Shown here: in pieces, positions 1 through 64,000 of the stretch
Position numbering within the stretch: the stretch's first letter is position 1
Layout: every line of letters starts with the position of its first letter
Source: a phage
Sequence record: PZ445430.1
DNA: 64,000 nucleotides
Reading direction: 5' to 3' (one strand)
Notes under the pieces: generated by a model
What the model saw: only the letters and a program-made list of their open reading frames with translations
Told to the model about the DNA's origin: nothing
Databases searched by the model: none
Program-made: the position numbers and the translations under genes

Positions 1-482
1 TTCAAGATCTGGACTAAACTCCAGCATATAGCTGATAGCATTTAAATCTTGAAGGTTTATTCCAGTCCTGCCATTTACAATAACAGTAGGGAATTGGTAC
101 ATCATAGCACCAGCATCATCTAGGACACACCAATGCTTGAGCTTATATTTTTCGACGAAACGTAAAACAGAATTACCCCGAGATAAACCACCTCCAGTAA
201 AATCTGTTGTACCAAGGAAACGATCGATCAAACCGAGCCCGGTCATAATCTGAACGTTCTCCATCTCATTTCGTACAGAAAACCATGAAGATACCCCAAC
301 AATCATTATTGGGGATGGCTTAAGAAAGTTCTGAAAAGCCTGGAGTAATGGCTTGTAAACCCAATCACCACCAAAGAATAGCTTCTCACTATCTGGAGCA
401 TGATGGTGAGAGATGCTCGAATTGAGCACCCCATCAATATCCAGGAAAATCACAGGAGTATTACTTATTTCCACCAGTAGCA
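1..482 (-). CDS. HAD-family hydrolase, truncated by window edge
   Basis: Minus-strand ORF from ATG at 482 runs off the window; translation has HAD motif I FLDIDGVLN. Confidence 0.5.
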
Positions 483-646
483 TCCCACGTCCAGACTTTA
501 ACTTCATCAGTAAAAGGAACTGGAACCTTCAATTCACCTTTACCCCACATAACAGATAGGAACAGAGAATAAATGGTAATCATACCGATTAGGTTGACAA
601 ACCATACTAGACCTTTCCAGATACCCTTAAAAATCTTCTTCACCAT
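461..646 (-). CDS. small membrane protein
   Basis: Internal Met of track ORF 461..769; AAGGAGGG RBS upstream; hydrophobic segment. Confidence 0.4.
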   Translation of the reverse strand: MVKKIFKGIWKGLVWFVNLIGMITIYSLFLSVMWGKGELKVPVPFTDEVKVWTWDATGGNK

Positions 647-809
647 ATTCTCCCTCCTTAATAAGGAACTCTTTCCATTCTGCTGTATCCTCATAGATAA
701 CGCAGAAATCATCACTCTTCCATGAGAAGTCATCAGTAGCAAATTCGAAACGGTAGCACCAACTACCATCTGGCCATACTAAAAGATCACACATGCTTTT
801 CTGGGACAT
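627..809 (-). CDS. hypothetical protein
   Basis: Start overlaps upstream stop (coupled); internal Met of track ORF 627..950. Confidence 0.4.
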   Translation of the reverse strand: MSQKSMCDLLVWPDGSWCYRFEFATDDFSWKSDDFCVIYEDTAEWKEFLIKEGEYGEEDF

Positions 810-1638
810 AAATATTTCCCTCCATAAAAGCTTCAACTTGATCAATAAAGTGTTTATTACCAAAAACTTCGGCAGCTCCAGCACGCCATACAGTAACACC
901 ACGTTTCTCATACTCAAGCTGTTCGTCATAACGAACTTGTGGGTTAACAACCATCATCTTAGTTCCACGACATACAGCAGGAAATAATTCCCAGTTGAAG
1001 TTGATAACTTGGTTACTACAACCCACCACAATAACCATGTCATTGCTAGTAAGAGTATCAAACAGGTTGATTTGACCCATGTACCACGGAGCTGTCTCAC
1101 CAAAGAACACCACGTTTGGTTTTACCCATTCGTAATCTTCAGGGGCAATCGCAGTATACCCAACATCTTCGATGATTTGATTGCGACCCTGATGATAGAT
1201 CACCTCTTTCAAGTACCCGTGAGCGTGAATGATTTCATCACGAGGGATACCAGCACGTTCCAGAAGGTCATCAACGTTAGTAGTGAAGTTCTTCACGCTA
1301 CCCGCATCATAACGCTGGAACCATTCTGCAATTCGCAGATGGGCAATGTTAGGCTCAACAGTCTGTAGTTCCTGACGACGCATGTTGTAGAACTCATGAG
1401 TCTTGAGATACAGATCGTTACCATCTTCATCAATGCCAGGGAAACGAGCGCTGAAGTAGTTAGGATCATCTTCACCACAGAAGCGACGGAAGCCAGCTTC
1501 AAAGTTAGGCAAGCTACATACTTCCTCTAGATCGTACTCATCCCACAAAGATTTTCCACTAGCAGTATCAGTACGGAAAGCACGAACACCACTATCTACA
1601 CTCAAACCTGCACCACTAACAACAATTAGTCTACGCAT
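787..1638 (-). CDS. Sir2-family NAD-dependent deacylase-like protein
   Basis: Sirtuin motifs in translation: GAGLSVDSGVRAFR, TTNVDDLLERAG, HAHG. Confidence 0.6.
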   Translation of the reverse strand: MRRLIVVSGAGLSVDSGVRAFRTDTASGKSLWDEYDLEEVCSLPNFEAGFRRFCGEDDPNYFSARFPGIDEDGNDLYLKTHEFYNMRRQELQTVEPNIAHLRIAEWFQRYDAGSVKNFTTNVDDLLERAGIPRDEIIHAHGYLKEVIYHQGRNQIIEDVGYTAIAPEDYEWVKPNVVFFGETAPWYMGQINLFDTLTSNDMVIVVGCSNQVINFNWELFPAVCRGTKMMVVNPQVRYDEQLEYEKRGVTVWRAGAAEVFGNKHFIDQVEAFMEGNIYVPEKHV

Positions 1639-1831
1639 TATACGATTCCTTGCTTGAATCCTTCGATGATATTTTGGAGCAGAATTGCTTCTTCTGGGCG
1701 AACCTTCTCTTGCTTAATAAGCATATCCAAACCAGCAATACAGGTAGCTACTCCAGCATTATACCCAGCATTCCACTGCTCCATAAGCATATTTTCTAAA
1801 TTACTTTTTAGATTCTGATTCAAGAAGTCCA
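1638..1831 (-). CDS. hypothetical protein
   Basis: Internal Met with GGAGG RBS within track ORF 1638..1916. Confidence 0.4.
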
Positions 1832-2004
1832 TAAAGTTTTTCCTCCAATTCCATAATACGATTTTCGTAAGAAGCACGCAGCTTCTCGATGGACAAAGCA
1901 CGAACTGTAACTTCATCTGAATTGATCGCTAGCTGAGCTAGATCTTCTGTTTCCATACGTCCGTTGTAAATTAAGCGATATTTAAGATGTTTTACGTTTT
2001 TCAT
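1801..2004 (-). CDS. hypothetical protein
   Basis: ORF with AAGGAA RBS. Confidence 0.4.
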   Translation of the reverse strand: MKNVKHLKYRLIYNGRMETEDLAQLAINSDEVTVRALSIEKLRASYENRIMELEEKLYGLLESESKK

Positions 2005-2013
2005 TCTTGTTCC

Positions 2014-2295
2014 TTAGTTCTGTACTGTAAATTCATTCTTATCACAGTGAGCATAATAATACCCATACATACGATAAATTTTCACAGCCTTAGTAGACCC
2101 CTTCGATTCTTCATAATCAATCCAGAGCCACTTGTCTTTACCTACATAATGTACCCGAAACTTCTTAACTTTCTTATCATTCCATGTTGCAACAACACGA
2201 CGATAATCAAATCCACCCAACCAATCTAGAGCCTTACGTTCTTCACTAGGCTCTCCAAGATAGGAAACATCTACTTTCGGAAGCAATTCGCTCAT
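2014..2295 (-). CDS. hypothetical protein
   Basis: ORF with GAGGAG RBS. Confidence 0.5.
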   Translation of the reverse strand: MSELLPKVDVSYLGEPSEERKALDWLGGFDYRRVVATWNDKKVKKFRVHYVGKDKWLWIDYEESKGSTKAVKIYRMYGYYYAHCDKNEFTVQN

Positions 2296-2393
2296 AGCTT
2301 TCTCCTCTCAAATTTATAAATCAATTATACATAAGTTTTAGCTCGAAAGCAAATAAAATAAAAGCCAGGTCGACTAGCAACCTGGCTGATTCA

Positions 2394-4268
2394 TTATTTA
2401 GCGCGAATGTCCTGATGTTTCACTCGACCCATAACCTCATGTTGTTTACCTGGGTTAAATGGACGAGCACCTGGATTTCCGAGATATCCACAAACTCGAC
2501 GAGTTACCTCAAGAGTCTCAGGATCATGGTTGCCACAAATTGGGCATTTGAAACCATCCTCAGAAGCTATAGTTTCACCCAAGAACCCACATTCCCCACA
2601 AGAGTCTACTGGAGTATTAATACCAAAGTAATGAACTTTACTTGCGGCATAGTTAATAACCCATTCCAGTGCATCTGGGAATCGTTTCATATCCGGCAAT
2701 TCCACATAGGAAATGCATCCACCAGAAGCAATTGGAGTAAAGTTAGACTCATAATCGAACTTCACGTTTGGAGCAACCTTACGTTCTACATCAAGGTGAT
2801 GGGAATTAGTGTAATATCCTTTAGCCAGAATATCTTCATGCTCTGGAAAATACTCACGGTCTAGGCGACAGAAGCGATCACATAGAGATTCAGATGGTGT
2901 AGCATATAGACTATACCCTAATTGAGTCTCTTCCTTCTTCTGATCAGCACGATCACGCATGTATTGTAGCACACGTTGAACGAACTTGACACAAGACTCA
3001 GACATTGTATCTACATCTTTACCAAACATGAACTGCAACATTTCGTGGCAGCCTATATATCCTAGAGATACAGAAGCACGCTTGTAGAAATGATCAAACA
3101 CATACTCATCTGGCCCCAGACGTAATCCAAAGGCTCCTGACATATAGAGGATGGGCGCAGCTTTAGCTTGGATGTATTTTAAGCGATCAACCCTCCACTC
3201 CAATGCTTTTAACGCGGTATCCACACGCAGCTCAAGTAGATCGAAGAATAGATCAATATTTCCTTCCGCTTCGATAGCGATTCGAGGAAGGTTTACGGAA
3301 ACAACGCCTAAGTTGTTACGACCAGAAGTTTCACCATCTTCCGCAGCAGCCAGGAATGAACGACAGCCCATAGAGACTTTGTAGTCTCCCGTAACTTCTA
3401 CAACCTTATCATAACTGATGTAGTCAGGATACATACGTTCAGCAGTACATTTCATAGCTAACTTCTTGATATCATAGTTAACATCACCAGGTTTCATGTT
3501 TACGCCATCACGCAAAACAAATACCAGTTTAGGGAAGATAGCTGTACGTTTATTGATACCCAAACCATCCATACGCACTTCTAGGATTGCTTTCTGTACA
3601 AGACGTGCTTCCCAAGAAGTTCCTAGACCAAACCCAAAGGTAATAAACGGACTTTGACCATTAGAGTTGAACATCGTATTGATTTCATACTCCAGGCCCT
3701 GACAGGCATCGTAAACTTCTTTCTCAGTCATTTCCGTAGCCATTACAGATGCTTTAGCTTCATCCTTAGTCCAACGCTTTGCAAACGCATGATTCTTATC
3801 ATAAGACTTACGAACATAAGGAGCCAATACTTCATCTAATCGGTCTACAGAAGTACCCCCATATTGATGTGAACTAACCTGAGTGATAATCTGAGCTGTG
3901 ATAGCAGCCGCAGTAGTAATAGAGTTTGGTGTACTGATTTCAGCATTACCAACCTTCATACCATTCTTCAACATATCTTCCAAAGCAACCAGGCAACAGT
4001 TAGTCATACCTAACGCAGCGTAATCAGCATCATGGAAGTGAATATCACCAATCATGTGAGCATTTCGAATCTGGATTGGCATTTCTTCCAGAATCAGATA
4101 TTTACTCAATTCCCCTGCAAGCATATCCCTTTGTGTAGGGAAACGTTCTGAGGGCTTATTGGCATTATTAAACAGCAGCTCTTCATCTGCTGAACCTTCG
4201 ATAATTTCTTTGCAGTTTCGAATCAAGGACTGCATTCCTTTATACTTTAGTTCTTCATTGTGATTCAT
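2394..4268 (-). CDS. nrdD: anaerobic ribonucleoside-triphosphate reductase (class III)
   Basis: 624 aa; C-terminal glycyl-radical motif RVCGYLG and Cys-rich zinc site. Confidence 0.9.
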   Translation of the reverse strand: MNHNEELKYKGMQSLIRNCKEIIEGSADEELLFNNANKPSERFPTQRDMLAGELSKYLILEEMPIQIRNAHMIGDIHFHDADYAALGMTNCCLVALEDMLKNGMKVGNAEISTPNSITTAAAITAQIITQVSSHQYGGTSVDRLDEVLAPYVRKSYDKNHAFAKRWTKDEAKASVMATEMTEKEVYDACQGLEYEINTMFNSNGQSPFITFGFGLGTSWEARLVQKAILEVRMDGLGINKRTAIFPKLVFVLRDGVNMKPGDVNYDIKKLAMKCTAERMYPDYISYDKVVEVTGDYKVSMGCRSFLAAAEDGETSGRNNLGVVSVNLPRIAIEAEGNIDLFFDLLELRVDTALKALEWRVDRLKYIQAKAAPILYMSGAFGLRLGPDEYVFDHFYKRASVSLGYIGCHEMLQFMFGKDVDTMSESCVKFVQRVLQYMRDRADQKKEETQLGYSLYATPSESLCDRFCRLDREYFPEHEDILAKGYYTNSHHLDVERKVAPNVKFDYESNFTPIASGGCISYVELPDMKRFPDALEWVINYAASKVHYFGINTPVDSCGECGFLGETIASEDGFKCPICGNHDPETLEVTRRVCGYLGNPGARPFNPGKQHEVMGRVKHQDIRAK

Positions 4269-4518
4269 TATACCCTCCTTCTCTAACTAAGACTACTATT
4301 ATAACTCATTCGAAGGCGGATGTCAACAATATTTTACTATAAAGTTCTGTAACATGATCTGAGTCAAAAAATTTTATTTGCCAACCTCTACTAAAAATAG
4401 TATAATCACGCACCCGTGCACGCGATATAAAATGATTATCTAGTACCATACATCTCCCAATAAAAGCAAGCAAATTTTTTATTTAAATGCAATATCATAG
4501 GCTTATTTAAAATTGTAG

Positions 4519-4547
4519 TTGCTTTCTCCCGTATATATTGGTATAAT
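4519..4547 (+). promoter_or_regulatory. sigma70-type early promoter (TTGCTT-17-TATAAT)
   Basis: -35 at 4519-4524, -10 at 4542-4547, A-rich upstream. Confidence 0.6.
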
Positions 4548-4620
4548 ATATTTGTAAGTTGATAAACAAGATCTTTTTGTTGATCCTCTGTTAGCGAAGT
4601 ACACTATAGGAGTGTTATTT

Positions 4621-5373
4621 ATGGGAAAAGCACGTCAAAAAAGAGAGAACCGCAATGGTTCAAGAAAGCGTGGCAACAAGTACGAGAGTAACGTAATTCA
4701 AGCAGATTTCTCTGGTGATTACGCCAATCCAGTTGCTAAACCCCTAGTTGGTAAAAACCGTGAGCAAAAATCATATATCAATATGATCAAGAACAACACA
4801 GTGACTGTGGGTATTGGTGAACCAGGTACTGGTAAAACCTTTATTCCATCCGTTCTTGCAGCTCAGGAACTCGTAGACATTCACTCAGATATTGAGCAAG
4901 TGATCCTCGTGCGTCCGAACGAACCTCTAGGTAAATCTCTTGGTATGCTCCCAGGTGATCTGGCAGAAAAGCTAGAGCCTTGGTTGGAACCAATAGCCGA
5001 TGGCATGAAATGGGCAATCGGTGATCACGCCTACAAAGGATATGTCGAACGTCAGAAAATTAAATTCCTGGCTATCGAACATGCCCGTGGCCGAACTTTC
5101 AACAACTCCTATGTAATTGTCGATGAAGCTCAGAATATCTCCGTTGAAGCAATGATCTGTCTCCTGACTCGTGTAGGACAAGATTGTCGTTTAATTATCT
5201 GTGGGGATATAGCGCAGAAAGACATCAAGGGTGATTCAGGTCTAGCACTTCTTATGGAAGTCTATGAGAAGTATGAAAACTCTCCTTTCTCTATGATCGA
5301 ACTGATCGACAACGTTCGCTCACCAGAGTCTAAAGCATTCTACGATATCTTTAAGGATATGGGGAAGGTGTAA
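4621..5373 (+). CDS. phoH: PhoH-like ATPase
   Basis: P-loop GEPGTGKTF; ATG 4621 sits 6 nt after AGGAG. Confidence 0.85.
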   Translation: MGKARQKRENRNGSRKRGNKYESNVIQADFSGDYANPVAKPLVGKNREQKSYINMIKNNTVTVGIGEPGTGKTFIPSVLAAQELVDIHSDIEQVILVRPNEPLGKSLGMLPGDLAEKLEPWLEPIADGMKWAIGDHAYKGYVERQKIKFLAIEHARGRTFNNSYVIVDEAQNISVEAMICLLTRVGQDCRLIICGDIAQKDIKGDSGLALLMEVYEKYENSPFSMIELIDNVRSPESKAFYDIFKDMGKV

Positions 5374-5374
5374 T

Positions 5375-5617
5375 ATGGGAAACGTCGTACATCTGCACCG
5401 CAAAACTAAGATCCACCGTACTTCATTGAGTGCTGCTAATATGATTACACGTAAGGAAGGGGAAGAAAGTCCTAAGACTACCCTAGCGTGGAAAATTGTA
5501 GCCTCTAATCCAAATCGGCCATTCAACTATAATGAACTGAGTACTTCTATAGACATTCTTATGGCTAAGGAAATACGACAGAAACTAACTGATATGACCG
5601 ATAAACTTAAATGGTAA
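5375..5617 (+). CDS. hypothetical protein
   Basis: ORF coupled to phoH stop; AAGGTG RBS. Confidence 0.4.
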   Translation: MGNVVHLHRKTKIHRTSLSAANMITRKEGEESPKTTLAWKIVASNPNRPFNYNELSTSIDILMAKEIRQKLTDMTDKLKW

Positions 5618-5624
5618 GACAGAC

Positions 5625-5660
5625 GAGCCTGGGTATGAAAATATCCGGGCTCTTTTTATC
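5625..5660 (+). terminator. rho-independent terminator
   Basis: Hairpin gagcctgg..ccgggctc followed by TTTTTAT. Confidence 0.6.
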
Positions 5661-5673
5661 TGTAAAATTGTAC

Positions 5674-5702
5674 TTGCAAAATGACCCAAAACAAAGTAGA
5701 AT
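5674..5702 (+). promoter_or_regulatory. sigma70-type promoter (TTGCAA-17-TAGAAT)
   Basis: Upstream of nrdA. Confidence 0.45.
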
Positions 5703-5740
5703 ATCTTCTAAATCCTGATAACTACAAAAAGGAAAGCCAA

Positions 5741-8071
5741 ATGAGCCATCGTATCGAAAAAGTAATTAAACGTGACGGTACTGTTCAGGACTTTGCTCCT
5801 GAAAAACTCAATGATTGGGCTGCATGGGCATGTAAAGATACTGACGTAAGTTGGTCTGCCGTAGTTATGGCTGCCCTGAAAAATCTACCCAAAGGTGTTG
5901 TAGACTCCGATACACTCCAAGATGTGTTAATTAAAGCCGCTGAAGGTCTTATCAAAGACAACCCAGCATATGATACTGTAGCAAAGGAATTACGTCTTGC
6001 GCAGATGCGTAAACGCCTATATGATTCCTTTGAACCTCCTTCTCTGCGTTTCTTCCACGATCATATGGTTCGTATTGGCGCCTGGGAAGACATGAGTGCA
6101 TGGATTAGCGATGATCATTTTGATGCTCTGAATCAAGTTATTGATCATGATCGCGATCGTTTATTCACCAGTGGTGGACTGAAACAGTTCTTCGACAAGT
6201 ATTCCCGTCGTAATATTGCAACTGGTGAAATTTATGAAACCCCGCAGTTTGCCTACATGGGTATGGCAATGGCGATGTTATCTCAACCTAACTGGACAAT
6301 CCTAGATGCAATCGACCTCTACAATGCAATGTCGCTCCACAAAATCAACGTTCCTACGCCGCCACTGGTTGGCCTGCGCTCTAGTGACCGTGGATTTGCT
6401 AGTTGCTGTCTCGTGGATTCCACTGACACGCTGGATTCAATCGACACAGCCGAGCACATCGTCTTCAAAATGGTCGCAGCCAGAGCGGGAATCGGGTATC
6501 ATCTTGAAAGCCGATCAATTGCTGATCCGGTGCGAAATGGGGCATTCCCGCATTCCGGAAAACTGCCATATTATCGACACATTGACCGATCAGTAAAAGC
6601 TAACACTCAGCAAACCCGTGGTGGTTCTGCTACTGTGTCTTACCCATACTTCGATCCTGAAATCATTCAATTGATGCAAGTTAAGCAGCAACGTGCTACA
6701 GACGAGAATAAAATCGATAAGATGGATTACTCTCTGAGCTTTAACAACCTCCTGCTAAAACGTTACCTGAAAAACGAAGATATTACGCTAATGTCCTACT
6801 TCTACGCACCAGAAGTTCATGAAGCGTTTTATGGCGAAGATGAGGCTAAGTTTGAAGAAATCTACGTGGCAGCGGAGAAACGTGTGGCATCTCTTACAAA
6901 GATCGACCACGAAGGAAAAACAATTCCAGCAGCTCCTAGAATCTCTGCAAAAGAAATCCTAGATACTTGGTTACGTATCCGTATGGAAACAGGGCGTATG
7001 TATGCTCATCACATTGGTGAATCTAACCGTCATGGTAACTTCCTTGACCCGATTCGTATGACCAACCTTTGTGTTGAAATTACTCAGCCAACCCGTCCAT
7101 TCCATCACATTACGGAGCTGTATAAGACCCAAGATCAGTTAGACGATATGCGTCCAGAAGATATTGGTGAAGTATCTCTGTGTAACTTAGGTGGTGTTGT
7201 ACTAGGTCGTATGGAATCTCTGGCTGAATGGGAGAAAACTTGCTACATTCTTCTGAAATTCGTTGATACAATCATCGAGATTCAGGATTACCCATTCCCA
7301 ACTATGGAGTACACGGCTAAGAAACGTCGTAACGTTGGTATTGGTCTGATGAACGCAGCAGGTGCAATGGCAGCAGAAGGTTTGGCTTACGAAGGTGTTG
7401 AAGCCCGTAACTGGATTCACCGTGAAGCTGAAAAGCTGTCCTACTTCCTACATAAAGCCTCTGTACGTCTGGCTAAAGAACAAGGTGCATGTGACTGGTT
7501 TAATCGTACTAAACCATCCAAAGGAACTCTGGTAATCGACACGTACAAGAAAACTGTTGATGAACTGGTAACTGTAGGTCTAGAAATGGATTGGGAATCT
7601 CTGCGTGCAGATATTCTGAAATATGGTATGCGCAACTCTGTTCTGACTGCTCAGATGCCGGGTGAAAGTTCCTCTGTACTGCTAGGTGTTACTAACTCTA
7701 TCGAGCCGCCTCGTAAGATTGTATCTATCAAGGGTAGTGCAGTTAATAAAGTAATTGCAATTGCTCCAGGTGCAACCGATTGGGATACATTAATGAGTTA
7801 TAAACTAGCTTATGATGTAGATCGTATCGAGTGGATAAAATGGGTAGCAACCATGCAGAAATTCTTCAGTCAGTCTATCAGTACGAATATGTACTATGAC
7901 TACACCAAGTTTGAGAATGAAATCATTCCTGGTCCAGTAGTAGTTCGTGATTTCATGACTGCTGTTAAGTACGGCTGGAAAACTTGGTACTACGCTAACT
8001 TCAACACTGAAAATGGTGGTGGAGCTGGTGAAGAAGCAGCAGGTTGTGCATCAGGTGGTTGTAACCTGTAA
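5741..8071 (+). CDS. nrdA: ribonucleotide reductase class Ia alpha subunit
   Basis: ATP-cone N-terminus (VIKRDGTVQDF); AAGGAAAG RBS before ATG 5741. Confidence 0.9.
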   Translation: MSHRIEKVIKRDGTVQDFAPEKLNDWAAWACKDTDVSWSAVVMAALKNLPKGVVDSDTLQDVLIKAAEGLIKDNPAYDTVAKELRLAQMRKRLYDSFEPPSLRFFHDHMVRIGAWEDMSAWISDDHFDALNQVIDHDRDRLFTSGGLKQFFDKYSRRNIATGEIYETPQFAYMGMAMAMLSQPNWTILDAIDLYNAMSLHKINVPTPPLVGLRSSDRGFASCCLVDSTDTLDSIDTAEHIVFKMVAARAGIGYHLESRSIADPVRNGAFPHSGKLPYYRHIDRSVKANTQQTRGGSATVSYPYFDPEIIQLMQVKQQRATDENKIDKMDYSLSFNNLLLKRYLKNEDITLMSYFYAPEVHEAFYGEDEAKFEEIYVAAEKRVASLTKIDHEGKTIPAAPRISAKEILDTWLRIRMETGRMYAHHIGESNRHGNFLDPIRMTNLCVEITQPTRPFHHITELYKTQDQLDDMRPEDIGEVSLCNLGGVVLGRMESLAEWEKTCYILLKFVDTIIEIQDYPFPTMEYTAKKRRNVGIGLMNAAGAMAAEGLAYEGVEARNWIHREAEKLSYFLHKASVRLAKEQGACDWFNRTKPSKGTLVIDTYKKTVDELVTVGLEMDWESLRADILKYGMRNSVLTAQMPGESSSVLLGVTNSIEPPRKIVSIKGSAVNKVIAIAPGATDWDTLMSYKLAYDVDRIEWIKWVATMQKFFSQSISTNMYYDYTKFENEIIPGPVVVRDFMTAVKYGWKTWYYANFNTENGGGAGEEAAGCASGGCNL

Positions 8072-8080
8072 TAAAAACAA

Positions 8081-8106
8081 GGAGATCTTCGGGTCTCCTT
8101 TTTCTT
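8081..8106 (+). terminator. rho-independent terminator
   Basis: Hairpin ggagatc-ttcg-ggtctcc plus T-run. Confidence 0.6.
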
Positions 8107-8117
8107 TGAAATTTTAC

Positions 8118-8146
8118 TTGCTAATCGCTACCAGATTTGCTATAAT
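8118..8146 (+). promoter_or_regulatory. early promoter (TTGCTA-17-TATAAT)
   Basis: -35 at 8118-8123, -10 at 8141-8146. Confidence 0.6.
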
Positions 8147-8187
8147 ATTCCTGAAATAGTGAGAAATAGTGAGAAAGAGGAAAATCA

Positions 8188-9333
8188 ATGACTACTTTAC
8201 TAAACCTGAATTGGGATCATACTAACGCTGACCTTTTCCTGGGCGATTCTCTTGGTATCGCAGATTACGTTCGTGTAGCACATCCTGAACTTGAGCGTCT
8301 AGCACTTTTGCAACGTTCTCAATTTTGGACTGAAACTGAAATCAGTCTGGAAGCCGATAAGAAACAATGGCCAAACCTCCCGCGTGATATTCAGGAAATT
8401 ACTCTCCTGAACTTAGCATGGCAGACCCAAACAGATTCTTTCATTAGCCGTGCTCCTGAAGCAGCTATTATGCCGCTTGTAAGCCGTCCTGAATTGGAGG
8501 GTATGCTCAAGCAGTGGAGCTACTTCGAAGATCTGCACAGCCGTGCATATAGTAACATTATTCGTAACGTTCTGACTGATCCAGCAGAATTTATTGATTC
8601 TGTAACTAAAAACCAAGAAGCATTTGCACGTATCGCAGATTCTGTTGAACTGTTTGATGAATTGTATCTGTTAGGCCAGTATTTCCTTGCAGTACGTGAT
8701 CATCGTGGTGATAATACTTATCCAGAAACTGAGTTCCCTGAAGTTAAACGTGAAACTCAGGCTAAACTGTTAGACGCTTACTTTGCAATCTATGGTCTGG
8801 AAGCAATGCAGTTCTACGCATCCTTTGCATGTACCTTTGCTCTAGCAGAGAACGATATTCTGCAAGGTATTGCTAAGAACCTGCAATTAATCGCTAAAGA
8901 TGAAGCTCTACATACTCAAATGTCTAAAGCTATCATCCAGATTATGTTCCAGCAGTTTGATAAAGATCTGGTAGATGAAGCATTAGCTAAAGCACCAGCA
9001 CAACTCCTAAAAACTCTGAAAACTGAGATTGAATGGGGCCACTTTATCTTTAAAGGCCGCAGTCTGATTGGTTTGAACGCAGAATTGCTTGAAGAATACC
9101 TTTACTTTGTAGGACGTAACGCATTTATGCACATTGGTGTAGAATGGCCAAGCCACTTACCTGTAATTACTAAGAACCCTATTCCGTGGATTATGAACTG
9201 GTTGGATACTACATCTTTACAACCTGCTCCACAAGAGATTCAGATTGGTGCAGCGTACCGTGTAGGTCAAGTAACTGAAACCTCTGCTGATACTCTGAAA
9301 GATCTTGGCAACGAATTTGAGGATATGTTCTAA
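8188..9333 (+). CDS. nrdB: ribonucleotide reductase class Ia beta subunit
   Basis: 381 aa directly after nrdA; di-iron/tyrosyl-radical family assigned by size, position and overall resemblance. Confidence 0.85.
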   Translation: MTTLLNLNWDHTNADLFLGDSLGIADYVRVAHPELERLALLQRSQFWTETEISLEADKKQWPNLPRDIQEITLLNLAWQTQTDSFISRAPEAAIMPLVSRPELEGMLKQWSYFEDLHSRAYSNIIRNVLTDPAEFIDSVTKNQEAFARIADSVELFDELYLLGQYFLAVRDHRGDNTYPETEFPEVKRETQAKLLDAYFAIYGLEAMQFYASFACTFALAENDILQGIAKNLQLIAKDEALHTQMSKAIIQIMFQQFDKDLVDEALAKAPAQLLKTLKTEIEWGHFIFKGRSLIGLNAELLEEYLYFVGRNAFMHIGVEWPSHLPVITKNPIPWIMNWLDTTSLQPAPQEIQIGAAYRVGQVTETSADTLKDLGNEFEDMF

Positions 9334-9863
9334 TGATAGCAGCAATCTATGCAACTGGGCCGAATGGGGAGTTCGGCCTCAATGGTAAGCTCCCCTGGGG
9401 TTCTTTCAAAGAAGAACTAGATATCTTCTATGCTACATTGGATTCTCTGGCACCTGACAATATTATTGTAGGAGCAGGAACTTGGTTAGCATTCCCTGAG
9501 ACTCTGCAAAAAAGAATACTAGGAGATTCTGACCTATTTATTTATGCAAATAGACCACTACCGAACTCTATAAGATCAGCTACACGCATAAGCAACATTG
9601 GATACCGTCTGCCTGATTTTCTCAAGGAAGAGGTAACTGTAGTATTAGGGGGAGCAACTCTGCTTCTTGAAATGTATGTCAAAAATCATCTAGATATGGC
9701 GTATATCTCTACTATTACTTCAGCCACACCATTATCTGCTGATGTACATCTGCATCATCATATTACTTTAACTAATTCAATGGCAACTAGAATGGACTAT
9801 GTGGCAGGACAGAATGCAGATAAAACGCTTTCATTCTTACAAGAATTGGTGATATTTAAATGA
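9333..9863 (+). CDS. frd: dihydrofolate reductase-like protein
   Basis: 176 aa; N-terminus [22 protein letters not shown] resembles DHFR; coupled to nrdB and thyA. Confidence 0.6.
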
Positions 9864-10714
9864 AGCAATATATTGAAACTGGAAAACGTATTCTTGAAGA
9901 GGGTGTATGGGTAACGAATCCTAGAACAGGGGTTCGTTGCCTAACCATTATTGATGCAGACTTTACCTTTAACGTAGGAGCAGGAGAACTGCCGCTAGTA
10001 ACTACTCGTAAAGCATTTGCTAAACAAGCAATAATGGAAATGATCGGATATCTCCGTGGGTACGACTCAGCAGCACAATTCCGCGCTATTGGTGTTAATA
10101 CATGGAATGCTAATGCAAATGAAAATATTGCCTGGCTAGGTAATCCATTCCGTAAAGGCGAGGATGATATGGGACGAGTCTATGGTGTTCAAGGACGTCA
10201 TTGGACTAATTCTGATGGTATGGTATTTGATCAGTTAGCCAAAGTCTATCATAATTTGAAAAGAGGGATTGACGATCGTGGAGAAATTTTAACTTTTTGG
10301 AACCCTGGGGAATTTCGTAGAGGATGCCTACGTCCGTGTATGCATACCCATCAATTCTCTATTTTAGGTGATACACTATACCTAAACTCTTTCCAGAGGT
10401 CTAATGATTTCTTGCTGGGCCAAGTATTTAATATGGTGCAATGCTATGCACTTCTAGCTATTATGGCACAGATTACAGGTCTTAAGCCAGGTATTGCTCG
10501 TCAAAAGATTATTAATCTTCATATCTATGAAGATCAGTATAATGTTCTGATGGAGCACAAGCAATTCGATCGTGAACCTTTTGCACCTCCTACTTTAGAA
10601 ATCAATCCAAATATTAGAACTTTGGATGATGTATTAACGTGGGTAAGTAAGGATGATTTTACTGTTCGTGGCTATGAACACCATCCTGCTATTGCATATC
10701 CATTTACGGTGTAA
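9860..10714 (+). CDS. thyA: thymidylate synthase
   Basis: Active-site region [11 protein letters not shown] and overall ThyA-like sequence. Confidence 0.85.
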
Positions 10715-10717
10715 CAT

Positions 10718-11071
10718 ATGTTAATTATACTATTATTTGTCATATTCTTTCTAAAACATTTTATGGCCGATTATACACTCCAAACTCCATATATGCTAAG
10801 AAAGACGAATAAAATAGGGTGGAAACTTCCATTATTAACCCATTCGCTAGTACATGCTGGATTAACATTTGCAATTCTAATCCTATTCACATCACCAGGA
10901 ATGTCTATAGCTTTAGCTATTATGGAATTAATTCTACACTTTATTATAGATTATTGGAAAGCACAACGCTGTAAATACGCTATAAGCGATGCTAAGTTTT
11001 GGATAGCTTTAGGATTTGATCAGTTACTGCATTATCTGACATACGCCCTAATAATCTTGATTATAATCTAA
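10718..11071 (+). CDS. membrane protein
   Basis: ORF with several hydrophobic helices. Confidence 0.45.
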   Translation: MLIILLFVIFFLKHFMADYTLQTPYMLRKTNKIGWKLPLLTHSLVHAGLTFAILILFTSPGMSIALAIMELILHFIIDYWKAQRCKYAISDAKFWIALGFDQLLHYLTYALIILIII

Positions 11072-11076
11072 TTCAA

Positions 11077-11102
11077 ATAGCCCTTCGGGGCTATTATATT
11101 TA
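11077..11102 (+). terminator. rho-independent terminator
   Basis: Hairpin atagccc-ttcg-gggctat followed by T-rich run. Confidence 0.55.
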
Positions 11103-11110
11103 AATTTCAT

Positions 11111-11139
11111 TTGCTTACTGAGTGAAATTCAAATATAAT
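11111..11139 (+). promoter_or_regulatory. early promoter (TTGCTT-17-TATAAT)
   Basis: -35 at 11111-11116, -10 at 11134-11139. Confidence 0.55.
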
Positions 11140-11169
11140 ATACTTCTAGTTTGACAGAAGGATTTAATA

Positions 11170-11748
11170 ATGACAGCCATAGTAGCATTTAAATATAAAG
11201 ATAAAGTATACTTAGCTGGTGATCGTATGGGTTCTAATGGCTATACGAAACTGCTGGTTAAAAATCCGAAAGTATTCAAAATCTCTGATGATTTGTACTT
11301 CGGATACACTAGTTCCTTCTACATGGGACAATTACTAGAGCATAGCTTTACTGTACCACCACGTTTAGCAGATATTTCCGATGATAAATATTTATATACG
11401 GAAATAGTACCTAAATTACGTGATATGTTTAACCAGAAAGATTTTGGCGAAAAGAAAAATGAAAAATATGCTGAACCTAATCTGGGACAATTTATTATGC
11501 TCTACAAAGGAAGAATCTTTATTTTCCAATCTAATGCTTCTATTCTAGAAGTTGAATATGCCGGTGTAGGCTGTGGAGGAGAAGATGTACTTTCCAGTAT
11601 TCGTACAGGTTTAGCTATTGCGGATTGTCGAGCCACAGATTTAGATGTAGATGATATATTTGAAATCATTGATCTGGCTTTTACGCATTGTGCAGATTAT
11701 ATGTGTGGTGTATCTTCTCAACATGATGTATTAGTAATTGGAGAATAA
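11170..11748 (+). CDS. hypothetical protein, possible Ntn-hydrolase (HslV/proteasome-like)
   Basis: N-terminus MTAIVAFKYKDKVYLAGDRMG resembles Thr-nucleophile start of HslV; weak. Confidence 0.35.
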   Translation: MTAIVAFKYKDKVYLAGDRMGSNGYTKLLVKNPKVFKISDDLYFGYTSSFYMGQLLEHSFTVPPRLADISDDKYLYTEIVPKLRDMFNQKDFGEKKNEKYAEPNLGQFIMLYKGRIFIFQSNASILEVEYAGVGCGGEDVLSSIRTGLAIADCRATDLDVDDIFEIIDLAFTHCADYMCGVSSQHDVLVIGE

Positions 11749-11750
11749 AT

Positions 11751-12020
11751 ATGTCTATTCTTTTATCTGCTTTAGAAGCAAAACAAAATACTATTGCTAG
11801 CATTAAAAAGGAAGTAATTGACCTAGAATCACTTATTGCCATAGAGATTGACAAAGCTATCAAAGATAAAGAATTTAACTGTCACATCCAGGGATTAACT
11901 GAATACTCAGAAAACGCTAGAAATAGCGTCATGCAAAAACTTAGCAAACTAGGTTATGTTGTAGAAGCTAAGTATGAACAGCGTGAAGGTTTTTGGCTTG
12001 AAATTGATTGGAGCAAATAA
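11751..12020 (+). CDS. hypothetical protein
   Basis: ORF coupled to upstream gene. Confidence 0.5.
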   Translation: MSILLSALEAKQNTIASIKKEVIDLESLIAIEIDKAIKDKEFNCHIQGLTEYSENARNSVMQKLSKLGYVVEAKYEQREGFWLEIDWSK

Positions 12021-12496
12021 TGTCGGTTTTCCACATATATACAGATGGTGCATGTAAAGGCAATCCTGGTTTAGGTGCGTGGGGATTCGTTGTCTATAAT
12101 GATAATGATGATCGTATTGGCTCTAAATCTGGCTTCAGCCCTAAAACTACTAATAACGAAATGGAACTTACTGCAATTGTAGAAGTTCTTCGTTGGTCTA
12201 CTAAGAAAGATAATCGTCCAGTAATTATCTACACTGATTCTGCTTACTGCAAAAATGGTATGGAAAGCTGGATGTGGTCTTGGCAGAAGAAAGGCTGGAA
12301 GAAGGGAGATGGTGAAACTCCTCTTAATCTAGAACTCTGGCAAGAAGCATTTAAACTAACTCAACAGTATATTAACTTCCATGATACCAATCCAACCTTT
12401 GTTAAGGTTAAAGGTCACTCAGGTATTCGTGGTAATGAAGAAGTTGATGCTCTATGCAATACTGTAATTACTGAGCAAGAACTTGCTGAGATGTAA
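12020..12496 (+). CDS. rnhA: ribonuclease H
   Basis: RNase HI-like motifs (IYTDGACKGNPG, TDSAY, HSGIRGNEEVD); GGAG RBS. Confidence 0.8.
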   Translation: MSVFHIYTDGACKGNPGLGAWGFVVYNDNDDRIGSKSGFSPKTTNNEMELTAIVEVLRWSTKKDNRPVIIYTDSAYCKNGMESWMWSWQKKGWKKGDGETPLNLELWQEAFKLTQQYINFHDTNPTFVKVKGHSGIRGNEEVDALCNTVITEQELAEM

Positions 12497-12516
12497 TAAA
12501 TAATTTAAAAATTCAC

Positions 12517-12545
12517 TTGCTTAAAGCCCTCGAATTTAGTATAAT
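12517..12545 (+). promoter_or_regulatory. early promoter (TTGCTT-17-TATAAT)
   Basis: -35 at 12517-12522, -10 at 12540-12545. Confidence 0.6.
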
Positions 12546-12572
12546 ATTCGTATTGAAAGTGAGGAGGGCTTT

Positions 12573-12851
12573 ATGCGAATTTACAACTCAAATTCATTAG
12601 GATTTAAACCTTTGAGAAAACGCGCACAATCTCCGCGTCAGATCAGAAAGGCAAATATTGGTGAGCCAGAAACTAGGCTTCCACCACCTCCGGAGCAGCG
12701 TCTAGTTTATCTAGATGAAGAATTAGCCGAAAGGGAACGCAAAGCTCAAGAAGAAATTGAGCGTAAGAAACTGTGTACTGCTCCTGCATATAACAAGGGT
12801 GGTTATCAGTACGTTTCCAGTGAGGAACAAGCTAAGATGATCGGCAGATAA
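12573..12851 (+). CDS. hypothetical protein
   Basis: ORF with GAGGAGGG RBS. Confidence 0.5.
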   Translation: MRIYNSNSLGFKPLRKRAQSPRQIRKANIGEPETRLPPPPEQRLVYLDEELAERERKAQEEIERKKLCTAPAYNKGGYQYVSSEEQAKMIGR

Positions 12852-12867
12852 TTTTTAAAAAATTCAT

Positions 12868-12896
12868 TTGCTAAACGCTTCAAAATTTCGTATAAT
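12868..12896 (+). promoter_or_regulatory. early promoter (TTGCTA-17-TATAAT)
   Basis: -35 at 12868-12873, -10 at 12891-12896. Confidence 0.6.
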
Positions 12897-12934
12897 ATAT
12901 CTCATAAATTGATCAACAAAAAGGAAAACAAATA

Positions 12935-13450
12935 ATGGCTAAGCAGAAAAACGCAAAAACTCAGGCAGCTCCGGCAGTTAAAACTTTCGCTCAGACCGAA
13001 GCCAATCGTAAGGCTCGTCTGGAACGTCATCTGCGTAAGCATCCTACTGATGCTCAGGCTCAGACTGCCCTGAAGTCTGCGGCTCCGGTTCGCCAGAAGC
13101 CGAAGGCCAAGAACTCTACTCGCGCAACTGCTAAGCAGGTTGTGTTCATCAAGGGTGAAGGTCATAAGTCTGTACCGGTAACTCTGAGCTTTAACGGCGG
13201 TGCTGAGATGTTCGCCCGCAACGGTATGGCTCTGAAAGACTACGAAAAAGCAGTCAATCAGAAGCGTAAGCCAATGGCTGACGTAATGCGTGAATCCCGT
13301 GGACAGTTTGGCTCCGTTAAACCGAATATTTTCGGTGTAGAGTATAGCCGTGACAACGTTCGCGCTCTGTGCTACGGTATCGGTATTAAGTTTACTGGTG
13401 CTTCTGATCGTAAATCCGCTAAACCTACTCGTAAGCGTAAAGCGAAGTAA
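12935..13450 (+). CDS. basic Ala/Lys-rich protein, possible DNA-binding
   Basis: 171 aa; Lys/Arg/Ala-rich N-terminus; CTG/CGT-rich codon usage unlike neighbours. Confidence 0.55.
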   Translation: MAKQKNAKTQAAPAVKTFAQTEANRKARLERHLRKHPTDAQAQTALKSAAPVRQKPKAKNSTRATAKQVVFIKGEGHKSVPVTLSFNGGAEMFARNGMALKDYEKAVNQKRKPMADVMRESRGQFGSVKPNIFGVEYSRDNVRALCYGIGIKFTGASDRKSAKPTRKRKAK

Positions 13451-13458
13451 TGATTGAT

Positions 13459-13472
13459 GGGGCGAAAGCCCC
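13459..13472 (+). terminator. stable GNRA-type hairpin GGGGCGAAAGCCCC
   Basis: Perfect 5-bp stem; no clear T-run. Confidence 0.35.
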
Positions 13473-13511
13473 ATATACTAACTCTTTCTCTGACTAATTA
13501 AGGATATTTTT

Positions 13512-13727
13512 ATGTTCTCTAAGAAACCACGTTCCGTTACTGAAATCGTTGCTTCCTTTACCACTATTACTGATGAACTTCAAGCTCGTATTGAAGCTGA
13601 CCAGAAAACTGCTGCTGATATTCAGAAACAGCAGGAAGAACTCGCTCTGAAACTGGCTGAAACCAATAAGAGTGAAAAATCTGCTCAAACTATTAAGGAA
13701 AATATCCTTAAACTGCTGGGCAAGTAA
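13512..13727 (+). CDS. hypothetical protein
   Basis: ORF with RBS. Confidence 0.5.
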   Translation: MFSKKPRSVTEIVASFTTITDELQARIEADQKTAADIQKQQEELALKLAETNKSEKSAQTIKENILKLLGK

Positions 13728-13736
13728 TTTAAATCA

Positions 13737-13758
13737 GGGGGCGAAAGCCCCTCTTATT
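13737..13758 (+). terminator. hairpin GGGGCGAAAGCCCC plus T-rich tail
   Basis: Second copy of the same hairpin. Confidence 0.45.
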
Positions 13759-13768
13759 TGGAGAAACT

Positions 13769-13981
13769 ATGCGTAACTTCGTTGCAAAGAATGATTTTAA
13801 CCGTGCTAGCACTCACAAGTCTGCTAGAGACTACACTCGTCTTTCTAAACATGAGCTTCTAGAAGAAATCATGGAAGAAAACTGGGATGTTAGTGAAAAT
13901 GGAACAGACCTGTTTGAAGAAGAGGAAGTTCCTCTGAAAGACCCCAAACAGTGGGAGTCTATTAAAGAGACAGCTCTTTAA
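13769..13981 (+). CDS. hypothetical acidic protein
   Basis: ORF with GGAG RBS. Confidence 0.5.
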   Translation: MRNFVAKNDFNRASTHKSARDYTRLSKHELLEEIMEENWDVSENGTDLFEEEEVPLKDPKQWESIKETAL

Positions 13982-14011
13982 TAGTTTTCTACAACAATAA
14001 AGGACATAATT

Positions 14012-14713
14012 ATGAAATTCAAGCCCTTTGGTATGCTGGACATTGAATCTCTAGGTACTCCAGGAAATTGCGGTACTACTCATATTGCAATGCCTTCTTT
14101 CGCTTTTGTAGCGATGCACGGAATTGATAAAGATCCTGATCTGGTATTCGTTACTCTAGACGTTCAAGATCAGCTTAATGCGGGTGCTAAGGTAACTGCC
14201 TCTACTATTGCATTCTGGATGGATCAAGCTAAAAACAGTCCATCTGCGCTCCATATTATGGAGGCTCTAAATGGTCGTAATCCTAAGCTGATTGCCTTCC
14301 GTGATGGTAAGCATCACTGCACTAATGACGTAGGCTCTAATTATGCTGCCTTCTCTATGGCTCAGAACATTATGGAATTGTCTCTAGGAGATAATGCTCT
14401 GTATTACGGCAATGGCCCAGAGTTTGATATGACAATCTACTCTGCAAATACGTTCCATGCCGGAACCCATGAAGAAATAGTTCCGTGGAAATTCTGGAAC
14501 TTAGGTAACGTTCGATCTTTCCGTAATCAGTGGATGCAAGCTGGTTATAGCTATAAAGATCTAGAAGCCGAAGGTGCTAGCTGGGCAAAAGCTAAAATGG
14601 AAAAGATGGACACCATTCGTTATGGAATCTATCCTGTGAAGCATGATCCAGCATTCGATGCTTTAGTTGAAAGTTATTGTGTAGCCGTCATGATCGAAAA
14701 AATCAAAATTTGA
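14012..14713 (+). CDS. DEDDh-type 3'-5' exonuclease-like protein
   Basis: Candidate Exo motifs MLDIESLGT, GNGPEFD, HDPAFDA. Confidence 0.55.
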   Translation: MKFKPFGMLDIESLGTPGNCGTTHIAMPSFAFVAMHGIDKDPDLVFVTLDVQDQLNAGAKVTASTIAFWMDQAKNSPSALHIMEALNGRNPKLIAFRDGKHHCTNDVGSNYAAFSMAQNIMELSLGDNALYYGNGPEFDMTIYSANTFHAGTHEEIVPWKFWNLGNVRSFRNQWMQAGYSYKDLEAEGASWAKAKMEKMDTIRYGIYPVKHDPAFDALVESYCVAVMIEKIKI

Positions 14714-14714
14714 T

Positions 14715-14743
14715 TTGCTTTCAGCTCCAAAATTCTGTATAAT
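14715..14743 (+). promoter_or_regulatory. early promoter (TTGCTT-17-TATAAT)
   Basis: -35 at 14715-14720, -10 at 14738-14743. Confidence 0.6.
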
Positions 14744-14783
14744 ATATTCATAAATTTGAGAGAACAACAAAAGGAAAATAATT

Positions 14784-14966
14784 ATGCCAGTATCTAAAAA
14801 CGTCCGTAAAAATGGTAAAGTAGCAAAACGTAACCTGGGTCTGCGTCGTATGGCTGAGTGTCAGTCCGGCATCCAGAAAATCTTTAATGTACTGAATCGC
14901 GCCAACCCGAATATTGATAACAGTTCTGATACTGTTCTGCGCACTCTGCTGGCAATCGGTCTGTAA
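14784..14966 (+). CDS. hypothetical basic protein
   Basis: ORF with AAGGAAA RBS. Confidence 0.45.
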   Translation: MPVSKNVRKNGKVAKRNLGLRRMAECQSGIQKIFNVLNRANPNIDNSSDTVLRTLLAIGL

Positions 14967-15020
14967 TAGGCCGTTTTTAAAACAAATTCAAATCTCAAAC
15001 TTCATATAAGGAAGCAAATA

Positions 15021-15659
15021 ATGACTACTCGTATCTCTAAAACTCGTGCTCTGGCAACTATCAAGTCTCTGGAAGCTAAAATCCGTAAAGCTACTGAACA
15101 ACAGCTTTTGATCGCTGTTGGTGAAGGTAAGGACAAGAACCAAGTTGTCGTTGGCGCTGCAATCGAAGTAGATGCTCTGTCTACTCGTATTAAGACTGAT
15201 TTCCAGTCTCTGCTGGATATGATGTCCCAGCGTGATCAGCTGAAAGCTGCGCTGATCAAGAGCAATGCTGAAACTGTTGTAGAGATCGGTTCTCGCTCTA
15301 TGACTGTTGCGGAAGCAATCGAAGCTAAGCGTTCTATGGAACTCAAAGCTCAGTTGCTGGCTAACATGCGTAAGCAGTTCCATGCTGCTACTGTTAAGTT
15401 TAACACTCAGAAGGCTCAGTTTGACGCCAAGTATGAGCGTCTGCAGGATACCATGGCTACCCGCGACAAGAAGACTTCCGAGGATGAAGTTAAGATGCAG
15501 CTTAACCTGCTGGAACTCAAGAACACTCCGTTCCTGATCGATCCGCTGGAGCTAGAAAAGCTGATCAAGCAACACGACGAAGAATACCAGGACTTTGCAA
15601 CTAACGTTGACTTTGTTCTGTCTGAGTCCAACGCCTCTACTTTCATCGAAGTAGAGTAA
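15021..15659 (+). CDS. hypothetical protein
   Basis: 212 aa; AAGGAAG RBS; codon usage like 12935..13450. Confidence 0.55.
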   Translation: MTTRISKTRALATIKSLEAKIRKATEQQLLIAVGEGKDKNQVVVGAAIEVDALSTRIKTDFQSLLDMMSQRDQLKAALIKSNAETVVEIGSRSMTVAEAIEAKRSMELKAQLLANMRKQFHAATVKFNTQKAQFDAKYERLQDTMATRDKKTSEDEVKMQLNLLELKNTPFLIDPLELEKLIKQHDEEYQDFATNVDFVLSESNASTFIEVE

Positions 15660-16039
15660 TAATTTAAAAGACTAGTAAATCGGTAGACGAAAGCCCAAGC
15701 ATCTTACCTCGCAGCAGCGGTTGAAATACGAGGTTAAATAAGACCGCTGACCATACTATAAAGTATAATCTATTGGAGATTATGTTTATTACACCAGCCT
15801 CTTAAGCTGAACTGTAAAAACGGTCGTTGGTAGTACCAACACAACTTCAAAGATCAACGCTCAAGTATGAAAGCTGAAAAGTTAAAAGAACTCAAACTTC
15901 TAACCTTCTAAAGCTAAAAGATGCAAAGTATTCGTTGATGATTCAAACCCTAGATCAAAGGTACATGGCTCATAAGATATGGCCTGTGGCGCCTCTAGGC
16001 TGTTTATCGGTTCACTAGTCTCTCAATTTAAAAATGTAT

Positions 16040-16068
16040 TTGCTAATTAGTTTAGTTTTCTATATAAT
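16040..16068 (+). promoter_or_regulatory. early promoter (TTGCTA-17-TATAAT)
   Basis: -35 at 16040-16045, -10 at 16063-16068. Confidence 0.6.
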
Positions 16069-16098
16069 ATATTTTTAAATTGATGAGACGAGGCTATT

Positions 16099-16416
16099 AT
16101 GATTTTTCATATTCTGATTGATGATGTTCGTGACCTGCATGGGATGGATATTATCATTCGAACCCCCGAAGCCGCTATTGAGTTTCTGAATACAACCGAT
16201 ACCACCGGACATTTCGTTTATATGGATAATGATCTGGCTGTAGATGGTATGGAAGGTTATCAAATTCTTCGTTTACTCCTAGAATTTGGACAGAGACCCA
16301 AGAAAGTGGTACTAGTAACCTCGAACCCTGTAGCTAAGCAGAACATGCGTAATGATTTGCTTGACGAAGGGTATCAAGAAAGCCCTAATCGTATTGAGTA
16401 CGATTGGCCGGAGTAA
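16099..16416 (+). CDS. hypothetical protein
   Basis: ORF with GAGG RBS. Confidence 0.5.
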   Translation: MIFHILIDDVRDLHGMDIIIRTPEAAIEFLNTTDTTGHFVYMDNDLAVDGMEGYQILRLLLEFGQRPKKVVLVTSNPVAKQNMRNDLLDEGYQESPNRIEYDWPE

Positions 16417-16421
16417 ATAAA

Positions 16422-16871
16422 ATGAAGGCAGCTTTGCTTCTAATAGCTGCCCTAACCTATAGCTTCAATAGTCATGCTACCTACGACTCAAAGCAGATTG
16501 ATTGCATTGCAAAAAATATCTACTTCGAAGCACGAGGTGAGGGCACAAAGGGAATGATTGCAGTTGCACAGGTTACTAAAAACCGTGTAAACTCCGGTAA
16601 ATTCCCTGATTCTTACTGTAAAGTAGTATATCAGTCTAACCAATTCAGCTGGACAGCTAAAAAACCTAGGGTTGATAAAACAGATGAGACTTGGCAAGTT
16701 GCTAAGAACTTAGCTAGAGTGATATACTACGTTGATTTACCACAAGATCCAACACAGGGGGCGTTATACTTCCATAGTGGTAAAGATAAACCGTACTGGA
16801 CAAAGAAGTTTAAGAAAACAACGAAGATTCAAGGCCATACGTTCTACAAGCCTGTGGTTAAGAAAACTTAA
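16422..16871 (+). CDS. secreted cell-wall hydrolase (SleB/Hydrolase_2-like)
   Basis: Signal peptide MKAALLLIAALTYSFNSHA; motif NIYFEARGEG..AVAQVTKNR. Confidence 0.55.
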   Translation: MKAALLLIAALTYSFNSHATYDSKQIDCIAKNIYFEARGEGTKGMIAVAQVTKNRVNSGKFPDSYCKVVYQSNQFSWTAKKPRVDKTDETWQVAKNLARVIYYVDLPQDPTQGALYFHSGKDKPYWTKKFKKTTKIQGHTFYKPVVKKT

Positions 16872-16878
16872 AAATTCG

Positions 16879-16907
16879 ATTGCTTAAAGACTTAAATTTC
16901 TGTATAA
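16879..16907 (+). promoter_or_regulatory. early promoter (TTGCTT-17-TATAAT)
   Basis: -35 at 16879-16884, -10 at 16902-16907. Confidence 0.6.
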
Positions 16908-16939
16908 TACTTTCATAAATTAATGAGAGGAAGCGAAAT

Positions 16940-17110
16940 ATGAAATCAGTTGTAATTATTGGTGTTAATACCCGTGGTATCCGTACTACGAAAACAGTTA
17001 AAACTACTAACGTTGCTGAAATTACTACAAACCCTAAGAAGTTTGATTTCGCCAAAGTCTCGGCAGTTATGACAGAACAATCTTTTAACCAAGTACTGGG
17101 AATTAAATAA
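16940..17110 (+). CDS. small hypothetical protein (56 aa)
   Basis: Short ORF with GAGAGGAAG RBS, coupled to next gene. Confidence 0.35.
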   Translation: MKSVVIIGVNTRGIRTTKTVKTTNVAEITTNPKKFDFAKVSAVMTEQSFNQVLGIK

Positions 17111-17553
17111 TGGAAGAAAATATTCTAAATGTTTTGCGTAGGGCTTTGCAGGAATCTAAGATTGATGGCTCTGATAAAGAGGTAGCTAAAAGCTACCAGA
17201 CCATAATCGAAGATCTTCAGCGTGTTGATAAAGACTTCATTACTTCTGAACAGTTTGTGTCTTATCTCAAAGCTCAGCTGAAAAGCATTAATCAGACGAA
17301 AGCTAAACTTCATGGTCAAGACCTTGATAATTATAGCTTGCAGTCTGCTCAGTATGAATATATACTGAACAAATGGCTACAACAGTATCTGCCGCCTCAG
17401 CTTTCTGATTCTGAGATTCGCAAATACTTTGCAGAATTAGTTACGTTGAACCCTGGGATTACGAAGAGTATGCTGATGAAAGCGATTAAGGAAGAATTCC
17501 CTGGTCGTTATGACGGTGGCATCGCTGCTCAGGTTGCTGGCGAATTTAACTAA
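17110..17553 (+). CDS. hypothetical protein
   Basis: ORF. Confidence 0.5.
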   Translation: MEENILNVLRRALQESKIDGSDKEVAKSYQTIIEDLQRVDKDFITSEQFVSYLKAQLKSINQTKAKLHGQDLDNYSLQSAQYEYILNKWLQQYLPPQLSDSEIRKYFAELVTLNPGITKSMLMKAIKEEFPGRYDGGIAAQVAGEFN

Positions 17554-17561
17554 AAATTGAT

Positions 17562-17590
17562 TTGCTAAACGCTTCAAAATTCTGTATAAT
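17562..17590 (+). promoter_or_regulatory. early promoter (TTGCTA-17-TATAAT) reading into an ORF-free region
   Basis: -35 at 17562-17567, -10 at 17585-17590. Confidence 0.6.
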
Positions 17591-17845
17591 AGATTCATAA
17601 ATTAGAGAACAGCGAGCCGATTACGCTGAGTGAGTTTAGTGATTCCTACTAGGATAGCTACTCCACTGAATAGAGTCGGTGAGTTGGAGACTAGTAAGTA
17701 CTCTGAGAGAGGCTACGAGCTAACGCTTATTGCTATTGATAGGGAACTGAAAATCTGCGGAAAACTCGGGAGCTGTCCCGAAATCTCGTAAACTCTTCTC
17801 TAGTTTATGTTAGTGGGGTGTCGAACTGACTTATGTGATAACACT

Positions 17846-17917
17846 GCCGTCCTAGTATAAACGGTAATATCAAACCGTAACTGGTGGAAGATGCAGGTTC
17901 GAATCCTGCGGTCGGAA
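17846..17917 (+). ncRNA. tRNA-like element
   Basis: Canonical T-arm GCAGGTTCGAATCCTGC; acceptor and anticodon stems do not pair; no CCA. Confidence 0.3.
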
Positions 17918-18449
17918 AGAATCAGATAACTCGGGCTTATACCGGATAAGCATTCGCTGCTGTAGTACATACTATGACGGTTCAGGAGGTACGCCTCCTG
18001 ATCAGTATTAGGTTAGAATCGAAACAGCTAAACCACGAGGAAACCTGACGGCCTCAACCAAACTCGGAACTCGGGATCACTGCCTAGTGTGTACCCCGTT
18101 TAACCTGAGACTAGGCATCCAGCTTCGCATCGAAAATCGGAGGTGCGATTCTAACAGACCGCGTGAATATGAGAGTGGGAAACGCTGACATGAGAGATGT
18201 CACTAATGGTGCCCAATAGTACAGGTAATTCGCGATAATTCCTGTTGAGCGGCAGCAGTAGGCTGGGAGTCATGACCTAAGCCTAACCGAGTTCTTCACA
18301 TACGGAGAACATAACCACAAAGTCACCCTGACTTAAACTGGAAGATATTGTCTGACGGAAGGGCTGCAGAGCTTAATCTGAGGGGGCTGACCCTACCTAC
18401 CGTCGGGTATCTTTAAGAGCTTTTATAAGAGTTCTTAAAAATACCTAAA

Positions 18450-18524
18450 CGGGGTGTAGTCTAAGGGATAGGCAGGAGTCTTCTAAATTCCTTTATGCAG
18501 GTTCGAATCCTGTCACCTCGGCCA
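18450..18524 (+). tRNA. tRNA-Arg(TCT)
   Basis: Manual cloverleaf; anticodon loop CTTCTAA; CCA encoded. Confidence 0.7.
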
Positions 18525-18550
18525 ATTTTATTAACTGCTAGGAAAATAAA

Positions 18551-18751
18551 GTGAAAACACGATATATAGTAAAAGTAGTAGGTGAACATTCACAAGTAAA
18601 TACCACCGATGTTACAGCGCTAGCATTTGAAGTAGTCTCCGGTATAGTCATATTTCATAACGGAGATATCAAAGCTCCTGAATTTGCTGTGGATGCTAGC
18701 CTGTTTATTTCTGCAACTAAAGTAACTGTAGTAGCTAACTCTTCTAAATAA
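18551..18751 (+). CDS. hypothetical protein
   Basis: ORF with GTG start after AGGAAA RBS. Confidence 0.4.
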   Translation: MKTRYIVKVVGEHSQVNTTDVTALAFEVVSGIVIFHNGDIKAPEFAVDASLFISATKVTVVANSSK

Positions 18752-18762
18752 TAAGGAAATAT

Positions 18763-19707
18763 ATGTTTACTAAAAACACTAAAGAACTGACTTCCGATCA
18801 AAAAGTAATTCGTACTATTAAACGTTGGGGCGTTGGTGCTGTAGTTGGTCTTGGCGCTCTTATTCTGGCTCTCAATTCCTATACAGTTGTTCAGGACGGT
18901 ACGGTTAAAACTCAGACTTTCCTGGGTAAAGTTAGTCCTAATCCTGTATTGCCGGGGTTCCATATTGTCAACCCATTCGCCTCTTTTGATACTTTTAGTA
19001 CGAAAGATATTTCTATGAAACTGGATAAACTTCAGGTTCCTAGCCAGGATAAGTTTAAGTCCACTGTTGACATTACCGTTATGTTGCAGTTTGATGGTGC
19101 TAAAGCTCCTATGAACCGTGTTAACGCAGGTACTCAGGATCAAGCTCTGAACAAGTACGTTGAAGAGAAGATGCTATCTACTATTCGTGAGTTTGGTAAG
19201 TCTGTACCAAAAGCACAAGATCTGTTCGACGCTAAGATTCAGGCTCAACTGCAAACTGCTATTCAGCAAGAAGTAGAAGAGTACGCGCGTCCTTATGGTT
19301 ACACGGTTAAGCAAGTATTCCTTCAGGATATTACTCTGCCACCTGTAATCATGGAACAGGTACAAAACACAAAAGTTCGTGAAGAACAAGTTAACGCCGC
19401 TAAAGCTGAATTGGCTCGTGTTGAACAAGAAGCACAGCAGAAAGTTAAGCAAGCTGAAGCTGATCGTTCTGCTCGTGAAAACATGGCAGTAGCTAACGAA
19501 CGTGACGCAGATGCTAAACTGTACGCAGCTAAGAAAGAAGCTGAAGCTAACGCCGCGCTGCAACGTACCATTACTCCTGAAATGATTCGTTGGAAGCAGC
19601 TGGAAGTTGAAATGCTTCGTGCTGAAAAATACCAAGGTGGTGTACCGCAGACTATTGTTGGTACTGGCTACGATGGTCAAATGATCATGGATATGCGTAA
19701 CAAGTAA
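18763..19707 (+). CDS. SPFH/band-7 (HflK/C, prohibitin-like) membrane protein
   Basis: N-terminal TM helix, SPFH-like core, long Ala/Glu/Lys coiled coil. Confidence 0.7.
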   Translation: MFTKNTKELTSDQKVIRTIKRWGVGAVVGLGALILALNSYTVVQDGTVKTQTFLGKVSPNPVLPGFHIVNPFASFDTFSTKDISMKLDKLQVPSQDKFKSTVDITVMLQFDGAKAPMNRVNAGTQDQALNKYVEEKMLSTIREFGKSVPKAQDLFDAKIQAQLQTAIQQEVEEYARPYGYTVKQVFLQDITLPPVIMEQVQNTKVREEQVNAAKAELARVEQEAQQKVKQAEADRSARENMAVANERDADAKLYAAKKEAEANAALQRTITPEMIRWKQLEVEMLRAEKYQGGVPQTIVGTGYDGQMIMDMRNK

Positions 19708-19730
19708 TAGTTACACGTAATCTTCGAACC

Positions 19731-19768
19731 AAGCCCGCGTTTCCTCCGAGAGCGCGGGCTTTTCTGTA
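19731..19768 (+). terminator. rho-independent terminator
   Basis: Hairpin aagcccgcg..cgcgggctt plus T-run. Confidence 0.6.
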
Positions 19769-19919
19769 TTTAAGGCAAAAGAAAAGCCCATAAGTTATTC
19801 AACTAAGGTCTTTAGTATTTAATTCTTTAATTCTTTAGAATCATATACTATTATTGTAGCAACAACGTGCTACCACTAAATGCCTTGAGATTTTTCCACT
19901 AAAAAGTTTAAAAATTCGA

Positions 19920-19948
19920 TTGCTTGAACGCTAAATTCTCTGTATAAT
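19920..19948 (+). promoter_or_regulatory. early promoter (TTGCTT-17-TATAAT)
   Basis: -35 at 19920-19925, -10 at 19943-19948. Confidence 0.6.
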
Positions 19949-19978
19949 ATATTTATAAATTTGAGAGAGGAATCAAAT

Positions 19979-21034
19979 ATGATTAAGACTGGTCTAGTAA
20001 TTGGTAAGTTCGCGCCATTAACGCGTGGTCATATTAACCTAATAAACACAGCAGCAACTATGTGTGAACGAGTTATTGTTGTAGTTAGTCATGATAATCG
20101 TTGGCTGGATAAGCAGAACACACGTGATCAGGAAGTATTACAGTTAAAGAATCGACTTCGTTGGTTAGAACAAACTTACGCGGATATTGAGCACATTTCG
20201 GTAGAGTACATTATTGAAGATGATATTCCTGAATATCCGAATGGTTGGCCGGAATATGCTAGAATCCTTAATGAAAATTACGGACATTTGCCTGAGATCA
20301 CCGTTTTCTCTAGCGAACTAGACTATGATGCAGAATATAAGAAATATCTGCCGAAGTTTGGTCATTATATTGTAGATTCTGATCGGACTCGTGTTCCAAT
20401 CTCAGCTACAATGATTCGTAATGATCTTATGAAGTATTGGGAGTTTCTTCCTAGCGTAGTTCGTAAAGATTACGTGCGTAAGGTTGTAATCATTGGGACT
20501 GAAAGCTCGGGAAAGACTACTTTAACAAAATACCTTGCGAAGCTATACAACACTTCGTGGGTAGAAGAATATGGCCGAACGTATTGTGAAGTTGATCTAG
20601 TTGGTAACGAAAATCTACTTACCAGTGAAGATTACAGTAAAATTGCGTTCAGACACAAAGAGCTAGAGTTTGAGGCAGAACGTACTGCAAATAAGATCAT
20701 GTTTGTAGACACAAATGCTTTTATTACTGAGTTCTACCACAGACTTTATGAACATCGTAAGAATCCTGTGGTTACAGCAATTGCAAAAGAAGAACATTAC
20801 GATTTAGTAATTGTTCTAGCGCCTACTGTTAAGTGGGTAGATGATGGTTTACGTATTAACTCCGATCGTTCAATTACTTCTGAACTGTTCGAGCAGATGA
20901 AGAAAGAATTTCCAAATCAGTTCCCTGAAGGGCGTACTGTTTACATCGACTCCCCGGACTACAAAGTTCGTATGGACGAAGCAGTAAACGCAGTAGACTG
21001 GCTGATTCATCACTTTAACGTTGGAGAGTTTTAA
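19979..21034 (+). CDS. nadR: NadR-like bifunctional NMN adenylyltransferase / ribosylnicotinamide kinase
   Basis: Nucleotidyltransferase motif GKFAPLTRGH at N-terminus; P-loop GTESSGKTT in C-terminal half. Confidence 0.7.
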   Translation: MIKTGLVIGKFAPLTRGHINLINTAATMCERVIVVVSHDNRWLDKQNTRDQEVLQLKNRLRWLEQTYADIEHISVEYIIEDDIPEYPNGWPEYARILNENYGHLPEITVFSSELDYDAEYKKYLPKFGHYIVDSDRTRVPISATMIRNDLMKYWEFLPSVVRKDYVRKVVIIGTESSGKTTLTKYLAKLYNTSWVEEYGRTYCEVDLVGNENLLTSEDYSKIAFRHKELEFEAERTANKIMFVDTNAFITEFYHRLYEHRKNPVVTAIAKEEHYDLVIVLAPTVKWVDDGLRINSDRSITSELFEQMKKEFPNQFPEGRTVYIDSPDYKVRMDEAVNAVDWLIHHFNVGEF

Positions 21035-21035
21035 T

Positions 21036-21713
21036 ATGACTAACTATCTTGTAAATGACTTTAAAAACTGGAAACCTTTGGAATATCTGTGGCTGTTTAT
21101 AGCAGTCGCCTTTATTAGTTTAGCAAACTATAATGGTACAGCTCTAGATTGGGCTACTGCAATAACCAATGTGGTTTGTGTTATTCTGGTTGCAAAAGGA
21201 CGTGTTTCCAACTATATTTGGGGCTTAGTGGGTGTTCTTACATATGGTATTACAGCTTTAAACGCAGATCTTTATGGTAACGCTGCACTAAACCTGCTAT
21301 ACTACGTTCCTATGCAGTTTTATGGAATGTACTTATGGCATAAAAATAAGCCAAGTAATCTGCCAGATGTTCCAACTAAGTTTCTGACTAAAGCCCAAGC
21401 TCTGCTGACTCTAGGGATTCTAGCAGTAGCCACGTTAGGGTATGGTAGTTTCTTAGCTACTACAGCTGATCCATTCCCAATGCTCGATGCATTTACTGCG
21501 GTTGGTAGTGTGATCGCTATGTGGCTTATGGTTAAGCAGTATGCCGAGCAGTGGCTGATCTGGATTGCTATTAACATTGGTACTGTGTACATTTGGCTTG
21601 TAACTGCTCAATCTACAGGTGCATCTTATGCAATCCTAGCAATGTGGCTAGTATTCTTAGGTAACTCTATTATGGGAGCCTATAAAGGATACTTTGTACG
21701 CGTTAACAAATAA
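21036..21713 (+). CDS. pnuC: PnuC-like nicotinamide riboside transporter
   Basis: About 226 aa polytopic membrane protein coupled to nadR-like gene. Confidence 0.65.
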   Translation: MTNYLVNDFKNWKPLEYLWLFIAVAFISLANYNGTALDWATAITNVVCVILVAKGRVSNYIWGLVGVLTYGITALNADLYGNAALNLLYYVPMQFYGMYLWHKNKPSNLPDVPTKFLTKAQALLTLGILAVATLGYGSFLATTADPFPMLDAFTAVGSVIAMWLMVKQYAEQWLIWIAINIGTVYIWLVTAQSTGASYAILAMWLVFLGNSIMGAYKGYFVRVNK

Positions 21714-21722
21714 AGTAGTTAT

Positions 21723-21745
21723 AGCCCTCGCTTAGAGGGCTATTA
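21723..21745 (+). terminator. rho-independent terminator
   Basis: Hairpin agccctc-gctta-gagggct then T-rich. Confidence 0.5.
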
Positions 21746-21760
21746 TACAGAAATTTTCAC

Positions 21761-21789
21761 TTGCTTAATATAGAAAATTTCTGTATAAT
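21761..21789 (+). promoter_or_regulatory. early promoter (TTGCTT-17-TATAAT)
   Basis: -35 at 21761-21766, -10 at 21784-21789. Confidence 0.6.
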
Positions 21790-21819
21790 ATATTTATAAA
21801 TTCGAGAGAGGAATCAAAC

Positions 21820-22116
21820 ATGAAACGCATTGTACTTGCATTGACTCTAGTATCTACTTCTGTATTTGCTGCTCCGCAACAGGAACTTTGTCAAGTTCAG
21901 GTTTGTAATAAGCTAGAACGATTTACTCTAAACATTTGGTCCCATATTAAAGATAATATGGGTGAACAGTGTTTTGATATTGTTCTGCCAAAAGAACAGG
22001 CTATTCCTGGTGCTGTTCTTAGCTCAGAATCACGTTGGTGGCAGGGTTCTTCTATCAATCCAACTAAGAAGTCAGTGACACGTATCAAACAAGTATATCA
22101 GTGCAAGGTTCAGTAA
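21820..22116 (+). CDS. secreted protein
   Basis: Signal peptide MKRIVLALTLVSTSVFAAP. Confidence 0.5.
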   Translation: MKRIVLALTLVSTSVFAAPQQELCQVQVCNKLERFTLNIWSHIKDNMGEQCFDIVLPKEQAIPGAVLSSESRWWQGSSINPTKKSVTRIKQVYQCKVQ

Positions 22117-22124
22117 AATTTCAC

Positions 22125-22153
22125 TTGCTTAATGTCGAAATTTTCTGTATAAT
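22125..22153 (+). promoter_or_regulatory. early promoter (TTGCTT-17-TATAAT) ahead of tRNA genes
   Basis: -35 at 22125-22130, -10 at 22148-22153. Confidence 0.6.
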
Positions 22154-22167
22154 ATATTCATAAATTC

Positions 22168-22261
22168 GGAAGATTAACCCTAATGGTAAGGGAGCTGTTT
22201 GCTAAACAGCCAGTAGCTGTGGAGACACGGTGTGCCAGTTCGAATCTGGCATCTTCCTCCA
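22168..22261 (+). tRNA. tRNA-Ser(GCT)
   Basis: Acceptor ggaagat/atcttcc; anticodon arm gctgt-TTGCTAA-acagc; long variable arm; CCA encoded. Confidence 0.75.
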
Positions 22262-22266
22262 GATTT

Positions 22267-22344
22267 GGTTCTCAAGCTCATTTGGTATGAGCCGTCGCCT
22301 CATAAGCGAAAGGTAGGTAGGTTCGAATCCTCCGGGAGCCACCA
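22267..22344 (+). tRNA. tRNA(CAT), Met or Ile-lysidine
   Basis: T-loop TTCGAAT; anticodon loop CTCATAA; CCA encoded. Confidence 0.65.
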
Positions 22345-22361
22345 ATTAATTAGGAGACTAT

Positions 22362-22547
22362 ATGTCACGCTTTCGAGAAATTGCTCAAGAGCTAGAAGAA
22401 TGTATGTGTACTGAATGTTGGGGTTCTGGCACTCAAAATGATGCTGAACCTGGGGACATTTTCTATAACGAATGGGAATGTCCTACCTGTAAAGGTTCTG
22501 GCATTAACCCTAATTATGCAATTTCTTTTGATATTGAGCGAGGCTAA
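22362..22547 (+). CDS. small Cys-rich (zinc-ribbon-like) protein
   Basis: AGGAG RBS; CxxC..CxxC pattern. Confidence 0.5.
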   Translation: MSRFREIAQELEECMCTECWGSGTQNDAEPGDIFYNEWECPTCKGSGINPNYAISFDIERG

Positions 22548-22548
22548 A

Positions 22549-22887
22549 ATGGATATTTTTACAACTCCGGCAGTCAACCTTTTAGGTGTAGGTCTGTTCC
22601 AAGCTACCATCTATCGTATTGATGATACCACAGATGTAGTAACGTTCATTGTACCAGAGTTCTTCCTAGAAAAGTTCTTTGAAGAGTTTGAGCAGTTTCG
22701 TGAAGAACACAATGCTCATTCCGATATGGAAGATCTAGCAGCTATGTTCCCTGCGGTTTACGGCTATATCTTTGAAGGTAATGGCCTAGATCTTAATAAA
22801 TCTGAACTCGTTGAACTTAACTGGGGCATCAATTTTGAAGTTGGCTCTCCATTCCCTCGATATTTCCAGGGTTTAGAGATTCGCTAA
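22549..22887 (+). CDS. hypothetical protein
   Basis: Internal ATG of track ORF 22438..22887 with GAGG RBS. Confidence 0.5.
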   Translation: MDIFTTPAVNLLGVGLFQATIYRIDDTTDVVTFIVPEFFLEKFFEEFEQFREEHNAHSDMEDLAAMFPAVYGYIFEGNGLDLNKSELVELNWGINFEVGSPFPRYFQGLEIR

Positions 22888-22895
22888 GATTACAT

Positions 22896-22972
22896 GGGGG
22901 TGTAATCGAATTGGCATAGGTACTGGACTTAAAATTCAGGTTTTGTGGGTTCGAATCCCACCACCCCTACCA
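22896..22972 (+). tRNA. tRNA-Leu(TAA), short type-I-like
   Basis: Acceptor gggggtg/cacccct; anticodon arm ctgga-CTTAAAA-ttcag; CCA encoded. Confidence 0.55.
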
Positions 22973-22987
22973 AATTAAGGAAATAAA

Positions 22988-23131
22988 ATGAAAGCTATTA
23001 AGAAAGCACTGCGTAAATTTATGTACTGTCGTTTTCATAGCATCAAGGCTTCAACTAATGGTACGACTTACGATCGCTATGATCCTAAGTTTGGCTTACA
23101 CTCTAAACAACTGGAGAAAACAAATGGCTAA
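22988..23131 (+). CDS. small hypothetical protein (47 aa)
   Basis: AAGGAAA RBS. Confidence 0.3.
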   Translation: MKAIKKALRKFMYCRFHSIKASTNGTTYDRYDPKFGLHSKQLEKTNG

Positions 23132-23330
23132 TCCTGAAATTACGGCACAACGCTTTATGCTGAAAGGAATTATTGCTGAAGCAGGCATGACAGAAGAAGT
23201 TGCAGATTTTCAAAAGCAATTCCTCAATATTCTCACTCAAGCCAAAGAGCTAGGAGAGAAAGAACATGGCGCGGCTATTATGGCAATCACATTGGTTGGG
23301 CTTGATCTGGCTGAAGAATCAGGAGTTTAA
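23124..23330 (+). CDS. hypothetical protein
   Basis: Internal ATG of track ORF 23058..23330 with GGAGAAAA RBS. Confidence 0.45.
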   Translation: MANPEITAQRFMLKGIIAEAGMTEEVADFQKQFLNILTQAKELGEKEHGAAIMAITLVGLDLAEESGV

Positions 23331-23360
23331 CTCCTCCAAGCAGAAATTTTAAAAATGTAC

Positions 23361-23390
23361 TTGCTTTTTACTTAAGATTTCTGCTATAAT
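23361..23390 (+). promoter_or_regulatory. early promoter (TTGCTT-18-TATAAT)
   Basis: -35 at 23361-23366, -10 at 23385-23390. Confidence 0.55.
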
Positions 23391-23419
23391 AGTTATATAA
23401 GTTGATGAGAGGAATCAGA

Positions 23420-23692
23420 ATGTTAAAACGTTTTGCAGCAACTGGTATTGAAAGCTCAGTATGTAAATCCTGGGGTGGTTGGGAAGGTGAGATCGAGTGG
23501 CTTTATTTCTACAATGTAGAACTTCTTCCAGAGATCAAAGCTCAATGTATTGAGGCTGGTATGGCTCCTGATGCTACGGCTGATGTTGAAATCAGCATGA
23601 ATAAGCTAGAGGGTCGAGTAGTCACTGTTACTGATGAAGGTGAAGAGGTATTCGAACTTCCATTCACTTTGAAAGTCACTCCTGGCTTCTAG
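23420..23692 (+). CDS. hypothetical protein
   Basis: ORF with GAGAGG RBS. Confidence 0.5.
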   Translation: MLKRFAATGIESSVCKSWGGWEGEIEWLYFYNVELLPEIKAQCIEAGMAPDATADVEISMNKLEGRVVTVTDEGEEVFELPFTLKVTPGF

Positions 23693-23731
23693 TAACTGAT
23701 ACAGCACTGAGCAAGTTCTTTAAAATCTTAC

Positions 23732-23760
23732 TTGCTCAGTCCTTCAAAACTTGATATAAT
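23732..23760 (+). promoter_or_regulatory. early promoter (TTGCTC-17-TATAAT) ahead of tRNA block
   Basis: -35 at 23732-23737, -10 at 23755-23760. Confidence 0.55.
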
Positions 23761-23885
23761 AGTTATCTAATTTGGAAAACATATCTGAATGAGAAGTAAC
23801 TAAGCGAGTTGCTTTTAGGGGTAAAGTCAGGATAGCCTGAAATATTCCACCTTGAGTTTAACCGACTTACTTTTCATTCAAATAT

Positions 23886-23966
23886 GGGGGATTGGCTCAG
23901 TGGCGACGGCGCCTGGCTGTAGACCGGGTATATCACGCGGAGGTTCGAGTCCTCCATCTCCCACCA
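23886..23966 (+). tRNA. tRNA-Tyr(GTA)
   Basis: Acceptor gggggat/atctccc; anticodon arm cctgg-CTGTAGA-ccggg; T-loop TTCGAGT; CCA encoded. Confidence 0.7.
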
Positions 23967-23974
23967 AAATTAAT

Positions 23975-24049
23975 GCACCTATCGTCTAATGGTTAGGACA
24001 TCAGGATTTCAATCTGAGAATCGGAGTTCAATTCTCCGTGGGTGTGCCA
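23975..24049 (+). tRNA. tRNA-Glu(TTC)
   Basis: Anticodon loop ATTTCAA; T-loop TTCAATT; CCA encoded. Confidence 0.65.
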
Positions 24050-24058
24050 ATTAATAAT

Positions 24059-24129
24059 TGGGGTACGCATAGGTTGCTAGTGGGCCTCCAAAACCCATGA
24101 AAAGGTTTCGAATACCTTTACCCCTGCCA
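24059..24129 (+). tRNA. tRNA-Trp(CCA)
   Basis: Anticodon loop CTCCAAA; short with mismatched first acceptor pair; CCA encoded. Confidence 0.5.
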
Positions 24130-24135
24130 ATATTT

Positions 24136-24210
24136 GCACCTTTAGCTGAGATGGATTAGCGCTTGCCTGAAGAGCTTGAGAGGTTCGTTCAATTCGAACA
24201 GGGTGCACCA
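24136..24210 (+). tRNA. tRNA-Phe(GAA)
   Basis: D-stem gctg/tagc; anticodon loop CTGAAGA with two U-U mismatches in stem; CCA encoded. Confidence 0.55.
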
Positions 24211-24227
24211 ATTTGAAGGAGATGCTG

Positions 24228-24500
24228 ATGCATCCTGAAAACTTCTTTATATACTGTACTAGTCTTTTGCTTAAACGCCGGATTAATAAAGTATATCACT
24301 ACAGAGCTAGTCAACAGCCTTATGTTTATGATTCTAGTGGAGATCATATTCCACTTGAGCAACTAGGGACTGATTATATGGTTTTGAAGCACTTTAATGA
24401 GGCGAAGATCTCTAGCGTTCATAACCGACAAAACTCTAAAACGTGGTGGCATAAGAAGCGTAAGAAAGGCATCAAATTTCTTAAAAATGTAGTTGCTTAA
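24228..24500 (+). CDS. hypothetical basic protein
   Basis: ATG 6 nt after AAGGAG; 3' end overlaps -35 of next promoter. Confidence 0.4.
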   Translation: MHPENFFIYCTSLLLKRRINKVYHYRASQQPYVYDSSGDHIPLEQLGTDYMVLKHFNEAKISSVHNRQNSKTWWHKKRKKGIKFLKNVVA

Positions 24501-24521
24501 ATCCTTAAAGTTCTGTATAAT
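24493..24521 (+). promoter_or_regulatory. early promoter (TTGCTT-17-TATAAT)
   Basis: -35 at 24493-24498, -10 at 24516-24521. Confidence 0.55.
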
Positions 24522-24549
24522 TATTACATAAATTGAACTGGAGAACTAG

Positions 24550-24738
24550 ATGAAAGCACCTAAACCGAAATTAGTTAAGTTCGACTGCTGTGATACTGAA
24601 ATCTTATTTACTAAGTTTGGTGAATTTAAGATGTGTGAATGTGGAACATGTGGTTACGATCATGGTGATGGATATTATTGCAGAACCCTAGGGCCTTCTG
24701 AACTAATCCACTTCTCATGGCCGGAAAGTAAAGAATAA
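24550..24738 (+). CDS. small Cys-rich protein
   Basis: GGAG RBS; multiple Cys pairs. Confidence 0.5.
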   Translation: MKAPKPKLVKFDCCDTEILFTKFGEFKMCECGTCGYDHGDGYYCRTLGPSELIHFSWPESKE

Positions 24739-24740
24739 TA

Positions 24741-24816
24741 CGACCGTTGGCTGAATGGCTTAGGCGGAGGCCTGCAAAACCTCCTTATGTGAGTTCGAAT
24801 CTCATGCGGTCGTCCA
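24741..24816 (+). tRNA. tRNA-Cys(GCA)
   Basis: Acceptor cgaccgt/gcggtcg; anticodon loop CTGCAAA; CCA encoded. Confidence 0.65.
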
Positions 24817-24968
24817 ATTTGCTGAAAGAATTGTTAAATCAATTCAGGCACGCGTAGGAACACTGCCTCAGTAATTGAAAGATGAGGCACGGTTTGGAGA
24901 GGTATGCCGCTACACGCTACGGTGCTAACTCCGTCTAGGTGAAAATCCTAGTCAGCAATATAAATTTA

Positions 24969-25054
24969 GGGTCGTTGGCTGAACGGTTTAAGCGCCGGAC
25001 TGTTAATCCGTATCCGCAAGGATAAAGTAGGTTCAACTCCTACACGGCCCGCCA
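24969..25054 (+). tRNA. tRNA-Asn(GTT) candidate with extra 15-nt arm
   Basis: Acceptor gggtcgt/acggccc; anticodon loop CTGTTAA; extra hairpin atcc-gcaa-ggat; CCA encoded. Confidence 0.5.
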
Positions 25055-25081
25055 ATTTCACTAACAACTGAGGAAATAGAT

Positions 25082-25267
25082 ATGACAACTCGTGCAATTG
25101 CTCTACTAGAAGCTGATCGTGATAATCTGATTAATAATATTAAGGTTCGTGGTAATATTATTAAGGCTCTGAAAGCTGAACTTCTTGAAGAACTTCAAGG
25201 TCAAGTAGAGCGTCGTGAAGCTCTAAAAGAGGTTGAGGAAGCTATCGAAAAACTCAAAACTGAGTAA
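25082..25267 (+). CDS. hypothetical coiled-coil protein
   Basis: ORF with GAGGAAA RBS. Confidence 0.5.
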   Translation: MTTRAIALLEADRDNLINNIKVRGNIIKALKAELLEELQGQVERREALKEVEEAIEKLKTE

Positions 25268-25275
25268 ACAAATTA

Positions 25276-25352
25276 TGCGATCGGGGCTGGCTTGGTAATG
25301 GTACTCCCCTGTCACGGGAGAGAATGTGGGTTCGAATCCCATCGGTCGCGCC
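25276..25352 (+). tRNA. tRNA-Asp(GTC)
   Basis: Acceptor gcgatcg/cggtcgc; anticodon arm ctccc-CTGTCAC-gggag; CCA encoded. Confidence 0.75.
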
Positions 25353-25429
25353 AATTTTTGCAGGACGCTGGTATAGATAACCACCGCGTGGGAAGTGTCT
25401 ATATTTAGAGCACTGCAAAACATAATAAT

Positions 25430-25505
25430 ACATCCATAGCTCAATGGTTAGAGCTACCGCCTCTTAAGCGGAGGGTTCTAGGTTCAAGTCCTAGTGGGTG
25501 TACCA
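25430..25505 (+). tRNA. tRNA-Lys(CTT)
   Basis: D-stem gctc/gagc; anticodon loop CTCTTAA; T-loop TTCAAGT; CCA encoded. Confidence 0.6.
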
Positions 25506-25587
25506 AACATCAGAGCAGCGTGATGTACTGCAAAGACCCAAAGTCCGGGGTGGACTTCTTGATTCAAAGGAGCAGGCATTAATTATC

Positions 25588-25709
25588 ATTCTAGCGTGGT
25601 GGAGAGGGGACACCAGCTTGCCGAGGGTAGAAGCTCGTTCGATTCGAGTGAAAGAATGGTTCTCGTAAATCCGCACAAGTGATAGCAGGTTCAAGTCCTG
25701 CCTAGATTG
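25588..25709 (+). ncRNA. degenerate tRNA-like element (about 120 nt)
   Basis: T-arm gcagg-TTCAAGT-cctgc and second T-loop-like ctcg-TTCGATT-cgag; pairable acceptor 122 nt apart; no CCA. Confidence 0.25.
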
Positions 25710-25718
25710 ACTTATTAT

Positions 25719-25792
25719 GCGTTCGTAGTTAAAAGGTATAATTTTTGGTTGCCAACCAGAAGTTGAGGGTTCGATTCCCTCCGACCGCACCA
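25719..25792 (+). tRNA. tRNA-Gly(GCC)
   Basis: Anticodon arm tttgg-TTGCCAA-ccaga; T-loop TTCGATT; CCA encoded. Confidence 0.65.
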
Positions 25793-26040
25793 AATTTAGG
25801 TTTCTGCTTCCTAGAGAACTGACTCCTAGATAAACAAGGCGATGAGTTTCCGGCCGGTTCTAGTCGCTGAAAATCCTCCCGACCAGGTAGGTGTAAGTAA
25901 ACGAAAGTTTACTTATTAAGTAAGTCCGACACATCGGCGGGTGTGTTCTAGTACTTAAAGAAGGTCTCGCAAACTTTCTCGCTAGCATGAGTTCATAGCT
26001 CGGTGACTTACCTAATAAGTAAATTTATTAAAAAATGTAG

Positions 26041-26069
26041 TTGCTATTTAGCTTAATTCTCTGTATAAT
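26041..26069 (+). promoter_or_regulatory. early promoter (TTGCTA-17-TATAAT)
   Basis: -35 at 26041-26046, -10 at 26064-26069. Confidence 0.6.
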
Positions 26070-26101
26070 ATATTTTATAAAGTGAGTTAACAAAGAATAT
26101 T

Positions 26102-26179
26102 CTCCGTGTAGCTCAGTTTGGCCAGAGCGTTTCGTTTGGGGCGATAGGGTCGGGGGTTCAAATCCTCCCACGGAGACCA
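26102..26179 (+). tRNA. tRNA-Pro(TGG)
   Basis: Acceptor ctccgtg/cacggag; anticodon loop TTTGGGG; CCA encoded. Confidence 0.65.
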
Positions 26180-26185
26180 AACAAT

Positions 26186-26263
26186 TGCGGGTTAGATCTC
26201 TGGTAGAGATCGCTAGTCTCATAAGCTAGAAAGAGGTAGGTTCGATTCCTACACCCGCTTCCA
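26186..26263 (+). tRNA. tRNA(CAT), Met or Ile-lysidine
   Basis: D-stem gatc/gatc; anticodon arm ctagt-CTCATAA-gctag; CCA encoded. Confidence 0.65.
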
Positions 26264-26284
26264 ATTTAATAGAAGGATTTCGAA

Positions 26285-26449
26285 ATGAAATTATTTCGTT
26301 TAAAAGTAAGTGATCTACGTTCTAGCAAAGATCGTAAGAAGTATCCACTAGCTCACTATGGTAAAGATGAAAACGAAGTGATGGCGGAATTTGGTATTAA
26401 TCATCCTTACTTGAAAGTCTACTCTATTAAAGAAGTATACATGTATTAA
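26285..26449 (+). CDS. small hypothetical protein (54 aa)
   Basis: AGAAGGA RBS; lies between tRNA genes. Confidence 0.35.
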   Translation: MKLFRLKVSDLRSSKDRKKYPLAHYGKDENEVMAEFGINHPYLKVYSIKEVYMY

Positions 26450-26451
26450 AT

Positions 26452-26529
26452 TGACCGTTAACTCAACTGGATAAGAGTACCGAGCTTTTACCTCGTAGGT
26501 TCTGGGTTCGAATCCCAGACGGTCAACCA
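26452..26529 (+). tRNA. tRNA-Lys(TTT)
   Basis: Acceptor tgaccgt/acggtca; D-stem actc/gagt; anticodon loop CTTTTAC; CCA encoded. Confidence 0.65.
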
Positions 26530-26546
26530 ATTTAAAGGAATTTGTT

Positions 26547-26864
26547 ATGAATATTAACAAAGTTCTAGAAACAATATCAGAAATGTCTGGTAGAGCTGGA
26601 AAACGCTTTACTGAACTATGCATTAAAAATCAAAAAGTACCAGAACATCAATGTCATTATTGTCGAGACTGTGAACAATACCATGAAATGTGTATGGTTG
26701 AAGATTGGGTCTGGGATCAGATAAGAAAAGAGCAACCCAAAGATATTGTTCTATGTTTTACTTGTATGGAACGACGTTTAGGACGTAAAATTACGCTCAA
26801 AGATCTTAAACATGTTCCCTGTAACGCTCCTTACTTCATTGGCTTTAGAATGGAGAGATTTTAA
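26547..26864 (+). CDS. Cys-rich hypothetical protein
   Basis: AAAGGAA RBS; CHYCRDC and CFTC motifs. Confidence 0.5.
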   Translation: MNINKVLETISEMSGRAGKRFTELCIKNQKVPEHQCHYCRDCEQYHEMCMVEDWVWDQIRKEQPKDIVLCFTCMERRLGRKITLKDLKHVPCNAPYFIGFRMERF

Positions 26865-26997
26865 TGACTATCTGGTTTTATTTAATGAAGCAGAAAATAA
26901 GAGATTCCTATGTATTCTCTGCTGACTTTACAATAGGTATGTTTATAGCAGGTTTCTGTGAATTTGTAGTTGAAGCCTACATCATAGGAAGTCTTTT

Positions 26998-27071
26998 GCT
27001 CGGTTAGTTTAATGGGAGAACCCCGTCTTTACACGGCGGTTGCGATAGTTCGATTCTATCACCGAGTACCA
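26998..27071 (+). tRNA. tRNA-Val(TAC)
   Basis: Anticodon arm ccgtc-TTTACAC-ggcgg; T-loop TTCGATT; CCA encoded. Confidence 0.7.
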
Positions 27072-27096
27072 ATTAACTCAAAATAAGGAATTGCAA

Positions 27097-27450
27097 ATGC
27101 AATTATCAAGCAAGGTTCAAGGCTATTTCGGGCATGTAACAATGGAGTTCGCTATCTCTAAAGGTTGGGACTTCGAACAAGATCTAGCTGAATTCTACAA
27201 AGATATTGATCTGAATGTACCGTACATAGGACTCTCTACTGGTCAAGAGATCACAGAAGGCGATGTGTTCAAGGCAAGTCAAGGTGAGGTAACACCTAGT
27301 TTTGCCGAGTTCTGGTTAGGAATTACTCTGAAAGATGATGCACCGGATGGTGGTGTGGTTATGCAGAGTATGCACTCTGGAAGCTCTGATTACCTTTTCG
27401 TTAGTGACGTTAAGGAAATACAAGAAATCTGCAAAAATGTACTTGCTTGA
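27097..27450 (+). CDS. hypothetical protein
   Basis: AAGGAA RBS; 3' end overlaps -35 of next promoter. Confidence 0.5.
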   Translation: MQLSSKVQGYFGHVTMEFAISKGWDFEQDLAEFYKDIDLNVPYIGLSTGQEITEGDVFKASQGEVTPSFAEFWLGITLKDDAPDGGVVMQSMHSGSSDYLFVSDVKEIQEICKNVLA

Positions 27451-27471
27451 TGCTTAATTTCTTGTTATAAT
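27443..27471 (+). promoter_or_regulatory. early promoter (TTGCTT-17-TATAAT)
   Basis: -35 at 27443-27448, -10 at 27466-27471. Confidence 0.55.
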
Positions 27472-27734
27472 ATTTATATAAATCGATGAGGAGAAATCCT
27501 CATCAAAGTTCACTAAGGTATTAGCTCGACCTAGGACTGGCTGCCAACAAGCACAGTTGCAATTAGACCCCTAATGGCGGGGGGATACTTTGCAATAAGT
27601 TCTAGATTAGTCCACTAGATTCAGCGGCAACTGAATAGTGTATCGGGTTTGTGAAGAGCGGTTATCCTCTACTGGCTAATGTCTGAGGGTAATACGCACA
27701 CCGAGCTAATAGCCTTAGTAAACTTAAAGATTTT

Positions 27735-27808
27735 GGGGATATAGTTTAATGGTAGAACATCTGCCTTGCACGCAGAAGACGAGGGTTCAACTCCCTCTTT
27801 CTCCACCA
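27735..27808 (+). tRNA. tRNA-Ala(TGC)
   Basis: Anticodon arm tctgc-CTTGCAC-gcaga; T-loop TTCAACT; CCA encoded. Confidence 0.7.
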
Positions 27809-27813
27809 AATTC

Positions 27814-27889
27814 GGGGTCATAGGTTATTTGGTTAAACTTACTGCCTTGCAAGCAGTGGAACTCAGTTCAATTCTGAGTGACTCCACCA
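27814..27889 (+). tRNA. tRNA-Ala(TGC), second copy
   Basis: Anticodon arm actgc-CTTGCAA-gcagt; T-loop TTCAATT; CCA encoded. Confidence 0.6.
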
Positions 27890-27908
27890 AACAAATTAAG
27901 GAAATAAT

Positions 27909-28127
27909 ATGGTATTCTTAGTAGCCTCTGTAGTTCTTGCAGCTTTAGCACTAGCTATCTATTTTAGAACTGTTAAAGATTTAGCTAAAGAAAAGAAAAC
28001 TTTCTTTACTGATTATTCTTGGGGCGCTCCATATACTGTCCGCTTTATCAGCTTAGAAGCTATGCTGATAATGGTATTCAGTGGCGTAGGTTCCATTGTT
28101 GCGGGATTATTATTTATTTCTAACTAA
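27909..28127 (+). CDS. small membrane protein
   Basis: AAGGAAA RBS; two hydrophobic helices. Confidence 0.5.
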   Translation: MVFLVASVVLAALALAIYFRTVKDLAKEKKTFFTDYSWGAPYTVRFISLEAMLIMVFSGVGSIVAGLLFISN

Positions 28128-28134
28128 ATAAAAT

Positions 28135-28215
28135 GGGGATGTGGCGAAATTGGCAGACGCGCTAGATTTAGGTTCTAGTCTCCGGGTGTGGGTTCGAGTC
28201 CCTCCATCCCTACCA
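28135..28215 (+). tRNA. tRNA-Leu(TAG)
   Basis: Anticodon arm ctaga-TTTAGGT-tctag; 9-nt variable region; CCA encoded. Confidence 0.65.
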
Positions 28216-28389
28216 AACATTGGATTAACTCATGATGAAAACTCCTATAACTGATATCTGGTTAGCTGTTAATACGTTAACTAAAGAGTATGTGTTTATA
28301 GAGTATGGTCAGAGGTATGACCAAAAGATGTATAATCTCATACTTCCAGTATCCGCTAATGAAGTTTATGATTTAATCCTGAGATCTAC

Positions 28390-28482
28390 GGAAGAGCAAA
28401 TCGACTTGGTGACGAAAACCACTTGGAAAGTGGCTGACTTGTGAAAGCAGGCTTGAGAGTTCGAATCTCTCTTCTTCCGCCA
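28390..28482 (+). tRNA. tRNA-Ser(GGA)
   Basis: Acceptor ggaagag/ttcttcc; anticodon loop TTGGAAA; long variable arm; T-loop TTCGAAT; CCA encoded. Confidence 0.55.
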
Positions 28483-28496
28483 AACAAAATTTATAG

Positions 28497-28591
28497 GGTA
28501 GGTCAATCCAACGGCTGGCGCTGGACTCCGACTTGAAATCGGTTGATCGTAGTGATACGGTGTAAGGGTTCGATCCCCTTACCTACCCCCA
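28497..28591 (+). tRNA. tRNA-Ser(TGA)
   Basis: Acceptor ggtaggt/acctacc; anticodon loop CTTGAAA; long variable arm; CCA encoded. Confidence 0.6.
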
Positions 28592-28596
28592 AATCT

Positions 28597-28728
28597 TGAA
28601 GTATGCCGGAATCGGTAGACGGGGCTTCCTAAAGGGCGTAAGAGGAACATCCACTCCTCATAAGATACCCGAAAACGAGGCTGAGATAAATGGTCTATCT
28701 CGTGAAGGTTCAAGTCCTTCTGCTTCTT
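28597..28728 (+). ncRNA. tRNA-like element with Leu-type D-arm (about 130 nt)
   Basis: D-arm ccgg-AATCGGTAGAC-gggg, T-arm gaagg-TTCAAGT-ccttc, pairable acceptor; extra 45 nt internally; no CCA. Confidence 0.25.
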
Positions 28729-28906
28729 GATATTCAATGGCTCAAAGAGTAACGGTGCACCTTTCTAGAGAATTTTCTGGGCGAGAATCCAGAAGTAATC
28801 AACTAGTTGTTAGTGTGATGAGTTTCGGAGAGCCGCCACAATTGAAGTCTTTAGAATGGGTATCGCCCTTTAGCCCCTCCGAAAGGGATAACTAGAGATT
28901 TCAATT

Positions 28907-28983
28907 GTGGCTATATCATAATTGGTTAATGATCCTGATTGTGAATCAGGCCTATGTGGATTCGAATTCCACTAGCCACCCCA
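28907..28983 (+). tRNA. tRNA-His(GTG)
   Basis: Acceptor gtggcta/tagccac; anticodon arm cctga-TTGTGAA-tcagg; CCA encoded. Confidence 0.75.
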
Positions 28984-28989
28984 AATATT

Positions 28990-29064
28990 GCGTCCTTATT
29001 TCAATGGAAAGAATGTAAAGCTACGAACTTTACGATCGGGGTTCGATTCCCTGAGGATGCACCA
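28990..29064 (+). tRNA. tRNA-Arg(ACG)
   Basis: Anticodon arm taaag-CTACGAA-cttta; T-loop TTCGATT; CCA encoded. Confidence 0.75.
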
Positions 29065-29088
29065 ATTAACTTATATAGGAAATAAAAT

Positions 29089-29289
29089 ATGGCTGATTTC
29101 TGCAAAGAATGCTCTATCGATATGTGGGGCAAAGATACTGGTGATCTTTCTGGTCTGATTACAGAAGCCGAAGTTAAAGAAGGCTATGGTGCTGTTGTAA
29201 TCTGTGAAGGTTGTGGTATTATTCGTGTTGATCATAATGGTAAACGTCTAGAAGAACCAGATCCAATTGCCACGGTTCCTGTAGAATAA
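29089..29289 (+). CDS. small Cys-rich protein
   Basis: AGGAAA RBS; CKEC..CEGC. Confidence 0.5.
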   Translation: MADFCKECSIDMWGKDTGDLSGLITEAEVKEGYGAVVICEGCGIIRVDHNGKRLEEPDPIATVPVE

Positions 29290-29296
29290 AAATTAT

Positions 29297-29372
29297 TGGG
29301 ATGTAGATCAATTGGCAGATCGTCGGCCTCTGACTCCGAAGGTTCCACGTTCGATCCGTGGCATCCCAGCCA
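29297..29372 (+). tRNA. tRNA-Gln(CTG)
   Basis: D-stem gatc/gatc; anticodon loop CTCTGAC with C-U mismatch closing the stem; CCA encoded. Confidence 0.65.
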
Positions 29373-29378
29373 AATACT

Positions 29379-29454
29379 TGGAGAGTAGTGTAACGGTTAG
29401 CACAACGGCCTTTGACTCCGTTAATGGTAGGTTCGATTCCTCCTTCTCCAGCCA
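29379..29454 (+). tRNA. tRNA-Gln(TTG)
   Basis: Anticodon loop CTTTGAC with same C-U mismatch; CCA encoded. Confidence 0.65.
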
Positions 29455-29460
29455 ATTTAT

Positions 29461-29535
29461 GCGTGATTAGTTCAGTGGCTAGAATAACTGGCTTCCAACC
29501 AGTAGACACGAGTTCGACTCTCGTATCCCGCACCA
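29461..29535 (+). tRNA. tRNA-Gly(TCC)
   Basis: Anticodon arm actgg-CTTCCAA-ccagt; T-loop TTCGACT; CCA encoded. Confidence 0.7.
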
Positions 29536-29550
29536 ATTTAAGGAAACGTT

Positions 29551-29757
29551 ATGGACGTTTTTGAGTTTCGTAATAAAAACCCTAATAGGCGAGTTTTAAT
29601 TATTGGTGAAACATACCGAGCTTATGAGCAGGAAGACGGTTCGGTTTTATTAAATGATGAAAAGCAAGGCTATAGCTTTCATCCGGAAGAAACATATGAA
29701 GAATTTCGTACTAAGTTTCTTTTACCAGACTGGCTAGCAATAGCTGAGCAAAGATAA
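29551..29757 (+). CDS. hypothetical protein
   Basis: AAGGAAA RBS. Confidence 0.5.
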   Translation: MDVFEFRNKNPNRRVLIIGETYRAYEQEDGSVLLNDEKQGYSFHPEETYEEFRTKFLLPDWLAIAEQR

Positions 29758-29764
29758 CCCGAAG

Positions 29765-29923
29765 ATGGCTGATAATCTAAAGGTAGATAAACGAATGAAG
29801 CACGTTGAGGTTGAGTTGGGTGAAGAACGTTTAAAACTCTCCTTCGAATTCTTACAACAGTTGGCTATGACAGTAATGTCTGATAAGTCTCCTGTATTTG
29901 AAAAAGAAATTCCGTTGAAATAA
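29765..29923 (+). CDS. small hypothetical protein (52 aa)
   Basis: Short ORF, weak RBS. Confidence 0.3.
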   Translation: MADNLKVDKRMKHVEVELGEERLKLSFEFLQQLAMTVMSDKSPVFEKEIPLK

Positions 29924-29933
29924 CGGGTTTATT

Positions 29934-30008
29934 GCTCCTAAAGCATTGCTGGCGATGCAGTTGCCTTGTAAGCATCTGAACCGGGTTCGATTCCTGGTGG
30001 GAGCACCA
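29934..30008 (+). tRNA. tRNA-Thr(TGT)
   Basis: D-stem gcat/atgc; anticodon loop CTTGTAA; T-loop TTCGATT; CCA encoded. Confidence 0.65.
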
Positions 30009-30023
30009 AATTTAAAAATTCAT

Positions 30024-30052
30024 TTGCCTTCTCTCTTATTTCTTGTTATAAT
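30024..30052 (+). promoter_or_regulatory. early promoter (TTGCCT-17-TATAAT)
   Basis: -35 at 30024-30029, -10 at 30047-30052. Confidence 0.55.
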
Positions 30053-30082
30053 ATTTATATAAATTAATGAGAGGGAAACCAA

Positions 30083-30376
30083 ATGAAACGTTATCTTTCT
30101 GTCGTGTTCCAAACGGGTGGTCAACGCTACACTTACGAATTTCCTGAGTCTTGGAAAATAAAAGAAGGTGATCAAGTTGTTGTGCTAACACCTCGTGAAG
30201 GCTTCAAAGTAGTAACGGTTAAACAAGTATTTCCAAAAGATCACGAACCATCTAAGTCTATTCAGTACAAGATGATTCACGGTCTGGTACGAAAAGTACC
30301 TAGAACAGAAGTCGAAGTAGATAAAACTGGTGAAGCTAAATACCAGTATACCTCTTACTTAGACGAGTTGTTATAA
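30083..30376 (+). CDS. hypothetical protein
   Basis: GAGAGGGAAA RBS. Confidence 0.5.
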   Translation: MKRYLSVVFQTGGQRYTYEFPESWKIKEGDQVVVLTPREGFKVVTVKQVFPKDHEPSKSIQYKMIHGLVRKVPRTEVEVDKTGEAKYQYTSYLDELL

Positions 30377-30582
30377 TGAGAATTACTTTCACAGAAAAGA
30401 TTATGGGCAATGGTGTTATGATCATTACCGCATGGGATGGTAATCAGTGGTGTAGTGTTTCAGGTATTAAGCCTGAAGAACAAACACTAGAAAATATCTC
30501 AAAGATTAAGCGAAGAATGGCAGAACGTGCACGACTTCCAGGTGCGCCTAGAAATGGTAAACGTTCTGCAATTAAATGTTAA
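30376..30582 (+). CDS. hypothetical protein
   Basis: Coupled to upstream gene (ATGA overlap). Confidence 0.45.
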   Translation: MRITFTEKIMGNGVMIITAWDGNQWCSVSGIKPEEQTLENISKIKRRMAERARLPGAPRNGKRSAIKC

Positions 30583-30583
30583 T

Positions 30584-30660
30584 GCTTCGGTAGCTTAGCG
30601 ATCTAAAGCACTCGGCTGATAACCGAGAGATCGGGGGTTTAAATCCCTCCCGGAGTACCA
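30584..30660 (+). tRNA. tRNA-Ile(GAT)
   Basis: D-stem gctt/aagc; anticodon arm ctcgg-CTGATAA-ccgag; CCA encoded. Confidence 0.75.
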
Positions 30661-30756
30661 AATTTAGGAAGTAAGACTATGCGTCCAGGAAAGTTTAAAA
30701 AAGCTAATTGGTCTAAAGAGTATAAAGAATACTTACTTAGTCTAGTAAAACATAAT

Positions 30757-30832
30757 AGTTAGTTGGCAGAGAGGTTATGCACCTCCTTCATACGGAGCGA
30801 CTACAGTGGTTCAAATCCACTACTAACTACCA
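30757..30832 (+). tRNA. tRNA(CAT), third copy
   Basis: Acceptor agttagt/actaact; anticodon loop TTCATAC; T-arm agtgg-TTCAAAT-ccact; CCA encoded. Confidence 0.65.
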
Positions 30833-31015
30833 AAGATAAGATCAGGCCTTTGTGCCAGATCTCTGTGTTTATTAAACTGAATGGGACTATCAATCCACAA
30901 GCCGGACTACGAGCGATTATCGGGTATTCACTTAATAAACAGCCTGCCTCCCAGTTTTTATCTTGCTTCTGGGTTAACAAAAAGCTGAGCCAAATTCTAA
31001 CATCATGGAGATCTA

Positions 31016-31384
31016 ATGAAAGCGTACCAAAACCTTAAATCCGGCGTAATTAACCTTGTTCATGACAATCAGATCATTCAATTATACTCTAAAGATGGTG
31101 AACTTAAACAAAAAGTTCTAGTTGAAGATCTAGAAGGTATCACACCTCACTTTGATACTGAAGCCTTTCGCATCGTAGATGTTGAAGTAGTTCCTCAGGT
31201 CGAGGGCGGTCAGCACCTAAATGTCAATGTGTTAAGTCGTGATCAGCTTTTGGATGCACAGAAACATCCTGAAAAATACCCTCAGTTGACCATTCGTGTC
31301 TCTGGCTATGCTGTTCGATTTAATGCACTGACGCGTGAACAACAGAACGACGTTATTAGTCGTACATTTACTCAGGCGATATAA
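31016..31384 (+). CDS. grcA: GrcA-like autonomous glycyl-radical cofactor
   Basis: Translation matches GrcA/PFL C-terminus: [43 protein letters not shown]. Confidence 0.8.
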
Positions 31385-31465
31385 TGGGGTTTGGATACGA
31401 TTTCTCCCAGCTACGCAAGGTAGTCGAGCAAACTCCATTTATCTCCCAAGTTTTAGGAGAAATGT

Positions 31466-31759
31466 GTGGATCGAGCATTAAGACGCCATCACCGGCAACG
31501 TGTGAAAAACAATCGCAAAAAGTATTGGACAGTCTTCCCACATGAAGAAAGTCCTAAGCGGTTAGGCATTATCACTACCACTCCTTGCATCTGTTCTTGT
31601 TGGATGTGTGGGAATCCTCGCAAATACTATAAGAATAGTAAAGCAGGTATGAAAATCTCGGAGATTAAAAAGATGGAATCGACTGAACTGATTATCGGAT
31701 ATGGCGAAGGTATTTCAAATGATGAATTTGATGGCTTCGTAGGTTTCGGTGAAGGTTAA
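31466..31759 (+). CDS. Cys-rich hypothetical protein
   Basis: GTG start 6 nt after AGGAG; CICSCWMC motif. Confidence 0.45.
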   Translation: MDRALRRHHRQRVKNNRKKYWTVFPHEESPKRLGIITTTPCICSCWMCGNPRKYYKNSKAGMKISEIKKMESTELIIGYGEGISNDEFDGFVGFGEG

Positions 31760-31768
31760 TTAATAATA

Positions 31769-31806
31769 AACCCCAGCTATTGAATAAGTAGTCTGGGGTT
31801 TTCTTG
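31769..31806 (+). terminator. rho-independent terminator
   Basis: Hairpin accccag..ctggggt plus TTTTCTT. Confidence 0.6.
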
Positions 31807-31823
31807 TATATAGGATTTTCGAA

Positions 31824-32009
31824 ATGAAAATTTTTAAAGTAAACTATAGCGGCCTGTGGTTAGGTGGTACAGCTATTGTTGTTGCGGAAACTGCGGAAGA
31901 AGCAATCGAACTGGCTAGAAACCATAGAAGTTCTATAGAATTCGAGAATGTGACAGTAGAAGAACTCCCTAGCAGTGGGGTAGTATACAACGACAACGGA
32001 GATTACTGA
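31824..32009 (+). CDS. hypothetical protein
   Basis: ORF, weak RBS. Confidence 0.4.
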   Translation: MKIFKVNYSGLWLGGTAIVVAETAEEAIELARNHRSSIEFENVTVEELPSSGVVYNDNGDY

Positions 32010-32067
32010 TGTTATATTTTGAAGTTCGCCCACATTAAGTTAATTTAAAAGACTTAATGGAGGTAAT

Positions 32068-32463
32068 ATGAGCCGTACATATCGTAAACAATCTGGAAAT
32101 CGTCACTGGCGTGATTCACATCGTTCTACTTATAACTTTCATAGCAATAATATCCGTATTCCGTATATCTACACGGATAGGGATGGTAAACAGTGGAAGT
32201 ATTATCAAGTTCGATCCAATGAAGCATGGGCTAAAACTTGGGATGAAATTGAGAAGGAGATTCAGGAAAATATCATCCGTAACGAGAAGAAAGATGGGCA
32301 CTGGTGGGATTCTGTTAGTAGGAACGTTAAGTGGCATTCTAACAAAATGGTTCGTCAGGGAAACCGTCGTGAACTTCATCATGTGATGAAAGATCCAGAA
32401 AATTACGACTATAATCGCGATCATGATCTGCGTAAGCGTGGATTATGGTGGTGCTACGACTAA
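32068..32463 (+). CDS. hypothetical basic His/Trp-rich protein
   Basis: GGAGG RBS. Confidence 0.5.
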   Translation: MSRTYRKQSGNRHWRDSHRSTYNFHSNNIRIPYIYTDRDGKQWKYYQVRSNEAWAKTWDEIEKEIQENIIRNEKKDGHWWDSVSRNVKWHSNKMVRQGNRRELHHVMKDPENYDYNRDHDLRKRGLWWCYD

Positions 32464-32480
32464 TTTCGTAAATAATTCAT

Positions 32481-32510
32481 TTGCTAAAACCCTCTTTTCT
32501 TGATATAATA
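32481..32510 (+). promoter_or_regulatory. early promoter (TTGCTA-18-TATAAT)
   Basis: -35 at 32481-32486, -10 at 32505-32510. Confidence 0.55.
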
Positions 32511-32539
32511 TTTATATAAATTGATGAGAGGGCTTTGAA

Positions 32540-32821
32540 ATGAAAACTCGCTTAGACTGCGCTGTCCATGTTCTTGAGCATGATGTTGTTGGGACTTGTA
32601 TGTCCTATCATGAAGCAGGCAGAATGATTGTTAAACGTATTGCTGATGTTTGTAGTTTGAAAATCACAGAAGATGAAGCAGACGAACTGCTTGGACAGGC
32701 AATAGAGAAAACAGAAATTTTCTTGTGCGATTCTTGTTCTTGGTGGTGTGAAGCTCACGAACATTCTTTCAATGATTATGATGTATGCCGTGACTGTAAG
32801 GAGGATGATGAAGATGAGTAA
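32540..32821 (+). CDS. Cys-rich acidic protein
   Basis: GAGAGGG RBS. Confidence 0.5.
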   Translation: MKTRLDCAVHVLEHDVVGTCMSYHEAGRMIVKRIADVCSLKITEDEADELLGQAIEKTEIFLCDSCSWWCEAHEHSFNDYDVCRDCKEDDEDE

Positions 32822-33029
32822 TTTCTGTTCTCCTTTCGTTACCTTTAGAACTTCTAATTATAAGGACTGTTCTATAAATATAACTACAGTGGCATTAATA
32901 ATTAGTGAAGGCCCTAATAGGTGTAAAGTGTATGTGACTGGAGACTCTATCGGTGTAACTATAGATACTAGTCGAGAAGGCGTACTACAGGCTATCACGA
33001 ATAAACTAAGAGAGTTGCATTATGCGTAA
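32814..33029 (+). CDS. hypothetical protein
   Basis: ATG overlapping upstream stop; AAGGAGG RBS. Confidence 0.4.
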   Translation: MSNFCSPFVTFRTSNYKDCSINITTVALIISEGPNRCKVYVTGDSIGVTIDTSREGVLQAITNKLRELHYA

Positions 33030-33321
33030 ACTTATTATTGCTCTAGTAATTTCAGCAGTTAGTTTCGGTTCTCTGGCATCCACCAAAGTTTCTATGAAAA
33101 ATGGTAATATTAAAGTTCAGCAGAACGGTATTACCACCGAATATGGTAAAGTGCGTGATATTAAAGAACGTAATGGCAAAGTAGAGATCTATACTAATAA
33201 AAACTTCTCTACTCCGGCTGTTACTGTTAGCAAACGTGGTGAAATCACTACTCAACGTTCTAACAATTCCGATTCGTTTACTTGTCGTTATGATTGCGAC
33301 TTTGAAGGTGAAGATGACTAA
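33022..33321 (+). CDS. secreted protein
   Basis: Signal peptide MRKLIIALVISAVSFGSLAS. Confidence 0.5.
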   Translation: MRKLIIALVISAVSFGSLASTKVSMKNGNIKVQQNGITTEYGKVRDIKERNGKVEIYTNKNFSTPAVTVSKRGEITTQRSNNSDSFTCRYDCDFEGEDD

Positions 33322-33733
33322 TTTAGATCCTAGAATTAAACTTGCGATTGAAGAAATCCAAGATCAAATCGATGAGGACTTCACTGTTTGGTCAAGATTT
33401 GGTAATGGTGAGGGTTGTCAGCTTTATAGTATGAAAATGGGTATCTCGATTGAACTTAGTATCAATCCCGAGGGCAACGTAGAAGCCCAACCCACGTTCA
33501 GTGTTCCAGGTTTCTCTGGATTTGTTATGGGCATGAAATTATGTTTGCCAAACAAACATCTTTACCGTGTTATCTGTCAGCTAGAAACGATTAAACATTT
33601 CTTACCTGAAGGTAACATTAACGATTACTATCATGAGGTTGTAGCAGCCCACATGATGAAGGAACGCAAACGTCGGAGAGAAGAACGTGAAAGAGCTAAA
33701 TCTCAACAGTCTAGTTCAGATTCCAGCAACTGA
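33314..33733 (+). CDS. hypothetical protein
   Basis: ATG overlapping upstream stop; Arg/Glu-rich C-terminus. Confidence 0.5.
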   Translation: MTNLDPRIKLAIEEIQDQIDEDFTVWSRFGNGEGCQLYSMKMGISIELSINPEGNVEAQPTFSVPGFSGFVMGMKLCLPNKHLYRVICQLETIKHFLPEGNINDYYHEVVAAHMMKERKRRREERERAKSQQSSSDSSN

Positions 33734-33980
33734 TGCTGTACTAGAGTATCTTAGAAATGATCACACTAAATTCTGGACTGATTATAGCTACGAGCATAAA
33801 TCAGATTTAGCTACTGATTTTGCAAATAAACGAATAGCTGAGTATACAGATCCTAGAGTTAAGAATGATATGATTACTTTACCACTTTGGGATGTGATGG
33901 AAAAGTTTGGCAAAGACTTATGCACAGGTTGTGTACCATTGTTTGTTACTATTTTAGTTGACGAAAAGGATCTTAAATGA
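33687..33980 (+). CDS. hypothetical protein
   Basis: GTG start; overlaps upstream gene by 47 nt. Confidence 0.4.
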   Translation: MKELNLNSLVQIPATDAVLEYLRNDHTKFWTDYSYEHKSDLATDFANKRIAEYTDPRVKNDMITLPLWDVMEKFGKDLCTGCVPLFVTILVDEKDLK

Positions 33981-34261
33981 TTATCTCTCCATTTGCTTTG
34001 TGGTTTGTTATTGGTGCAGTTGTCGCGATTTACAGTCTGATTGATGATCTGTATATCTCTAAAAATAAAGATGTTATTCTTTATGTTATAAACAAGTATC
34101 GTCCACCAGAATTAGCAGAATTTGACGATGAAAAGATGTTCAAATTCATTATGTCAGGTATGCTTATTATGGACACCTTGTTCGGACCAGTAGCCACTTA
34201 TTTCTTCTTCCGTAAGACTCGTAAGATGAAAAAGTTCCGTGCTGAAATGCAGAACAAGTAA
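33977..34261 (+). CDS. membrane protein
   Basis: Hydrophobic helices; coupled. Confidence 0.5.
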   Translation: MIISPFALWFVIGAVVAIYSLIDDLYISKNKDVILYVINKYRPPELAEFDDEKMFKFIMSGMLIMDTLFGPVATYFFFRKTRKMKKFRAEMQNK

Positions 34262-34377
34262 AGAACTAGCGTAGGACCGAGTTGCGTCACCTGCAACTGT
34301 TACGGATAAGGGAGTCGTGCCCCTTAGTGCGGTAAGTGGTGAGTTGGTCGCTGACCTCAACTTTAACTGGAGATATC

Positions 34378-34719
34378 ATGAGCTTTATTTTATTCATTGT
34401 AGCAGCATGGTTTATTATTGGTTTAGGCTATGCTATTGCAGTTATTCGTCATCTGGATGAATATTCTGCTGAATGGTTTATTAAGTACCTACGTTTAGAC
34501 GATCAAGAATACGAGTTCGACAGTGCTGAGGAAAGACAGGCTGTCCAGTCAATGACCCCCAGAGAATGCTTGCTTTACATGCGTGTAATTGGTTTCTTTG
34601 GACTGTTGGTAGCAGGACCGCTAGGTCTTACTATTGCGCCCTATAAAGAAGTTATTGACGACATTAAACTATGGAGAACCGCTGGATCGCTACGTCGTGC
34701 TAGAGAATTAAGTAAATAA
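34378..34719 (+). CDS. membrane protein
   Basis: Internal ATG of track ORF 34336..34719 with GGAG RBS. Confidence 0.5.
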   Translation: MSFILFIVAAWFIIGLGYAIAVIRHLDEYSAEWFIKYLRLDDQEYEFDSAEERQAVQSMTPRECLLYMRVIGFFGLLVAGPLGLTIAPYKEVIDDIKLWRTAGSLRRARELSK

Positions 34720-34760
34720 GAGTGATGATAATCACCTCCTAGCAAGAATAATAATGACAA

Positions 34761-34796
34761 AGCCCAGCCTGCAATTTTGCGACTGGGCTATTTTTG
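34761..34796 (+). terminator. rho-independent terminator
   Basis: Hairpin agcccag..ctgggct plus TATTTTTG. Confidence 0.6.
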
Positions 34797-34810
34797 TAAT
34801 AAAATTTCAG

Positions 34811-34839
34811 TTGCTCAGATGCCACAAGTATTGTATAAT
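34811..34839 (+). promoter_or_regulatory. early promoter (TTGCTC-17-TATAAT)
   Basis: -35 at 34811-34816, -10 at 34834-34839. Confidence 0.55.
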
Positions 34840-34870
34840 ATGTTTATAGATTGAGGCAAAAGGATAATTT

Positions 34871-35569
34871 ATGAGAATCATTTCAAAGTTCAATGATGTA
34901 TACGATTTGCAGAATAGTTTATTTGATCCAGATCGTGTCTGGGAGCGTAAAACTGAAGAGCTGCTGGTAAAAGTAACTGACGATGTAGAAAAGAATATCG
35001 TTCATAATCGTCAAGTGTTTCGTGAAGGTTCCTTATCCTTCCGTGGTGACTTCGAATACTCAGTAAATCCACTGTTTATTGCAGGTGAAGTTTATTGGTT
35101 ACATGAGCTGTCCTGCTGGCATCCAGCATTCAGTTTCAAAACGTTCAATATCGATGCTGTGTTCGATAAAATGGAAGAAATGGGATTACATGCCCGTTCT
35201 TATTTACTAGACAAGAATCGTGGTGATGTTCGTGAAACTATGCGAGATATGTTGGTTGAAGCAAAACCTAAAGCAGAACGTATCTTATCTGAACTGCGTG
35301 TACCAATTGCGTATGTGAAAGGTATTAAGAAGAACGATAACGATGATGTTCGTAACTTCGTAATTCAGACCAACATTCGTTTCCACCAGTCGGGTATTCC
35401 GTGGCAGGAAATTGAAAGTAACTTATACCGTTTACACCAAGTTCTCGAACAGTATATTTTCGGTGTACTAGGAACTGGTGAGCCTGATATGATTACCGTA
35501 TCAGATAAAGACAGGTTAGCAGCACATGGATTTGATACAAAAACTTCTTTCAGGAATATGGCAAGGTAA
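34871..35569 (+). CDS. hypothetical protein
   Basis: 232 aa; AAAGGA RBS. Confidence 0.55.
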   Translation: MRIISKFNDVYDLQNSLFDPDRVWERKTEELLVKVTDDVEKNIVHNRQVFREGSLSFRGDFEYSVNPLFIAGEVYWLHELSCWHPAFSFKTFNIDAVFDKMEEMGLHARSYLLDKNRGDVRETMRDMLVEAKPKAERILSELRVPIAYVKGIKKNDNDDVRNFVIQTNIRFHQSGIPWQEIESNLYRLHQVLEQYIFGVLGTGEPDMITVSDKDRLAAHGFDTKTSFRNMAR

Positions 35570-35975
35570 GTGGTATATACTGGGAGCTGGTCTTGCGATA
35601 GGTATCGGATTCGGTGCTTATCACTTAGTAAATAAGGTTGAAACTCTAGCTGGGGATCTTGCAGTTGCGACTAAAAAGATATCCACTCTAGAGACTTCCC
35701 TTAATAAGGTGAAAACTGAAAGTGAACTTCGGGAGACTCGAATGAATCAGTATTTCACAATGAATAATATTTCGCAAGCAGATCTAGACAAAAAGATTAA
35801 GCAGTTAGATAAAGCTCTTAGTCGTCAAGATGTTATCGCTGCAAAGCCTGGATTGGTAACATTAATTGCTAAAAAGCAGAATAAAGAGTTCGAGGAAAGA
35901 TTAGCGTGTTTAACTGGAAACTTGGAGTACTGCTCGCAGCCGCAATCACAATCACAGGCTGTGCAGAAGAAATAA
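35526..35975 (+). CDS. i-spanin-like protein (N-terminal TM helix plus coiled coil)
   Basis: TM segment WYILGAGLAIGIGFGAY then charged coiled-coil region. Confidence 0.4.
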   Translation: MDLIQKLLSGIWQGKWYILGAGLAIGIGFGAYHLVNKVETLAGDLAVATKKISTLETSLNKVKTESELRETRMNQYFTMNNISQADLDKKIKQLDKALSRQDVIAAKPGLVTLIAKKQNKEFEERLACLTGNLEYCSQPQSQSQAVQKK

Positions 35976-36259
35976 AACCAGAGCCATCCCATGAGTTAAA
36001 GCAAGCTCATGTCGATTGGCCTAAAGGACTTCAGCCTTGTAGTTTTGATTTCAAATTCGAAAAGAAATTAGCTACAAATGGTGAAGATGGCGTAGTAGTT
36101 GTTGTACCTTACAAAGATTGGAATGCAAAAGCAAAATGCGAGGAAGCAGTTTACTCTTACATTTCACGACTGACCGGTATGGTTTGCTTCTATCGTCAGG
36201 ATTTACAAGAAAAACGTTGCTTAGTTTATTATCCACCCATTACAAATAGGAAAGATTAA
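35906..36259 (+). CDS. lipoprotein, o-spanin-like
   Basis: GTG start after GAGGAAAG RBS; lipobox LLAAAITITGC; starts inside 3' end of preceding gene. Confidence 0.4.
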   Translation: MFNWKLGVLLAAAITITGCAEEIKPEPSHELKQAHVDWPKGLQPCSFDFKFEKKLATNGEDGVVVVVPYKDWNAKAKCEEAVYSYISRLTGMVCFYRQDLQEKRCLVYYPPITNRKD

Positions 36260-37011
36260 TGTCAGTATTAGTCGGTTTACATGGTGAGGCTGGTGCGGGA
36301 AAAGATACTGTTGCAAAATTAATGATTGACTGGTGTAACGACACGTTCCCAACGTGTTTATCCCGTCGGTACAGTTTTGCTAAACCCGTTTACGAACTTG
36401 CATCCGTAATCCTCGGGGTAACTCCAGAGTTTCTGGGAGAGCGCAGGGGAAAAGAGATTGACCAATGGTTTACGGTCACACAATCTCAATTGGAGCGAGC
36501 TAGAGACGTATGGTTTAAGTATGGTATCGATAAGTTTGAGGACTTCTCGTACGTTTGGCCGATTTTTGAAGGAAAATACCTTGATCCTCAGCAATTGATT
36601 GGGCAAGCTGATGATGCGCTATATAGCGTGTTTATCTCCCCAAGAAAAATGCTTCAGCTTGTAGGTACTGAGTTAGGAAGGCAGCTGGTGCATGAACGCA
36701 TTTGGCTCATAATTCTGGAGCAATCCATCGATAAAGACGATCCAGACGTCGCAATCGTTACCGATGTGCGTTTCCCCAATGAGGGAGAGCTAATCATGGA
36801 AACCAATACTCTAGATATGGATTCCATGCTTATTAAGGTTGAATCTGGTATTACTAATAAGTATCGCATCGAGACAGATCACCCGTCTGAAAGCGGTATT
36901 CCTGAAAAATACATTTCTCATAAATTTGAGAATACCTTCAACGGACTTGATGCACTTCGTACCGATGTGTACCACTTCTGTGACTTAGAGCTAGAACCAC
37001 TAGTTGGATAA
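36259..37011 (+). CDS. dnk: deoxynucleoside monophosphate kinase
   Basis: P-loop LHGEAGAGKDT similar to T4 gp1-type dNMP kinase. Confidence 0.7.
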   Translation: MSVLVGLHGEAGAGKDTVAKLMIDWCNDTFPTCLSRRYSFAKPVYELASVILGVTPEFLGERRGKEIDQWFTVTQSQLERARDVWFKYGIDKFEDFSYVWPIFEGKYLDPQQLIGQADDALYSVFISPRKMLQLVGTELGRQLVHERIWLIILEQSIDKDDPDVAIVTDVRFPNEGELIMETNTLDMDSMLIKVESGITNKYRIETDHPSESGIPEKYISHKFENTFNGLDALRTDVYHFCDLELEPLVG

Positions 37012-37023
37012 TTAAGGATCACT

Positions 37024-37623
37024 ATGACTAATAAGAAAGAAGAAAAGACTAACCTGTTTCACACTGTTCACCAATCTAACGAATATACCTTTTTCTTTGA
37101 TGAAGAATTAGGTTCACCAGATGAGTATCGTGACCTATCTATGATACTGATGCAGGCTGGTGAAGAAGATGAAATTAATCTGATGATTAATGGGCCAGGT
37201 GGTTACGTTGATACTGCTGCCCAGCTATCTAACTTAATCGCTAACTGTCGTGGAACGGTTATTGGACACCTGCTCGGTCCTAGTGCTTCTGCTTATTGCA
37301 CAATCTTCCTGTCTTGCCACGGTTGGGTTGTACATCCACATGCTACGCTTATGGGACATACGTTCTCTGGCGGATTCTGTGAGAAAGGTCAAGAAATCAA
37401 GAAAGCCTATGAATCCTACAACCAGTTTGTAGAAGATATGATGCTAGATATTTACTTTCCGTTCTTCTCTGTCGACGAAATCGAGGACATGGTAAAAGAG
37501 AATAAGAATATCTATCTTAACAGCAAAGAAATCAATAAGCGTATTAAAATTTTGGCGAATTATCGCAAAGAGCAATATAGTAAAGCTCAAGCCCCACATC
37601 CAGAAGAACATGGAGAAGTGTAA
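37024..37623 (+). CDS. ClpP-like (S14) serine peptidase
   Basis: INGPGGYVDTAAQ resembles ClpP INSPGG; candidate Ser (GPSASAY) and His (HPH). Confidence 0.45.
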   Translation: MTNKKEEKTNLFHTVHQSNEYTFFFDEELGSPDEYRDLSMILMQAGEEDEINLMINGPGGYVDTAAQLSNLIANCRGTVIGHLLGPSASAYCTIFLSCHGWVVHPHATLMGHTFSGGFCEKGQEIKKAYESYNQFVEDMMLDIYFPFFSVDEIEDMVKENKNIYLNSKEINKRIKILANYRKEQYSKAQAPHPEEHGEV

Positions 37624-37632
37624 GTAGTTTTA

Positions 37633-37664
37633 AGCCAGAGTTTAACGACTCTGGCTTTTCTTTT
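37633..37664 (+). terminator. rho-independent terminator
   Basis: Hairpin gccagagt..actctggc plus TTTTCTTTT. Confidence 0.6.
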
Positions 37665-37779
37665 GCCTAAAATTCTTCTTGACAACGACAAAAAATTGTG
37701 CTCCAGAAGTGATCTTAAAAAACACATTGTAATTTTACTCTAGAATTAGTATAATGGTAGTGGTTAGAGGAGGTTACAA

Positions 37780-38436
37780 GTGGAAAAGTTTATACAACTA
37801 TTAACGATACTGCTACAAGAAGCGAAAGATCCAGCTTCACTACTAAAACGTCTGCTAACTATCTTAGTTGCTGTCATTATTTTCTTGTTTGTAAGTAACA
37901 CTAGCGAGGTGATGTCATTTTTAAAGACTTTCTCCACGTCTTCGGTTTTACAGGATGTTCAAACCCAAAGGATAGATAACTTTCCTAATGTAGCACGAGA
38001 AAAAAGTATGGTTCTTTTCTCCCAGACTGGTGCGGATGCCGTTTTTGTAGTAAAGTATAAACCAGATGCTATAAATGATTATTCAAACATTATTGCATGG
38101 GAAAGCAATGCGCAATTGGATAGGGCTGACTTGGCCGATAAAGCAGTAAATAAGACGTCTGAACTTTATAGACGTCACCTGGAAGGCTTTAACTACGCTG
38201 CGGATTTAAGTGTAAAAGTAAATAAATATACAGGGTCAAATATACCAGCATTTAAGAACATTACTTTTAATTACGTCTACACTTGTCCATATTTCAACCT
38301 AAATAATATCTATGCTGGATACATAGGTATTGCATGGAAGGATAAACCCGTAGATACAGCTGATTCGGAACAATTTAATGAGTACTTAGCAAAGCTCTGT
38401 TCCCCACAACGGAGATCATTAGGTAGATCTATATGA
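37780..38436 (+). CDS. holin-like membrane protein
   Basis: GTG start after GGAGG RBS; N-terminal TM helix; coupled to endolysin. Confidence 0.5.
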   Translation: MEKFIQLLTILLQEAKDPASLLKRLLTILVAVIIFLFVSNTSEVMSFLKTFSTSSVLQDVQTQRIDNFPNVAREKSMVLFSQTGADAVFVVKYKPDAINDYSNIIAWESNAQLDRADLADKAVNKTSELYRRHLEGFNYAADLSVKVNKYTGSNIPAFKNITFNYVYTCPYFNLNNIYAGYIGIAWKDKPVDTADSEQFNEYLAKLCSPQRRSLGRSI

Positions 38437-38846
38437 GTTTTAAATTTGGTAAAAATAGCGAAAAACAATTAGCAACTGTTAAGCCCGAGCTACAAAAGGT
38501 AGCTCGTAGGGCTTTAGAACTATCCCCATACGATTTCACAATCGTACAAGGTATTCGTACAGTAGCACAAAGTGCCCAAAATATTGCTAATGGTACTTCA
38601 TTCTTGAAAGACCCTAGCAAAAGTAAGCATGTAACTGGAGACGCTATAGATTTTGCACCATATATTAATGGTAAGATTGACTGGAAAGATCTGGAAGCAT
38701 TTTGGGCTGTTAAGAAGGCTTTTGAACAAGCCGGTAAGGAACTTGGTATCAAACTTCGTTTTGGTGCCGACTGGAATAGTTCTGGTGATTATCATGATGA
38801 GATCGATCGTGGTACTTACGACGGTGGTCACGTAGAATTAGTCTGA
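38433..38846 (+). CDS. lys: endolysin, L-alanoyl-D-glutamate peptidase (M15)
   Basis: 137 aa; zinc-site motifs HVTGDAIDF and DxxH (DYHDEIDRGTYDGGHVE). Confidence 0.8.
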   Translation: MSFKFGKNSEKQLATVKPELQKVARRALELSPYDFTIVQGIRTVAQSAQNIANGTSFLKDPSKSKHVTGDAIDFAPYINGKIDWKDLEAFWAVKKAFEQAGKELGIKLRFGADWNSSGDYHDEIDRGTYDGGHVELV

Positions 38847-38856
38847 TAATAAATCA

Positions 38857-38881
38857 AGGCGGGGTAACTCCCGCCTTTTAA
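38857..38881 (+). terminator. rho-independent terminator
   Basis: Hairpin ggcgggg-taac-tcccgcc plus TTTTA. Confidence 0.6.
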
Positions 38882-38921
38882 AGCAAAGGGGGCTTTAAAA
38901 ACTTAATGATAGGAGAAAGCC

Positions 38922-39338
38922 ATGTTTGCAGAACTATTCACCATGATGTTACTAGGAATATGGAAGATAAGCCTAGTAGTTTTCATTTTAATGATAATTC
39001 TTACGGTTGTCGCACTAGTTACACAAAATGACACATTAAAGAAAGTCGTTCATGGGCTAGAGTATATAATTATGGGCACATTCGGCGTTTGCAAATGCAA
39101 CTGCCAGAGAAATACGAAATATTGTTGGCTTTGGATGGAGTTAGAAAACTGCATAACAGTAGCCCTAGCTGTCTCATTCGGTATGATTCTTATGGCCCTT
39201 ACTCTAGCATTGATACCACTGATGTTAGCTGGGGGAGTCACGGCTTATTTCACCCTTTTCTCCCCTATACTTATGTATTCAATATATCCAATAACAATGT
39301 ACCTAGTTAGGAAGAGATTCCCACATCAAGCACATTAA
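38922..39338 (+). CDS. membrane protein
   Basis: AGGAGAAAG RBS; multiple TM helices. Confidence 0.5.
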   Translation: MFAELFTMMLLGIWKISLVVFILMIILTVVALVTQNDTLKKVVHGLEYIIMGTFGVCKCNCQRNTKYCWLWMELENCITVALAVSFGMILMALTLALIPLMLAGGVTAYFTLFSPILMYSIYPITMYLVRKRFPHQAH

Positions 39339-39351
39339 TATAAAAAAGTAG

Positions 39352-39380
39352 TTGACTTTCCGCTGAAATTTTTATATAAT
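39352..39380 (+). promoter_or_regulatory. early promoter (TTGACT-17-TATAAT)
   Basis: -35 at 39352-39357, -10 at 39375-39380. Confidence 0.55.
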
Positions 39381-39413
39381 ATTTGTATAAATTGAATCAG
39401 AGGAGTTTCACAA

Positions 39414-39824
39414 ATGTCAGATCGTTACTACACTCAGATGGCTAACCATTACAATATGGCTCCGTATGAATTGAACATCGCATTACGTGACCTCGATTCA
39501 CCAGAGCGTGCAAAACTTGAGAAAAAGGCGGGAATTCGTATGTCTAGCAAGGGCAAGAAACTTACTCGTATTGACTTAAATACCATGCTAATGGAAGAGC
39601 TTGGCGTGAATATTGAAGGTCAGAAGTTGCCTCTCAATGTTCTTGAAACGATGCTGGATAAAGTCAAAAAGAAAACCTATAAGAAAGTACAAGTACCGGA
39701 AGGCAGGCTAAAAGCCCCTTATCAGGCTGCTGTATCTGAGTGCTTAGGTGCTACCTTAGATCTTAGCACTGCAACTGTTAAAGTTATGAAGGCATTTTTG
39801 GAGGCCATTAATAAACATGAGTAA
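39414..39824 (+). CDS. hypothetical protein
   Basis: GAGGAG RBS. Confidence 0.5.
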   Translation: MSDRYYTQMANHYNMAPYELNIALRDLDSPERAKLEKKAGIRMSSKGKKLTRIDLNTMLMEELGVNIEGQKLPLNVLETMLDKVKKKTYKKVQVPEGRLKAPYQAAVSECLGATLDLSTATVKVMKAFLEAINKHE

Positions 39825-40107
39825 ATTAGTATATCTGTTAAAGGGATCTACCTGCAATCCGTGCAAAATGTTCGAGCCTGTATTTGATAAAGTAGTACAG
39901 GACTACAGTCTAGAAGTTCATAAAGAGACTGATAACACAGAACTTATGCAGAAATTTGGCGTTCGTCAGGTTCCTGTAGTAGTTCTAGCAGATCGTCTCC
40001 CAAATGGTCGTGTGGAAGCCAACCACATTCTGATTGGTCGTCAGCTTCGTAAAGAAACTATGCACGATGCAATCAAAAACTTCCTGGAAGATAACCCAGA
40101 AGATTAA
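39817..40107 (+). CDS. thioredoxin/glutaredoxin-like protein
   Basis: CxxC motif STCNPCKMF near N-terminus; RQVPVVVL. Confidence 0.5.
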   Translation: MSKLVYLLKGSTCNPCKMFEPVFDKVVQDYSLEVHKETDNTELMQKFGVRQVPVVVLADRLPNGRVEANHILIGRQLRKETMHDAIKNFLEDNPED

Positions 40108-40116
40108 TAAATCCAA

Positions 40117-40147
40117 CCCAGATCTTAGCTGATCTGGGTTTTTTATT
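40117..40147 (+). terminator. rho-independent terminator
   Basis: Hairpin cccagatc-ttagct-gatctggg plus TTTTTTAT. Confidence 0.65.
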
Positions 40148-40149
40148 AC

Positions 40150-40178
40150 TTGCTTTCTGCTAAAAATTTTGATATAAT
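40150..40178 (+). promoter_or_regulatory. early promoter (TTGCTT-17-TATAAT)
   Basis: -35 at 40150-40155, -10 at 40173-40178. Confidence 0.55.
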
Positions 40179-40208
40179 ATTTATATAAATTTGAGAGAGG
40201 AATAACAA

Positions 40209-41069
40209 ATGGCTAAATTTAACCTGCACGAAATGTTAGTAGTACCAGACGATGTTAACCTGTTCTTCGTAGGAGATATTCACGGCTGTAATGATATGCT
40301 GGAAGATGCTCTTAAACTAGCAGGATATAAAGAAAAGCGGGATTATGTTGTCTGTGTTGGCGACCTAATTGACCGTGGCCCGCAGAACCTACAGGTTCTA
40401 GCTAAGTTCCTGTATAATCCACGCTACCGTAGCGTTCGTGGCAACCACGACCAATTTATGATTGGTGGTGATTACGCCAACTGGATGTACAACGGTGGCA
40501 TGTGGGCTATGAATGAGCTAGATACTGATACCATTAAGGCTATTGGTGCAGATATGGCTAAAAAGATGCCAGTATTTATGACTGTCCTGCATCGTGGTAA
40601 GAAATATGGTGTTGTTCATGGCGGAGTACCATTCCAGTATAAAGAAAATGGTAATGAAGTAAAAACACCAAACTGGGATGATATTATTGATCGCATCGCT
40701 GCTAGCGAAAATGATCCTCATGATCATCCAGCTTACTATATCGAGCCATATCTATGGGATCGTGATGTAATCCAGGAAATTAGTTTCCACTTGTCTAAGC
40801 AAGGTGCTGAGCATCCATATTTCCAGCGTTATGCAGGGTTTAAGGATGAATTAGTTGTAGAAGTGCCGCCAGTTGGGAGTGTGGATTTCGTATTCCACGG
40901 TCATACTGGTGTTCCTTACCCAATTCTATATAAGAACCGTGTTTATCTTGATACTGGCGGTGTTTTCAACGGGCAGTTGACGGTTGCGCAAGTTAATGAT
41001 GAAGCTGGTAAAATCATGACATTTACCACAGATAAAAATGATAGCTGTGGTGTACAGAGGATTCTATAA
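40209..41069 (+). CDS. Ser/Thr protein phosphatase (calcineurin-like metallophosphoesterase)
   Basis: Motifs GDIHGC, GDLIDRGP, GNHD. Confidence 0.75.
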   Translation: MAKFNLHEMLVVPDDVNLFFVGDIHGCNDMLEDALKLAGYKEKRDYVVCVGDLIDRGPQNLQVLAKFLYNPRYRSVRGNHDQFMIGGDYANWMYNGGMWAMNELDTDTIKAIGADMAKKMPVFMTVLHRGKKYGVVHGGVPFQYKENGNEVKTPNWDDIIDRIAASENDPHDHPAYYIEPYLWDRDVIQEISFHLSKQGAEHPYFQRYAGFKDELVVEVPPVGSVDFVFHGHTGVPYPILYKNRVYLDTGGVFNGQLTVAQVNDEAGKIMTFTTDKNDSCGVQRIL

Positions 41070-41437
41070 TGGAACGTGAAGAACGCTATGTTGTAATTAA
41101 GCTGAGCGACATTGAAGAAGGTTTAAAACTAGGGCATATCAGCCCTAGTACTGTTACCGCATTAGAGCATATCGTAACTACAGTATGGTTTAGTCGAGCA
41201 CAACGTGGTAAAGAAGATCTCAAAACTGTCGTGGTAGAACAAGATTGGCCGGAATACGAAGAAGTCTGGCGAATGATAGAGAATCGTGTAGCCTTTGAAC
41301 AGGCTCGTCAGGAGCAATTAGATAAAGGCTACGCCGATGCAAAGGAACATCATGAAATTCATGACGAGATATTCAAACTTCGTGGTATTAGTAGTTACTG
41401 TCAAGGCTGGAATAAATATGCGGAGGAAGTTCTGTAA
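41069..41437 (+). CDS. hypothetical protein
   Basis: Coupled ORF. Confidence 0.5.
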   Translation: MEREERYVVIKLSDIEEGLKLGHISPSTVTALEHIVTTVWFSRAQRGKEDLKTVVVEQDWPEYEEVWRMIENRVAFEQARQEQLDKGYADAKEHHEIHDEIFKLRGISSYCQGWNKYAEEVL

Positions 41438-41643
41438 TGAAGAGATTACTTCTATTATCAGTGCTAATACTAGCTGGATGTGATTCCTATGAGAATAATA
41501 TGAGATTTACTGCAGAAGATACAAAACACTTATGTGATGTAGCGGGAGGTGAGCTAGATTATTCCAGCATTCAAATTGGACTCACAAAAGGTATATTCTA
41601 CGATAGCTATACTATTACCTCTACTTGTGTAAGGAATAAATAA
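41437..41643 (+). CDS. small lipoprotein
   Basis: Lipobox LLSVLILAGC. Confidence 0.5.
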   Translation: MKRLLLLSVLILAGCDSYENNMRFTAEDTKHLCDVAGGELDYSSIQIGLTKGIFYDSYTITSTCVRNK

Positions 41644-41750
41644 TGAAAAAGACACGCCAAGAAATTGATGCCGAAGTTCTTTTTGGCATTGCAGTTTGTG
41701 TGGAGCTAGCTTTACTGCTAGCCTTACCATTTATTCTATAAGGATTAAAC

Positions 41751-42341
41751 ATGAAAGTTAAATTCTGGTCGGAGTTGCACTTAGACCACCCCGGAATTCT
41801 TCGCTTCCGTCCGTGGTTTAAGAATATGAAAGAGCATGACGAATATATTCTGGATACTTTGTCCAAGCACATTGGCAAGCGTACTAAGCTTGTCCTGCTA
41901 GGAGATACTGCTGTTGGCCGAGAGGGTCTGGCAAAATTAAAATCGGTTATCCATAATGTGCCTAACCAGTTAATCATGGGCAACCACGATGCTGAACGTC
42001 AGGGTATTCGCATTCGTGATCTAGTAGACGTTTATGATGATATTCAGGCTCTAGGTAAGCAAACAGGTGGTGGCAAGAAGTTCTGGCTGTCCCACTGTCC
42101 TTTACACCCAGAGGAACTTCGTGGTAAACTGAACATCCACGGACATGTGCACACCAATTCGGTGCGTGACCCACGTTATATCAACGTCTCTTTTGAGATG
42201 AGCAAGGCTCCTATTCCTCTAGAGGATATTGTGTCTGGCAAGTTCACAAGCTACGATAAAGTAGTTAACTGCACTACAGGTGAAGTACTCCAAATTGGTG
42301 AAGATGTGGCAGCAGTATTAAGGGGAGATATCAATGTTTGA
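41751..42341 (+). CDS. metallophosphoesterase
   Basis: Motifs LLGDTAVG, MGNHD, GHVH. Confidence 0.65.
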   Translation: MKVKFWSELHLDHPGILRFRPWFKNMKEHDEYILDTLSKHIGKRTKLVLLGDTAVGREGLAKLKSVIHNVPNQLIMGNHDAERQGIRIRDLVDVYDDIQALGKQTGGGKKFWLSHCPLHPEELRGKLNIHGHVHTNSVRDPRYINVSFEMSKAPIPLEDIVSGKFTSYDKVVNCTTGEVLQIGEDVAAVLRGDINV

Positions 42342-42443
42342 TTTTGATGGAATGACTCGTGATATAATTGTAGCAGCAGCAATAATTATCACTATTTCTT
42401 TCCTACTTGGCGTAGGAGTAGGTATTTTATTATAAAAATTCAG

Positions 42444-42472
42444 TTGCTAAAATGCTTAGTTTTCTGTATAAT
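42444..42472 (+). promoter_or_regulatory. early promoter (TTGCTA-17-TATAAT)
   Basis: -35 at 42444-42449, -10 at 42467-42472. Confidence 0.55.
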
Positions 42473-42502
42473 TACTTTATAAATTGATGAGAAGGAATCA
42501 AA

Positions 42503-42934
42503 ATGCAAAAGATTGATAAAGCACTTTTAATCGCAACAGCAGATAAGTTTGAGCAAGTTAAAGCTACTTTTAAGGCAGTCTTTCAGTCTTATGTTCAAGA
42601 CAAATCGAACCCGATTTCTGAGCGTTTGATGATGTGGGAATGTTTTGCTTGCAATGCTCTGCTAATTTCCGATTATAAAGGAGAAGTATCTGAGGAATTG
42701 CATGAGATCTTTATTAATGAGGATACTCCACGCTATCAGTTAGTGAACTTCCAAGATCTAGCTGAGCAAGTTATTCCTGATGATCTTTGGGACAAGTATT
42801 ACGGCGATCCTGAAGAAGATGGTATGGAACCTGAGAAGTGCATCGAACTGATCTGTAAAGATCACCCTGAAATTGCTGAGAAATTTGAGCTAGTATTTGC
42901 TTCTGAGTTCTCAGGTTTCGTTAACGATTGGTAA
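42503..42934 (+). CDS. hypothetical acidic protein
   Basis: GAAGGAA RBS. Confidence 0.5.
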   Translation: MQKIDKALLIATADKFEQVKATFKAVFQSYVQDKSNPISERLMMWECFACNALLISDYKGEVSEELHEIFINEDTPRYQLVNFQDLAEQVIPDDLWDKYYGDPEEDGMEPEKCIELICKDHPEIAEKFELVFASEFSGFVNDW

Positions 42935-42951
42935 GTAATTAAAAAATTCAG

Positions 42952-42980
42952 TTGCTTTTAGCTTTAAAATTCTGTATAAT
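42952..42980 (+). promoter_or_regulatory. early promoter (TTGCTT-17-TATAAT)
   Basis: -35 at 42952-42957, -10 at 42975-42980. Confidence 0.55.
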
Positions 42981-43012
42981 AAGTTCATAAATTAATGAGA
43001 GAGGAAATTCTA

Positions 43013-43264
43013 ATGGAAAACATGACTAAAACTGAAATGGCTAACGTTCTGGCAATTCTCCTCGATATGCAGGGTTTTGAAGGTCAGCTCATGAAGATGT
43101 CTATTCCGGCAATGAAAAAGATGTATGATTCTCTGAACAAAAATGCTATGGCATTCAACCTCGCTAAACAGGAAGCACGTTTTGCGAAAGAGCATCAGGC
43201 AACTGCGGAACGTCGTGCAGCATCTTTTGAGCGTGAAGTTAAGCAACTGAAAGGTAAGAAATAA
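43013..43264 (+). CDS. hypothetical protein
   Basis: Internal ATG of track ORF 42995..43264 after GAGAGAGG RBS. Confidence 0.45.
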   Translation: MENMTKTEMANVLAILLDMQGFEGQLMKMSIPAMKKMYDSLNKNAMAFNLAKQEARFAKEHQATAERRAASFEREVKQLKGKK

Positions 43265-43671
43265 TGACTAATGGAAAATTCTTACTTGTACTATGGCTGA
43301 ATGCCCTAGTCTCTCTAGCTATCACACTCGGTGTTACCGATTTCATGCTTAACCAGCGTGATAAAGTAGAAGTTAAGGAAGCCCCAACCCCGCATAAGGA
43401 TAAATGGGAAGAGGCAAAGAAAGCAGCCATGGAAATGGAGCAGAGACACCGTCAACAAGGTGAATATGCTGATGAACAATTCTCCAGATTTACAGGGGTT
43501 ACAGTAATAGATGTTTTAAGATCTGGTGACACAAATCAAGCAAAAATTATGGTAGAAGAAGGGAAGATTTTTTGCCAAAATAAAGGTAGTGTCTTATTTA
43601 AGATCAAATTTTATGGAAATGTAGAAGAAGTACCGCCATCCATGTGGTGTGCTAATGGAGTATTTAAATGA
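43264..43671 (+). CDS. membrane-anchored protein
   Basis: N-terminal TM helix; coupled. Confidence 0.5.
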   Translation: MTNGKFLLVLWLNALVSLAITLGVTDFMLNQRDKVEVKEAPTPHKDKWEEAKKAAMEMEQRHRQQGEYADEQFSRFTGVTVIDVLRSGDTNQAKIMVEEGKIFCQNKGSVLFKIKFYGNVEEVPPSMWCANGVFK

Positions 43672-43949
43672 TTACAGAAATTTTAATTGGATTGCTGGTT
43701 CTCACGACTTTGGCAGCAATTGGCGGAATCATTGGCATTCTTAATGCTAATAAAAATATGGAAGCAATGAAGGCCACCAACAATGCACTATGGGAAAAGT
43801 ATATAGCTGCTGAGAAAGATATTGAGGACACGCAAAGACGTTCAGATCTTCTTAAAGAAAAGCTAAAGAATGTTGAAGCTCTTGTTGGTAACACTAAACT
43901 TCCTATCAAAGTCCTGCGCGCTCAGGTAATCACGGAGATTAAGAAATGA
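43668..43949 (+). CDS. membrane-anchored coiled-coil protein
   Basis: N-terminal TM helix; coupled. Confidence 0.5.
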   Translation: MITEILIGLLVLTTLAAIGGIIGILNANKNMEAMKATNNALWEKYIAAEKDIEDTQRRSDLLKEKLKNVEALVGNTKLPIKVLRAQVITEIKK

Positions 43950-44191
43950 TGTTAATTATCTTAGCTTTTTATTTGGTTATTGTTGGTGTTTTGGTTACTA
44001 AGTATCATACCTGGACTCCGAAGAACGTTGGTAAAGTAGCACTATTTGTTCTGCCAGTTCCTGTTATCATCGTTGCTATGTTGTTCACAATGTTGGCTGG
44101 TAAAGTGACAAAAACTGACGTTAAACGCATTGTAGACGAACTACAACAATCTTCTGACATGATCGAGGATATCCTGAAAGATGAAGCTTAA
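43946..44191 (+). CDS. small membrane protein
   Basis: Two hydrophobic helices; coupled. Confidence 0.5.
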   Translation: MMLIILAFYLVIVGVLVTKYHTWTPKNVGKVALFVLPVPVIIVAMLFTMLAGKVTKTDVKRIVDELQQSSDMIEDILKDEA

Positions 44192-44513
44192 TTTTAGTGA
44201 ATTAACCCTGCTAGATGAGTTTCTAGGTTTTGTTACTGAGCGTGGGTTTATTAACGTAGATCCTCAGACACTAGAAGTCCTGCGATCTATCCAGAATAAA
44301 ACTAAAACAGATCTGGAAGACTTATGGCGACCGCTTTCTGAGCTAACTCCTCTTAACATGAAAGTGATTGTTAAAAATATTGAAACTGGTGAAGAACGTG
44401 AAATGGTTCGTAAAGAACTGGCTAATAGTTATTCTCCAGAGTCCTTAGTGATGCATCATGACGATGAACCAGAAACACTTTGGACAGCCCATTACGTTTG
44501 GCGTCTACCTTGA
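44181..44513 (+). CDS. hypothetical protein
   Basis: Coupled ORF. Confidence 0.5.
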   Translation: MKLNFSELTLLDEFLGFVTERGFINVDPQTLEVLRSIQNKTKTDLEDLWRPLSELTPLNMKVIVKNIETGEEREMVRKELANSYSPESLVMHHDDEPETLWTAHYVWRLP

Positions 44514-44613
44514 TTGATTTAACAACTGTTACGGCAATCCTAATCTTCGGTTTAGTGGTTGCCGTTTTCATAATCGTTGAGCAGGCCAAAGTAATACGGA
44601 GACTTAAAAATAG

Positions 44614-44814
44614 ATGATTAATTTTTATAACCCTAATTTGCAGAAAGCAACGTGGGATTACTTTATAATTCTACCCGCTTTTATGTTAAGTTGTGCAATC
44701 ATTAACATTATGTATCAAGAAGCGGGCTGGACAGTTCAAGATTTCCACGTTTCACAAGTTCTTCCTTTCATGTATGAAGGCGTTATCGCAGCAATAAATG
44801 GAGTTCGTAAATGA
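44614..44814 (+). CDS. hypothetical protein
   Basis: ORF. Confidence 0.45.
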   Translation: MINFYNPNLQKATWDYFIILPAFMLSCAIINIMYQEAGWTVQDFHVSQVLPFMYEGVIAAINGVRK

Positions 44815-45278
44815 CAGCACTGCAAAGATTACAGAATTACTGGTTTGATGGCCAATTTAATGATTTATTCATCCAGTTGTTTGTCGAAACGAACGGACGC
44901 TTTAACTACCGCTTCTTTAATACTTTCCATGAGACGAAGTTCTCACATACAGAAATTAATGCAGCTATCCAAGATCTCACCGGTTCTAAGGTAATTCCTT
45001 ATCGTGATGTAGATTTTGCACCTGACTGTTTTGGTTTTGAATTGTTTAAGAAAGCGTATAAATTCGGTAAGTTCGAAGATGCACGACATTGGGTTCACGA
45101 CTTCTGGTATAACACCGATATCGTTCCTAGCCGTGTACTGATCCTCAACTGGATTGCAAAACAACATCCACCTAAAGCACAATCCTCCTTCTTACCAACA
45201 GATACAGGAAACCTTTATTATGACATCAAAGAAAAATCCAGTACTCGAACAGATGAAGCTGTTGGAGAAGCAGATTGA
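44811..45278 (+). CDS. hypothetical protein
   Basis: Coupled ORF. Confidence 0.5.
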   Translation: MTALQRLQNYWFDGQFNDLFIQLFVETNGRFNYRFFNTFHETKFSHTEINAAIQDLTGSKVIPYRDVDFAPDCFGFELFKKAYKFGKFEDARHWVHDFWYNTDIVPSRVLILNWIAKQHPPKAQSSFLPTDTGNLYYDIKEKSSTRTDEAVGEAD

Positions 45279-45603
45279 GAAAGGAGAGGTGGACAGTCAA
45301 GATATCGTCCAACACGTCTTTGATACTACAGTGGAATGCGCTAATCCGCTGGTGGCAGGAGAAACCTCCGATATACTAGGGCTGTTAATGGCTGTTGGTC
45401 AGCTAATTGAGATTACCCAAGAAGAGCTGGATAATGATGAAGAAGTAACTGTTCATGATGTTCTCGGTGCTCTAGATCTGATTGTTAATGCTTATGCTTT
45501 TAAACGTCGCCACTCAATTGATGAATATCTAGTTTCTCGTGAGATTACTGAATCTCTTCTAGAAACCGCTGATATGGCCTTAAACGGCAAGAAACTTCAC
45601 TAA
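45220..45603 (+). CDS. hypothetical acidic protein
   Basis: Internal ATG of track ORF 45154..45603; overlaps upstream gene 3' end. Confidence 0.45.
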   Translation: MTSKKNPVLEQMKLLEKQIEKGEVDSQDIVQHVFDTTVECANPLVAGETSDILGLLMAVGQLIEITQEELDNDEEVTVHDVLGALDLIVNAYAFKRRHSIDEYLVSREITESLLETADMALNGKKLH

Positions 45604-45613
45604 GGAAATAATT

Positions 45614-46036
45614 ATGCAATTTAACGTTATATCTGCTTTTCCAGGGTGTGGTAAGACTTACTTTACTAAGTGTTTTCCACGTGTACTAGACTCAGATTCT
45701 TCTAAGTTCCCGAAGGATAACTTTCCAGCGAACTATATTGAGCACATTTCACAAGCTATAGAAGAAGGTAAACTGATCTTAGTTTCTAGCCATAAAGAAG
45801 TACGGGATGCCCTTCATGCTGCTGGAATAGATTTTATTCTGCTTTATCCAGAACGAGAGCTAAAAGAAGAATATTTAGCTAGGTATAAAGAAAGAGGAAG
45901 TCCTGATAGCTTTATCTCTTTACTTGATAGTAAATGGGATGAATGGATAACCTCCTGTGAATGTGACCCTGCGATCTCTATTCCTATGGAATCAGGTGAA
46001 TTTATAACGGATTTAGTGAGCATTGATGCTACCTAA
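45614..46036 (+). CDS. P-loop NTPase/kinase-like protein
   Basis: Walker A AFPGCGKTY at N-terminus. Confidence 0.5.
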   Translation: MQFNVISAFPGCGKTYFTKCFPRVLDSDSSKFPKDNFPANYIEHISQAIEEGKLILVSSHKEVRDALHAAGIDFILLYPERELKEEYLARYKERGSPDSFISLLDSKWDEWITSCECDPAISIPMESGEFITDLVSIDAT

Positions 46037-46044
46037 TTTCTAGA

Positions 46045-46074
46045 GGCCAGGACTTAATTGTTCTGGCCTTTCGT
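46045..46074 (+). terminator. rho-independent terminator
   Basis: Hairpin ggccag..ctggcc plus TTTCGTG. Confidence 0.5.
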
Positions 46075-46091
46075 GTATCAAGGAAATTCAA

Positions 46092-46295
46092 ATGCAAGTA
46101 TATGTTCTTACTAGAGATATAAATGAGTACAATCAAGAGGGAATGTACTTCGTAAAGGTATTCGCTGAAAAGCCTAATAAACAACAATTATTAGCTGCTG
46201 GAGTACCAGAAGATCAGGCTAACTATCTATTACAAGATAAAGAATATACGGAGTATGCTTACGAATGCTTCTATCTTAACTGTGAGACTATTTAG
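46092..46295 (+). CDS. hypothetical protein
   Basis: AAGGAAA RBS. Confidence 0.45.
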   Translation: MQVYVLTRDINEYNQEGMYFVKVFAEKPNKQQLLAAGVPEDQANYLLQDKEYTEYAYECFYLNCETI

Positions 46296-46296
46296 C

Positions 46297-46815
46297 ATGA
46301 GAGATAAAATAAACGAATTACTCTATGAGGAAGCACTACAATTCCCTATAAATAGATTCACTAAATCAGATGGATCTATTAATAGAACTAAACTCAAACA
46401 ACTTCATCCAGACTTCCAGCAAGATGCACTTAATCTAATCTTTATTAGAAGAGCTGTTGAAGCACATGGTAAGTTCTTTGGGTATGAAAGAGTTAAGTAT
46501 AGAACGATGCAACAGCAAGTTGAGATCTATTGTCCAGATCATGATGGTTACTTCTTGCAAACTGCACGCTCTCACTTAGAAGGTCATGGTTGCCGACTAT
46601 GTGCTCATAAAGTTGTGACACGCTTAACAGACTATGGAGTGTACACCGTACCGGCACCTTTCCACAAATTTGTAGTTGACGGCGAGCACATAATTTGGTA
46701 TAATAAAGATCAAAAGTTAAAACAGGAGTTAAAGAAAGATGGAGTACGTAGTCTGGTCAAACCCATTAGCTCTACTCTCCCACAAACTGTTCAAGACGAC
46801 GTGGGGGAGACATGA
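46297..46815 (+). CDS. Cys/His-rich protein, possibly nuclease-like
   Basis: Internal ATG of track ORF 46255..46815; CPDHDG..H..GHGCRLCAH cluster. Confidence 0.45.
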   Translation: MRDKINELLYEEALQFPINRFTKSDGSINRTKLKQLHPDFQQDALNLIFIRRAVEAHGKFFGYERVKYRTMQQQVEIYCPDHDGYFLQTARSHLEGHGCRLCAHKVVTRLTDYGVYTVPAPFHKFVVDGEHIIWYNKDQKLKQELKKDGVRSLVKPISSTLPQTVQDDVGET

Positions 46816-47026
46816 GATAACTGTTAATGAGAGTCCACTTAATCATCAACATCCTTTAGTCCCGACTCTCTACAAGATTATTATAAATGATACAGAATAT
46901 TTACTAGATGATTTTGGTAAAGAGTTTGTACAAAAAGCCATAGACAACAATAACATTTCTATGGGCGAATTAATTAATAGAGCATCTAACTTTGATAAGA
47001 GTTGGATGTTAATTTGGAGTAACTAA
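46739..47026 (+). CDS. hypothetical protein
   Basis: Overlaps upstream gene by 77 nt; start uncertain. Confidence 0.35.
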   Translation: MEYVVWSNPLALLSHKLFKTTWGRHEITVNESPLNHQHPLVPTLYKIIINDTEYLLDDFGKEFVQKAIDNNNISMGELINRASNFDKSWMLIWSN

Positions 47027-47259
47027 TGGAATATGTATTAATTATCTTAGCAATTGCATTAGTATTTGCTATTAACACTGCTGTGCATAAGACTCGTGAA
47101 GCCAATCAGGTTATTGACGATAACGTGAAGTTGCGTAGCAAAGTTACTAATCTCAAACAACAGCGTGAAGCTCTGAAGTTATTCGTGGCTCAAGGTAGCC
47201 TAGAGCATGCACCGGAAGACTTCATTGTTTATCTTAAACGTTACATGGGAATCAAATAA
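47026..47259 (+). CDS. membrane-anchored coiled-coil protein
   Basis: Coupled ORF. Confidence 0.45.
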   Translation: MEYVLIILAIALVFAINTAVHKTREANQVIDDNVKLRSKVTNLKQQREALKLFVAQGSLEHAPEDFIVYLKRYMGIK

Positions 47260-47444
47260 TGGAAACATTACTTCTTATATTACTGGGCGGTTCACTCTTA
47301 ACTATTCTAGGCTTGATACTGATTTGCAGTCGTCTTAATACTAAGAATCTAGAGTTAAACTGTGAGAACGAGATTCTTAACAGAGAAATTAAACAACACA
47401 ATATCGCAGCTCGTAAGCTGTTAGATAAACTGGAGAATAAATAA
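47259..47444 (+). CDS. small membrane protein
   Basis: Coupled ORF. Confidence 0.45.
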   Translation: METLLLILLGGSLLTILGLILICSRLNTKNLELNCENEILNREIKQHNIAARKLLDKLENK

Positions 47445-48055
47445 TGTTTACACAACAAACCATTAAAGTAGTAGCAGATCATGAACTCGACACATGGGAT
47501 TACAGCTTTAAAGATCTGACTGCTACAGTACAGTTTAAATCTATGCAACTGTCGTTTTTGCACACTGATCTTCAAGGTTGCAAGGAATTTCAGGCTAAGC
47601 TTATGAATGCTCGTGCTATCTTTGGCACGGCTCGTATCCCGGCTGATAATCTGATTAATGCACTAATCGATGCTGGATACAAACTCGTGAAGACTGAGGT
47701 GAATCGCCCTAGTACTCCAGTGACTATTCGGGATCCGTGGCAGTCGGGGCCAATCGCAATGCTGAATAATTCTGATAAAAGATTAATGTCGGATATGCAC
47801 AATGTTCCTTGTGGTGGCGTGGTAAGCAATACGCAAGCATATAAGTTTGGGGAAGCATCTAGCGTAGACGAGTGGAATAAAGCTGGCGTTGCAATGATGG
47901 GCTTTGCAAAAGATCGCGGAGCACAAGAAGACTCCGGAGTTTCTAGGAACTCATATACTATTCGTTTGAGCAATCCTAGCAAAGAAGGTGAGCTTGAAGA
48001 AATGTTAACGAAAGTATTCGAAGCTATTGATGCAGATAAGGCTAGAGGTCGTTAA
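47444..48055 (+). CDS. hypothetical protein
   Basis: Coupled ORF. Confidence 0.5.
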   Translation: MFTQQTIKVVADHELDTWDYSFKDLTATVQFKSMQLSFLHTDLQGCKEFQAKLMNARAIFGTARIPADNLINALIDAGYKLVKTEVNRPSTPVTIRDPWQSGPIAMLNNSDKRLMSDMHNVPCGGVVSNTQAYKFGEASSVDEWNKAGVAMMGFAKDRGAQEDSGVSRNSYTIRLSNPSKEGELEEMLTKVFEAIDADKARGR

Positions 48056-48363
48056 TGGATATAATTACTCAGTTTACTGTAGGCCGCTGTAAGGTGGCCA
48101 CACTCAATAAACATACAGTCGGAGTTAGTACATTATCTGAAAACGAATATGAACAAAAAGAAGATATGCAGTATATTCTCTTCATTGGTTCAGATGATAT
48201 GAAGTTACTTAAAGACCTAGTATTTAAGTTACCTCCAAATATAAAAATAACACCTAGAAATATATCTCACTTATCTGAGCAGCTAGGGTTTACGTGGATT
48301 AAGTTAGATCCTTCAGTGAAATCAGTAACAAAAACTAAACCAAAACCGGATGATTATATATGA
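48055..48363 (+). CDS. hypothetical protein
   Basis: Coupled ORF. Confidence 0.5.
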   Translation: MDIITQFTVGRCKVATLNKHTVGVSTLSENEYEQKEDMQYILFIGSDDMKLLKDLVFKLPPNIKITPRNISHLSEQLGFTWIKLDPSVKSVTKTKPKPDDYI

Positions 48364-49085
48364 GTATAAAAAAGAATTTAGCAGAGATTATTAAGTTAGC
48401 TAGAGCTTGTAATGGAAAGAATGTTTCCGAACTTAATGAGTTAGAAGCTCATGCAGTAGCATTTTGTGCAGAGTTTTATCCAGCATATATTAATGCTAGT
48501 GGGCAACCTAAATATAATAAAGATGCAGAAGAAGTTACTCTAGCACCTTCTTATATTAGTTTACGTCGTCTGATTCAAACTGTTGATCCTACTATTAAAG
48601 GATTTTCAGCAGATTCATTCCACGTCTTTGCAGATAAAGAACTCCCGCATTTTAAAGAAGGAAATGCAAAGTCATGTTTAGAATGTTATCCTAATATTCT
48701 GATGATTCCTCAAAAGCAATGTAAATACGATCATCTCCCTAGACTTACAAAGAAAGTAGAACCACCATATTCTTCTCTATCTGAATTAAAGCTAGGAATC
48801 GTATCTACACTTGCGCAGGTTCATCTAAGTATAGTTGACGAATCAACATCATCTAACCATATTCTAGATGCTGCTCACTTTGAAATCTTACGTGATCCTG
48901 AACAAGCTAGAAAAGTTGCAAGATCTGTTAAGTTTGATATCGAAACAATTCTTGACACTAAACAAGAAACTAGATCTAGGGGAAGTGTAGATTATTCTGC
49001 GCTAAATTCCGAGTCATCTTACCTAGCAACATTCCTTTTCATGGCATCGAAGGGAGTCATACTCAAAGTCAATCACGATCTATAA
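48360..49085 (+). CDS. hypothetical protein
   Basis: Last gene of the plus-strand early block. Confidence 0.5.
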   Translation: MSIKKNLAEIIKLARACNGKNVSELNELEAHAVAFCAEFYPAYINASGQPKYNKDAEEVTLAPSYISLRRLIQTVDPTIKGFSADSFHVFADKELPHFKEGNAKSCLECYPNILMIPQKQCKYDHLPRLTKKVEPPYSSLSELKLGIVSTLAQVHLSIVDESTSSNHILDAAHFEILRDPEQARKVARSVKFDIETILDTKQETRSRGSVDYSALNSESSYLATFLFMASKGVILKVNHDL

Positions 49086-49574
49086 ACGTTAGCAAAATCT
49101 TCTTGACATTATTTGAGCTGCATGTTATAATAATCTCATAGATTAAAAACATCAACTTGTTTTTACCTCTAGGCCGTAGATTTACATCATTCCTCGTAGG
49201 AAAACACTTGATGACGGTTCTGCTTGCAGGTTCTCGTCAATTGTTCTTCCTCCCCGAGACTCAGGAGGATGTATCAAATCGCACGCGCCTAGAGGGGCTA
49301 ACTCTCATGAAATGGGGGTATATTAACTTTTATTTACCTTATAATATTTAAAGGCAATATTTGTGTTCAAGATGATACACCGGTTGCCGCTCATCTGCTA
49401 GGACGGCACAACACTTTCTAGTAGACTCCTAAGTTTCTAGGAAAACTCACGCATTCTAGGGCAGTTTCTCTCCAACGTCACATATCCTAGGCCGGTTTTC
49501 CTATACAGGGCGGTTATAGGGAGGGCGGTTATTTCTAGACAACATTTTTCCAAAACACATTTCTGGATTTTACT

Positions 49575-50176
49575 GTCGGATTTGCACACTATGTTTCTAG
49601 AAATTTATGGTCGGATTTGCACATTGATAGGAGTCTCCAAAGTTTTTAGGAACACTGAAAATAGCAGCATTATTTCGGGCCGAAGGCCCATATTTGCCTG
49701 CGTTTTTAGAGCCACAGGAATTTTCACTTGTCAAGCGATTTTGCCCCATTTTGCTAATAAAATTTCGCTTTATCTCCACTAATCTCAATTCTAGCCAAAA
49801 CACCCCACATTATCCCCAAAAACGCAGCAAACCGGTGCTGAAGCACCACTACAGCTGCATCCTCCATAGTTCCTCCCAAAAACCTCGTCGGATTCGCACT
49901 TCTCCCCAAACCCACACAATCACACACCCTCTCATCGAAGTCACAAAAATATTCCTGAAACCATAAATCTGTCTCCTAGCAAACTCATGTCGTATTTGCA
50001 CATATACGGCTGGATTTGTGCGCAGCACGAGTCTGCCCGAGTTTTTAGGAAAATTCATTGTCGGATTCGCACACTATAAAAATATTTGCCATCGGATTTG
50101 CACACTACCAAAAATTGTCGGATTCGCACATATACGCTGGCACGTAATCCGTGGGGGCAAATGTCGGATTTGCACA
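49575..50176. repeat. iteron-like array, about 9 copies of GTCGGATT(T/C)GCACA
   Basis: Copies near 49575, 49610, 49887, 49989, 50060, 50092, 50117, 50163 plus a variant at 50010. Confidence 0.75.
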
Positions 50177-50228
50177 AAAGCGCAGGGCAAATAGAAAATG
50201 CCCTGCCTGCCGAAATGCAACTGATAAT

Positions 50229-50400
50229 GAGATTGATTCGCATTTGAGAAGTGGAATGCGAATGAGAATAGTTATCATTTGACTACCTGAATACGAATGA
50301 GAATGATTTGCATTTAGGAAGGGAAACGCGAATGATAATGAGAATGATTCGCATTTAGGAAGGGAAACGCGAATGATAATGAGAATGATTCGCATTTAGA
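50229..50400. repeat. tandem direct repeats, about 3.5 copies of a 41-bp unit
   Basis: Unit gagaatgattcgcatttaggaagggaaacgcgaatgataat; two perfect copies at 50299-50380. Confidence 0.8.
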
Positions 50401-50429
50401 AAGCGAAGTGAGAAACACTGTTATTTAAG

Positions 50430-50438
50430 TTATCCACA
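50430..50438 (+). promoter_or_regulatory. DnaA box TTATCCACA
   Basis: Exact 9-mer consensus; TTATCAACA-like variants at 50491-50513. Confidence 0.55.
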
Positions 50439-50521
50439 GGTTTATTAACAGCACGATTTGACTTGACAAAATCCTAGCGATTTTGAGGCGTTTTCAACAG
50501 ACTTATCAACAGGTTATTCTA

Positions 50522-50537
50522 CTGTATATTTATACAG
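50522..50537. promoter_or_regulatory. LexA (SOS) box CTGTATATTTATACAG
   Basis: Palindromic CTGT-N8-ACAG; extended TACTGTATATTTATACAGTA is one substitution from the E. coli consensus. Confidence 0.6.
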
Positions 50538-50570
50538 TATTTCTGTGTAGTGAATAACTCTAATATAGCT

Positions 50571-50603
50571 CTAAAACGCTCTGTAACGCATTCTAACGCG
50601 TTT
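50571..50603 (+). repeat. direct repeat copy 1 (ctaaaacgctctgtaacgc..gcgttt)
   Basis: Near-identical to 54700-54731; both preceded by ttatcaacagg. Confidence 0.7.
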
Positions 50604-50686
50604 ATTTTTGGAGGAGGTATTTTAATAAGGGGAAATTTGTTTGCAGGCAGAAAAGGCGGGGCGCAACTATCTGGCCCCCGTTATTA

Positions 50687-50881
50687 TTAGTCTGGTAGTC
50701 GATGTGTGATCTTTTCGCTTTCGCCGTAGGAGTCTACCAAATGTTGATAGTAACCATCGTTATCATAAATCACTTTATCATAATCGCCACGCTCCACCGC
50801 TTGCCGATTTTCCCGCGTATCAGGCACAAAGAAAGTATCAACGGTAACAGTAGTTTTAGTTACAACAATTTTATCACTCAT
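50687..50881 (-). CDS. hypothetical protein
   Basis: Last gene of minus-strand operon. Confidence 0.45.
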   Translation of the reverse strand: MSDKIVVTKTTVTVDTFFVPDTRENRQAVERGDYDKVIYDNDGYYQHLVDSYGESEKITHRLPD

Positions 50882-51011
50882 AACGCCATCGCTCCTAGAA
50901 TGAGAATGATTATCAATATCATTGTAAAGCCATTACCAAATCGTAAACGCTGGGAATGTTTCCCAGCGGTATTATTAGATTTATGGCTTTGTGTTTTTCG
51001 CCACCAGCTAT

Positions 51012-51224
51012 TCACGGTTTTAAATTCTCTATAGTTAATTTTGCGCGGATAGTAATTCCGTATAATTCGCCTCCCTTGTTTCTTACATCAGGTAGCCAGT
51101 CCCACAATTCAGGGTATCCGCTTAAAATTCCTAGCGATGCAAGATTAGCAATAAAACCGGCTATAGTAACCGCTTCCAGTGAAATAGTTACACGATTATT
51201 AATAACTAAAGTAAACTTTTTCAT
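51012..51224 (-). CDS. hypothetical protein
   Basis: Minus-strand operon member; coupled. Confidence 0.45.
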   Translation of the reverse strand: MKKFTLVINNRVTISLEAVTIAGFIANLASLGILSGYPELWDWLPDVRNKGGELYGITIRAKLTIENLKP

Positions 51225-51565
51225 TGCGCCACCTTTCGAAACGCTGTTTCGATACTTTCAGCGGTTGATTGAATATACGCGCCTTTCATAATCAGGCGCT
51301 CCGTACATACTTTGCGGAAAATGTCAATAAATTCATTTTCATTTTCCGCTATTAACGCTTCCCCCATAACCTGAATATCGCATGAGTTAAAAGTAAGAAA
51401 CTGAAAGGCAAGCTCGCGAGCGACAACGGCAGAAATTTTATAATGTGCTTTGCCTTCATAGATATTAACCACGCCTTTATAAACTGGTGAAAGCTGATTT
51501 AAATAGTTTGCTAATAATGCCGAACGGCAATTAGCAACAAAACGATTGCCCTCGTAAATAACCAT
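51221..51565 (-). CDS. hypothetical protein
   Basis: Minus-strand operon member. Confidence 0.5.
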   Translation of the reverse strand: MVIYEGNRFVANCRSALLANYLNQLSPVYKGVVNIYEGKAHYKISAVVARELAFQFLTFNSCDIQVMGEALIAENENEFIDIFRKVCTERLIMKGAYIQSTAESIETAFRKVAQ

Positions 51566-51674
51566 TTGTCAAGCTCCTAAAGCTGGGAAAATATCATGTA
51601 CATTTTTAAAACAAATGCGGCGACGGAACATACAACGCCAACGGTAGCAAACGCTAGAGCAATATATAAGGATC

Positions 51675-51887
51675 TCATAATACCCCACGAAACGCAGCGT
51701 AAAAAGTAGCAAAGTGTTTAACCGTTTCGGCTATCAAATTGCCACGCTTGTCAAATTTCTTTTCTGTAACACGGAAAGCGTTTTTGTTGCGTGCTACATA
51801 TTCGATTTTACAATCTGGACGCTCGAACGTGTTAACATCCACCAGCTTAAAACCTTTGGAACGGGCAAGGGAAACATTCTTTAACAT
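51675..51887 (-). CDS. hypothetical basic protein
   Basis: AGGGG RBS. Confidence 0.45.
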   Translation of the reverse strand: MLKNVSLARSKGFKLVDVNTFERPDCKIEYVARNKNAFRVTEKKFDKRGNLIAETVKHFATFYAAFRGVL

Positions 51888-51889
51888 TT

Positions 51890-52039
51890 TTATTCCCCTT
51901 TACCAGTCATACAGCCTAACAAGTAAGAAAACCCCGCGATACCTGCTCCAATAATAACCACGTTAACGCCGAAAGCTATTACAAACAGTGATAAAATAGC
52001 GCCCAAGATACTAGCTAGAATAGATCGAAAAATAACCAT
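51890..52039 (-). CDS. small membrane protein (49 aa)
   Basis: AGGAG RBS; two hydrophobic helices; below track size cutoff. Confidence 0.35.
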   Translation of the reverse strand: MVIFRSILASILGAILSLFVIAFGVNVVIIGAGIAGFSYLLGCMTGKGE

Positions 52040-52085
52040 TTTATTAGCTCCTAGAAATTAGGGGATAATATACCCCCTTTATTAA

Positions 52086-52313
52086 TTACATTAAAACAAT
52101 TTTTGCCGCTTGCTTTTTAGTGCAATGGTTAGCTTTCAATTCATCCAGCAAAAATCCGGCGGTTTGCTGGTCAATCTTGTCATTGTCGTAAAGCCCCTGA
52201 ATGGTAACATAAGTTTTACCTATGCCGAACTCAGAAACCATAACGCTGACAATAGCGGGAACGGATACCCATTCCATACCGTTAAAAATTGCAGAAGATG
52301 ATGAATGTACCAT
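52086..52313 (-). CDS. hypothetical protein
   Basis: Minus-strand operon member. Confidence 0.45.
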   Translation of the reverse strand: MVHSSSSAIFNGMEWVSVPAIVSVMVSEFGIGKTYVTIQGLYDNDKIDQQTAGFLLDELKANHCTKKQAAKIVLM

Positions 52314-52420
52314 TTTAACGCCTCCTAGAAATCAGGGAAAATTTTCAATCCACCGTTTCGGTGTAAAGGCATTATAACAAAAAAGGTCGCCATAATAGGC
52401 GACCTTTACAAAACTTTACA

Positions 52421-52915
52421 TTAGACTATTTCTAATGCTTCAACATTAAAACAGCGTTTTAGTTCTTTCTGTAAAACGGCATATTCATCCCAACGGGAAT
52501 TATCAGGAATATAAACAAGCTGTTTTAATCGGTTTGCGTATAATAACGCCTTGTTACCAATTATTTCCGCGCCACCGTGTTTAATAATTAGTTTCATAAC
52601 GGTATTAATAGGATCGCCGCCATTTACATAAGTACCGGACTTACTCAATTGATAATGATAAAGACTCGCATATACATTATCATTTTCAATCCATTCCCCT
52701 GTTTCTTCATCTTCTTCCCCATCGCTACCGAAACGAGAAGCATTATCATATGCGTGTTCGTTTGCGAAAGCATCCAGATCACAGCCAGCGGGAACAAAAT
52801 GTTCCTCCGTCCAGCCCTCCCCGCAATAGCCAGTATGACAATCAACTAAAACGATCATATCGTGTTTAGCTTCACTCACACTTTCTAGCGAAAAGCCATA
52901 TTTTTCTTCTGACAT
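52421..52915 (-). CDS. acidic hypothetical protein
   Basis: 164 aa with Asp/Glu-rich stretch (SDGEEDEETGEWIEND). Confidence 0.5.
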   Translation of the reverse strand: MSEEKYGFSLESVSEAKHDMIVLVDCHTGYCGEGWTEEHFVPAGCDLDAFANEHAYDNASRFGSDGEEDEETGEWIENDNVYASLYHYQLSKSGTYVNGGDPINTVMKLIIKHGGAEIIGNKALLYANRLKQLVYIPDNSRWDEYAVLQKELKRCFNVEALEIV

Positions 52916-52979
52916 AACTAGACTCCTAACAATTAACAGGGAAATAGTAAAGCGGGGAAATAATCCCCGCTAGTAATTA

Positions 52980-53981
52980 TTATTCGCTTTCGGTGTTAGT
53001 GGCAAAGGTAGAAATATCGATACCTTTTACCATTTCGTCGATCATTTCAGCAATATTGAAACTCTGTACCATTTCCAACATTGCCGCTTCCATTGCCGCG
53101 CCTGCTACCGCTTTAGCTTTTGCGTTAGTCGGGGCGTACTGGTCAACCGCTACGCTTAACAGGTTAGCGATCACTACGCGACCAATCGGAGTATCAATAT
53201 AACCTTTAATCATAAACGGCGCTTTTTTAGCCGCTACTTTTGTGATTTGAGTCAATGCAATTTTACCCGCTTCCAGTTTAGCAGCGTTTACAACGGCAGA
53301 TTTGTTAGCAGCAACGATAGAAGATACTTTAGACATAATATTTCCTTTATTTTCAGTAGTTTGCGCATTTGCGCTTGAAGTTTGAGAGTTTACAGCCTGT
53401 TTTGCTACGTTGTCAACTGGTTTTAGTGTAAATCCAGCATTTGCAATGTTTGATTCATTCCCATACTCTAAATAATCGTTAGGGATCAACATGTTACCGC
53501 TAGCGCGTTCAAAACACAATACGCCAGTTGTTTCGATTGCGTCACTATCAGCACCTTTATAACTGGATGATAATTCACGCCAGATACTATTTAATAACGA
53601 TCCGACACTATCCAATCTGATATTATTTACTTTTGTTGCTGTTACCTGCTCTTTTTCTTGCACGTTATATAATCGCGCAATGTAACCACTATGGGACTCA
53701 CTATAACCAACAATGATAAAATCAATATCAGTTCCCCGACTATTACGGAAAATGTGATAATCACGGTTGAAAATTACTAGCGCCCTTGTCTGGTCTAGTA
53801 ATAGCGTGAAATCATCGACTGAATAATGAGTATCATTATTGTCTAAAATTTCATCGTGAATCTTTTCAACCATTGCCGCCTTATGTTGTAGGCTTGCTGG
53901 ACTTGATCCGTCTAGCAGGTTGCGCAAACTACCCTTAATAATAGTGGCGTTTGCTGGTACTGCAATTCTTACAGTAGACAT
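52980..53981 (-). CDS. hypothetical protein (333 aa), first gene of minus-strand operon
   Basis: Long ORF with Ala/Lys-rich C-terminal half; no recognisable motif. Confidence 0.55.
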   Translation of the reverse strand: MSTVRIAVPANATIIKGSLRNLLDGSSPASLQHKAAMVEKIHDEILDNNDTHYSVDDFTLLLDQTRALVIFNRDYHIFRNSRGTDIDFIIVGYSESHSGYIARLYNVQEKEQVTATKVNNIRLDSVGSLLNSIWRELSSSYKGADSDAIETTGVLCFERASGNMLIPNDYLEYGNESNIANAGFTLKPVDNVAKQAVNSQTSSANAQTTENKGNIMSKVSSIVAANKSAVVNAAKLEAGKIALTQITKVAAKKAPFMIKGYIDTPIGRVVIANLLSVAVDQYAPTNAKAKAVAGAAMEAAMLEMVQSFNIAEMIDEMVKGIDISTFATNTESE

Positions 53982-54230
53982 TTCTTTGTCTCCATCGTTA
54001 ATCGGTGAGTGAATGATATAGATATTTGTTTGTTAGGGGCAAGAAAAAAGAAAAGGTTTTTTATTCCTTGCCTAACGCTTGTTTTTATGCTAATCGCGCG
54101 TTTTCTATTTCTAGCTATCTGTAAGCGTACACAAGGCTTTATTATAATAAGGGTAGCAGTGAGAAAACGCCGTGTAGCGTGTTCTAGGCCGCTTAAATTT
54201 GATTGCGGTTGTTACTGCTACCATTCTACC

Positions 54231-54246
54231 CTGTATATTTATACAG
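54231..54246. promoter_or_regulatory. LexA (SOS) box CTGTATATTTATACAG
   Basis: Identical 16-mer to 50522-50537; about 250 bp upstream of operon start; half-site CTGTATATA at 54255. Confidence 0.6.
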
Positions 54247-54266
54247 TAGGATAACCTGTATATAAG

Positions 54267-54324
54267 TCTGTGGATAAGTCGCCAAATCGTCGCCTATTGC
54301 GTCAAGTTATTTTGTGCTGTGGAT
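54267..54324. promoter_or_regulatory. two DnaA boxes (TGTGGATAA) in reverse orientation
   Basis: Exact boxes at 54267-54275 and 54316-54324. Confidence 0.55.
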
Positions 54325-54339
54325 AACTTTGTGAATAAC

Positions 54340-54440
54340 CTAAATGATAGTGGTTCTCACTTAGCTGATAGTTTCTTATAGTTATTATTTCTCTTTAATT
54401 TATATGTATATTATATAATATGAAATAGTTAGTTGGCTAA
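54340..54440. other. AT-rich tract, possible DNA-unwinding element
   Basis: About 85 percent A+T next to DnaA boxes. Confidence 0.35.
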
Positions 54441-54699
54441 TAGGTTTTTAGATTATTAATAGTCTGCTAACTGTTTCGGCTGCTACAATCCACCAGCGTG
54501 ACTATCCTTCTAGTGATTGTTAGTCTGCTACTATTTTCTAGCGTTACCAATTCTTAAATGATAATCATTTGCATTGTAGGAAACTTACGAAAACAGTAAG
54601 AAAATAACATGTCAATAGCTAACGCTGCAATGCACAAAAATAAATTTTGTCAATACCCGAAAGTTATTAAATGTGATGCGGATAAGTTATCAACAGGGT

Positions 54700-54731
54700 C
54701 TAAAACGCTCTGTAACGCTCTCTAAGCGTTT
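54700..54731 (+). repeat. direct repeat copy 2
   Basis: Matches 50571-50603; preceded by ttatcaacagg at 54687-54697. Confidence 0.7.
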
Positions 54732-55116
54732 TTAGTCAAAAGCTAGGCAAGTGCATTGCCACTATGCCGATCTCCTCACCACGAGGATTTTAGATTTTGT
54801 CAAGTACCCTAGAGCAGATATAAATGAAAAAATTACTTGCTAAAATGGTTGTTTTGGTGTTATTCGCACGCCTGTTTCATTAAATTTAGTGCGCCGCTTG
54901 CCGTGGTGCGGGTAGTGGTTTTCTTTACGTTTCTTTACAAAAATAAGGTTGCGCCATTTTCGGGAATCCCCTATTATTTATCTCGTAGGACGGCAAGACG
55001 GAAACGAAAGGCCAGAATACAACGGCGGGGAAGTTTACCGCCACGCTCTTTAAAAATTAGGGAACATCTTAAAGCCTATCGGCGGTAAACTTATACATTA
55101 TAAGGAACTGACGATA

Positions 55117-55335
55117 ATGATCAAATCAAAAAACGCTTTAGTGATTAGTGCAAAACCTGCTAGCGCATTAGATAGCAGAACAAAAAATTTGTTGACAGTA
55201 GCGCAACGATCTGTAAAATACAGATTCAAGCAATACAAGAAAGGTAAGCAGCAAGGTCTGGAAATGGTGTGGCGTAATATAATGATTGATTTATATAACT
55301 CACATCAAATCGAAAAAAGTTTAAAAAACGCTTGA
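55117..55335 (+). CDS. hypothetical basic protein
   Basis: AAGGAA RBS. Confidence 0.4.
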   Translation: MIKSKNALVISAKPASALDSRTKNLLTVAQRSVKYRFKQYKKGKQQGLEMVWRNIMIDLYNSHQIEKSLKNA

Positions 55336-55501
55336 CACGCTAGCCGATAGGTTTTAAGATGTTCCCCGTAGTAACTGCTCTTTAACAATTTGGAAAAACG
55401 GTAATGTTTAGGCTAACTCCTAGCGGATTATAATCTAATAGCGTTTCAAAGTATCGAGGCGCTATTGTGGAATAATCCCCCAATAAACCGGAGTATTAAA
55501 A

Positions 55502-55753
55502 ATGCAAAACGTTATTACCGCGCCGAAAGTAGGTCAATCTGTATTTATTCCTTTCGTTACTAAAACGGATGAATTAACTGGAAAAGCCGAACGTATTAAA
55601 GGTGCGGCGCTTGATCCTTTCGATAAAATTGAAGCGGTCTATGCGGAAACGGAACGCAGTAACCACGGCAAGCCAATTTATAATGTTCGCGTTAAATCCG
55701 GCGACGTTGTAAAGGTCATTCAGAAAGATGATAAATGGCAAGCTATCGCCTAG
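55502..55753 (+). CDS. hypothetical protein
   Basis: GGAG RBS. Confidence 0.45.
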   Translation: MQNVITAPKVGQSVFIPFVTKTDELTGKAERIKGAALDPFDKIEAVYAETERSNHGKPIYNVRVKSGDVVKVIQKDDKWQAIA

Positions 55754-55977
55754 TAGCTTATTACTAACCCGCGCCTTTAATCGGCGTAAATAAATAAGGC
55801 TAGCGCCTCATGTTAGATTTTCGATATATTAACCATGTAGTGTGAACAATGTTATGGCACACAATTTAAACTTATATGATTAGTGTTACTTTTATATTGC
55901 CCTGAAATATGGGCAATATAACGATTAACATTAGTTAATCATAATCCCTTAATTAATAATTGAATGGAGTATTTATT

Positions 55978-56394
55978 ATGTCTAACGTTAAAACCGAAAA
56001 AACCGCAAAATTCTCTTGGAACGAAGAAAACACCGAAAAAGCTGTTTCTATGTATTCTGAAATGGTCGCTAAAAGCGGAATTGAATTTGCTAACACTGAC
56101 GGCTTAAAAGAAATTGCCGCCGCCGTTGGCGCCGCTAGTCCGGTGTCTGTACGTTCTAAACTGACAAGCGCGAAAGCGTACCAGAAAAGCGATAAACCGC
56201 GTAAAGTTGGCGGCGGGTCTAGTGTCCGTAAAGCTCACTATGTGCGCGTTATGGCTAAACATGCCATTGATGCTGGCGTTATCAAAGACGCTGACGATCT
56301 GGCAAGTCTGGAAAGTGCAAAACTGGAAACGCTGGAAGCCGTAGCGCAATTGTTAGGCGTAGCGGAGGAAGTAAAACAGGCCGCAGGTGAATAA
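55978..56394 (+). CDS. hypothetical protein
   Basis: Internal ATG of track ORF 55960..56394 after TGGAG RBS. Confidence 0.5.
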   Translation: MSNVKTEKTAKFSWNEENTEKAVSMYSEMVAKSGIEFANTDGLKEIAAAVGAASPVSVRSKLTSAKAYQKSDKPRKVGGGSSVRKAHYVRVMAKHAIDAGVIKDADDLASLESAKLETLEAVAQLLGVAEEVKQAAGE

Positions 56395-56443
56395 ATTTTA
56401 ATCAGCGGGGAATATTCCCCGCTATCCCTTAAAGGAGAATAAA

Positions 56444-56668
56444 GTGATTTTCTACCCTAGCGAAGCGTTTATTTTAGGTTTATTTATTATTGCCGCCGCT
56501 TTTATTCTGAATTATACGCGGTCAATTCTGGCAATAATCGGAATTAATAACGTTTACGCCGCAAATAATTTCCGCAAAAACGCGAACATTCAAAAATATA
56601 TGTCAATTATATTTCTTACAGTTGGCATTGTATTTGGCTTTTGTTCTAGTTTAATGCCGATTAATTAA
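56444..56668 (+). CDS. small membrane protein
   Basis: GTG start after AAAGGAG; two TM helices. Confidence 0.4.
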   Translation: MIFYPSEAFILGLFIIAAAFILNYTRSILAIIGINNVYAANNFRKNANIQKYMSIIFLTVGIVFGFCSSLMPIN

Positions 56669-56777
56669 ATGTTGCAAATTATAACGCCTTTTAAATTGTC
56701 CTCACTTCAGGCAAGGCGTTATATTTGGCAATATTGCCAGTATTAATATTTATCCCTTTATAGGAGTTGATTTAGTT

Positions 56778-58445
56778 ATGAATATTTCCGCAGAAAAACA
56801 AGCCCAGATCGTTAAACTTGCCGCTGATTTCAATTTCTACGGTAAGCGTTTACGCGCTACTAAACTGGAAGTTTGTGACGATATTTCAAAAGCTGTTTAC
56901 GATACAACGAAACATTCAACCGCAATTTGTGACTGGCTGGAAGCAAATAAGCCAGCTAAACCGAAAGCGGCAAAAGCTGAAAAGGCGATTAAAAATGATG
57001 ATCGCCCCGAAGCGGCGGGAATTGTTTCTAGTACCGTGGAACAATGGGAAGTTAAATCCGGTCGCCGTTTTATTCTAACGTCGATTCAAAATAATACTTT
57101 CCCGCATAAAAACTTTTTAGCAAGTCTGGAAAAATTCGCTGAATATATCGGCGCTGAATTGCTCGTTTCTAAATTCATTTACAATAAAAATGGATTCCAG
57201 AACGGCGACGGCAGCAAAGAAAAAATTAAATACGATCCCGCATTTGATAAATATATCTGTGATAAAAATGTTTTCTTGAATAATCGCCGCTTTGCTTTCA
57301 TGTCTGAAATTAACGTATTACCAACGGCAGATTATCCGCTTACAGGATTTGCAGAAACCGCCACGGCTTTAAATATTGACGGGCTGGCAATTGGTGCGGC
57401 AAAAATTACCGCTGAAAGTGTACCAGCGTTAAAAGGTGAAGTAGTGCGCCGTATGTATTCAACCGGAACGGCTACGCTTAAAAACTACATTCAGCAGAAA
57501 GCAGGTCAAAAAGCTGAGGCTCTGCATAATTTCGGCGCTTTGCTGGTGGAGTTCGACGACGATGGCGAATTTTTTGTGCGCCAGCTTGAAACAATGGACG
57601 AAAGCGGAATGTTCTATGATTTGAATATTTGCGCTATGCCTACCGGATGTTTTGAAACGTCCGATCATGTTTTAGGCTTGCAGTATGGCGATATTCACGC
57701 CGAAAAATTAGATGATGAATGCGCCGTTGCGTCATGGGCTAGTGAAAACAGCTTGCTTGATATTCTCAAGCCTAAATATCAGTTTATTCATGATGTGCAT
57801 GATTTTACATCGCGCAATCATCATAACCGCGCAAGTGGTGTATTCCTTGCTAAACAGTACGCCGCCGGACGTGACAAAGTTATTGACGATCTCATTGATA
57901 CCGGTCGCGTGTTGGAGTCAATGGAGCGTGATTTCTCTCAAACAATCATTGTTGAGTCTAACCATGATTTGGCGCTTTCCCGCTGGCTGGATGATCGTAA
58001 CGCAAACATTAAGGACGATCCCGCAAACGCCGAACTATATCACCGTTTAAACGCTGCAATTTACGCCGCAATCGGTGAACGTGACGAAACGTTTAACGTT
58101 CTAGATTACGCCTTGCGTAGTGTCGCAGGTTGTGAATTTAACGCTATTTTCCTGACGACAGACCAATCATTTAAAATCGCTGGCATTGAGTGCGGCGTAC
58201 ATGGTCACAATGGCATTAACGGCAGTCGGGGCAATCCTAAGCAGTTTAAAAAGTTGGGACGCCTTAACACTGGTCATACTCATACGGCTAGCATTTATGG
58301 CGGTGTTTATACCGCTGGCGTTGCTGGTAGTCTCGATATGGGTTACAACGTGGGCGCGTCAAGCTGGACGCAAACGCATTTAATTACCTATGCAAACGGT
58401 CAAAGAACATTGATCGACTTTAAGAATGGTAAATTCTTTGCATAA
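56778..58445 (+). CDS. A1: A1-like pre-early protein with metallophosphatase-type domain
   Basis: 555 aa; motifs GDIHAE, ESNHD, GHNG, GHTHT; size and position fit T5 A1 from memory. Confidence 0.55.
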   Translation: MNISAEKQAQIVKLAADFNFYGKRLRATKLEVCDDISKAVYDTTKHSTAICDWLEANKPAKPKAAKAEKAIKNDDRPEAAGIVSSTVEQWEVKSGRRFILTSIQNNTFPHKNFLASLEKFAEYIGAELLVSKFIYNKNGFQNGDGSKEKIKYDPAFDKYICDKNVFLNNRRFAFMSEINVLPTADYPLTGFAETATALNIDGLAIGAAKITAESVPALKGEVVRRMYSTGTATLKNYIQQKAGQKAEALHNFGALLVEFDDDGEFFVRQLETMDESGMFYDLNICAMPTGCFETSDHVLGLQYGDIHAEKLDDECAVASWASENSLLDILKPKYQFIHDVHDFTSRNHHNRASGVFLAKQYAAGRDKVIDDLIDTGRVLESMERDFSQTIIVESNHDLALSRWLDDRNANIKDDPANAELYHRLNAAIYAAIGERDETFNVLDYALRSVAGCEFNAIFLTTDQSFKIAGIECGVHGHNGINGSRGNPKQFKKLGRLNTGHTHTASIYGGVYTAGVAGSLDMGYNVGASSWTQTHLITYANGQRTLIDFKNGKFFA

Positions 58446-58497
58446 TTAAATTTAATCGGCGGTTGAAATATACCGCCATTAATAAAAGGTTTATTAA

Positions 58498-58755
58498 ATG
58501 AATATTGTATTACCTAAAACACTGGATAAAAAGCAGTATATAACGCCGGATGATATGGAATACGGCAAGGTATACCAATTCGATTATATGTTGGCTAGTC
58601 CGACGAATACAGGTTGTATTATTGCAGTTGATACCCGCGATAATGACGTGTTAACGTTTAATGATTATTCTGACTTTATGGAATGGTTAGATGATCAAAG
58701 TATCACTAATAATGGCGAATTAACGCCCTATCAATTAACGCTCACAATTAAATAA
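58498..58755 (+). CDS. hypothetical protein
   Basis: ORF, weak RBS. Confidence 0.45.
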   Translation: MNIVLPKTLDKKQYITPDDMEYGKVYQFDYMLASPTNTGCIIAVDTRDNDVLTFNDYSDFMEWLDDQSITNNGELTPYQLTLTIK

Positions 58756-58793
58756 TTTAATCCCGTAAATATAAATAATCTGGAGTTATAAAC

Positions 58794-59186
58794 ATGAAAC
58801 AACAAAATATTCCTTTCGACGCTGCAAAATCTTCCATCGTTCTAGTTTATTCTAATGGCGAGCGTTATCACGTCGAAGCGGGGCAAGTTAATTTTGATTT
58901 GCTGAATTATAACGACGCTTTGCAGGTTACTACCTTTGCTTATGATACCGGCAAAGTGGCAAGCCATACGAAAGCAAAAGGCGTTTACGCTGATACTTTG
59001 ACAGTGCAAACAATTATTATTGATGCGCTTAAATCCGGTCTAGCGTTTGCAGTTGTTAAGCCATGTCCGGTCTGCAATCCCGAAGCTAGCGCGATGGTTT
59101 ACACTTGCGTGGGGATTCGTTCTAGCGTACATGGTGAAGATCTTAGCTTTATTGGTGACGCGCTAGCGTATGGCCTCACTAATTAA
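58794..59186 (+). CDS. hypothetical protein, possible A2-like
   Basis: 130 aa downstream of A1-like gene; GGAG RBS; assignment by position only. Confidence 0.4.
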   Translation: MKQQNIPFDAAKSSIVLVYSNGERYHVEAGQVNFDLLNYNDALQVTTFAYDTGKVASHTKAKGVYADTLTVQTIIIDALKSGLAFAVVKPCPVCNPEASAMVYTCVGIRSSVHGEDLSFIGDALAYGLTN

Positions 59187-59273
59187 TAGTTAATTGAACA
59201 TTGCCAGCTAATCTAATATAATTAGCTGGCAAGATTGAATTAACCTAAATCCCTTAAATGGAGAATGTAACAA

Positions 59274-60008
59274 ATGAATCAAGTTAAAATGAATATTACC
59301 CGCACTTTCCCGCATATTTCCCGCGTTATGATTTGGGATTTAGACGGGACAATCATTAATTCATTCCATCGTGTAGCGCCTTGCTTTGATGATAACGGGA
59401 ATTTAAATTTAGTTAAGTATTCCCGCGAAGCCTGCAAACACGATTTAATTATGCAGGATTCTTTATTGCCATTGGTTGAATATATGCGCCAATGTATGAA
59501 TGATGCAAATACATTAAATATTATTTGTACCGCGCGCCTAATGTCTAAAAGCGATTATTTTTATTTGCGCAAACAAGGCTTGCGAGGGCGCGGAAATAGT
59601 AATATTCGCGTATTTTCCCGCGATACATTACATAAATACTTTGATGCAAATAAGGTTAGCGAAATATATCACAGCAAAGACGCAGTATATAAAAGCTATT
59701 ACTTTGAACTGTTTAAACAGCTATATCCAAACGCTGATTTTACAATGATTGATGATCATAAAGGTGTATTATCAGCGGCGGCAAGTGCTGGATTTAAAAC
59801 GCTGGATGCTCAAGCCGTTAACGATATCCTATCAATCGGCGTAACATTGATCGGTGAAACCTTTATTGATGAATCGCTTGATGATGATAACGATTATCAA
59901 TTCCTAGCCGATAGATTAAAAATGTGTTGGGAAGGTATGACCGAGGAAGAACGCGCAGAATATAGTTGCAGCCCGCAACAATTCATTGATAAATTAAAAG
60001 TCGCCTAA
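59274..60008 (+). CDS. dmp: HAD-family 5'-deoxyribonucleotidase-like protein
   Basis: 244 aa; HAD motif I MIWDLDGTII. Confidence 0.6.
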   Translation: MNQVKMNITRTFPHISRVMIWDLDGTIINSFHRVAPCFDDNGNLNLVKYSREACKHDLIMQDSLLPLVEYMRQCMNDANTLNIICTARLMSKSDYFYLRKQGLRGRGNSNIRVFSRDTLHKYFDANKVSEIYHSKDAVYKSYYFELFKQLYPNADFTMIDDHKGVLSAAASAGFKTLDAQAVNDILSIGVTLIGETFIDESLDDDNDYQFLADRLKMCWEGMTEEERAEYSCSPQQFIDKLKVA

Positions 60009-60024
60009 CAATTAAAAATAAAAT

Positions 60025-60057
60025 AGTCACACTGTGTAATGATAACATGGTGTGACT
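60025..60057. terminator. hairpin between convergent genes
   Basis: Stem agtcacac..gtgtgact with 17-nt loop. Confidence 0.4.
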
Positions 60058-60166
60058 ATTAGCTTGCTAATTACCGGGGCGGTAATGAGACTCATTCTCA
60101 TCTAGGGAACCTCTGGGCACACCTTCATGTGTAATCTTATGAGATTTGGCAAAAGTCAAATTAGCG

Positions 60167-60382
60167 CTATTTACGGACTGACTGCTTGAGAATGGACTGC
60201 CATAGAAGGTCAGTCTTAACAAGATTATTGATGTACTCAATAGCTTCATCAAATCTCATAAATCCTTCTGGAATTTCTGAAGACTTAGGAAAAACTTGTA
60301 GCATTTCCTGGGTGATGCCCATCTTTTCGAGTTCTTCTTGGGTTATCTCAAACTCCCCGAAAAACTTCCCGAATTCTTTCAT
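60167..60382 (-). CDS. hypothetical protein
   Basis: AGGAGAAG RBS. Confidence 0.45.
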   Translation of the reverse strand: MKEFGKFFGEFEITQEELEKMGITQEMLQVFPKSSEIPEGFMRFDEAIEYINNLVKTDLLWQSILKQSVRK

Positions 60383-60624
60383 GAGCTTCTCCTATCTACA
60401 GGCTTGTCTCCCGATTCTGACATACGAAATCTCCTCCGCGACGCCCGAGATCCATCCGACCACTCCCGCTCAAACTCCGCACGTTTCTCCGCAAACCTCC
60501 GCTCCCTTTCCGAAAGCTCCCGCGATATTCCCGCAACGTATTCACGATGCTTGTTAATCGCCCCGAGTGTTCCGAAGATCCCCGCAAGCACTCCGATAAT
60601 GAAGATAGCTACAAAGCTAAACAT
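60379..60624 (-). CDS. small membrane protein
   Basis: GAGAGGG RBS; N-terminal TM helix; Arg-rich tail. Confidence 0.45.
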   Translation of the reverse strand: MFSFVAIFIIGVLAGIFGTLGAINKHREYVAGISRELSERERRFAEKRAEFEREWSDGSRASRRRFRMSESGDKPVDRRSS

Positions 60625-60811
60625 CTAATTCCCTCTCAAGTTGGTGAATACGTGCCCGGTCATTACGTTGGGAGTCCAGTAACTTATCCATATTAATGTT
60701 TAGTTGGGTGACTTTATCCTCTAGCTTCTGTATACGATTACGATGTGACGTCATGTATCCAACAATCCAGACAATCCATACTACAAGTGTAATAAGTCCT
60801 AACCAATCCAT
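60617..60811 (-). CDS. small membrane protein with coiled coil
   Basis: GGGGAGA RBS; TM helix LITLVVWIVWIVGY. Confidence 0.45.
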   Translation of the reverse strand: MDWLGLITLVVWIVWIVGYMTSHRNRIQKLEDKVTQLNINMDKLLDSQRNDRARIHQLERELDV

Positions 60812-60915
60812 TATTTATCTCCCCGCAGCTTACGTTCAATACGAGCTAAGTGGTTATCTAGAATGCACTGTCCGATAATTACCACAACTAGTAAAGCAAT
60901 AATCACTACTTCCAT
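60811..60915 (-). CDS. small membrane peptide (34 aa)
   Basis: Short hydrophobic ORF coupled on both sides. Confidence 0.3.
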   Translation of the reverse strand: MEVVIIALLVVVIIGQCILDNHLARIERKLRGDK

Positions 60916-60987
60916 TATAACCACCCCGCCATAGCTGCTAACCAAAAGAGTACAAAGATAAAGAATAACACAGTCCCGAATCCGAAA

Positions 60988-61302
60988 CTATTTATCCAAC
61001 TTTCGTACACTTCCCCGCGTCTGTTCTTTCCTCTGTTGTCGTCTGACATCTCTTTGCTTCTCCTGTAGTCCTGGTATTTGGAATATCCTAGCAATTGCAC
61101 GAACCATTATGACCGTCCCGATAAGATCCATTACTTCATCGAAGCCGGATTCTTCTAGTAAGAAGGATGTTCCCATCACGTCTTCCATTGTATCTTCTAT
61201 GACGTCTTGAATGATTTCGTTAATCGCATCATGTATTGCTTTAGTCCTGAGATCTATTTCAAAGTTAACAGGTTCCTGAAAGGACTTTTCTTCATCTTGC
61301 AT
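60988..61302 (-). CDS. acidic hypothetical protein
   Basis: 104 aa ORF. Confidence 0.4.
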   Translation of the reverse strand: MQDEEKSFQEPVNFEIDLRTKAIHDAINEIIQDVIEDTMEDVMGTSFLLEESGFDEVMDLIGTVIMVRAIARIFQIPGLQEKQRDVRRQQRKEQTRGSVRKLDK

Positions 61303-61376
61303 TGTGTTTGCTACCTGTACCTCATCCCAGAAATAAAAATTTTTGTTTACTTCGAGATCTTTTTACTTTATACTAA

Positions 61377-61643
61377 TTACAAGTGACCAGATTGTTCTAG
61401 TTTAAATTTGCAATCGCCATATTTGAGATCAAACTGTGACAAATCCCACCACCCAAACTTAGTGCGTAACTGAGTTTTAGGGAATCGGTAGCCCACAGTA
61501 CGTGCTTCTCGAATATCTAAAGCATAGTGTTCTTCACCAACATGACCATAAGACTTCACGTATGCCTTACAGAATGGCTCGGGAGCCGGTACACAACCTG
61601 TCAACACTACTGCTGCAACTACGATGGCTAATAACTTTTTCAT
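61377..61643 (-). CDS. llp: lipoprotein, Llp-like receptor-blocking candidate
   Basis: Signal peptide with lipobox AAVVLTGC; divergent from adjacent tail-protein gene. Confidence 0.55.
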   Translation of the reverse strand: MKKLLAIVVAAVVLTGCVPAPEPFCKAYVKSYGHVGEEHYALDIREARTVGYRFPKTQLRTKFGWWDLSQFDLKYGDCKFKLEQSGHL

Positions 61644-61726
61644 AATCGTTCCTCTGTTTAATTTATAAATATATTATAGCAAAATAGAGGGATCTAAGCA
61701 AATACATTTTTAAAGAAGGAGATTGT

Positions 61727-63508
61727 ATGAGTTTTTTCGCAGGAAAATTTAGTGATGGTAAAACTGTATTATCTCTAAACGCTGCTAATGGTGGTGATAT
61801 AAATCAGCACTACTCTCCAAATACTAATAGTATCTTCCACTCAGATATGCCCTTCGTCCTAGTTGATGGGACTTATGAGGCTGCCCTAGGTGATGCAGGC
61901 AATGGGTATTTTGTTACTCAGATGCCTTGGGATATTATAAACATTAAATCCAATGATCCTGGTAGAGTTATACTAACTGCTATTGAGATAAACGGTACTC
62001 ATCGTGGCTTTCTGAATGGTACACAATCTCAGGTTGGCCAATTCTTAACATTCTTCGAAGATCAACCACGTGCTGGTGCTGAACTGGCTATAACATCTGC
62101 TTTTGCAATCGGTGATAGTTTAGCTCACGGTACTTATATATATAATGGTGGTCTTGGTCATGAGGAATCTATTGCTAGGCAAGGAACTGGTGGTACTTTA
62201 CTACAATCTTCCGGTTTCCAGATCTTTAGACCTGGTGGTGTTTCCGCAGGTGAAGCTATTTCCAGAGCCTGGGGATTAATGGGCTTTCCAACGGGTGTAT
62301 CTACAGTTCCTATAGAGGGTGGTAATGCAGACTATTGGGAGCCTAACTGGCAAGCGCCTATCGGGTCTGCTGGTAGAGGTCATGATTGGTTTTACGTTTG
62401 TAGTTCCAATATTCGTGGCTTTGCCGGTAAAAAAGGTGTACTACCAGATAACGTAAACGTTCTTTACCAATCTCCTGCATATCCAGAAAAAATATATGTT
62501 TGTAGAGGTTCTACTTCTAATATGGCTGCTCAGTCAGCTAGAAAGGTATATGTGCAAGACTGGTATAATGTTACACCTACTAAAGTTATTTGGTACGTGT
62601 TAAATCTACGTTATTCTAACGGTAGTATGGGGATCTCTGGTAACCCATTTACTGGTTCAGATATCTTGATATCTCCCTCTAACTTTACTATTAAAGGTGT
62701 TAGCTTACCAAATACAGGCTATAAATTTATTAACCAGAATGCTTTCGGAAACTTAGGCTATCGCCCTGATATGGAGTATGTTGGTAATAACGCTGCGTAT
62801 ACCGGAGTTTTTGGTGATAATACTGCACGATGTGAATTTATCGGCTCTAGTAATGGCGGGTTGTGGTCTCCTGTTAACTATGGAGGTGCTGCTTCTCAAA
62901 TTAGCCTTTATAAATTTGGGGTGGGTAAACAATGGTACGTAGATACTAATACCAATTCAATTGGTAATGAACATGGCCCTGTGTGGAGTCCTAGTACTGT
63001 ACCTCTCAGGCTATTCCCAGGCAACGTTGCAAGTACTTACGTAGGGGACGATATAACTCCATCCTACCCTGGTGCTGGTGACTTCTACACACCTTTGGCT
63101 ACAGTTTGGTTGGGATTACCAAATGCTCACTCTACTGTTATATTAACCACTGAAGTTATTATGGGTAACCTTAATACTGCTGGTATGCCTGTACGTACTT
63201 ATGGGGGTAGTGCTTGGCAGGTACAAGGTAGACGTCAACAAAGTTATACAGCTGGTGATGGTGTATTTCATCAGATTCTTACTCTGCCACCTGGCTATCT
63301 AGTACCATATCACAGTACAACTTCATATAGCTATACCCAAACGTGGGCTAGTAGACCTGATGAGATGGCTTTTCGTAGAAATGGGTATATTTATACAGTA
63401 AAAAACCTTGGTAATGGTAACGTTGAGTTAGGCGTTATTATCCATGCTGCCGAAGCAGCTGCTATCTTCTTACCAAGACTACGTGTAACAGTTCAACGCC
63501 TAACCTAA
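61727..63508 (+). CDS. receptor-binding tail protein candidate
   Basis: 593 aa, Gly/Asn/Ser/Thr/Tyr-rich; AAGGAG RBS; divergent from lipoprotein gene. Confidence 0.5.
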
Positions 63509-63518
63509 AGGAGGATAT

Positions 63519-64000
63519 ATGGCAAATGATGTATTAGTTCCTGATCTCATGTCTCCCGAAGGCATGGATGTTATTGAAGCCTATTTACAGTGTGGTAGTG
63601 ATGTTCCTGCCGCTGCTCGTAGTCTTGGGATGTCCGAGATTGCATTCCGTGATATAATGAATCGTGGGGAAGTTAAAAACTATCTTAACGATATCTTTAT
63701 GGAAAGCGGCTTCCGTAATCGCGACCGTTTGTTTGGGGTTCTTGATGAAGTTATCAAGCGCAAGTTGGAAGAACTCGAAGAAACTGGCATGGGTTCTGAC
63801 CAGGATATCATGGATATTCTCTGGAAGGCGCACAAGATGAAGATGGAAGAAATGAAAATGATGGTAGAACTGGAGAAAGTGAAGGCAGCAGCCCGTACTC
63901 CAGCTAATCAGACTAACATTCAGAATAATATTATTGCTGGAAGTGGTGACGAAAACTATATGAATCTTATTACCGCTCTAGCAGGAGGAGGTAAGAGATA
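63519..64000 (+). CDS. partial CDS, terminase small subunit-like (HTH plus coiled coil)
   Basis: AAGGAGG RBS; ORF open to window end; HTH-like [16 protein letters not shown]; assignment tentative. Confidence 0.35.

What the first reader, a model, noticed from the sequence alone, without database searches (positions are those of the whole stretch)
49575..50440. ORF-free repeat landscape: iteron array, 41-bp tandem repeats and a DnaA box
About 1.5 kb with no credible ORF carries about nine copies of a 14-bp motif in both spacings, then 3.5 tandem 41-bp units sharing the GATTCGCA core, then an exact DnaA box. This looks like a protein-binding array such as an origin or an injection-stop-type locus. 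I recall from memory that the T5 injection-stop region carries repeats and DnaA boxes; treat that as unverified.
Basis: partly seen in the sequence, partly recalled or inferred. Interest (0 to 1): 0.6.

Follow-up and report, generated by a model that had tools for sequence, protein, structure and literature searches.

The report
T5-type phage injection-stop repeat region
This repeat-filled non-coding stretch is the well-known "injection stop signal" region at the inner end of the terminal repeat of a T5-like phage; it was described in 1987 and is annotated in T5, so it is real and conserved but not new, and its mechanism is still unsolved.

Summary
The window is a T5-like phage, 100% identical to Escherichia phage SuperGirl/Bas29. 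The 1.6-kb gap 49086-50686 holds 8 good copies and 1 degenerate copy of RTCGGATTYGCACA, all on one strand (0.08 expected). It also holds five 35/41-bp tandem units and an exact DnaA box.

The origin alternative is not supported.

All elements recur in 12 relatives, out to Pectobacterium phage My1 and Klebsiella phage Sealy. By homology, the interval also holds the genome's right physical end (49708|49709) and the 7.9% nick site (50179|50180).

How transfer stops is unknown. DnaA binding is a published but untested hypothesis.

Two additions of mine:
- The tandem units, and the whole terminal repeat, are strongly enriched in Fur-box-like sequences.
- A conserved promoter at 49103 drives a ~200-nt structured RNA that is not annotated.

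Verdict: already known; low-to-moderate interest.

The parts
49575..50176 (+). Array of the 14-bp motif RTCGGATTYGCACA, equivalent to T5 'direct repeat D'. Copies lie at 49575-49588, 49610-49623, 49887-49900, 49989-50002, 50060-50073, 50091-50104, 50117-50130 and 50163-50176, with a degenerate copy at about 50009-50022. All are on the + strand with irregular spacing (35, 277, 102, 71, 31, 26, 46 bp).
   Evidence: 9 hits against 0.08 expected. maps them onto T5 DR-D copies 8, 7, 5, 4, 3, 2 and 1. T5 copies 6 and 9 are absent here, and 49887 is a copy T5 lacks. One search shows 6-11 copies, always on the same strand, in 12 relatives including My1 and Klebsiella phage Sealy; the six-copy count is bombadil, whose record begins inside the array.
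49661..49760 (.). The most conserved 100 bp of the region. It contains the GC hairpin GGGCCGAAGGCCC (49677-49689) and, by homology, the right physical end of the genome, which is also the inner end of the terminal repeat, at 49708|49709 (GTTTTTA|GAGCCACAGG). The terminal repeat runs from 49709 to about 60133 in this window.
   Evidence: conservation 0.89-0.99; the T5 end and the PhageTerm-derived end of Sepoy fall at the identical site, and vB_SenS-3 is within 4 nt. One search gives the extent of the terminal repeat. The MF4317xx records annotate the end 210 bp further in, equivalent to window 49919.
50177..50206 (+). Site homologous to the T5 7.9% major single-strand nick (AAAA|GCGCAGGG, between 50179 and 50180), followed by palindrome J (GCAGGGCAAATAGAAAATGCCCTGC, 50182-50206). 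It lies directly 3' of the last direct repeat D copy.
   Evidence: T5 annotation mapped through the alignment. AAGCGCAGGGCAA is invariant in 9 phages. Whether SuperGirl DNA is actually nicked here cannot be tested with these tools.
50212..50421 (.). Five tandem units (35, 35, 41, 41 and 41 bp), equivalent to T5 'direct repeat C' with palindromes E-I. Each unit carries an inverted pair of half-sites (AATGATTCGCATT and AACGCGAATGA). The three 3' units (50296-50407) are 95% identical. One 41-bp unit (about 50311-50351) is absent from all 8 aligned relatives. The units match the Fur-box consensus at 14-15 of 19 positions.
   Evidence: the repeat period varies among relatives (23, 35, 41, 46, 58, 69 bp); single-stranded DNA folding z = -5.4. 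for the Fur-box matches.
50407..50539 (+). Inverted repeat C' - 52-bp spacer - inverted repeat D'. It carries two pairs of DnaA-type boxes: 50430-50450 (TTATCCACA-GGT-TTATTAACA) and 50491-50511 (TTTTCAACA-GAC-TTATCAACA). Palindrome D (TACTGTATATTTATACAGTA) lies at 50520-50539.
   Evidence: Conservation is 0.85-0.99. The 61-bp register between pairs is present in all 11 relatives whose held sequence covers it.
50650..50680 (-). Terminator-like GC hairpin (GGGGCC...GCGCCCC followed by a T-run) ending the pre-early operon on the - strand. It corresponds to T5 palindrome C, a putative rho-independent terminator.
   Evidence: and direct reading of the sequence.
54231..54340 (-). Distant inverted partner of the box region (T5 'Repeat Region 2', inverted repeat C - spacer - inverted repeat D). 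It carries TGTGGATAA twice and TGTGAATAA. Davison argues that it belongs to the same functional unit.
   Evidence: (56-nt arms, 80% complementary, 3.7 kb apart), and (literature).
49361..49535 (+). Conserved blocks outside the terminal repeat: 49361-49435, and the direct repeat AGGGCGGTTAT x2 (49507-49532). Copies of a second dispersed motif, GTTTYTAGRA, lie at 49434, 49532, 49594, 49643, 49703 and 50042.
   Evidence: conservation 0.90-0.99; families D4-D6 and D11.

Best explanation
This is the SuperGirl copy of the T5-family 'Repeat Region 3'. It is the non-coding, cis-acting locus at the inner end of the long terminal repeat and contains the injection stop signal (iss).

Shown here: orthology to the T5 iss region; retention of every named element; and conservation of the elements across the family, far beyond what the flanking DNA shows.

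Established for T5 in the literature: DNA enters left end first, and transfer halts after about 8%, near this region, until the pre-early proteins A1 and A2 are made.

Inferred mechanism: the locus is a composite of protein-binding arrays.
1. The paired DnaA-type boxes and the adjacent palindromic tandem units enter the cell last during first-step transfer. They are bound by abundant host DNA-binding proteins. DnaA is the published candidate; Fur is a candidate I add. Binding, and/or folding into hairpins, holds the DNA at the envelope.
2. The one-strand direct repeat D array lies beyond the shear point. It is probably still inside the tail or capsid at arrest. It is the site for a phage-specified protein (A2 is the obvious candidate) that acts at restart, at end formation, or both.
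3. The same locus carries the genome's right terminus and a programmed nick.
For: Identity: 100% match to SuperGirl, an Epseptimavirus. Alignment to the T5 iss region at 81-85% column identity. The T5 records annotate the iss, direct repeat D x9, direct repeat C x4, inverted repeats C'/D', palindromes, the 7.9% nick and the terminal repeat end there. All of these map onto the window.

Context: dmp, A1 (phrog_1745, DNA transfer protein) and A2 (phrog_1725, DNA binding protein) lie in the same terminal repeat.

Selection:
- The direct repeat D motif keeps its sequence, strand and number (8-11) in every relative held in full, even in My1 and Sealy, where only 20-43% of the region still aligns.
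- The box pairs keep a 61-bp register in all relatives that cover them.
- The block between 50665 and 51219 has no T5 homologue, while the non-coding region does.
- The distant inverted partner is present.

Literature: Davison 2020 (bioRxiv 10.1101/866236) describes the same architecture in 25 T5-like phages, including chee130_1, which is 92% identical to the window here. PMC13250531 and bioRxiv 10.64898/2026.04.02.716235 treat it as the iss.

Geometry (inference): the estimated shear point, T5 9618, maps to about window 50238. That places the boxes 190-270 bp further in along the entering DNA. The direct repeat D array and the terminus lie within about one tail length: 40 tube rings, taken as about 160 nm or about 470 bp from my own knowledge.
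Against: - No protein has been shown to bind any element.
- The exact stop point is not mapped at nucleotide level. PMC10644984 says the iss position is undetermined for most phages.
- Half of the 'DnaA boxes' are non-consensus, and the relaxed DnaA consensus is not enriched in the window.
- The DnaA-membrane model is explicitly hypothetical.
- Whether SuperGirl itself injects in two steps, is nicked here, or ends at 49708 is inferred from relatives only.
- The shear-point estimate is approximate, so the inside/outside geometry is soft.
Confidence: 0.8

Rival explanations
1. Genome-end formation or packaging site. The direct repeat D array and the highly conserved block around 49709 are recognition sites for the terminase or end-processing machinery that creates the right terminus and regenerates the terminal repeat from concatemers. 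This would act instead of, or in addition to, an injection-stop role.
For: The physical right end maps inside the interval at a conserved sequence. It is identical in T5 and Sepoy and within 4 nt in vB_SenS-3. The surrounding 100 bp are the best-conserved part of the region. Direct repeat D copies lie on both sides of the end, two outside and six inside. My1 keeps direct repeat D copies on both sides of its own terminal repeat end.
Against: No direct repeat D copy occurs anywhere else in the T5 left terminal repeat, including near the left terminus, which must also be cut. The nearest direct repeat D copies are 86 and 178 bp from the end. Nothing is known about terminase recognition in T5. This rival is compatible with the main explanation rather than exclusive of it.
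Confidence: 0.2
2. DnaA-dependent or iteron-type replication origin. Direct repeats act as iterons, DnaA boxes recruit the host initiator, and AT-rich palindromes serve as the unwinding element.
For: There are direct repeats in one orientation, an exact DnaA box with three near-consensus boxes, and the AT-rich palindrome D.
Against: Davison states that T5 origins were mapped near the centre of the genome. He also notes that the replication genes are not yet in the cell during first-step transfer. No initiator gene is adjacent. The repeat spacing is irregular (35-277 bp), unlike iterons. GC skew shows only a local C-rich patch, not a clear switch. The locus is duplicated at both genome ends.
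Confidence: 0.05
3. Transcriptional boundary or insulator. The region separates the pre-early operon from the convergent early genes. Terminators and protein roadblocks prevent read-through in either direction, and the repeats are regulatory operators.
For: Gene arrangement is convergent (48360-49085 on +, 50687-50881 on -). A terminator-like hairpin ends the pre-early operon. A consensus promoter at 49103 points into the region. Fur-like and DnaA-like operators are typical repressor sites.
Against: 1.6 kb with more than 20 conserved repeat elements is far more than a boundary needs. The same elements recur in an inverted copy 3.7 kb away. There is no evidence that any element affects transcription.
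Confidence: 0.1
4. The region is translated. The annotated 50-aa ORF bas29_0182 (49597-49749, - strand), or other small ORFs, are real genes, and the 'repeats' lie within coding sequence.
For: The ORF is annotated in SuperGirl and HildyBeyeler and stays open in 8 of 9 aligned phages.
Against: Substitutions are spread evenly over codon positions (14/14/14). The start codon is lost in T5. There is no PHROG family. The ORF spans a direct repeat D copy, the hairpin and the genome terminus. Small-ORF calls in this gap differ from record to record.
Confidence: 0.03

Closest known systems
Bacteriophage T5 injection stop signal region ('Repeat Region 3' of the left terminal repeat). Sources: Heusterspreute et al. 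1987, Gene 52:155 (cited); annotation of AY587007 and NC_005859; Davison 2020, bioRxiv 10.1101/866236.
   Same: The position is the same: the inner end of the terminal repeat, after the last pre-early ORF. The order of elements is the same: terminator, palindrome D, inverted repeat D' - spacer - inverted repeat C' with paired DnaA boxes, direct repeat C tandem/palindromes, palindrome J with the 7.9% nick sequence, the direct repeat D array, the terminal repeat end, and two more direct repeat D copies. Column identity is 81-85%.
   Different: The tandem block has a 35/41-bp period with one extra 41-bp unit, whereas T5 has a 23-bp basic unit. T5 direct repeat D copies 6 and 9 are missing, and a new copy sits at 49887. 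The second box pair is TTTTCAACA/TTATCAACA rather than TTATCAACA/TTATCCCCA. These are ordinary within-family variations.
The iss region of Epseptimavirus chee130_1/saus132, one of Davison's 25 phages
   Same: It is 92% identical over the whole 1.6 kb, with the same direct repeat D layout and the same two upstream 35-bp units.
   Different: It lacks the 41-bp high-identity triplet of units. Its annotated terminal repeat end is 210 bp further in than the T5/Sepoy site.
E. coli oriC and other DnaA-box clusters
   Same: Both have multiple DnaA-type 9-mers in a fixed arrangement. Davison points out this resemblance.
   Different: There are no 13-mer unwinding repeats and no initiator gene. There is no evidence of replication from this site. 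Boxes occur as direct pairs 3 bp apart, and half of them are non-consensus.
Fur-box operator arrays of enterobacterial iron-uptake promoters (consensus GATAATGATAATCATTATC, from my own knowledge of de Lorenzo 1987 and Escolar 1999)
   Same: The tandem units contain GATAATGAGAATGATTCGC (15 of 19). Relatives contain GCGAATGATAATCATTCTC (16 of 19), with the central 13 nt identical to the consensus. Several sites sit side by side, as in natural Fur operators.
   Different: The outer triplets are GCG/CGC rather than GAT/ATC. The sites are not at a promoter. Binding is untested, and a phage protein could equally be the ligand.

Membership tests
T5-family injection-stop-signal region (left terminal repeat, Repeat Region 3) | Lies in a large untranslated stretch at the inner end of a ~10-kb terminal repeat that also encodes dmp, A1 and A2 | tested here: met
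   The terminal repeat is homologous to T5 1-10219 and spans window 49709 to about 60133. A1 and A2 are identified. The gap is 1601 bp.
T5-family injection-stop-signal region (left terminal repeat, Repeat Region 3) | Sequence homology to the region annotated as iss in T5 | tested here: met
   81% and 85% mean column identity. The iss feature lies at NC_005859 9140-10149.
T5-family injection-stop-signal region (left terminal repeat, Repeat Region 3) | Series of about nine direct repeat D copies | tested here: met
   Eight copies plus one degenerate copy, all on the + strand. Seven are positionally orthologous to T5 copies.
T5-family injection-stop-signal region (left terminal repeat, Repeat Region 3) | Inverted repeat D' - 52-bp spacer - inverted repeat C' carrying two pairs of DnaA/DnaA* boxes 3 bp apart, with an inverted partner (inverted repeat C - spacer - inverted repeat D) deeper in the terminal repeat | tested here: met
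   Pairs at 50430 and 50491, starts 61 bp apart. Partner at 54231-54340.
T5-family injection-stop-signal region (left terminal repeat, Repeat Region 3) | Major single-strand interruption at 7.9% | not testable with these tools
   The nick-site sequence AAAA|GCGCAGGG is conserved at 50179|50180. The nick itself needs virion DNA.
T5-family injection-stop-signal region (left terminal repeat, Repeat Region 3) | DNA transfer actually pauses here until A1 and A2 are made | not testable with these tools
   Known for T5 and BF23 from the literature. Never tested for SuperGirl.
DnaA-dependent or iteron-type replication origin | Cluster of initiator-binding repeats next to an AT-rich unwinding element and (for iteron origins) an adjacent initiator gene; replication starts there | tested here: not met
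   Repeats and boxes are present. However, there is no initiator gene, the repeat spacing is irregular, and there is no clear skew switch. Davison states that T5 origins map near the genome centre. Origin firing itself is not testable here.
Fur-regulated operator (Fur box) | Match to the 19-bp consensus at a level typical of functional sites, in arrays | tested here: met
   Four sites at 14-15 of 19 lie in the tandem block. Twelve lie in the terminal repeat, against 0.67 in shuffles and a maximum of 6 for 1000 permuted consensus sequences. Such sites occur in the tandem segment of all 12 phages compared, the window included.
Fur-regulated operator (Fur box) | Binding by Fur-Fe2+ and iron-dependent effect | not testable with these tools
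   No experiment is available. No paper found links Fur to T5-like phages.
Terminase recognition / genome-end site | Physical genome end falls at a conserved sequence within the element | tested here: met
   By homology only: the T5 and Sepoy ends coincide exactly at TTTTTA|GAKCC, which corresponds to window 49708|49709. Terminase binding is not testable.

The most novel reading that the evidence does not exclude
The palindromic tandem units of the iss region, and at least 8 further sites spread over the first-step-transfer DNA, are functional Fur boxes. On this reading the abundant host iron regulator Fur, alone or together with DnaA, is the long-sought host factor that coats or anchors the incoming DNA at the stop signal. 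Alternatively, Fur ties pre-early expression and transfer restart to the iron state of a host whose T5 receptor (FhuA) is itself Fur-controlled. As far as I could search, Fur has not been proposed for T5.
Probability: 0.15. Interest if true: 0.7.

Novelty: already known. Interest (0 to 1): 0.27.

Why it matters
The region is the cis-acting half of one of the oldest unsolved puzzles in phage biology: why T5 DNA entry stops after 8% and how A1 and A2 restart it. As of 2026 it is still described as poorly understood (PMC13250531).

Finding it in another T5-like genome adds no new biology. The comparative picture assembled here does sharpen the questions an experimenter would ask:
- Which sub-elements are invariant out to Myunavirus and the Klebsiella phages.
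- The genome terminus and the nick lie inside the same locus.
- The direct repeat D array probably sits outside the cell at arrest.
- The tandem units look like Fur operators.

Tried and rejected
- Rfam, at gathering threshold on the whole window and at E-value threshold on 49000-50800, gave only tRNAs and two chance-level hits.
- A coding reading of the annotated 50-aa ORF was rejected: there is no third-position bias, no family, and the start codon is lost in T5.
- The origin reading was rejected (see rivals).
- A search for other copies of the nick-site sequence AAAGCGCAGGGC, meant to define a nick consensus, was inconclusive: 4 hits against 2.9 expected.
- Enrichment of the relaxed DnaA consensus in the window was not found.
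- CTAG density is only mildly raised in the region: 7.5 per kb against 4.8 per kb.
- Davison 2015 (Bacteriophage 5:e1086500, PMC4743489) could not be read because it is not held. What that paper says about the repeats is known to me only through the 2020 preprint.
- Pfam gave nothing for A1 or A2.
- I did not build a proper Fur weight matrix because I had no verified site collection.
Full report
WHAT THE WINDOW IS. The 1.6 kb around the finding is 100% identical to Escherichia phage SuperGirl (Bas29, MZ501105; Demerecviridae, Epseptimavirus). It matches 451 phage records at megablast level and 541 at blastn level. Nearly all are T5-like phages of Salmonella, Escherichia, Klebsiella and Pectobacterium. 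Window coordinate equals record coordinate minus 47303, and the orientation is the reverse of the T5 convention. A 27-tRNA cluster lies at 18450-30832. The pre-early genes A2, A1 and dmp lie at about 55978-60008.

CHECK OF THE OBSERVATION. The gap between ORF 48360-49085 (+) and ORF 50687-50881 (-) is 1601 bp.
- 14-bp motif. RTCGGATTYGCACA at <=1 mismatch occurs 9 times in 64 kb against 0.08 expected. Eight copies lie between 49575 and 50176, all on the + strand. There is one more degenerate copy at about 50009.
- Tandem repeat. TRF finds a 41-bp repeat of 2.7 copies at 95% identity, at 50296-50407. In register there are five units at 50212-50421, spaced 35, 35, 41 and 41 bp.
- Shared core. 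GATTCGCA is enriched (7 against 1.9 expected), and 6 of the 7 lie in the region.
- DnaA box. An exact TTATCCACA sits at 50430-50438.

One annotated 50-aa CDS (bas29_0182, 49597-49749, - strand) lies in the gap. Its variable columns fall 14/14/14 by codon position across nine phages. T5 lacks its start codon. No PHROG family matches. I treat it as a spurious call.

WHAT IT IS. The gap aligns with T5 NC_005859 9150-10940 (81% column identity) and with AY587007 (85%). NC_005859 annotates 9140-10149 as 'injection stop signal (iss)', inside the left terminal repeat (1-10219), with a 'major DNA single-chain interruption' at 9748/9749. AY587007 annotates every repeat. Mapped through the alignment:
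T5 copies 8, 7, 5, 4, 3, 2 and 1 are positionally conserved. Copies 9 and 6 are missing here. The copy at 49887 has no T5 counterpart.
- The 41-bp tandem block is 'direct repeat C' copies 1-4 with palindromes E-I.
- The exact DnaA box lies in 'inverted repeat C''.
- To its right come the second box pair, inverted repeat D' and palindrome D (50520-50539).
- The terminator of the pre-early operon lies at 50650-50680.
- The inverted partner of the box region (T5 Repeat Region 2) is at 54231-54340, with 56-nt arms that are 80% complementary.

Davison's preprint (bioRxiv 10.1101/866236) describes exactly this architecture in 25 T5-like phages. One of them is chee130_1, which is 92% identical to the window here. 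The feature is therefore already known. Its DnaA boxes were noted in 1987.

INDEPENDENT CONFIRMATION OF CONSERVATION. I fetched the region from 12 relatives.
- Direct repeat D keeps its sequence, strand and number (8-11 copies). This holds even in Pectobacterium phage My1 (a different subfamily) and Klebsiella phage Sealy, where only 20-43% of the region is still alignable. The one lower count, six copies in bombadil, comes from a record that begins inside the array.
- Every relative whose sequence covers it has two pairs of DnaA-type boxes 3 bp apart, with pair starts exactly 61 bp apart.
- The block between the last direct repeat D copy and the boxes is always a palindromic tandem repeat. 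Its period differs between phages (23, 35, 41, 46, 58, 69 bp), and the window has one 41-bp unit that none of 8 aligned relatives has. This part behaves like a minisatellite built from a conserved ~23-bp core.
- Against T5, the non-coding region is about as conserved as the neighbouring genes, while the adjacent block 50665-51219 has no T5 homologue at all.

TWO FURTHER LANDMARKS INSIDE THE INTERVAL.
(a) The right physical end of the genome, which is also the inner end of the terminal repeat. The ends of T5 (AY587007) and Sepoy (PhageTerm) fall at the identical site, GAGTTTTTA|GAKCCACAG, and vB_SenS-3 is within 4 nt. This corresponds to window 49708|49709. The surrounding 100 bp (49661-49760), including the GC hairpin at 49677-49689, are the most conserved part of the whole gap (0.89-0.99). 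Two direct repeat D copies therefore lie outside the terminal repeat and six inside. The MF4317xx records place the end 210 bp further in. I follow the T5/Sepoy site because two records from separate sources, Sepoy's end being a PhageTerm prediction, place it at the identical nucleotide.
(b) The 7.9% nick maps to 50179|50180 (AAAA|GCGCAGGG), immediately 3' of direct repeat D copy 1, in a stretch invariant in nine phages.

HOW IT PROBABLY WORKS. For T5 the literature establishes four points:
- The left end enters first.
- Transfer pauses after about 8%.
- A1 and A2 are needed to resume.
- The stop is attributed to a cis-acting signal in this region.
Nothing further is established. A 2026 paper still calls the mechanism poorly understood, and the exact stop position is undetermined for most phages. 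Davison's model, in which membrane-bound DnaA holds the box pairs and A1/A2 cut the DNA free, is explicitly speculative.

My reading of the anatomy is that the locus is composite.
- The estimated shear point (T5 9618) maps to about window 50238. At arrest, the box pairs (50430-50511) would then be just inside the cell, and at least part of the tandem block would be inside or within the envelope.
- The direct repeat D array and the terminus would still be in the tail or head. The T5 tube has 40 rings. At about 4 nm per ring (my own knowledge) that is about 160 nm, or about 470 bp.
- If so, host cytoplasmic proteins can reach only the boxes and the tandem units at arrest. The direct repeat D array more likely acts at restart, or in end formation and packaging, through a phage protein. 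A2 is a DNA-binding dimer, and matches phrog_1725.
- This geometry is an inference from an approximate shear estimate.
- The region also has unusual hairpin potential as single-stranded DNA (z = -5.4). That keeps a purely structural contribution possible.

A NEW LEAD: FUR-LIKE BOXES. The tandem units contain GATAATGAGAATGATTCGC, a 15 of 19 match to the enterobacterial Fur-box consensus GATAATGATAATCATTATC (consensus from my own knowledge).
- At >=14 of 19, the window has 12 distinct sites in the 10.4-kb terminal repeat and 4 in the other 49.7 kb. Dinucleotide shuffles of the terminal repeat give a mean of 0.67 and a maximum of 3.
- 1000 permutations of the consensus give at most 6 sites. With the tandem block removed, the count is 8 against a maximum of 5.
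- The 7-1-7 form of the motif gives 25 hits against 8.3 expected, and 17 of the 25 lie in the terminal repeat.
- T5 has 7 such sites in its left terminal repeat. My1 has 0.47 per kb in its terminal repeat against 0.08 per kb outside.
- All 12 phages compared, the window included, have 1-4 sites in the tandem segment. One example is GCGAATGATAATCATTCTC in Gostya9, whose central 13 nt equal the consensus.
- The Davison preprint does not mention Fur. Two literature searches linking Fur to T5-like phages found nothing relevant.
This is sequence evidence only. A phage protein could be the true ligand of the palindrome GCGAATGAnAATnATTCGC. I give the Fur reading about 0.15.

RIVALS.
- A role in genome-end formation is well compatible with the data and may coexist with the stop function (confidence 0.2). 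Against it as the sole function: no direct repeat D copy occurs elsewhere in the T5 left terminal repeat, including near the left end.
- A replication origin is unlikely (0.05). There is no initiator gene, the repeat spacing is irregular, there is no skew switch, and Davison states that T5 origins map near the genome centre.
- A transcriptional boundary is possible as a side function (0.1).
- Translation is unlikely (0.03).

SEEN IN PASSING. A perfect sigma-70 promoter (TTGACA-17-TATAAT with an upstream TG) at 49103-49131 points into the gap. It is conserved in all nine other Markadamsvirinae examined and in Klebsiella phage Sealy.
- The ~200 nt downstream of it exist as four unrelated sequence types among relatives.
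- All four types fold into the same architecture: a short 5' hairpin, a ~130-nt long hairpin, and a terminator-like hairpin with a U-tract. The z-scores are -5.3, -6.6, -7.1 and -5.9.
- In all four, the sense strand is 8-12 kcal/mol more stable than the antisense strand.
- There is no Rfam match.
This looks like an unannotated structured RNA gene next to the terminal repeat. It may deserve more attention than the finding itself.

VERDICT. The feature is the known iss / Repeat Region 3 of T5-like phages, so it is already known. Interest is low to moderate. It is raised a little by the unresolved mechanism and by the Fur-box and RNA leads.

Noticed in passing
window 49103-49340 (+): A perfect consensus sigma-70 promoter (TTGACA-17-TATAAT with TG) is followed by a ~200-nt transcript region. 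That region folds into a short 5' hairpin, a ~130-nt long hairpin and a terminator-like hairpin with a U-tract. Four unrelated sequence types among relatives share this architecture (z -5.3 to -7.1), and the sense strand is more stable than the antisense in all four. It has no Rfam match and is not annotated. The types do not follow genus boundaries: HildyBeyeler, a Tequintavirus, has the SuperGirl type. It is a candidate structured RNA gene.
   Followed up: partly
window 49709-60133 (terminal repeat); best sites at 50902, 53822, 54554, 59880 and 59885: Fur-box-like sequences are about 14-fold denser in the terminal repeat than in the rest of the window. There are 12 sites against 4, with 0.67 expected from shuffles and at most 6 for 1000 permuted consensus sequences. 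The same tendency holds in T5 and My1.
   Followed up: partly
window 47788-47801 (+), inside ORF 47444-48055: A tenth direct-repeat-D-like copy (GTCGGATATGCACA, 1 mismatch) lies 1.8 kb outside the array, inside an early gene. It is also present in chee130_1. A weaker copy lies at 47551.
   Followed up: partly
window 50311-50351: One 41-bp tandem unit is absent from all 8 aligned relatives. The repeat period in this block differs among T5-like phages (23, 35, 41, 46, 58, 69 bp), which suggests rapid expansion and contraction.
   Followed up: yes
window 49887-49900 and 49953-49967: Turnover of direct repeat D copies. T5 copy 6 is mutated away here (TCCTGAAACCATAAA), and T5 copy 9 is deleted. A copy T5 lacks is present at 49887; chee130_1 carries one at the equivalent position. 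The total number is roughly preserved.
   Followed up: partly
window 49597-49749 (-): GenBank CDS bas29_0182, and its HildyBeyeler counterpart bas33_0168, is probably a spurious call. It spans a direct repeat D copy, a hairpin and the genome terminus, and shows no codon-position bias. Small-ORF calls in this gap differ between records.
   Followed up: yes
L002 8817 and L012 917 versus L008 507 and L009 723: The inner end of the terminal repeat is annotated 210 bp further in for the MF4317xx phages (chee130_1, poul124) than the site shared exactly by T5 and Sepoy. One of the two sets of annotations is probably imprecise.
   Followed up: partly
window 49600-50200: There is strong local strand asymmetry (GC skew -0.25 to -0.33; C/A-rich runs such as CCCCAAA and CACACAC) between direct repeat D copies 7 and 4. 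This corresponds to T5 'direct repeat A' copies 2-3.
   Followed up: no
window 49434-50042: A second dispersed motif, GTTTYTAGRA, has 6 of its 12 + strand copies in the window within this 600 bp. One copy (49703) overlaps the predicted genome end, and one forms the palindrome TTTCTAGAAA between direct repeat D copies 8 and 7.
   Followed up: partly
window 63519-64000: With window = record - 47303 and a record length of 110,821, the window runs about 480 nt past the end of the SuperGirl record. The source must therefore be a permuted or circularised form of the collapsed one-repeat assembly.
   Followed up: no

What the first reader, a model, noticed from the sequence alone, without database searches (positions are those of the whole stretch)
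50503..54731. Direct-repeat-bounded 4.2-kb cassette with LexA and DnaA boxes and an eight-gene operon of unknown function
Two near-identical about 45-bp direct repeats flank 4.2 kb at 50503-50603 and 54687-54731. The left copy is split by an insertion of about 57 bp that carries a near-consensus LexA box, and an identical LexA box lies inside the right end at 54231-54246. The enclosed DNA holds a minus-strand operon (333-aa protein, acidic 164-aa protein, six small proteins) with no motif I recognise, plus DnaA boxes and an AT-rich tract. SOS operators are unexpected in a strictly lytic T5-like phage. The architecture suggests a mobile or recombination-delimited cargo cassette, possibly an anti-defence or DNA-entry module.
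Basis: partly seen in the sequence, partly recalled or inferred. Interest (0 to 1): 0.85.

Follow-up and report, generated by a model that had tools for sequence, protein, structure and literature searches.

The report
T5-type injection-stop repeats with LexA sites
This is the known far end of the first-injected DNA of a T5-like phage: an accessory gene block flanked by a conserved inverted repeat, not a mobile cassette. The 20-bp palindrome at the inner end of each repeat arm is a near-perfect host LexA (SOS repressor) site, conserved across the phage family and, as far as I could find, never described as such.

Summary
The window is Escherichia phage SuperGirl (Epseptimavirus, T5-like). The split direct repeat, two identical CTGTATATTTATACAG sites, the DnaA boxes and a minus-strand gene block are all there.

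The main symmetry is different, though. It is a 138-bp inverted repeat, 50402-50539 against 54229-54366. These arms correspond to T5's IRD'-spacer-IRC' (repeat region 3, the injection stop signal) and IRC-spacer-IRD (repeat region 2). They bracket orthologues of the T5 pre-early genes 011-017.

The "direct repeats" are copies of a multi-copy conserved element, T5's IRB family. They are not insertion scars. No recombinase or empty site was found.

The LexA-type 20-mers are T5's "palindrome D". They score 25.7 and 22.7 bits on an SOS-box matrix. The next best site in the 64 kb scores 9.7 bits. The pair recurs beside DnaA boxes in T5 and in Klebsiella, Pectobacterium and Proteus relatives. Two Vibrio relatives keep the DnaA-linked site in variant form. 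Neither site overlaps a homologue of a known promoter. I found no mention of LexA in the T5 literature I could access.

In Klebsiella and Pectobacterium relatives the enclosed operon is inverted.

Verdict: known architecture, plus a probably unreported and testable LexA link to T5's unsolved two-step injection.

The parts
49569..50186 (.). Array of GTCGGATT(T/C)GCACA repeats, equivalent to T5 'direct repeat D', in the outer part of repeat region 3. GCGCAGGG at about 50179 is the homologue of the T5 major nick 1 (7.9%) site.
   Evidence: Families D4-D6. The sequence matches the T5 AY587007 annotation and sequence.
50212..50421 (.). Tandem 35/41-bp repeats with core AATGAGAATGATTCGCATT, equivalent to T5 direct repeat C and palindromes E-I of the injection stop signal region.
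   Evidence: Families D1-D3. Compared with T5.
50402..50539 (+). Repeat region 3 arm of the 138-bp inverted repeat (T5 IRC'-spacer-IRD'). From outer to inner it holds GTGAGAAACACT, a DnaA pair, a spacer with TTGACTTGACA, a second DnaA pair, GGTTATTC and the LexA-type 20-mer.
   Evidence: I1 and I2. Arm alignment. Conservation across 56 unique arms. T5 annotation.
50430..50450 (+). DnaA box pair TTATCCACA ggt TTATTAACA.
50491..50511 (+). DnaA box pair TTTTCAACA gac TTATCAACA, 8 bp from the LexA-type site.
50520..50539 (.). LexA-type operator 1, TACTGTATATTTATACAGTA, equivalent to T5 'palindrome D'. It differs from the consensus TACTGTATATATATACAGTA at one position.
   Evidence: 25.7 bits. Conserved at 23 bits or more in all 36 related loci that cover it. 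Found in T5, KpGranit, My1, Proteus phage 1 (19.5 bits at this arm) and Vibrio phages. Labelled only 'palindrome D' in AY587007.
50570..50603 (+). IRB-family element TCTAAAACGCTCTGTAACGCATTCTAACGCGTTT.
   Evidence: D11. Copies of the family occur in all relatives.
50687..53981 (-). Accessory pre-early gene block of ten CDS.
- 52980-53981: 333 aa, T5 011 homologue, DUF7566.
- 52421-52915: acidic 164 aa, pI 4.5, absent from T5 but present in KpGranit and My1.
- 52086-52313: T5 012 homologue.
- 51890-52039: hydrophobic (GRAVY 1.68) T5 013 homologue; T5 013 is annotated with two transmembrane domains.
- 51675-51887: 70 aa, the Ung-dependent AP-site nickase.
- 51577-51678: hydrophobic 33 aa.
- 51221-51565: 114 aa.
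- 51012-51224, 50878-51015.
- 50687-50881: T5 017 homologue.
   Evidence: ORFs. GenBank CDS. PHROGs and Pfam. tblastn against T5, KpGranit and My1. pI values. Functions from bioRxiv 10.64898/2026.04.02.716235.
52951..52971 (-). Terminator-like hairpin just after the 333-aa gene. T5 has an annotated terminator at the same place.
52382..52407 (-). Terminator-like hairpin after the 164-aa gene.
54013..54042 (-). Sigma-70 promoter TTGCCC-18-TATCAT, the homologue of the T5 promoter upstream of gene 011. It lies about 190 bp from LexA-type site 2.
54170..54195 (-). Degenerate inverted copy of the IRB-family element, at the T5 IRB' position.
54229..54248 (.). LexA-type operator 2, CCCTGTATATTTATACAGTA, at the inner end of T5 IRD.
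   Evidence: 22.7 bits. Scores range from 16.6 to 25.7 bits in related loci.
54229..54366 (-). Repeat region 2 arm of the inverted repeat (T5 IRD-spacer-IRC), with DnaA pairs at 54257/54269 and 54318/54330.
54410..54439 (-). Promoter-like TAGCCA-18-TATAAT in the AT-rich tract just outside the repeat region 2 arm, pointing into it. The sequence is conserved in T5.
   Evidence: Function not shown.
54687..54731 (+). Unsplit copy joining a DnaA-like box (TTATCAACA) to an IRB-family element.
   Evidence: A near-identical copy is in KpGranit at 5637.

Best explanation
Shown. The region is the distal half of the first-step-transfer (pre-early) DNA of a T5-like phage. An accessory, dispensable pre-early gene block holds orthologues of T5 011-017 plus extra genes. 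It is driven by a homologue of the T5 gene-011 promoter. It sits between the two arms of the conserved inverted repeat that T5 workers call IRC-spacer-IRD (repeat region 2) and IRD'-spacer-IRC' (repeat region 3, the injection stop signal). Each arm carries four DnaA boxes in one orientation, arranged as two pairs. At its inner end, 8 bp from the last DnaA box, each arm carries a near-consensus 20-bp LexA operator, T5's 'palindrome D'.

Inferred. When this DNA enters the cell, host LexA and DnaA occupy the arms. The repeat region 3 site is the primary one: it is always strong, and in T5 it lies about 270-290 bp inside the point where DNA transfer pauses. I propose that the bound proteins form a barrier or anchor at the boundary between first- and second-step DNA. 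The barrier would insulate the paused DNA from transcription reading out of the pre-early operon, or mark the DNA for the phage A1/A2 proteins. LexA self-cleavage after A1-driven host DNA breakdown would make the complex sensitive to the SOS response.

For: Identity:
- The region is 99.9% identical to phage SuperGirl. Related sequence is found in 464 phage records, and 121 of them cover at least 80% of the query.
- A2, A1 and dmp lie next door.
- Orthology to T5 011-017 is shown by tblastn and PHROGs.
- The arms map onto T5's annotated IRC, IRD, IRD', IRC', palindrome D and IRB'.
- This architecture and its DnaA boxes are described in bioRxiv 10.1101/866236.

LexA reading:
- The two sites score 25.7 and 22.7 bits against 9.7 for the next best 20-mer in 64 kb.
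- Paired strong sites occur in every related locus that covers the region.
- They occur next to DnaA boxes in T5, Sugarlandvirus, Myunavirus, Novosibvirus and two Vibrio lineages whose A1 protein is only 32-34% identical.
- Substitutions seen at the repeat region 3 site keep the score at 23 bits or more (for example CTGT to CTGG).
- A1-bearing phages that are not organised like T5 have no site above 10.4 bits.
- Orthologous arms are far more alike than the two arms within one genome (local alignment score 171 against 67). Selection on shared motifs, not gene conversion, therefore maintains the repeat.

Dispensability: T5 lacking hegG-017 is viable, and 011, 013 and 015 are toxic host-takeover genes.
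Against: - No binding or expression data exist for LexA on this DNA.
- Neither site overlaps a homologue of the three characterised T5 pre-early promoters. The 011 promoter is about 190 bp away, and the strong A2/A1-side promoter candidates are about 1 kb away.
- The only promoter-like match over site 1 (TTATCA-16-TATATT, 9 of 12) is no better than chance. The scan found 25 promoter-like sites against 19.9 expected.
- The repeat region 2 site is degraded in some relatives: 16.6 bits in several Tequintavirus-like loci and 10.4 bits in Vibrio phage Achelous.
- The T5 deletion of hegG-017 is viable, so at least that arm is not essential.
- The proposed role at the transfer boundary is inference from position only.
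- My SOS-box matrix was built from sites recalled from memory.
- Older T5 papers (Heusterspreute 1987, Wang 2005, Davison 2015) could not be read, so the claim that the LexA reading is unreported is provisional.
Confidence: 0.7

Rival explanations
1. One reading: a mobile or recently inserted cargo cassette delimited by the 45-bp direct repeats, with the left repeat split by a later 56-bp insertion.
For: The repeat is real. The enclosed gene content and length vary between relatives. Davison notes that this coding region is far less conserved than its flanks. The orientation differs between genera.
Against: The repeat unit is a multi-copy element present in T5, KpGranit, My1 and Vibrio phages. 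Both the split and the unsplit forms are conserved in KpGranit. The right copy lies 320 bp outside the inverted repeat arm, so the two copies do not bound the variable DNA. No recombinase is encoded. No empty site was seen in 36 loci. The core genes are collinear with T5.
Confidence: 0.07
2. The two sites are classical SOS operators. Each arm contains an inward-facing promoter whose -10 element lies inside the LexA box and whose -35 element overlaps a DnaA box. This would give SOS-inducible sense and antisense transcripts over the accessory operon.
For: TTATCA-16-TATATT overlaps site 1. Known LexA boxes commonly overlap -10 elements (own knowledge). The inverted-repeat symmetry would provide one sense and one antisense promoter whichever way the operon is oriented.
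Against: The hexamers are weak, and the -35 element is weaker still in the repeat region 2 arm (TTATAT). Promoter-like hits are at chance frequency. No such promoter is annotated or reported in T5. The putative short transcript downstream of site 1 shows no significant folding (z -0.8 and -1.6), and Rfam finds nothing.
Confidence: 0.15
3. Palindrome D is recognised by a phage protein, such as the dimeric DNA-binding protein A2 or an A1/A2 complex, or it acts as a cruciform structural signal. Its likeness to a LexA box would then have no function.
For: A1 and A2 are required to restart transfer, and A2 binds double-stranded DNA (paper text). Davison postulates a specific A1/A2 site near the injection stop signal. 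A2 and A1 are conserved wherever the palindrome is found.
Against: The match covers the whole 20-bp LexA consensus, including the flanking TA and the AT-rich centre. It persists across phages whose A1 has diverged to 32-34% identity, while their hosts share one LexA motif. A 9+9-bp palindrome is too short for a stable cruciform.
Confidence: 0.15
4. The DnaA boxes together with the AT-rich tract at 54370-54440 form a DnaA-dependent replication origin or a DnaA-titrating locus like datA or DARS.
For: There are eight DnaA boxes in ordered, same-orientation arrays, with an adjacent AT-rich stretch. Davison notes the resemblance to oriC.
Against: T5 origins map near the centre of the genome, and the replication genes are not expressed during first-step transfer (paper text). 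The AT-rich tract lies outside only one of the two arms. This was not tested further here.
Confidence: 0.04

Closest known systems
Phage T5 left-terminal-repeat repeat regions 2 and 3: IRC-spacer-IRD, IRD'-spacer-IRC', palindrome D, IRB/IRB' and the injection stop signal (Wang 2005 annotation AY587007; Davison, bioRxiv 10.1101/866236)
   Same: Same position beside A2/A1/dmp. Same inverted repeat of about 131-138 bp flanking the 011-017 genes. Same paired DnaA boxes with 3-bp gaps. Same 20-bp palindrome, with an identical 16-mer core. Same outer repeat arrays and nick-site homologue.
   Different: [quoted passage not shown] It carries extra genes, including the 164-aa acidic protein. The palindrome has not been labelled as a LexA site in the T5 annotations or the papers I could read.
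E. coli-type LexA (SOS) operators, such as those of recA, umuDC, dinD and the colicin genes
   Same: CTGT-N8-ACAG palindrome with an AT-rich centre. One mismatch to TACTGTATATATATACAGTA. Scores at or above the best chromosomal boxes.
   Different: The sites do not overlap any known promoter. They sit in a strictly lytic phage, at the inner ends of a long inverted repeat next to DnaA box arrays. Binding has not been tested.
Invertible phage segments such as Mu G, P1 C and Hin
   Same: A gene block bounded by inverted repeats that exists in both orientations in related genomes.
   Different: No invertase gene is present. The two orientations are seen only between genera, not as a switch. The arms are 138 bp long and full of host-factor sites.
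Leading regions of conjugative plasmids, the first DNA to enter the recipient, which carry anti-restriction and SOS-modulating genes (own knowledge; an analogy, not homology)
   Same: The first-entering DNA carries small host-takeover genes and interfaces with the host SOS system.
   Different: No sequence or gene homology was found. Here the SOS link is a cis-acting site, not a psiB-like protein.

Membership tests
T5-type first-step-transfer region with injection-stop repeat regions 2 and 3 | Lies next to A2, A1 and dmp in a Demerecviridae genome | tested here: met
   A2 at 55982-56394, A1 at 56778-58445 and the dmp-sized ORF at 59274-60008. A1 tblastn. The record's taxonomy is Epseptimavirus.
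T5-type first-step-transfer region with injection-stop repeat regions 2 and 3 | An inverted repeat pair of about 131 bp (IRC-spacer-IRD and IRD'-spacer-IRC') flanking a variable coding region | tested here: met
   50402-50539 against 54229-54366, 105 of 140 positions identical. Aligns with the annotated T5 arms.
T5-type first-step-transfer region with injection-stop repeat regions 2 and 3 | Eight DnaA or near-DnaA boxes in pairs separated by 3 bp | tested here: met
   Four pairs, four consensus boxes and four with one mismatch.
T5-type first-step-transfer region with injection-stop repeat regions 2 and 3 | The enclosed genes are orthologues of T5 011-017 | tested here: met
   tblastn against T5 gives 57-94% identity for six of the ten ORFs, in the same order. 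PHROGs and Pfam.
T5-type first-step-transfer region with injection-stop repeat regions 2 and 3 | DNA transfer actually pauses here (two-step injection) | not testable with these tools
   Shown experimentally only for T5 and BF23, according to Davison.
LexA (SOS) operator | CTGT-N8-ACAG palindrome matching TACTG(TA)5CAGTA | tested here: met
   19 of 20 and 17 of 20 positions match the consensus; 25.7 and 22.7 bits.
LexA (SOS) operator | Overlaps or adjoins the promoter it represses | tested here: not met
   About 190 bp from the homologue of the 011 promoter and about 1 kb from the strong A2/A1-side promoter candidates. Only a chance-level promoter-like match overlaps site 1.
LexA (SOS) operator | Bound by LexA, with expression or function changing on SOS induction | not testable with these tools
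   Needs gel-shift, ChIP or RNA-seq experiments.
LexA (SOS) operator | Conserved under selection in relatives whose hosts share the LexA motif | tested here: met
   Present in all 36 covering loci and in six genera or lineages, including Vibrio phages.
Transposon-like or inserted cassette bounded by direct repeats | The flanking direct repeats are specific to the insertion, and empty sites exist | tested here: not met
   The repeat is a multi-copy conserved element. No empty site was found among the related loci.
Transposon-like or inserted cassette bounded by direct repeats | Encodes a transposase, integrase or homing nuclease | tested here: not met
   No such Pfam or PHROG hit in any of the ten ORFs.
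Site-specific invertible segment (Gin/Cin/Hin type) | An invertase gene next to the inverted repeats | tested here: not met
   Inversion is seen only between genera.
DNA N-6-adenine methyltransferase (the UniRef name attached to the 333-aa protein family) | A methyltransferase domain or fold | tested here: not met

The most novel reading that the evidence does not exclude
Host LexA, together with DnaA, is a conserved trans-acting component of the Demerecviridae injection-stop/restart switch. LexA bound to palindrome D at the boundary between first- and second-step DNA helps to hold or mark the paused DNA. A1-driven breakdown of host DNA then activates RecA, LexA cleaves itself, and this couples host takeover to second-step transfer or to shut-off of the pre-early genes.
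Probability: 0.12. Interest if true: 0.85.

Novelty: new member of a known kind. Interest (0 to 1): 0.5.

Why it matters
How T5 stops and restarts DNA injection has been unresolved for about 60 years. Recent papers still describe the stop signal only as repeats, palindromes and DnaA boxes.

The most conserved palindrome of that signal is a top-scoring LexA operator, kept from E. coli phages to Vibrio phages. This yields a concrete and inexpensive set of tests: LexA binding assays, lexA and recA host mutants, and point mutants of palindrome D.

It would also be a rare case of a strictly lytic phage wired to the SOS repressor.

If LexA turns out not to bind, the region remains an ordinary orthologue of a well-described T5 feature.

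Tried and rejected
1. Covariation test with A1-bearing phages of hosts that use a different LexA motif. Rhizobium phage RHph_N1_10 and Vibrio phage 1.063.O turned out not to have a T5-like pre-early region. They served only as negative controls, with no site above 10.4 bits.

3. A small RNA or terminator downstream of LexA site 1. Folding is not better than shuffled sequence (z -0.8 and -1.6). Rfam found nothing relevant.

4. A replication-origin reading of the DnaA boxes plus the AT-rich tract. Set aside because published T5 origin mapping places origins elsewhere.

5. Literature. No paper linking LexA or SOS to T5 pre-early DNA was found. Davison 2015 (PMC4743489) is not held.

6. Gene conversion as the reason for the inverted repeat. 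Rejected because orthologous arms are much more alike than the two arms within one genome.

Full report
**Source and context.** Window 50300-54900 is 99.9% identical to Escherichia phage SuperGirl (Bas29, MZ501105; Demerecviridae, Epseptimavirus). Related sequence is present in 464 phage records. GenBank places A2 and A1 just to the right of the region, with a dmp-sized ORF beyond them, and ten minus-strand hypothetical CDS inside it. The window is therefore the T5-type pre-early, or first-step-transfer (FST), region, read in the opposite orientation to the standard T5 map.

**Checking the observation.**
- The direct repeat is 50503-50513 plus 50570-50603 against 54687-54731. Its 27-nt core is 93% identical (D11).
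- CTGT-N8-ACAG occurs only twice in 64 kb, and both copies are CTGTATATTTATACAG.
- I built a symmetrised matrix from 29 E. coli SOS boxes. The boxes were recalled from memory, so the matrix is approximate. On it the 20-mers score 25.7 and 22.7 bits. The best chromosomal boxes score 21-24 bits, and the next best 20-mer in the window scores 9.7.
- Eight DnaA or one-mismatch boxes lie in four pairs with 3-bp gaps.

**What it is.** Reading T5 directly shows the same layout.
- The two arms are T5's IRC-spacer-IRD (repeat region 2) and IRD'-spacer-IRC' (repeat region 3, annotated as the injection stop signal).
- The 20-mer is T5's annotated "palindrome D". The 16-mer core is identical in the two phages.
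- To the left of the arm in the window lie the equivalents of T5's direct repeats C and D and of the 7.9% nick site.
- Davison's preprint (10.1101/866236) describes this inverted repeat, its paired DnaA boxes, the high variability of the enclosed coding region and the proposal that both arms belong to the stop signal.
- The enclosed genes are orthologues of T5 011 (333 aa, DUF7566), 012, 013, the Ung-dependent AP-site nickase, and the next genes up to 017.
- The acidic 164-aa protein has no T5 counterpart but is present in KpGranit and My1.
- Annor et al. (10.64898/2026.04.02.716235) show that T5 lacking hegG-017 is viable and that 011, 013 and 015 are toxic host-takeover genes.
- The operon's promoter is the homologue of the T5 011 promoter, at 54042-54013.
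- Two internal terminator-like hairpins indicate more than one transcription unit.

**Is it a mobile cassette?** No.
- Both arms, with 1.7-4.1 kb between them, are present in every related locus that covers the region.
- The IRB-type element is multi-copy in T5, KpGranit, My1 and Vibrio phages. The unsplit copy, GTTATCAACAGGGTCTAAAACGCTCT, is nearly identical in a Klebsiella phage.
- No recombinase is encoded.
- The weaker idea of a recombination-delimited variable region does hold. In KpGranit (Sugarlandvirus) and My1 (Myunavirus), homologues of the 333-aa and 164-aa proteins lie in the same order but on the opposite strand relative to A1/A2 (KpGranit also keeps the 114-aa homologue, My1 the 64-aa one). 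The homologue of the 333-aa protein then sits next to the repeat region 3 arm.
- The block between the arms has therefore been inverted at least once. Davison described these phages as having the T5 genes "missing and replaced". The homology found here (E-values of 4e-35 and 6e-34) argues for inversion.

**The LexA-type sites.** The pair recurs widely.
- T5: 21.7 and 25.7 bits.
- KpGranit: 25.7 and 25.7 bits.
- My1: 23.9 and 25.2 bits.
- Proteus phage 1: 19.5 and 24.7 bits.
- Vibrio phage 70E35-1: three sites of 19.6-22.7 bits.
- Vibrio phage Achelous: 24.7 bits at the repeat region 3 position and a decayed 10.4-bit site at the repeat region 2 position.

In the Vibrio phages the rest of the arm cannot be aligned (local alignment scores of 17-18). 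Most of these sites still sit within about 10-75 bp of consensus TTATCCACA boxes. The exception is one of the three sites in 70E35-1, at locus position 13629, which has none nearby.

The repeat region 3 site scores 23 bits or more in all 36 covering IMG/VR loci, and the substitutions seen there are ones LexA tolerates. The repeat region 2 site is weaker and sometimes broken. Arms anchored on the palindrome show fixed spacing and 90% or higher conservation of the DnaA pairs and the palindrome. Orthologous arms resemble each other far more than the two arms within one genome (171 against 67). The inverted symmetry is therefore kept by selection on the shared sites.

Neither site overlaps a known promoter homologue. 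They are not classical operators for the characterised pre-early promoters.

**Literature status.** I found no mention of LexA or SOS in Davison 2020, Annor 2026, the BF23 genome paper or a 2026 PNAS discussion of the stop signal. Targeted full-text searches also found nothing. AY587007 labels the site only "palindrome D". Davison 2015 and the 1987 and 2005 papers could not be read.

**How it most likely works.**
- Shown: the anatomy and its conservation.
- Established knowledge: LexA binds CTGT-N8-ACAG sites of this quality with high affinity, and Enterobacterales and Vibrio share this motif (own knowledge).
- Inferred: the entering DNA is bound by LexA and DnaA at both arms. The repeat region 3 complex sits about 270-290 bp inside the T5 shear point. 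That point is 9618 in AY587007 coordinates, against palindrome D at 9330-9349.
- I favour a protein barrier or anchor at the boundary between first- and second-step DNA, one that responds to SOS. I put LexA binding at roughly 0.8 and any specific role at roughly 0.3.

The rivals are inward SOS-controlled promoters, a site for a phage protein, and an origin-like element. Each is listed with its evidence.

**Verdict.** The architecture is already known from T5, and the cassette reading fails. The LexA-operator identity of palindrome D appears unreported, is robustly conserved, and makes the old injection-stop problem testable. Interest is moderate, at 0.5.

Noticed in passing
window 50529-50530 and 54238-54239; loci L003-L039: The only asymmetric positions of the 20-bp palindrome are the central dinucleotide, and they flip between AA and TT among close relatives. 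The state is never TA or AT. [quoted passage not shown] The cause is unexplained. A perfect palindrome may be avoided, or the centre may be flipped by some DNA process.
   Followed up: partly
L040 (KpGranit) 5855-9501; L041 (My1) 7854-11824: The accessory operon between the inverted repeat arms is inverted relative to A1/A2 in Sugarlandvirus and Myunavirus, while the shared homologues (333-aa and 164-aa proteins, plus the 114-aa protein in KpGranit) keep their order. The published description treats these genes as replaced rather than inverted.
   Followed up: yes
window 52980-53981 (-): Many UniRef entries name this protein family (T5 011, DUF7566) 'DNA N-6-adenine methyltransferase'. Neither Pfam nor the predicted fold supports that name, which looks like a propagated mis-annotation.
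   Followed up: yes
window 54149-54225: A strong hairpin (17-nt arms; -26.5 kcal/mol as RNA, z -4.4) lies between LexA-type site 2 and the 011-type promoter. No counterpart was obvious in T5.
   Followed up: partly
window 49569-50421: About ten GTCGGATTTGCACA repeats and five tandem 35/41-bp repeats match T5 direct repeats D and C of the injection stop signal. GCGCAGGG near 50179 matches the T5 7.9% nick site.
   Followed up: partly
window 50570-50603, 54170-54195, 54687-54731; L043 11923, 12845, 13582; L048/L049 (Achelous) near record position 120760: The CTAAAACGC...TTCTAAGCGGTTTTAG element is itself an imperfect palindrome. It is conserved from E. coli phages to Vibrio phages, in several copies per pre-early region. 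What binds it, or what it does, is unknown.
   Followed up: partly
window 51577-51678 (-): A 33-aa very hydrophobic ORF is annotated inside the operon and has no PHROG match. A meeting report mentions an unannotated 31-aa T5 pre-early peptide that triggers RpoS degradation (PMC11806420). No link between the two was tested.
   Followed up: no
window 18450-30832: A cluster of 27 tRNA genes, typical of T5-like phages.
   Followed up: no
window 63523-64000: With the offset to MZ501105 (window = record minus 47299), the window runs about 480 bp past the end of that record. The source is probably a differently permuted or near-identical record.
   Followed up: no

Follow-up and report, generated by a model that had tools for sequence, protein, structure and literature searches.

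The region at positions 61377 to 63508 of the 64,000-nt stretch of phage DNA analyzed here (the window) is, with high confidence, the host-recognition module of the T5-like Epseptimavirus SuperGirl (Bas29) in a BtuB-specific allelic form, in which a receptor-binding protein (RBP) would engage the vitamin B12 transporter BtuB and a divergently encoded lipoprotein, Llp, would silence it in the way set out below. The module is already known: the phage has been sequenced, annotated, and phenotyped and is part of a public reference collection. A preliminary description of this DNA had interpreted the two genes as a receptor-blocking lipoprotein paired with an RBP, and this interpretation is borne out by 100% identity to SuperGirl with matching annotations and by synteny with T5, BF23, SPC35, DT571/2, and EPS7.

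The ORF listing of the window contains an 88-aa ORF on the minus strand (61377-61643) and a 593-aa ORF on the plus strand (61727-63508), arranged divergently, exactly as originally described in position, length, and strand. The features of the locus are as follows.

61377 to 61643, minus strand: llp, 88-aa receptor-blocking (superinfection exclusion/lytic conversion) lipoprotein precursor, identified by the lipobox, PHROG 1119, identity to EPS7 and BF23, and bas29_0208.
61644 to 61726, strand not applicable: divergent intergenic control region of 83 bp, containing the putative llp promoter along with a ribosome-binding site for each gene.
61673 to 61701, minus strand: putative sigma-70-type llp promoter, with hexamers and spacing identical to the BF23 annotation.
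61727 to 63508, plus strand: receptor-binding tail-tip protein of the pb5/Oad/Hrs family, 593 aa, assigned to the BtuB-type allele, identified by PHROG 4815, the pb5 structures, and bas29_0209.
63521 to 64000, plus strand: ORF at the end of the window, with GGAGG followed by ATG at 63521, running off the window end.

Shine-Dalgarno motifs precede both start codons (AAGGAG for the RBP gene and GAGGA for llp), and in related records the gene directly 3' of the RBP gene is annotated as terminase small subunit. Megablast showed that positions 61300-63600 and 39001-64000 are 100% identical to Escherichia phage SuperGirl (MZ501105/NC_105116). The match ends at the end of the linear SuperGirl record and the window goes on into the start of that record (terS), indicating that the window spans the arbitrary ends of the record. 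According to its GenBank record, SuperGirl is Bas29 of the BASEL collection, an Epseptimavirus (Demerecviridae, Markadamsvirinae) for which Escherichia coli K-12 served as the isolation host; its two corresponding genes are annotated as “superinfection exclusion protein” (bas29_0208) and “receptor-binding tail tip protein” (bas29_0209).

The gene order llp (minus strand) followed by RBP, terS, and terL (plus strand) is exactly shared with T5 (llp/oad), BF23 (llp/hrs), SPC35, DT571/2, and EPS7. On a larger scale, the window contains dmp (59274-60008), small minus-strand ORFs with hydrophobic segments (60379-61302), llp, RBP, and terS, and T5 shows the same order in reverse orientation, namely, dmp (in the right terminal repeat), T5p158-155, llp, oad, sciB/terS, and terL; SPC35 and DT571/2 likewise carry the dmp-to-terS order of the window. 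Because the two products match PHROG 4815 (E = 5e-283) and PHROG 1119 (E = 1e-23), respectively, and several hundred phage records have the same arrangement, neither ORF is a chance ORF.

Several other features of the window were observed. The small ORFs between dmp and llp (60379-61302, minus strand) are five short overlapping ORFs of 81, 64, 44, 61, and 104 aa, most with hydrophobic segments; their counterparts by synteny in T5 are T5p155-158, and no function is known for them. A 71-aa ORF at 60167-60382 (minus strand) carries the SuperGirl annotation “putative homing endonuclease”; its length is well short of that usual for homing endonucleases, and the equivalent stretch of T5, SPC35, and DT571/2 lacks it. 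At 18450-30832 (plus strand), there is the usual T5-like tRNA block, with 27 tRNA genes that include three tRNA-Met, two tRNA-Gln, and two adjacent tRNA-Ala(tgc). The llp/RBP module itself (61300-63600) is 99.5% identical to that of Salmonella phage SB13 and 96-97% identical to those of PSa2 and JNwz02; over the 25-kb stretch 39001-64000, the best genome besides SuperGirl is only ~94% identical. These values hint that the module may be more conserved than its surroundings or exchanged independently of them.

The match between the 593-aa protein and PHROG 4815, “receptor binding tail protein,” extends from residue 1 to residue 593, and a phmmer search against the PDB recovered the T5 pb5 chains 8A8C_B and 8B14_B (E = 9e-47) with two aligned blocks, 1-187 and 274-593. 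This full-length homology to pb5 and Hrs places the protein in the pb5/Oad/Hrs family of Markadamsvirinae. The preliminary description had called it Gly/Asn/Ser-rich, which is apt only in a mild sense (G, 12.6%; S, 7.9%; T, 7.3%; N, 7.1%). A tblastn search of 50,697 phage records detected homologs in 534, with identity descending from EPS7 (98.2%) through SPC35 (83%) and a large group at ~68-69% to DT571/2 (63.5%); below a gap follow T5 pb5, the S124/Shivani type, and T5-like phages of Klebsiella (26-29%). Global alignment gave 83.3% identity to SPC35, 76.1% to BF23 Hrs, 65.4% to DT571/2, and 35.6% to T5 pb5, the values being percentages of aligned columns. Comparison with pb5, Hrs, and the DT57C-type RBPs thus identifies the 593-aa protein as a pb5 homolog of the Hrs/EPS7 type, not of the T5 type.

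Conservation along the protein is uneven. Residues 1-40 and 281-360 are the best conserved with pb5 (the first 40 residues are 58% identical to T5 pb5), and variability among the BtuB-type RBPs peaks at residues 161-200 and 241-280. The conserved parts would serve tail attachment and the core fold, and the variable parts would include putative receptor-contact loops.

Annotation of this family in public records is patchy. The EPS7 record (NC_010583, 1453-3231) has no CDS over the RBP; the tblastn match there is broken into three pieces, and the straight frame contains 10 stops. The frame breaks are probably frameshift sequencing errors in an old record, and it is because of these frameshifts that the RBP lacks annotation in the type phage of the genus. 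In SE8 (MK972716), the RBP is mislabeled “receptor-blocking protein,” and in SLAM_phiST45, “terminase small subunit.” In the case of several T5-like genomes, the public record names Campylobacter or Listeria as the host, apparently in error.

In the BASEL collection, clusters of RBP sequences separate the binders of BtuB, FepA, and FhuA, and such clustering is an accepted predictor of the receptor in this subfamily (PMC8594841; also bioRxiv 10.64898/2026.04.02.716166). By this measure, the RBP belongs to the BtuB clade, with 98% identity to EPS7, 83% to SPC35, 76% to BF23 Hrs, and 65% to DT571/2, compared with only 28-29% to the T5 (FhuA) and S124/Shivani types. Nearly all members of the group discussed in PMC8594841 target BtuB, with EPS7 named as a demonstrated case, and in the same study, Bas30 lost plating on a btuB deletion mutant and regained it upon complementation. 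BF23, DT57C, SPC35, and phiR2-01 are described as BtuB phages, and BF23 and DT57C depend on btuB (literature including PMC4728585); the receptor of EPS7 was reported as BtuB by Hong et al. (2008), as cited in papers including PMC8594841. A genome-wide screen published as a preprint in 2026 found 23 BtuB-binding Demerecviridae with RBPs ~30% identical to pb5 (bioRxiv 10.64898/2026.04.02.716166), a value that agrees with the 29-35% measured here and so supports the BtuB assignment. Bas29 itself is listed as a BtuB user (PMC11619597), and a 2026 preprint, in which the BASEL receptor annotations were checked by cross-streak on receptor deletion mutants, names “Bas29 (BtuB).”

Taken from RBP homology and the published tests of Bas29, the assigned receptor of SuperGirl/Bas29 is BtuB, the vitamin B12 transporter. 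The suggestion in the preliminary description that the receptor may differ from FhuA was therefore well placed, given an RBP that falls in the BtuB clade at ~30% identity to pb5 and a phage reported to target BtuB. Its further statement that specificity could not be read from the sequence does not hold, since homology assigns BtuB and the literature agrees for Bas29.

The 88-aa ORF begins with MKKLLAIVVAAVVLTGC (also given as MKKLLAIVVAAVVLTGCVPAPEPFCK...). In the signal peptide of its product, a basic n-region and a hydrophobic core precede an L-T-G-C lipobox with Cys17 (MKKLLAIVVAAVVLTG, then C); the lipobox cysteine is as expected for a BF23-type Llp. The Pfam lipoprotein attachment model LPAM_1 scored 18.6 bits (E = 0.0025), under the cut-off of 20. 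Under the Lol-sorting rule, Val rather than Asp at position +2 predicts outer-membrane localization, and Val occupies this position in Llp. The mature protein has 72 aa, with cysteines at mature positions 1, 9, and 62 that are invariant in 11 of the 11 aligned homologs.

The Llp precursor matches PHROG 1119, “Cor superinfection exclusion protein” (E = 1e-23), and the mature part alone does so as well (E = 2e-14). It is 98.9% identical (87/88 residues) to the EPS7 protein and 68% identical to BF23 Llp over 88/88 residues; in the latter comparison, the C-terminal half (~55-85) is nearly identical and the mature N-terminal half has diverged. In an AF2 model (pLDDT 85), mature Llp adopts five strands and a C-terminal helix, and the only significant structural match of this model in a Foldseek search was the predicted receptor-blocking protein of phiR2-01 (E = 4.5e-10, TM 0.94). 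With both sequence and fold similarity to characterized members, the membership of Llp in the BF23-type Llp family is established.

Homologs of Llp were detected by tblastn in 398 phage records and belong to two allele classes. The class with at least 95% identity consists of 192 records (EPS7 and many Salmonella epseptimaviruses), and the class with 60-80% identity consists of 204 records (BF23, SPC35, DT571/2, AKFV33, and others). The two classes differ mainly in the mature N-terminal half (residues 18-54), with residues 55-85 being nearly invariant. Because SPC35-like RBPs, which are 83% identical to the RBP of the window, pair with a BF23-type Llp, allelic divergence in the RBP is not strictly coupled to that in Llp.

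Comparison with characterized systems places the module more closely. EPS7, the type phage of Epseptimavirus, carries essentially the same alleles in identical gene order, with 95.7% identity at the DNA level; EPS7 differs by a small number of substitutions and by an additional Ala in its signal peptide. The hrs/llp locus of BF23 (DQ097178; Mondigler et al. 2006) has the same divergent layout, the same llp promoter hexamers, BtuB as the receptor, an 88-aa Llp, and a nearly identical C-terminal half of Llp, and differs in the sequence of the RBP (76% identity) and of Llp (68%), in the latter mostly within the mature N-terminal half. The oad (pb5)/llp locus of T5, for which structures are available (FhuA-pb5, 8A8C and 8B14; FhuA-Llp crystal structure, van den Berg et al. 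2022), occupies the same position, between the small ORFs on the terminal-repeat side and terS, with a divergent layout and full-length homology of the RBP; however, its receptor is FhuA rather than BtuB, its RBP is only ~29-35% identical, and its Llp is 19.5% identical with no direct profile or fold match. The Cor lipoproteins of T1, phi80, and N15-like phages are also small outer-membrane lipoproteins that inactivate a TonB-dependent receptor, and it is their family profile, PHROG 1119, that Llp matches; in contrast to the module described here, with BtuB as its target in a T5-like genome, Cor acts on FhuA and is encoded 3' of gpJ-type tail genes in small siphoviruses (PMC8594841, PMC9586334).

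The 83-bp region between the two genes aligns with the intergenic regions of BF23, SPC35, and DT571/2. Alignment to the BF23 signals delineated a putative promoter on the llp strand, with a -35 hexamer TTGCTT (61701-61696), a 17-nt spacer, and a -10 hexamer TATAAT (61678-61673). The hexamers and their spacing are identical to the llp -35/-10 annotated in BF23 (DQ097178) and are conserved in SPC35 and DT571/2; at the equivalent place in T5, promoters are annotated on both strands. A generic consensus scan of the intergenic region yielded no sigma-70 site and missed this promoter because the -35 hexamer matches the consensus at only 3 of 6 positions, so that the probable assignment is founded on identity to the BF23 annotation. 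Early expression has been reported for T5 llp, in the title of Decker et al. (1994) cited in PMC4728585, and a promoter of host type is compatible with it.

Under the mechanism that we propose, the 593-aa RBP would sit at the straight central tail fiber's tip and would bind BtuB, a TonB-dependent transporter of the outer membrane, irreversibly, triggering DNA ejection. Transcribed divergently under the control of a host-type sigma-70 promoter of its own, llp would be expressed early and independently of the late RBP gene. After export and lipidation at Cys17, Llp would reach the outer membrane, in keeping with Val at +2, and there it would inactivate BtuB as a phage receptor. Blocking BtuB would prevent superinfection and spare progeny phages from being wasted on the debris of lysed cells. 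By analogy to T5 Llp and FhuA, Llp would bind the periplasmic face of BtuB together with the plug and jam the transporter, such that the extracellular loops would refuse the RBP.

The blocking step has experimental precedent in the family. BF23 Llp blocks BtuB and prevents superinfection, and cloned DT57C llp, whose product is one residue off that of BF23, caused a drop of more than 100-fold in the plating of BF23 and of phages of the DT57C type (PMC4728585). This drop was seen despite the differences between the Hrs proteins of these phages, which fits action of Llp on the receptor rather than on the RBP. Our literature search found no experiment on the exact EPS7/SuperGirl Llp allele, the mature N-terminal half of which differs from the tested BF23/DT57C allele, nor did it find a BtuB-Llp structure. 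That the EPS7-type Llp allele likewise blocks BtuB, and acts on the periplasmic side in doing so, is our inference.

For T5, the mode of action is known from structure. T5 Llp sits on the periplasmic face of FhuA with the plug bound in a non-native conformation, and extracellular loops EL7 and EL8 fold inward over the pb5 site; such jamming by “reverse allostery” has been proposed to be general for TonB-dependent transporters (PMC9586334). T5 Llp contains a Cys11-Cys58 disulfide, and its AF2-predicted and FhuA-bound conformations differ (PMC9586334). Cys9 and Cys62 of mature Llp occupy positions analogous to Cys11 and Cys58, and a corresponding disulfide may form. Because any homology to T5 Llp comes only from shared membership in PHROG 1119, periplasmic jamming is a mechanism carried over from T5, and action in the manner of T5 Llp is our best mechanistic guess.

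The only competing explanation with some life left in it accepts the module as described but has Llp block BtuB by a different binding mode, such as extracellular occlusion, sequestration, or degradation, as an independent invention and not a homolog of T5 Llp. T5 and BF23 Llp have been called non-homologous in the literature (including PMC4728585), and direct comparisons are in line with this view: in hhalign, the alignment of the Llp family reached an insignificant probability of 0.35% against mature T5 Llp, global identity between Llp and T5 Llp is 19.5%, phmmer recovered no PDB sequence for Llp at E values up to 10, and a Foldseek search of the Llp model against the PDB returned Tudor- or chromo-like small barrels at best (E = 0.12) and did not recover T5 Llp. 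The failure to recover the T5 fold is weak evidence because the predicted and bound conformations of T5 Llp differ. Moreover, mature Llp (E = 2e-14) and mature T5 Llp (E = 1.4e-11) match the same positions 17-78 of PHROG 1119, both proteins combine a lipidated cysteine with one N-proximal and one C-proximal cysteine, and a Lol-sorted lipoprotein normally faces the periplasm. On balance, we consider a different mode of blocking unlikely and retain periplasmic jamming as the preferred explanation.

Two further alternatives concern the identity of the two proteins. The RBP could recognize a receptor besides BtuB (FhuA, FepA, or a new one), as allowed for by the caution of the preliminary description and by the pronounced variability of segments 161-200 and 241-280 among BtuB-type RBPs; with 98% identity to EPS7 and 76-83% to BF23 and SPC35, all of them BtuB phages, against 28-29% to pb5 (FhuA) and the S124/Shivani type, and with Bas29 reported as targeting BtuB (PMC11619597; a 2026 preprint), this possibility is practically excluded. 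It is comparably improbable, to the point of being negligible, that the 88-aa lipoprotein has another identity, for example as an outer-membrane spanin or unrelated moron, and is encoded next to the RBP gene incidentally: Llp is indeed a small phage lipoprotein with only sub-threshold Pfam matches, but the experimentally characterized BF23 llp is exactly syntenic and its product 68% identical, and the gene in the window has its own early-type promoter outside any lysis cassette. A spanin identity in particular was rejected on the strength of this homology and synteny and because the ORFs of the window include no overlapping or adjacent inner-membrane spanin partner.

As a discovery, the BtuB-specific host-recognition module carries little weight; its significance is that it sets the terminal receptor of SuperGirl/Bas29 and, hence, the route to resistance, namely, loss of btuB. 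Assignment of the receptor from the RBP sequence works for this phage. The structural basis of BtuB blocking by this Llp family appears to be unsolved, as no relative was found in the PDB. There is a slim chance that the BtuB-type Llp evolved independently and silences BtuB through another binding mode, with the diverged N-terminal half of the EPS7-type allele tuning action on Salmonella versus E. coli BtuB or cross-exclusion of BtuB phages and E colicins. The Llp/RBP pair constitutes a portable host-range cassette for the engineering of T5-like phages.
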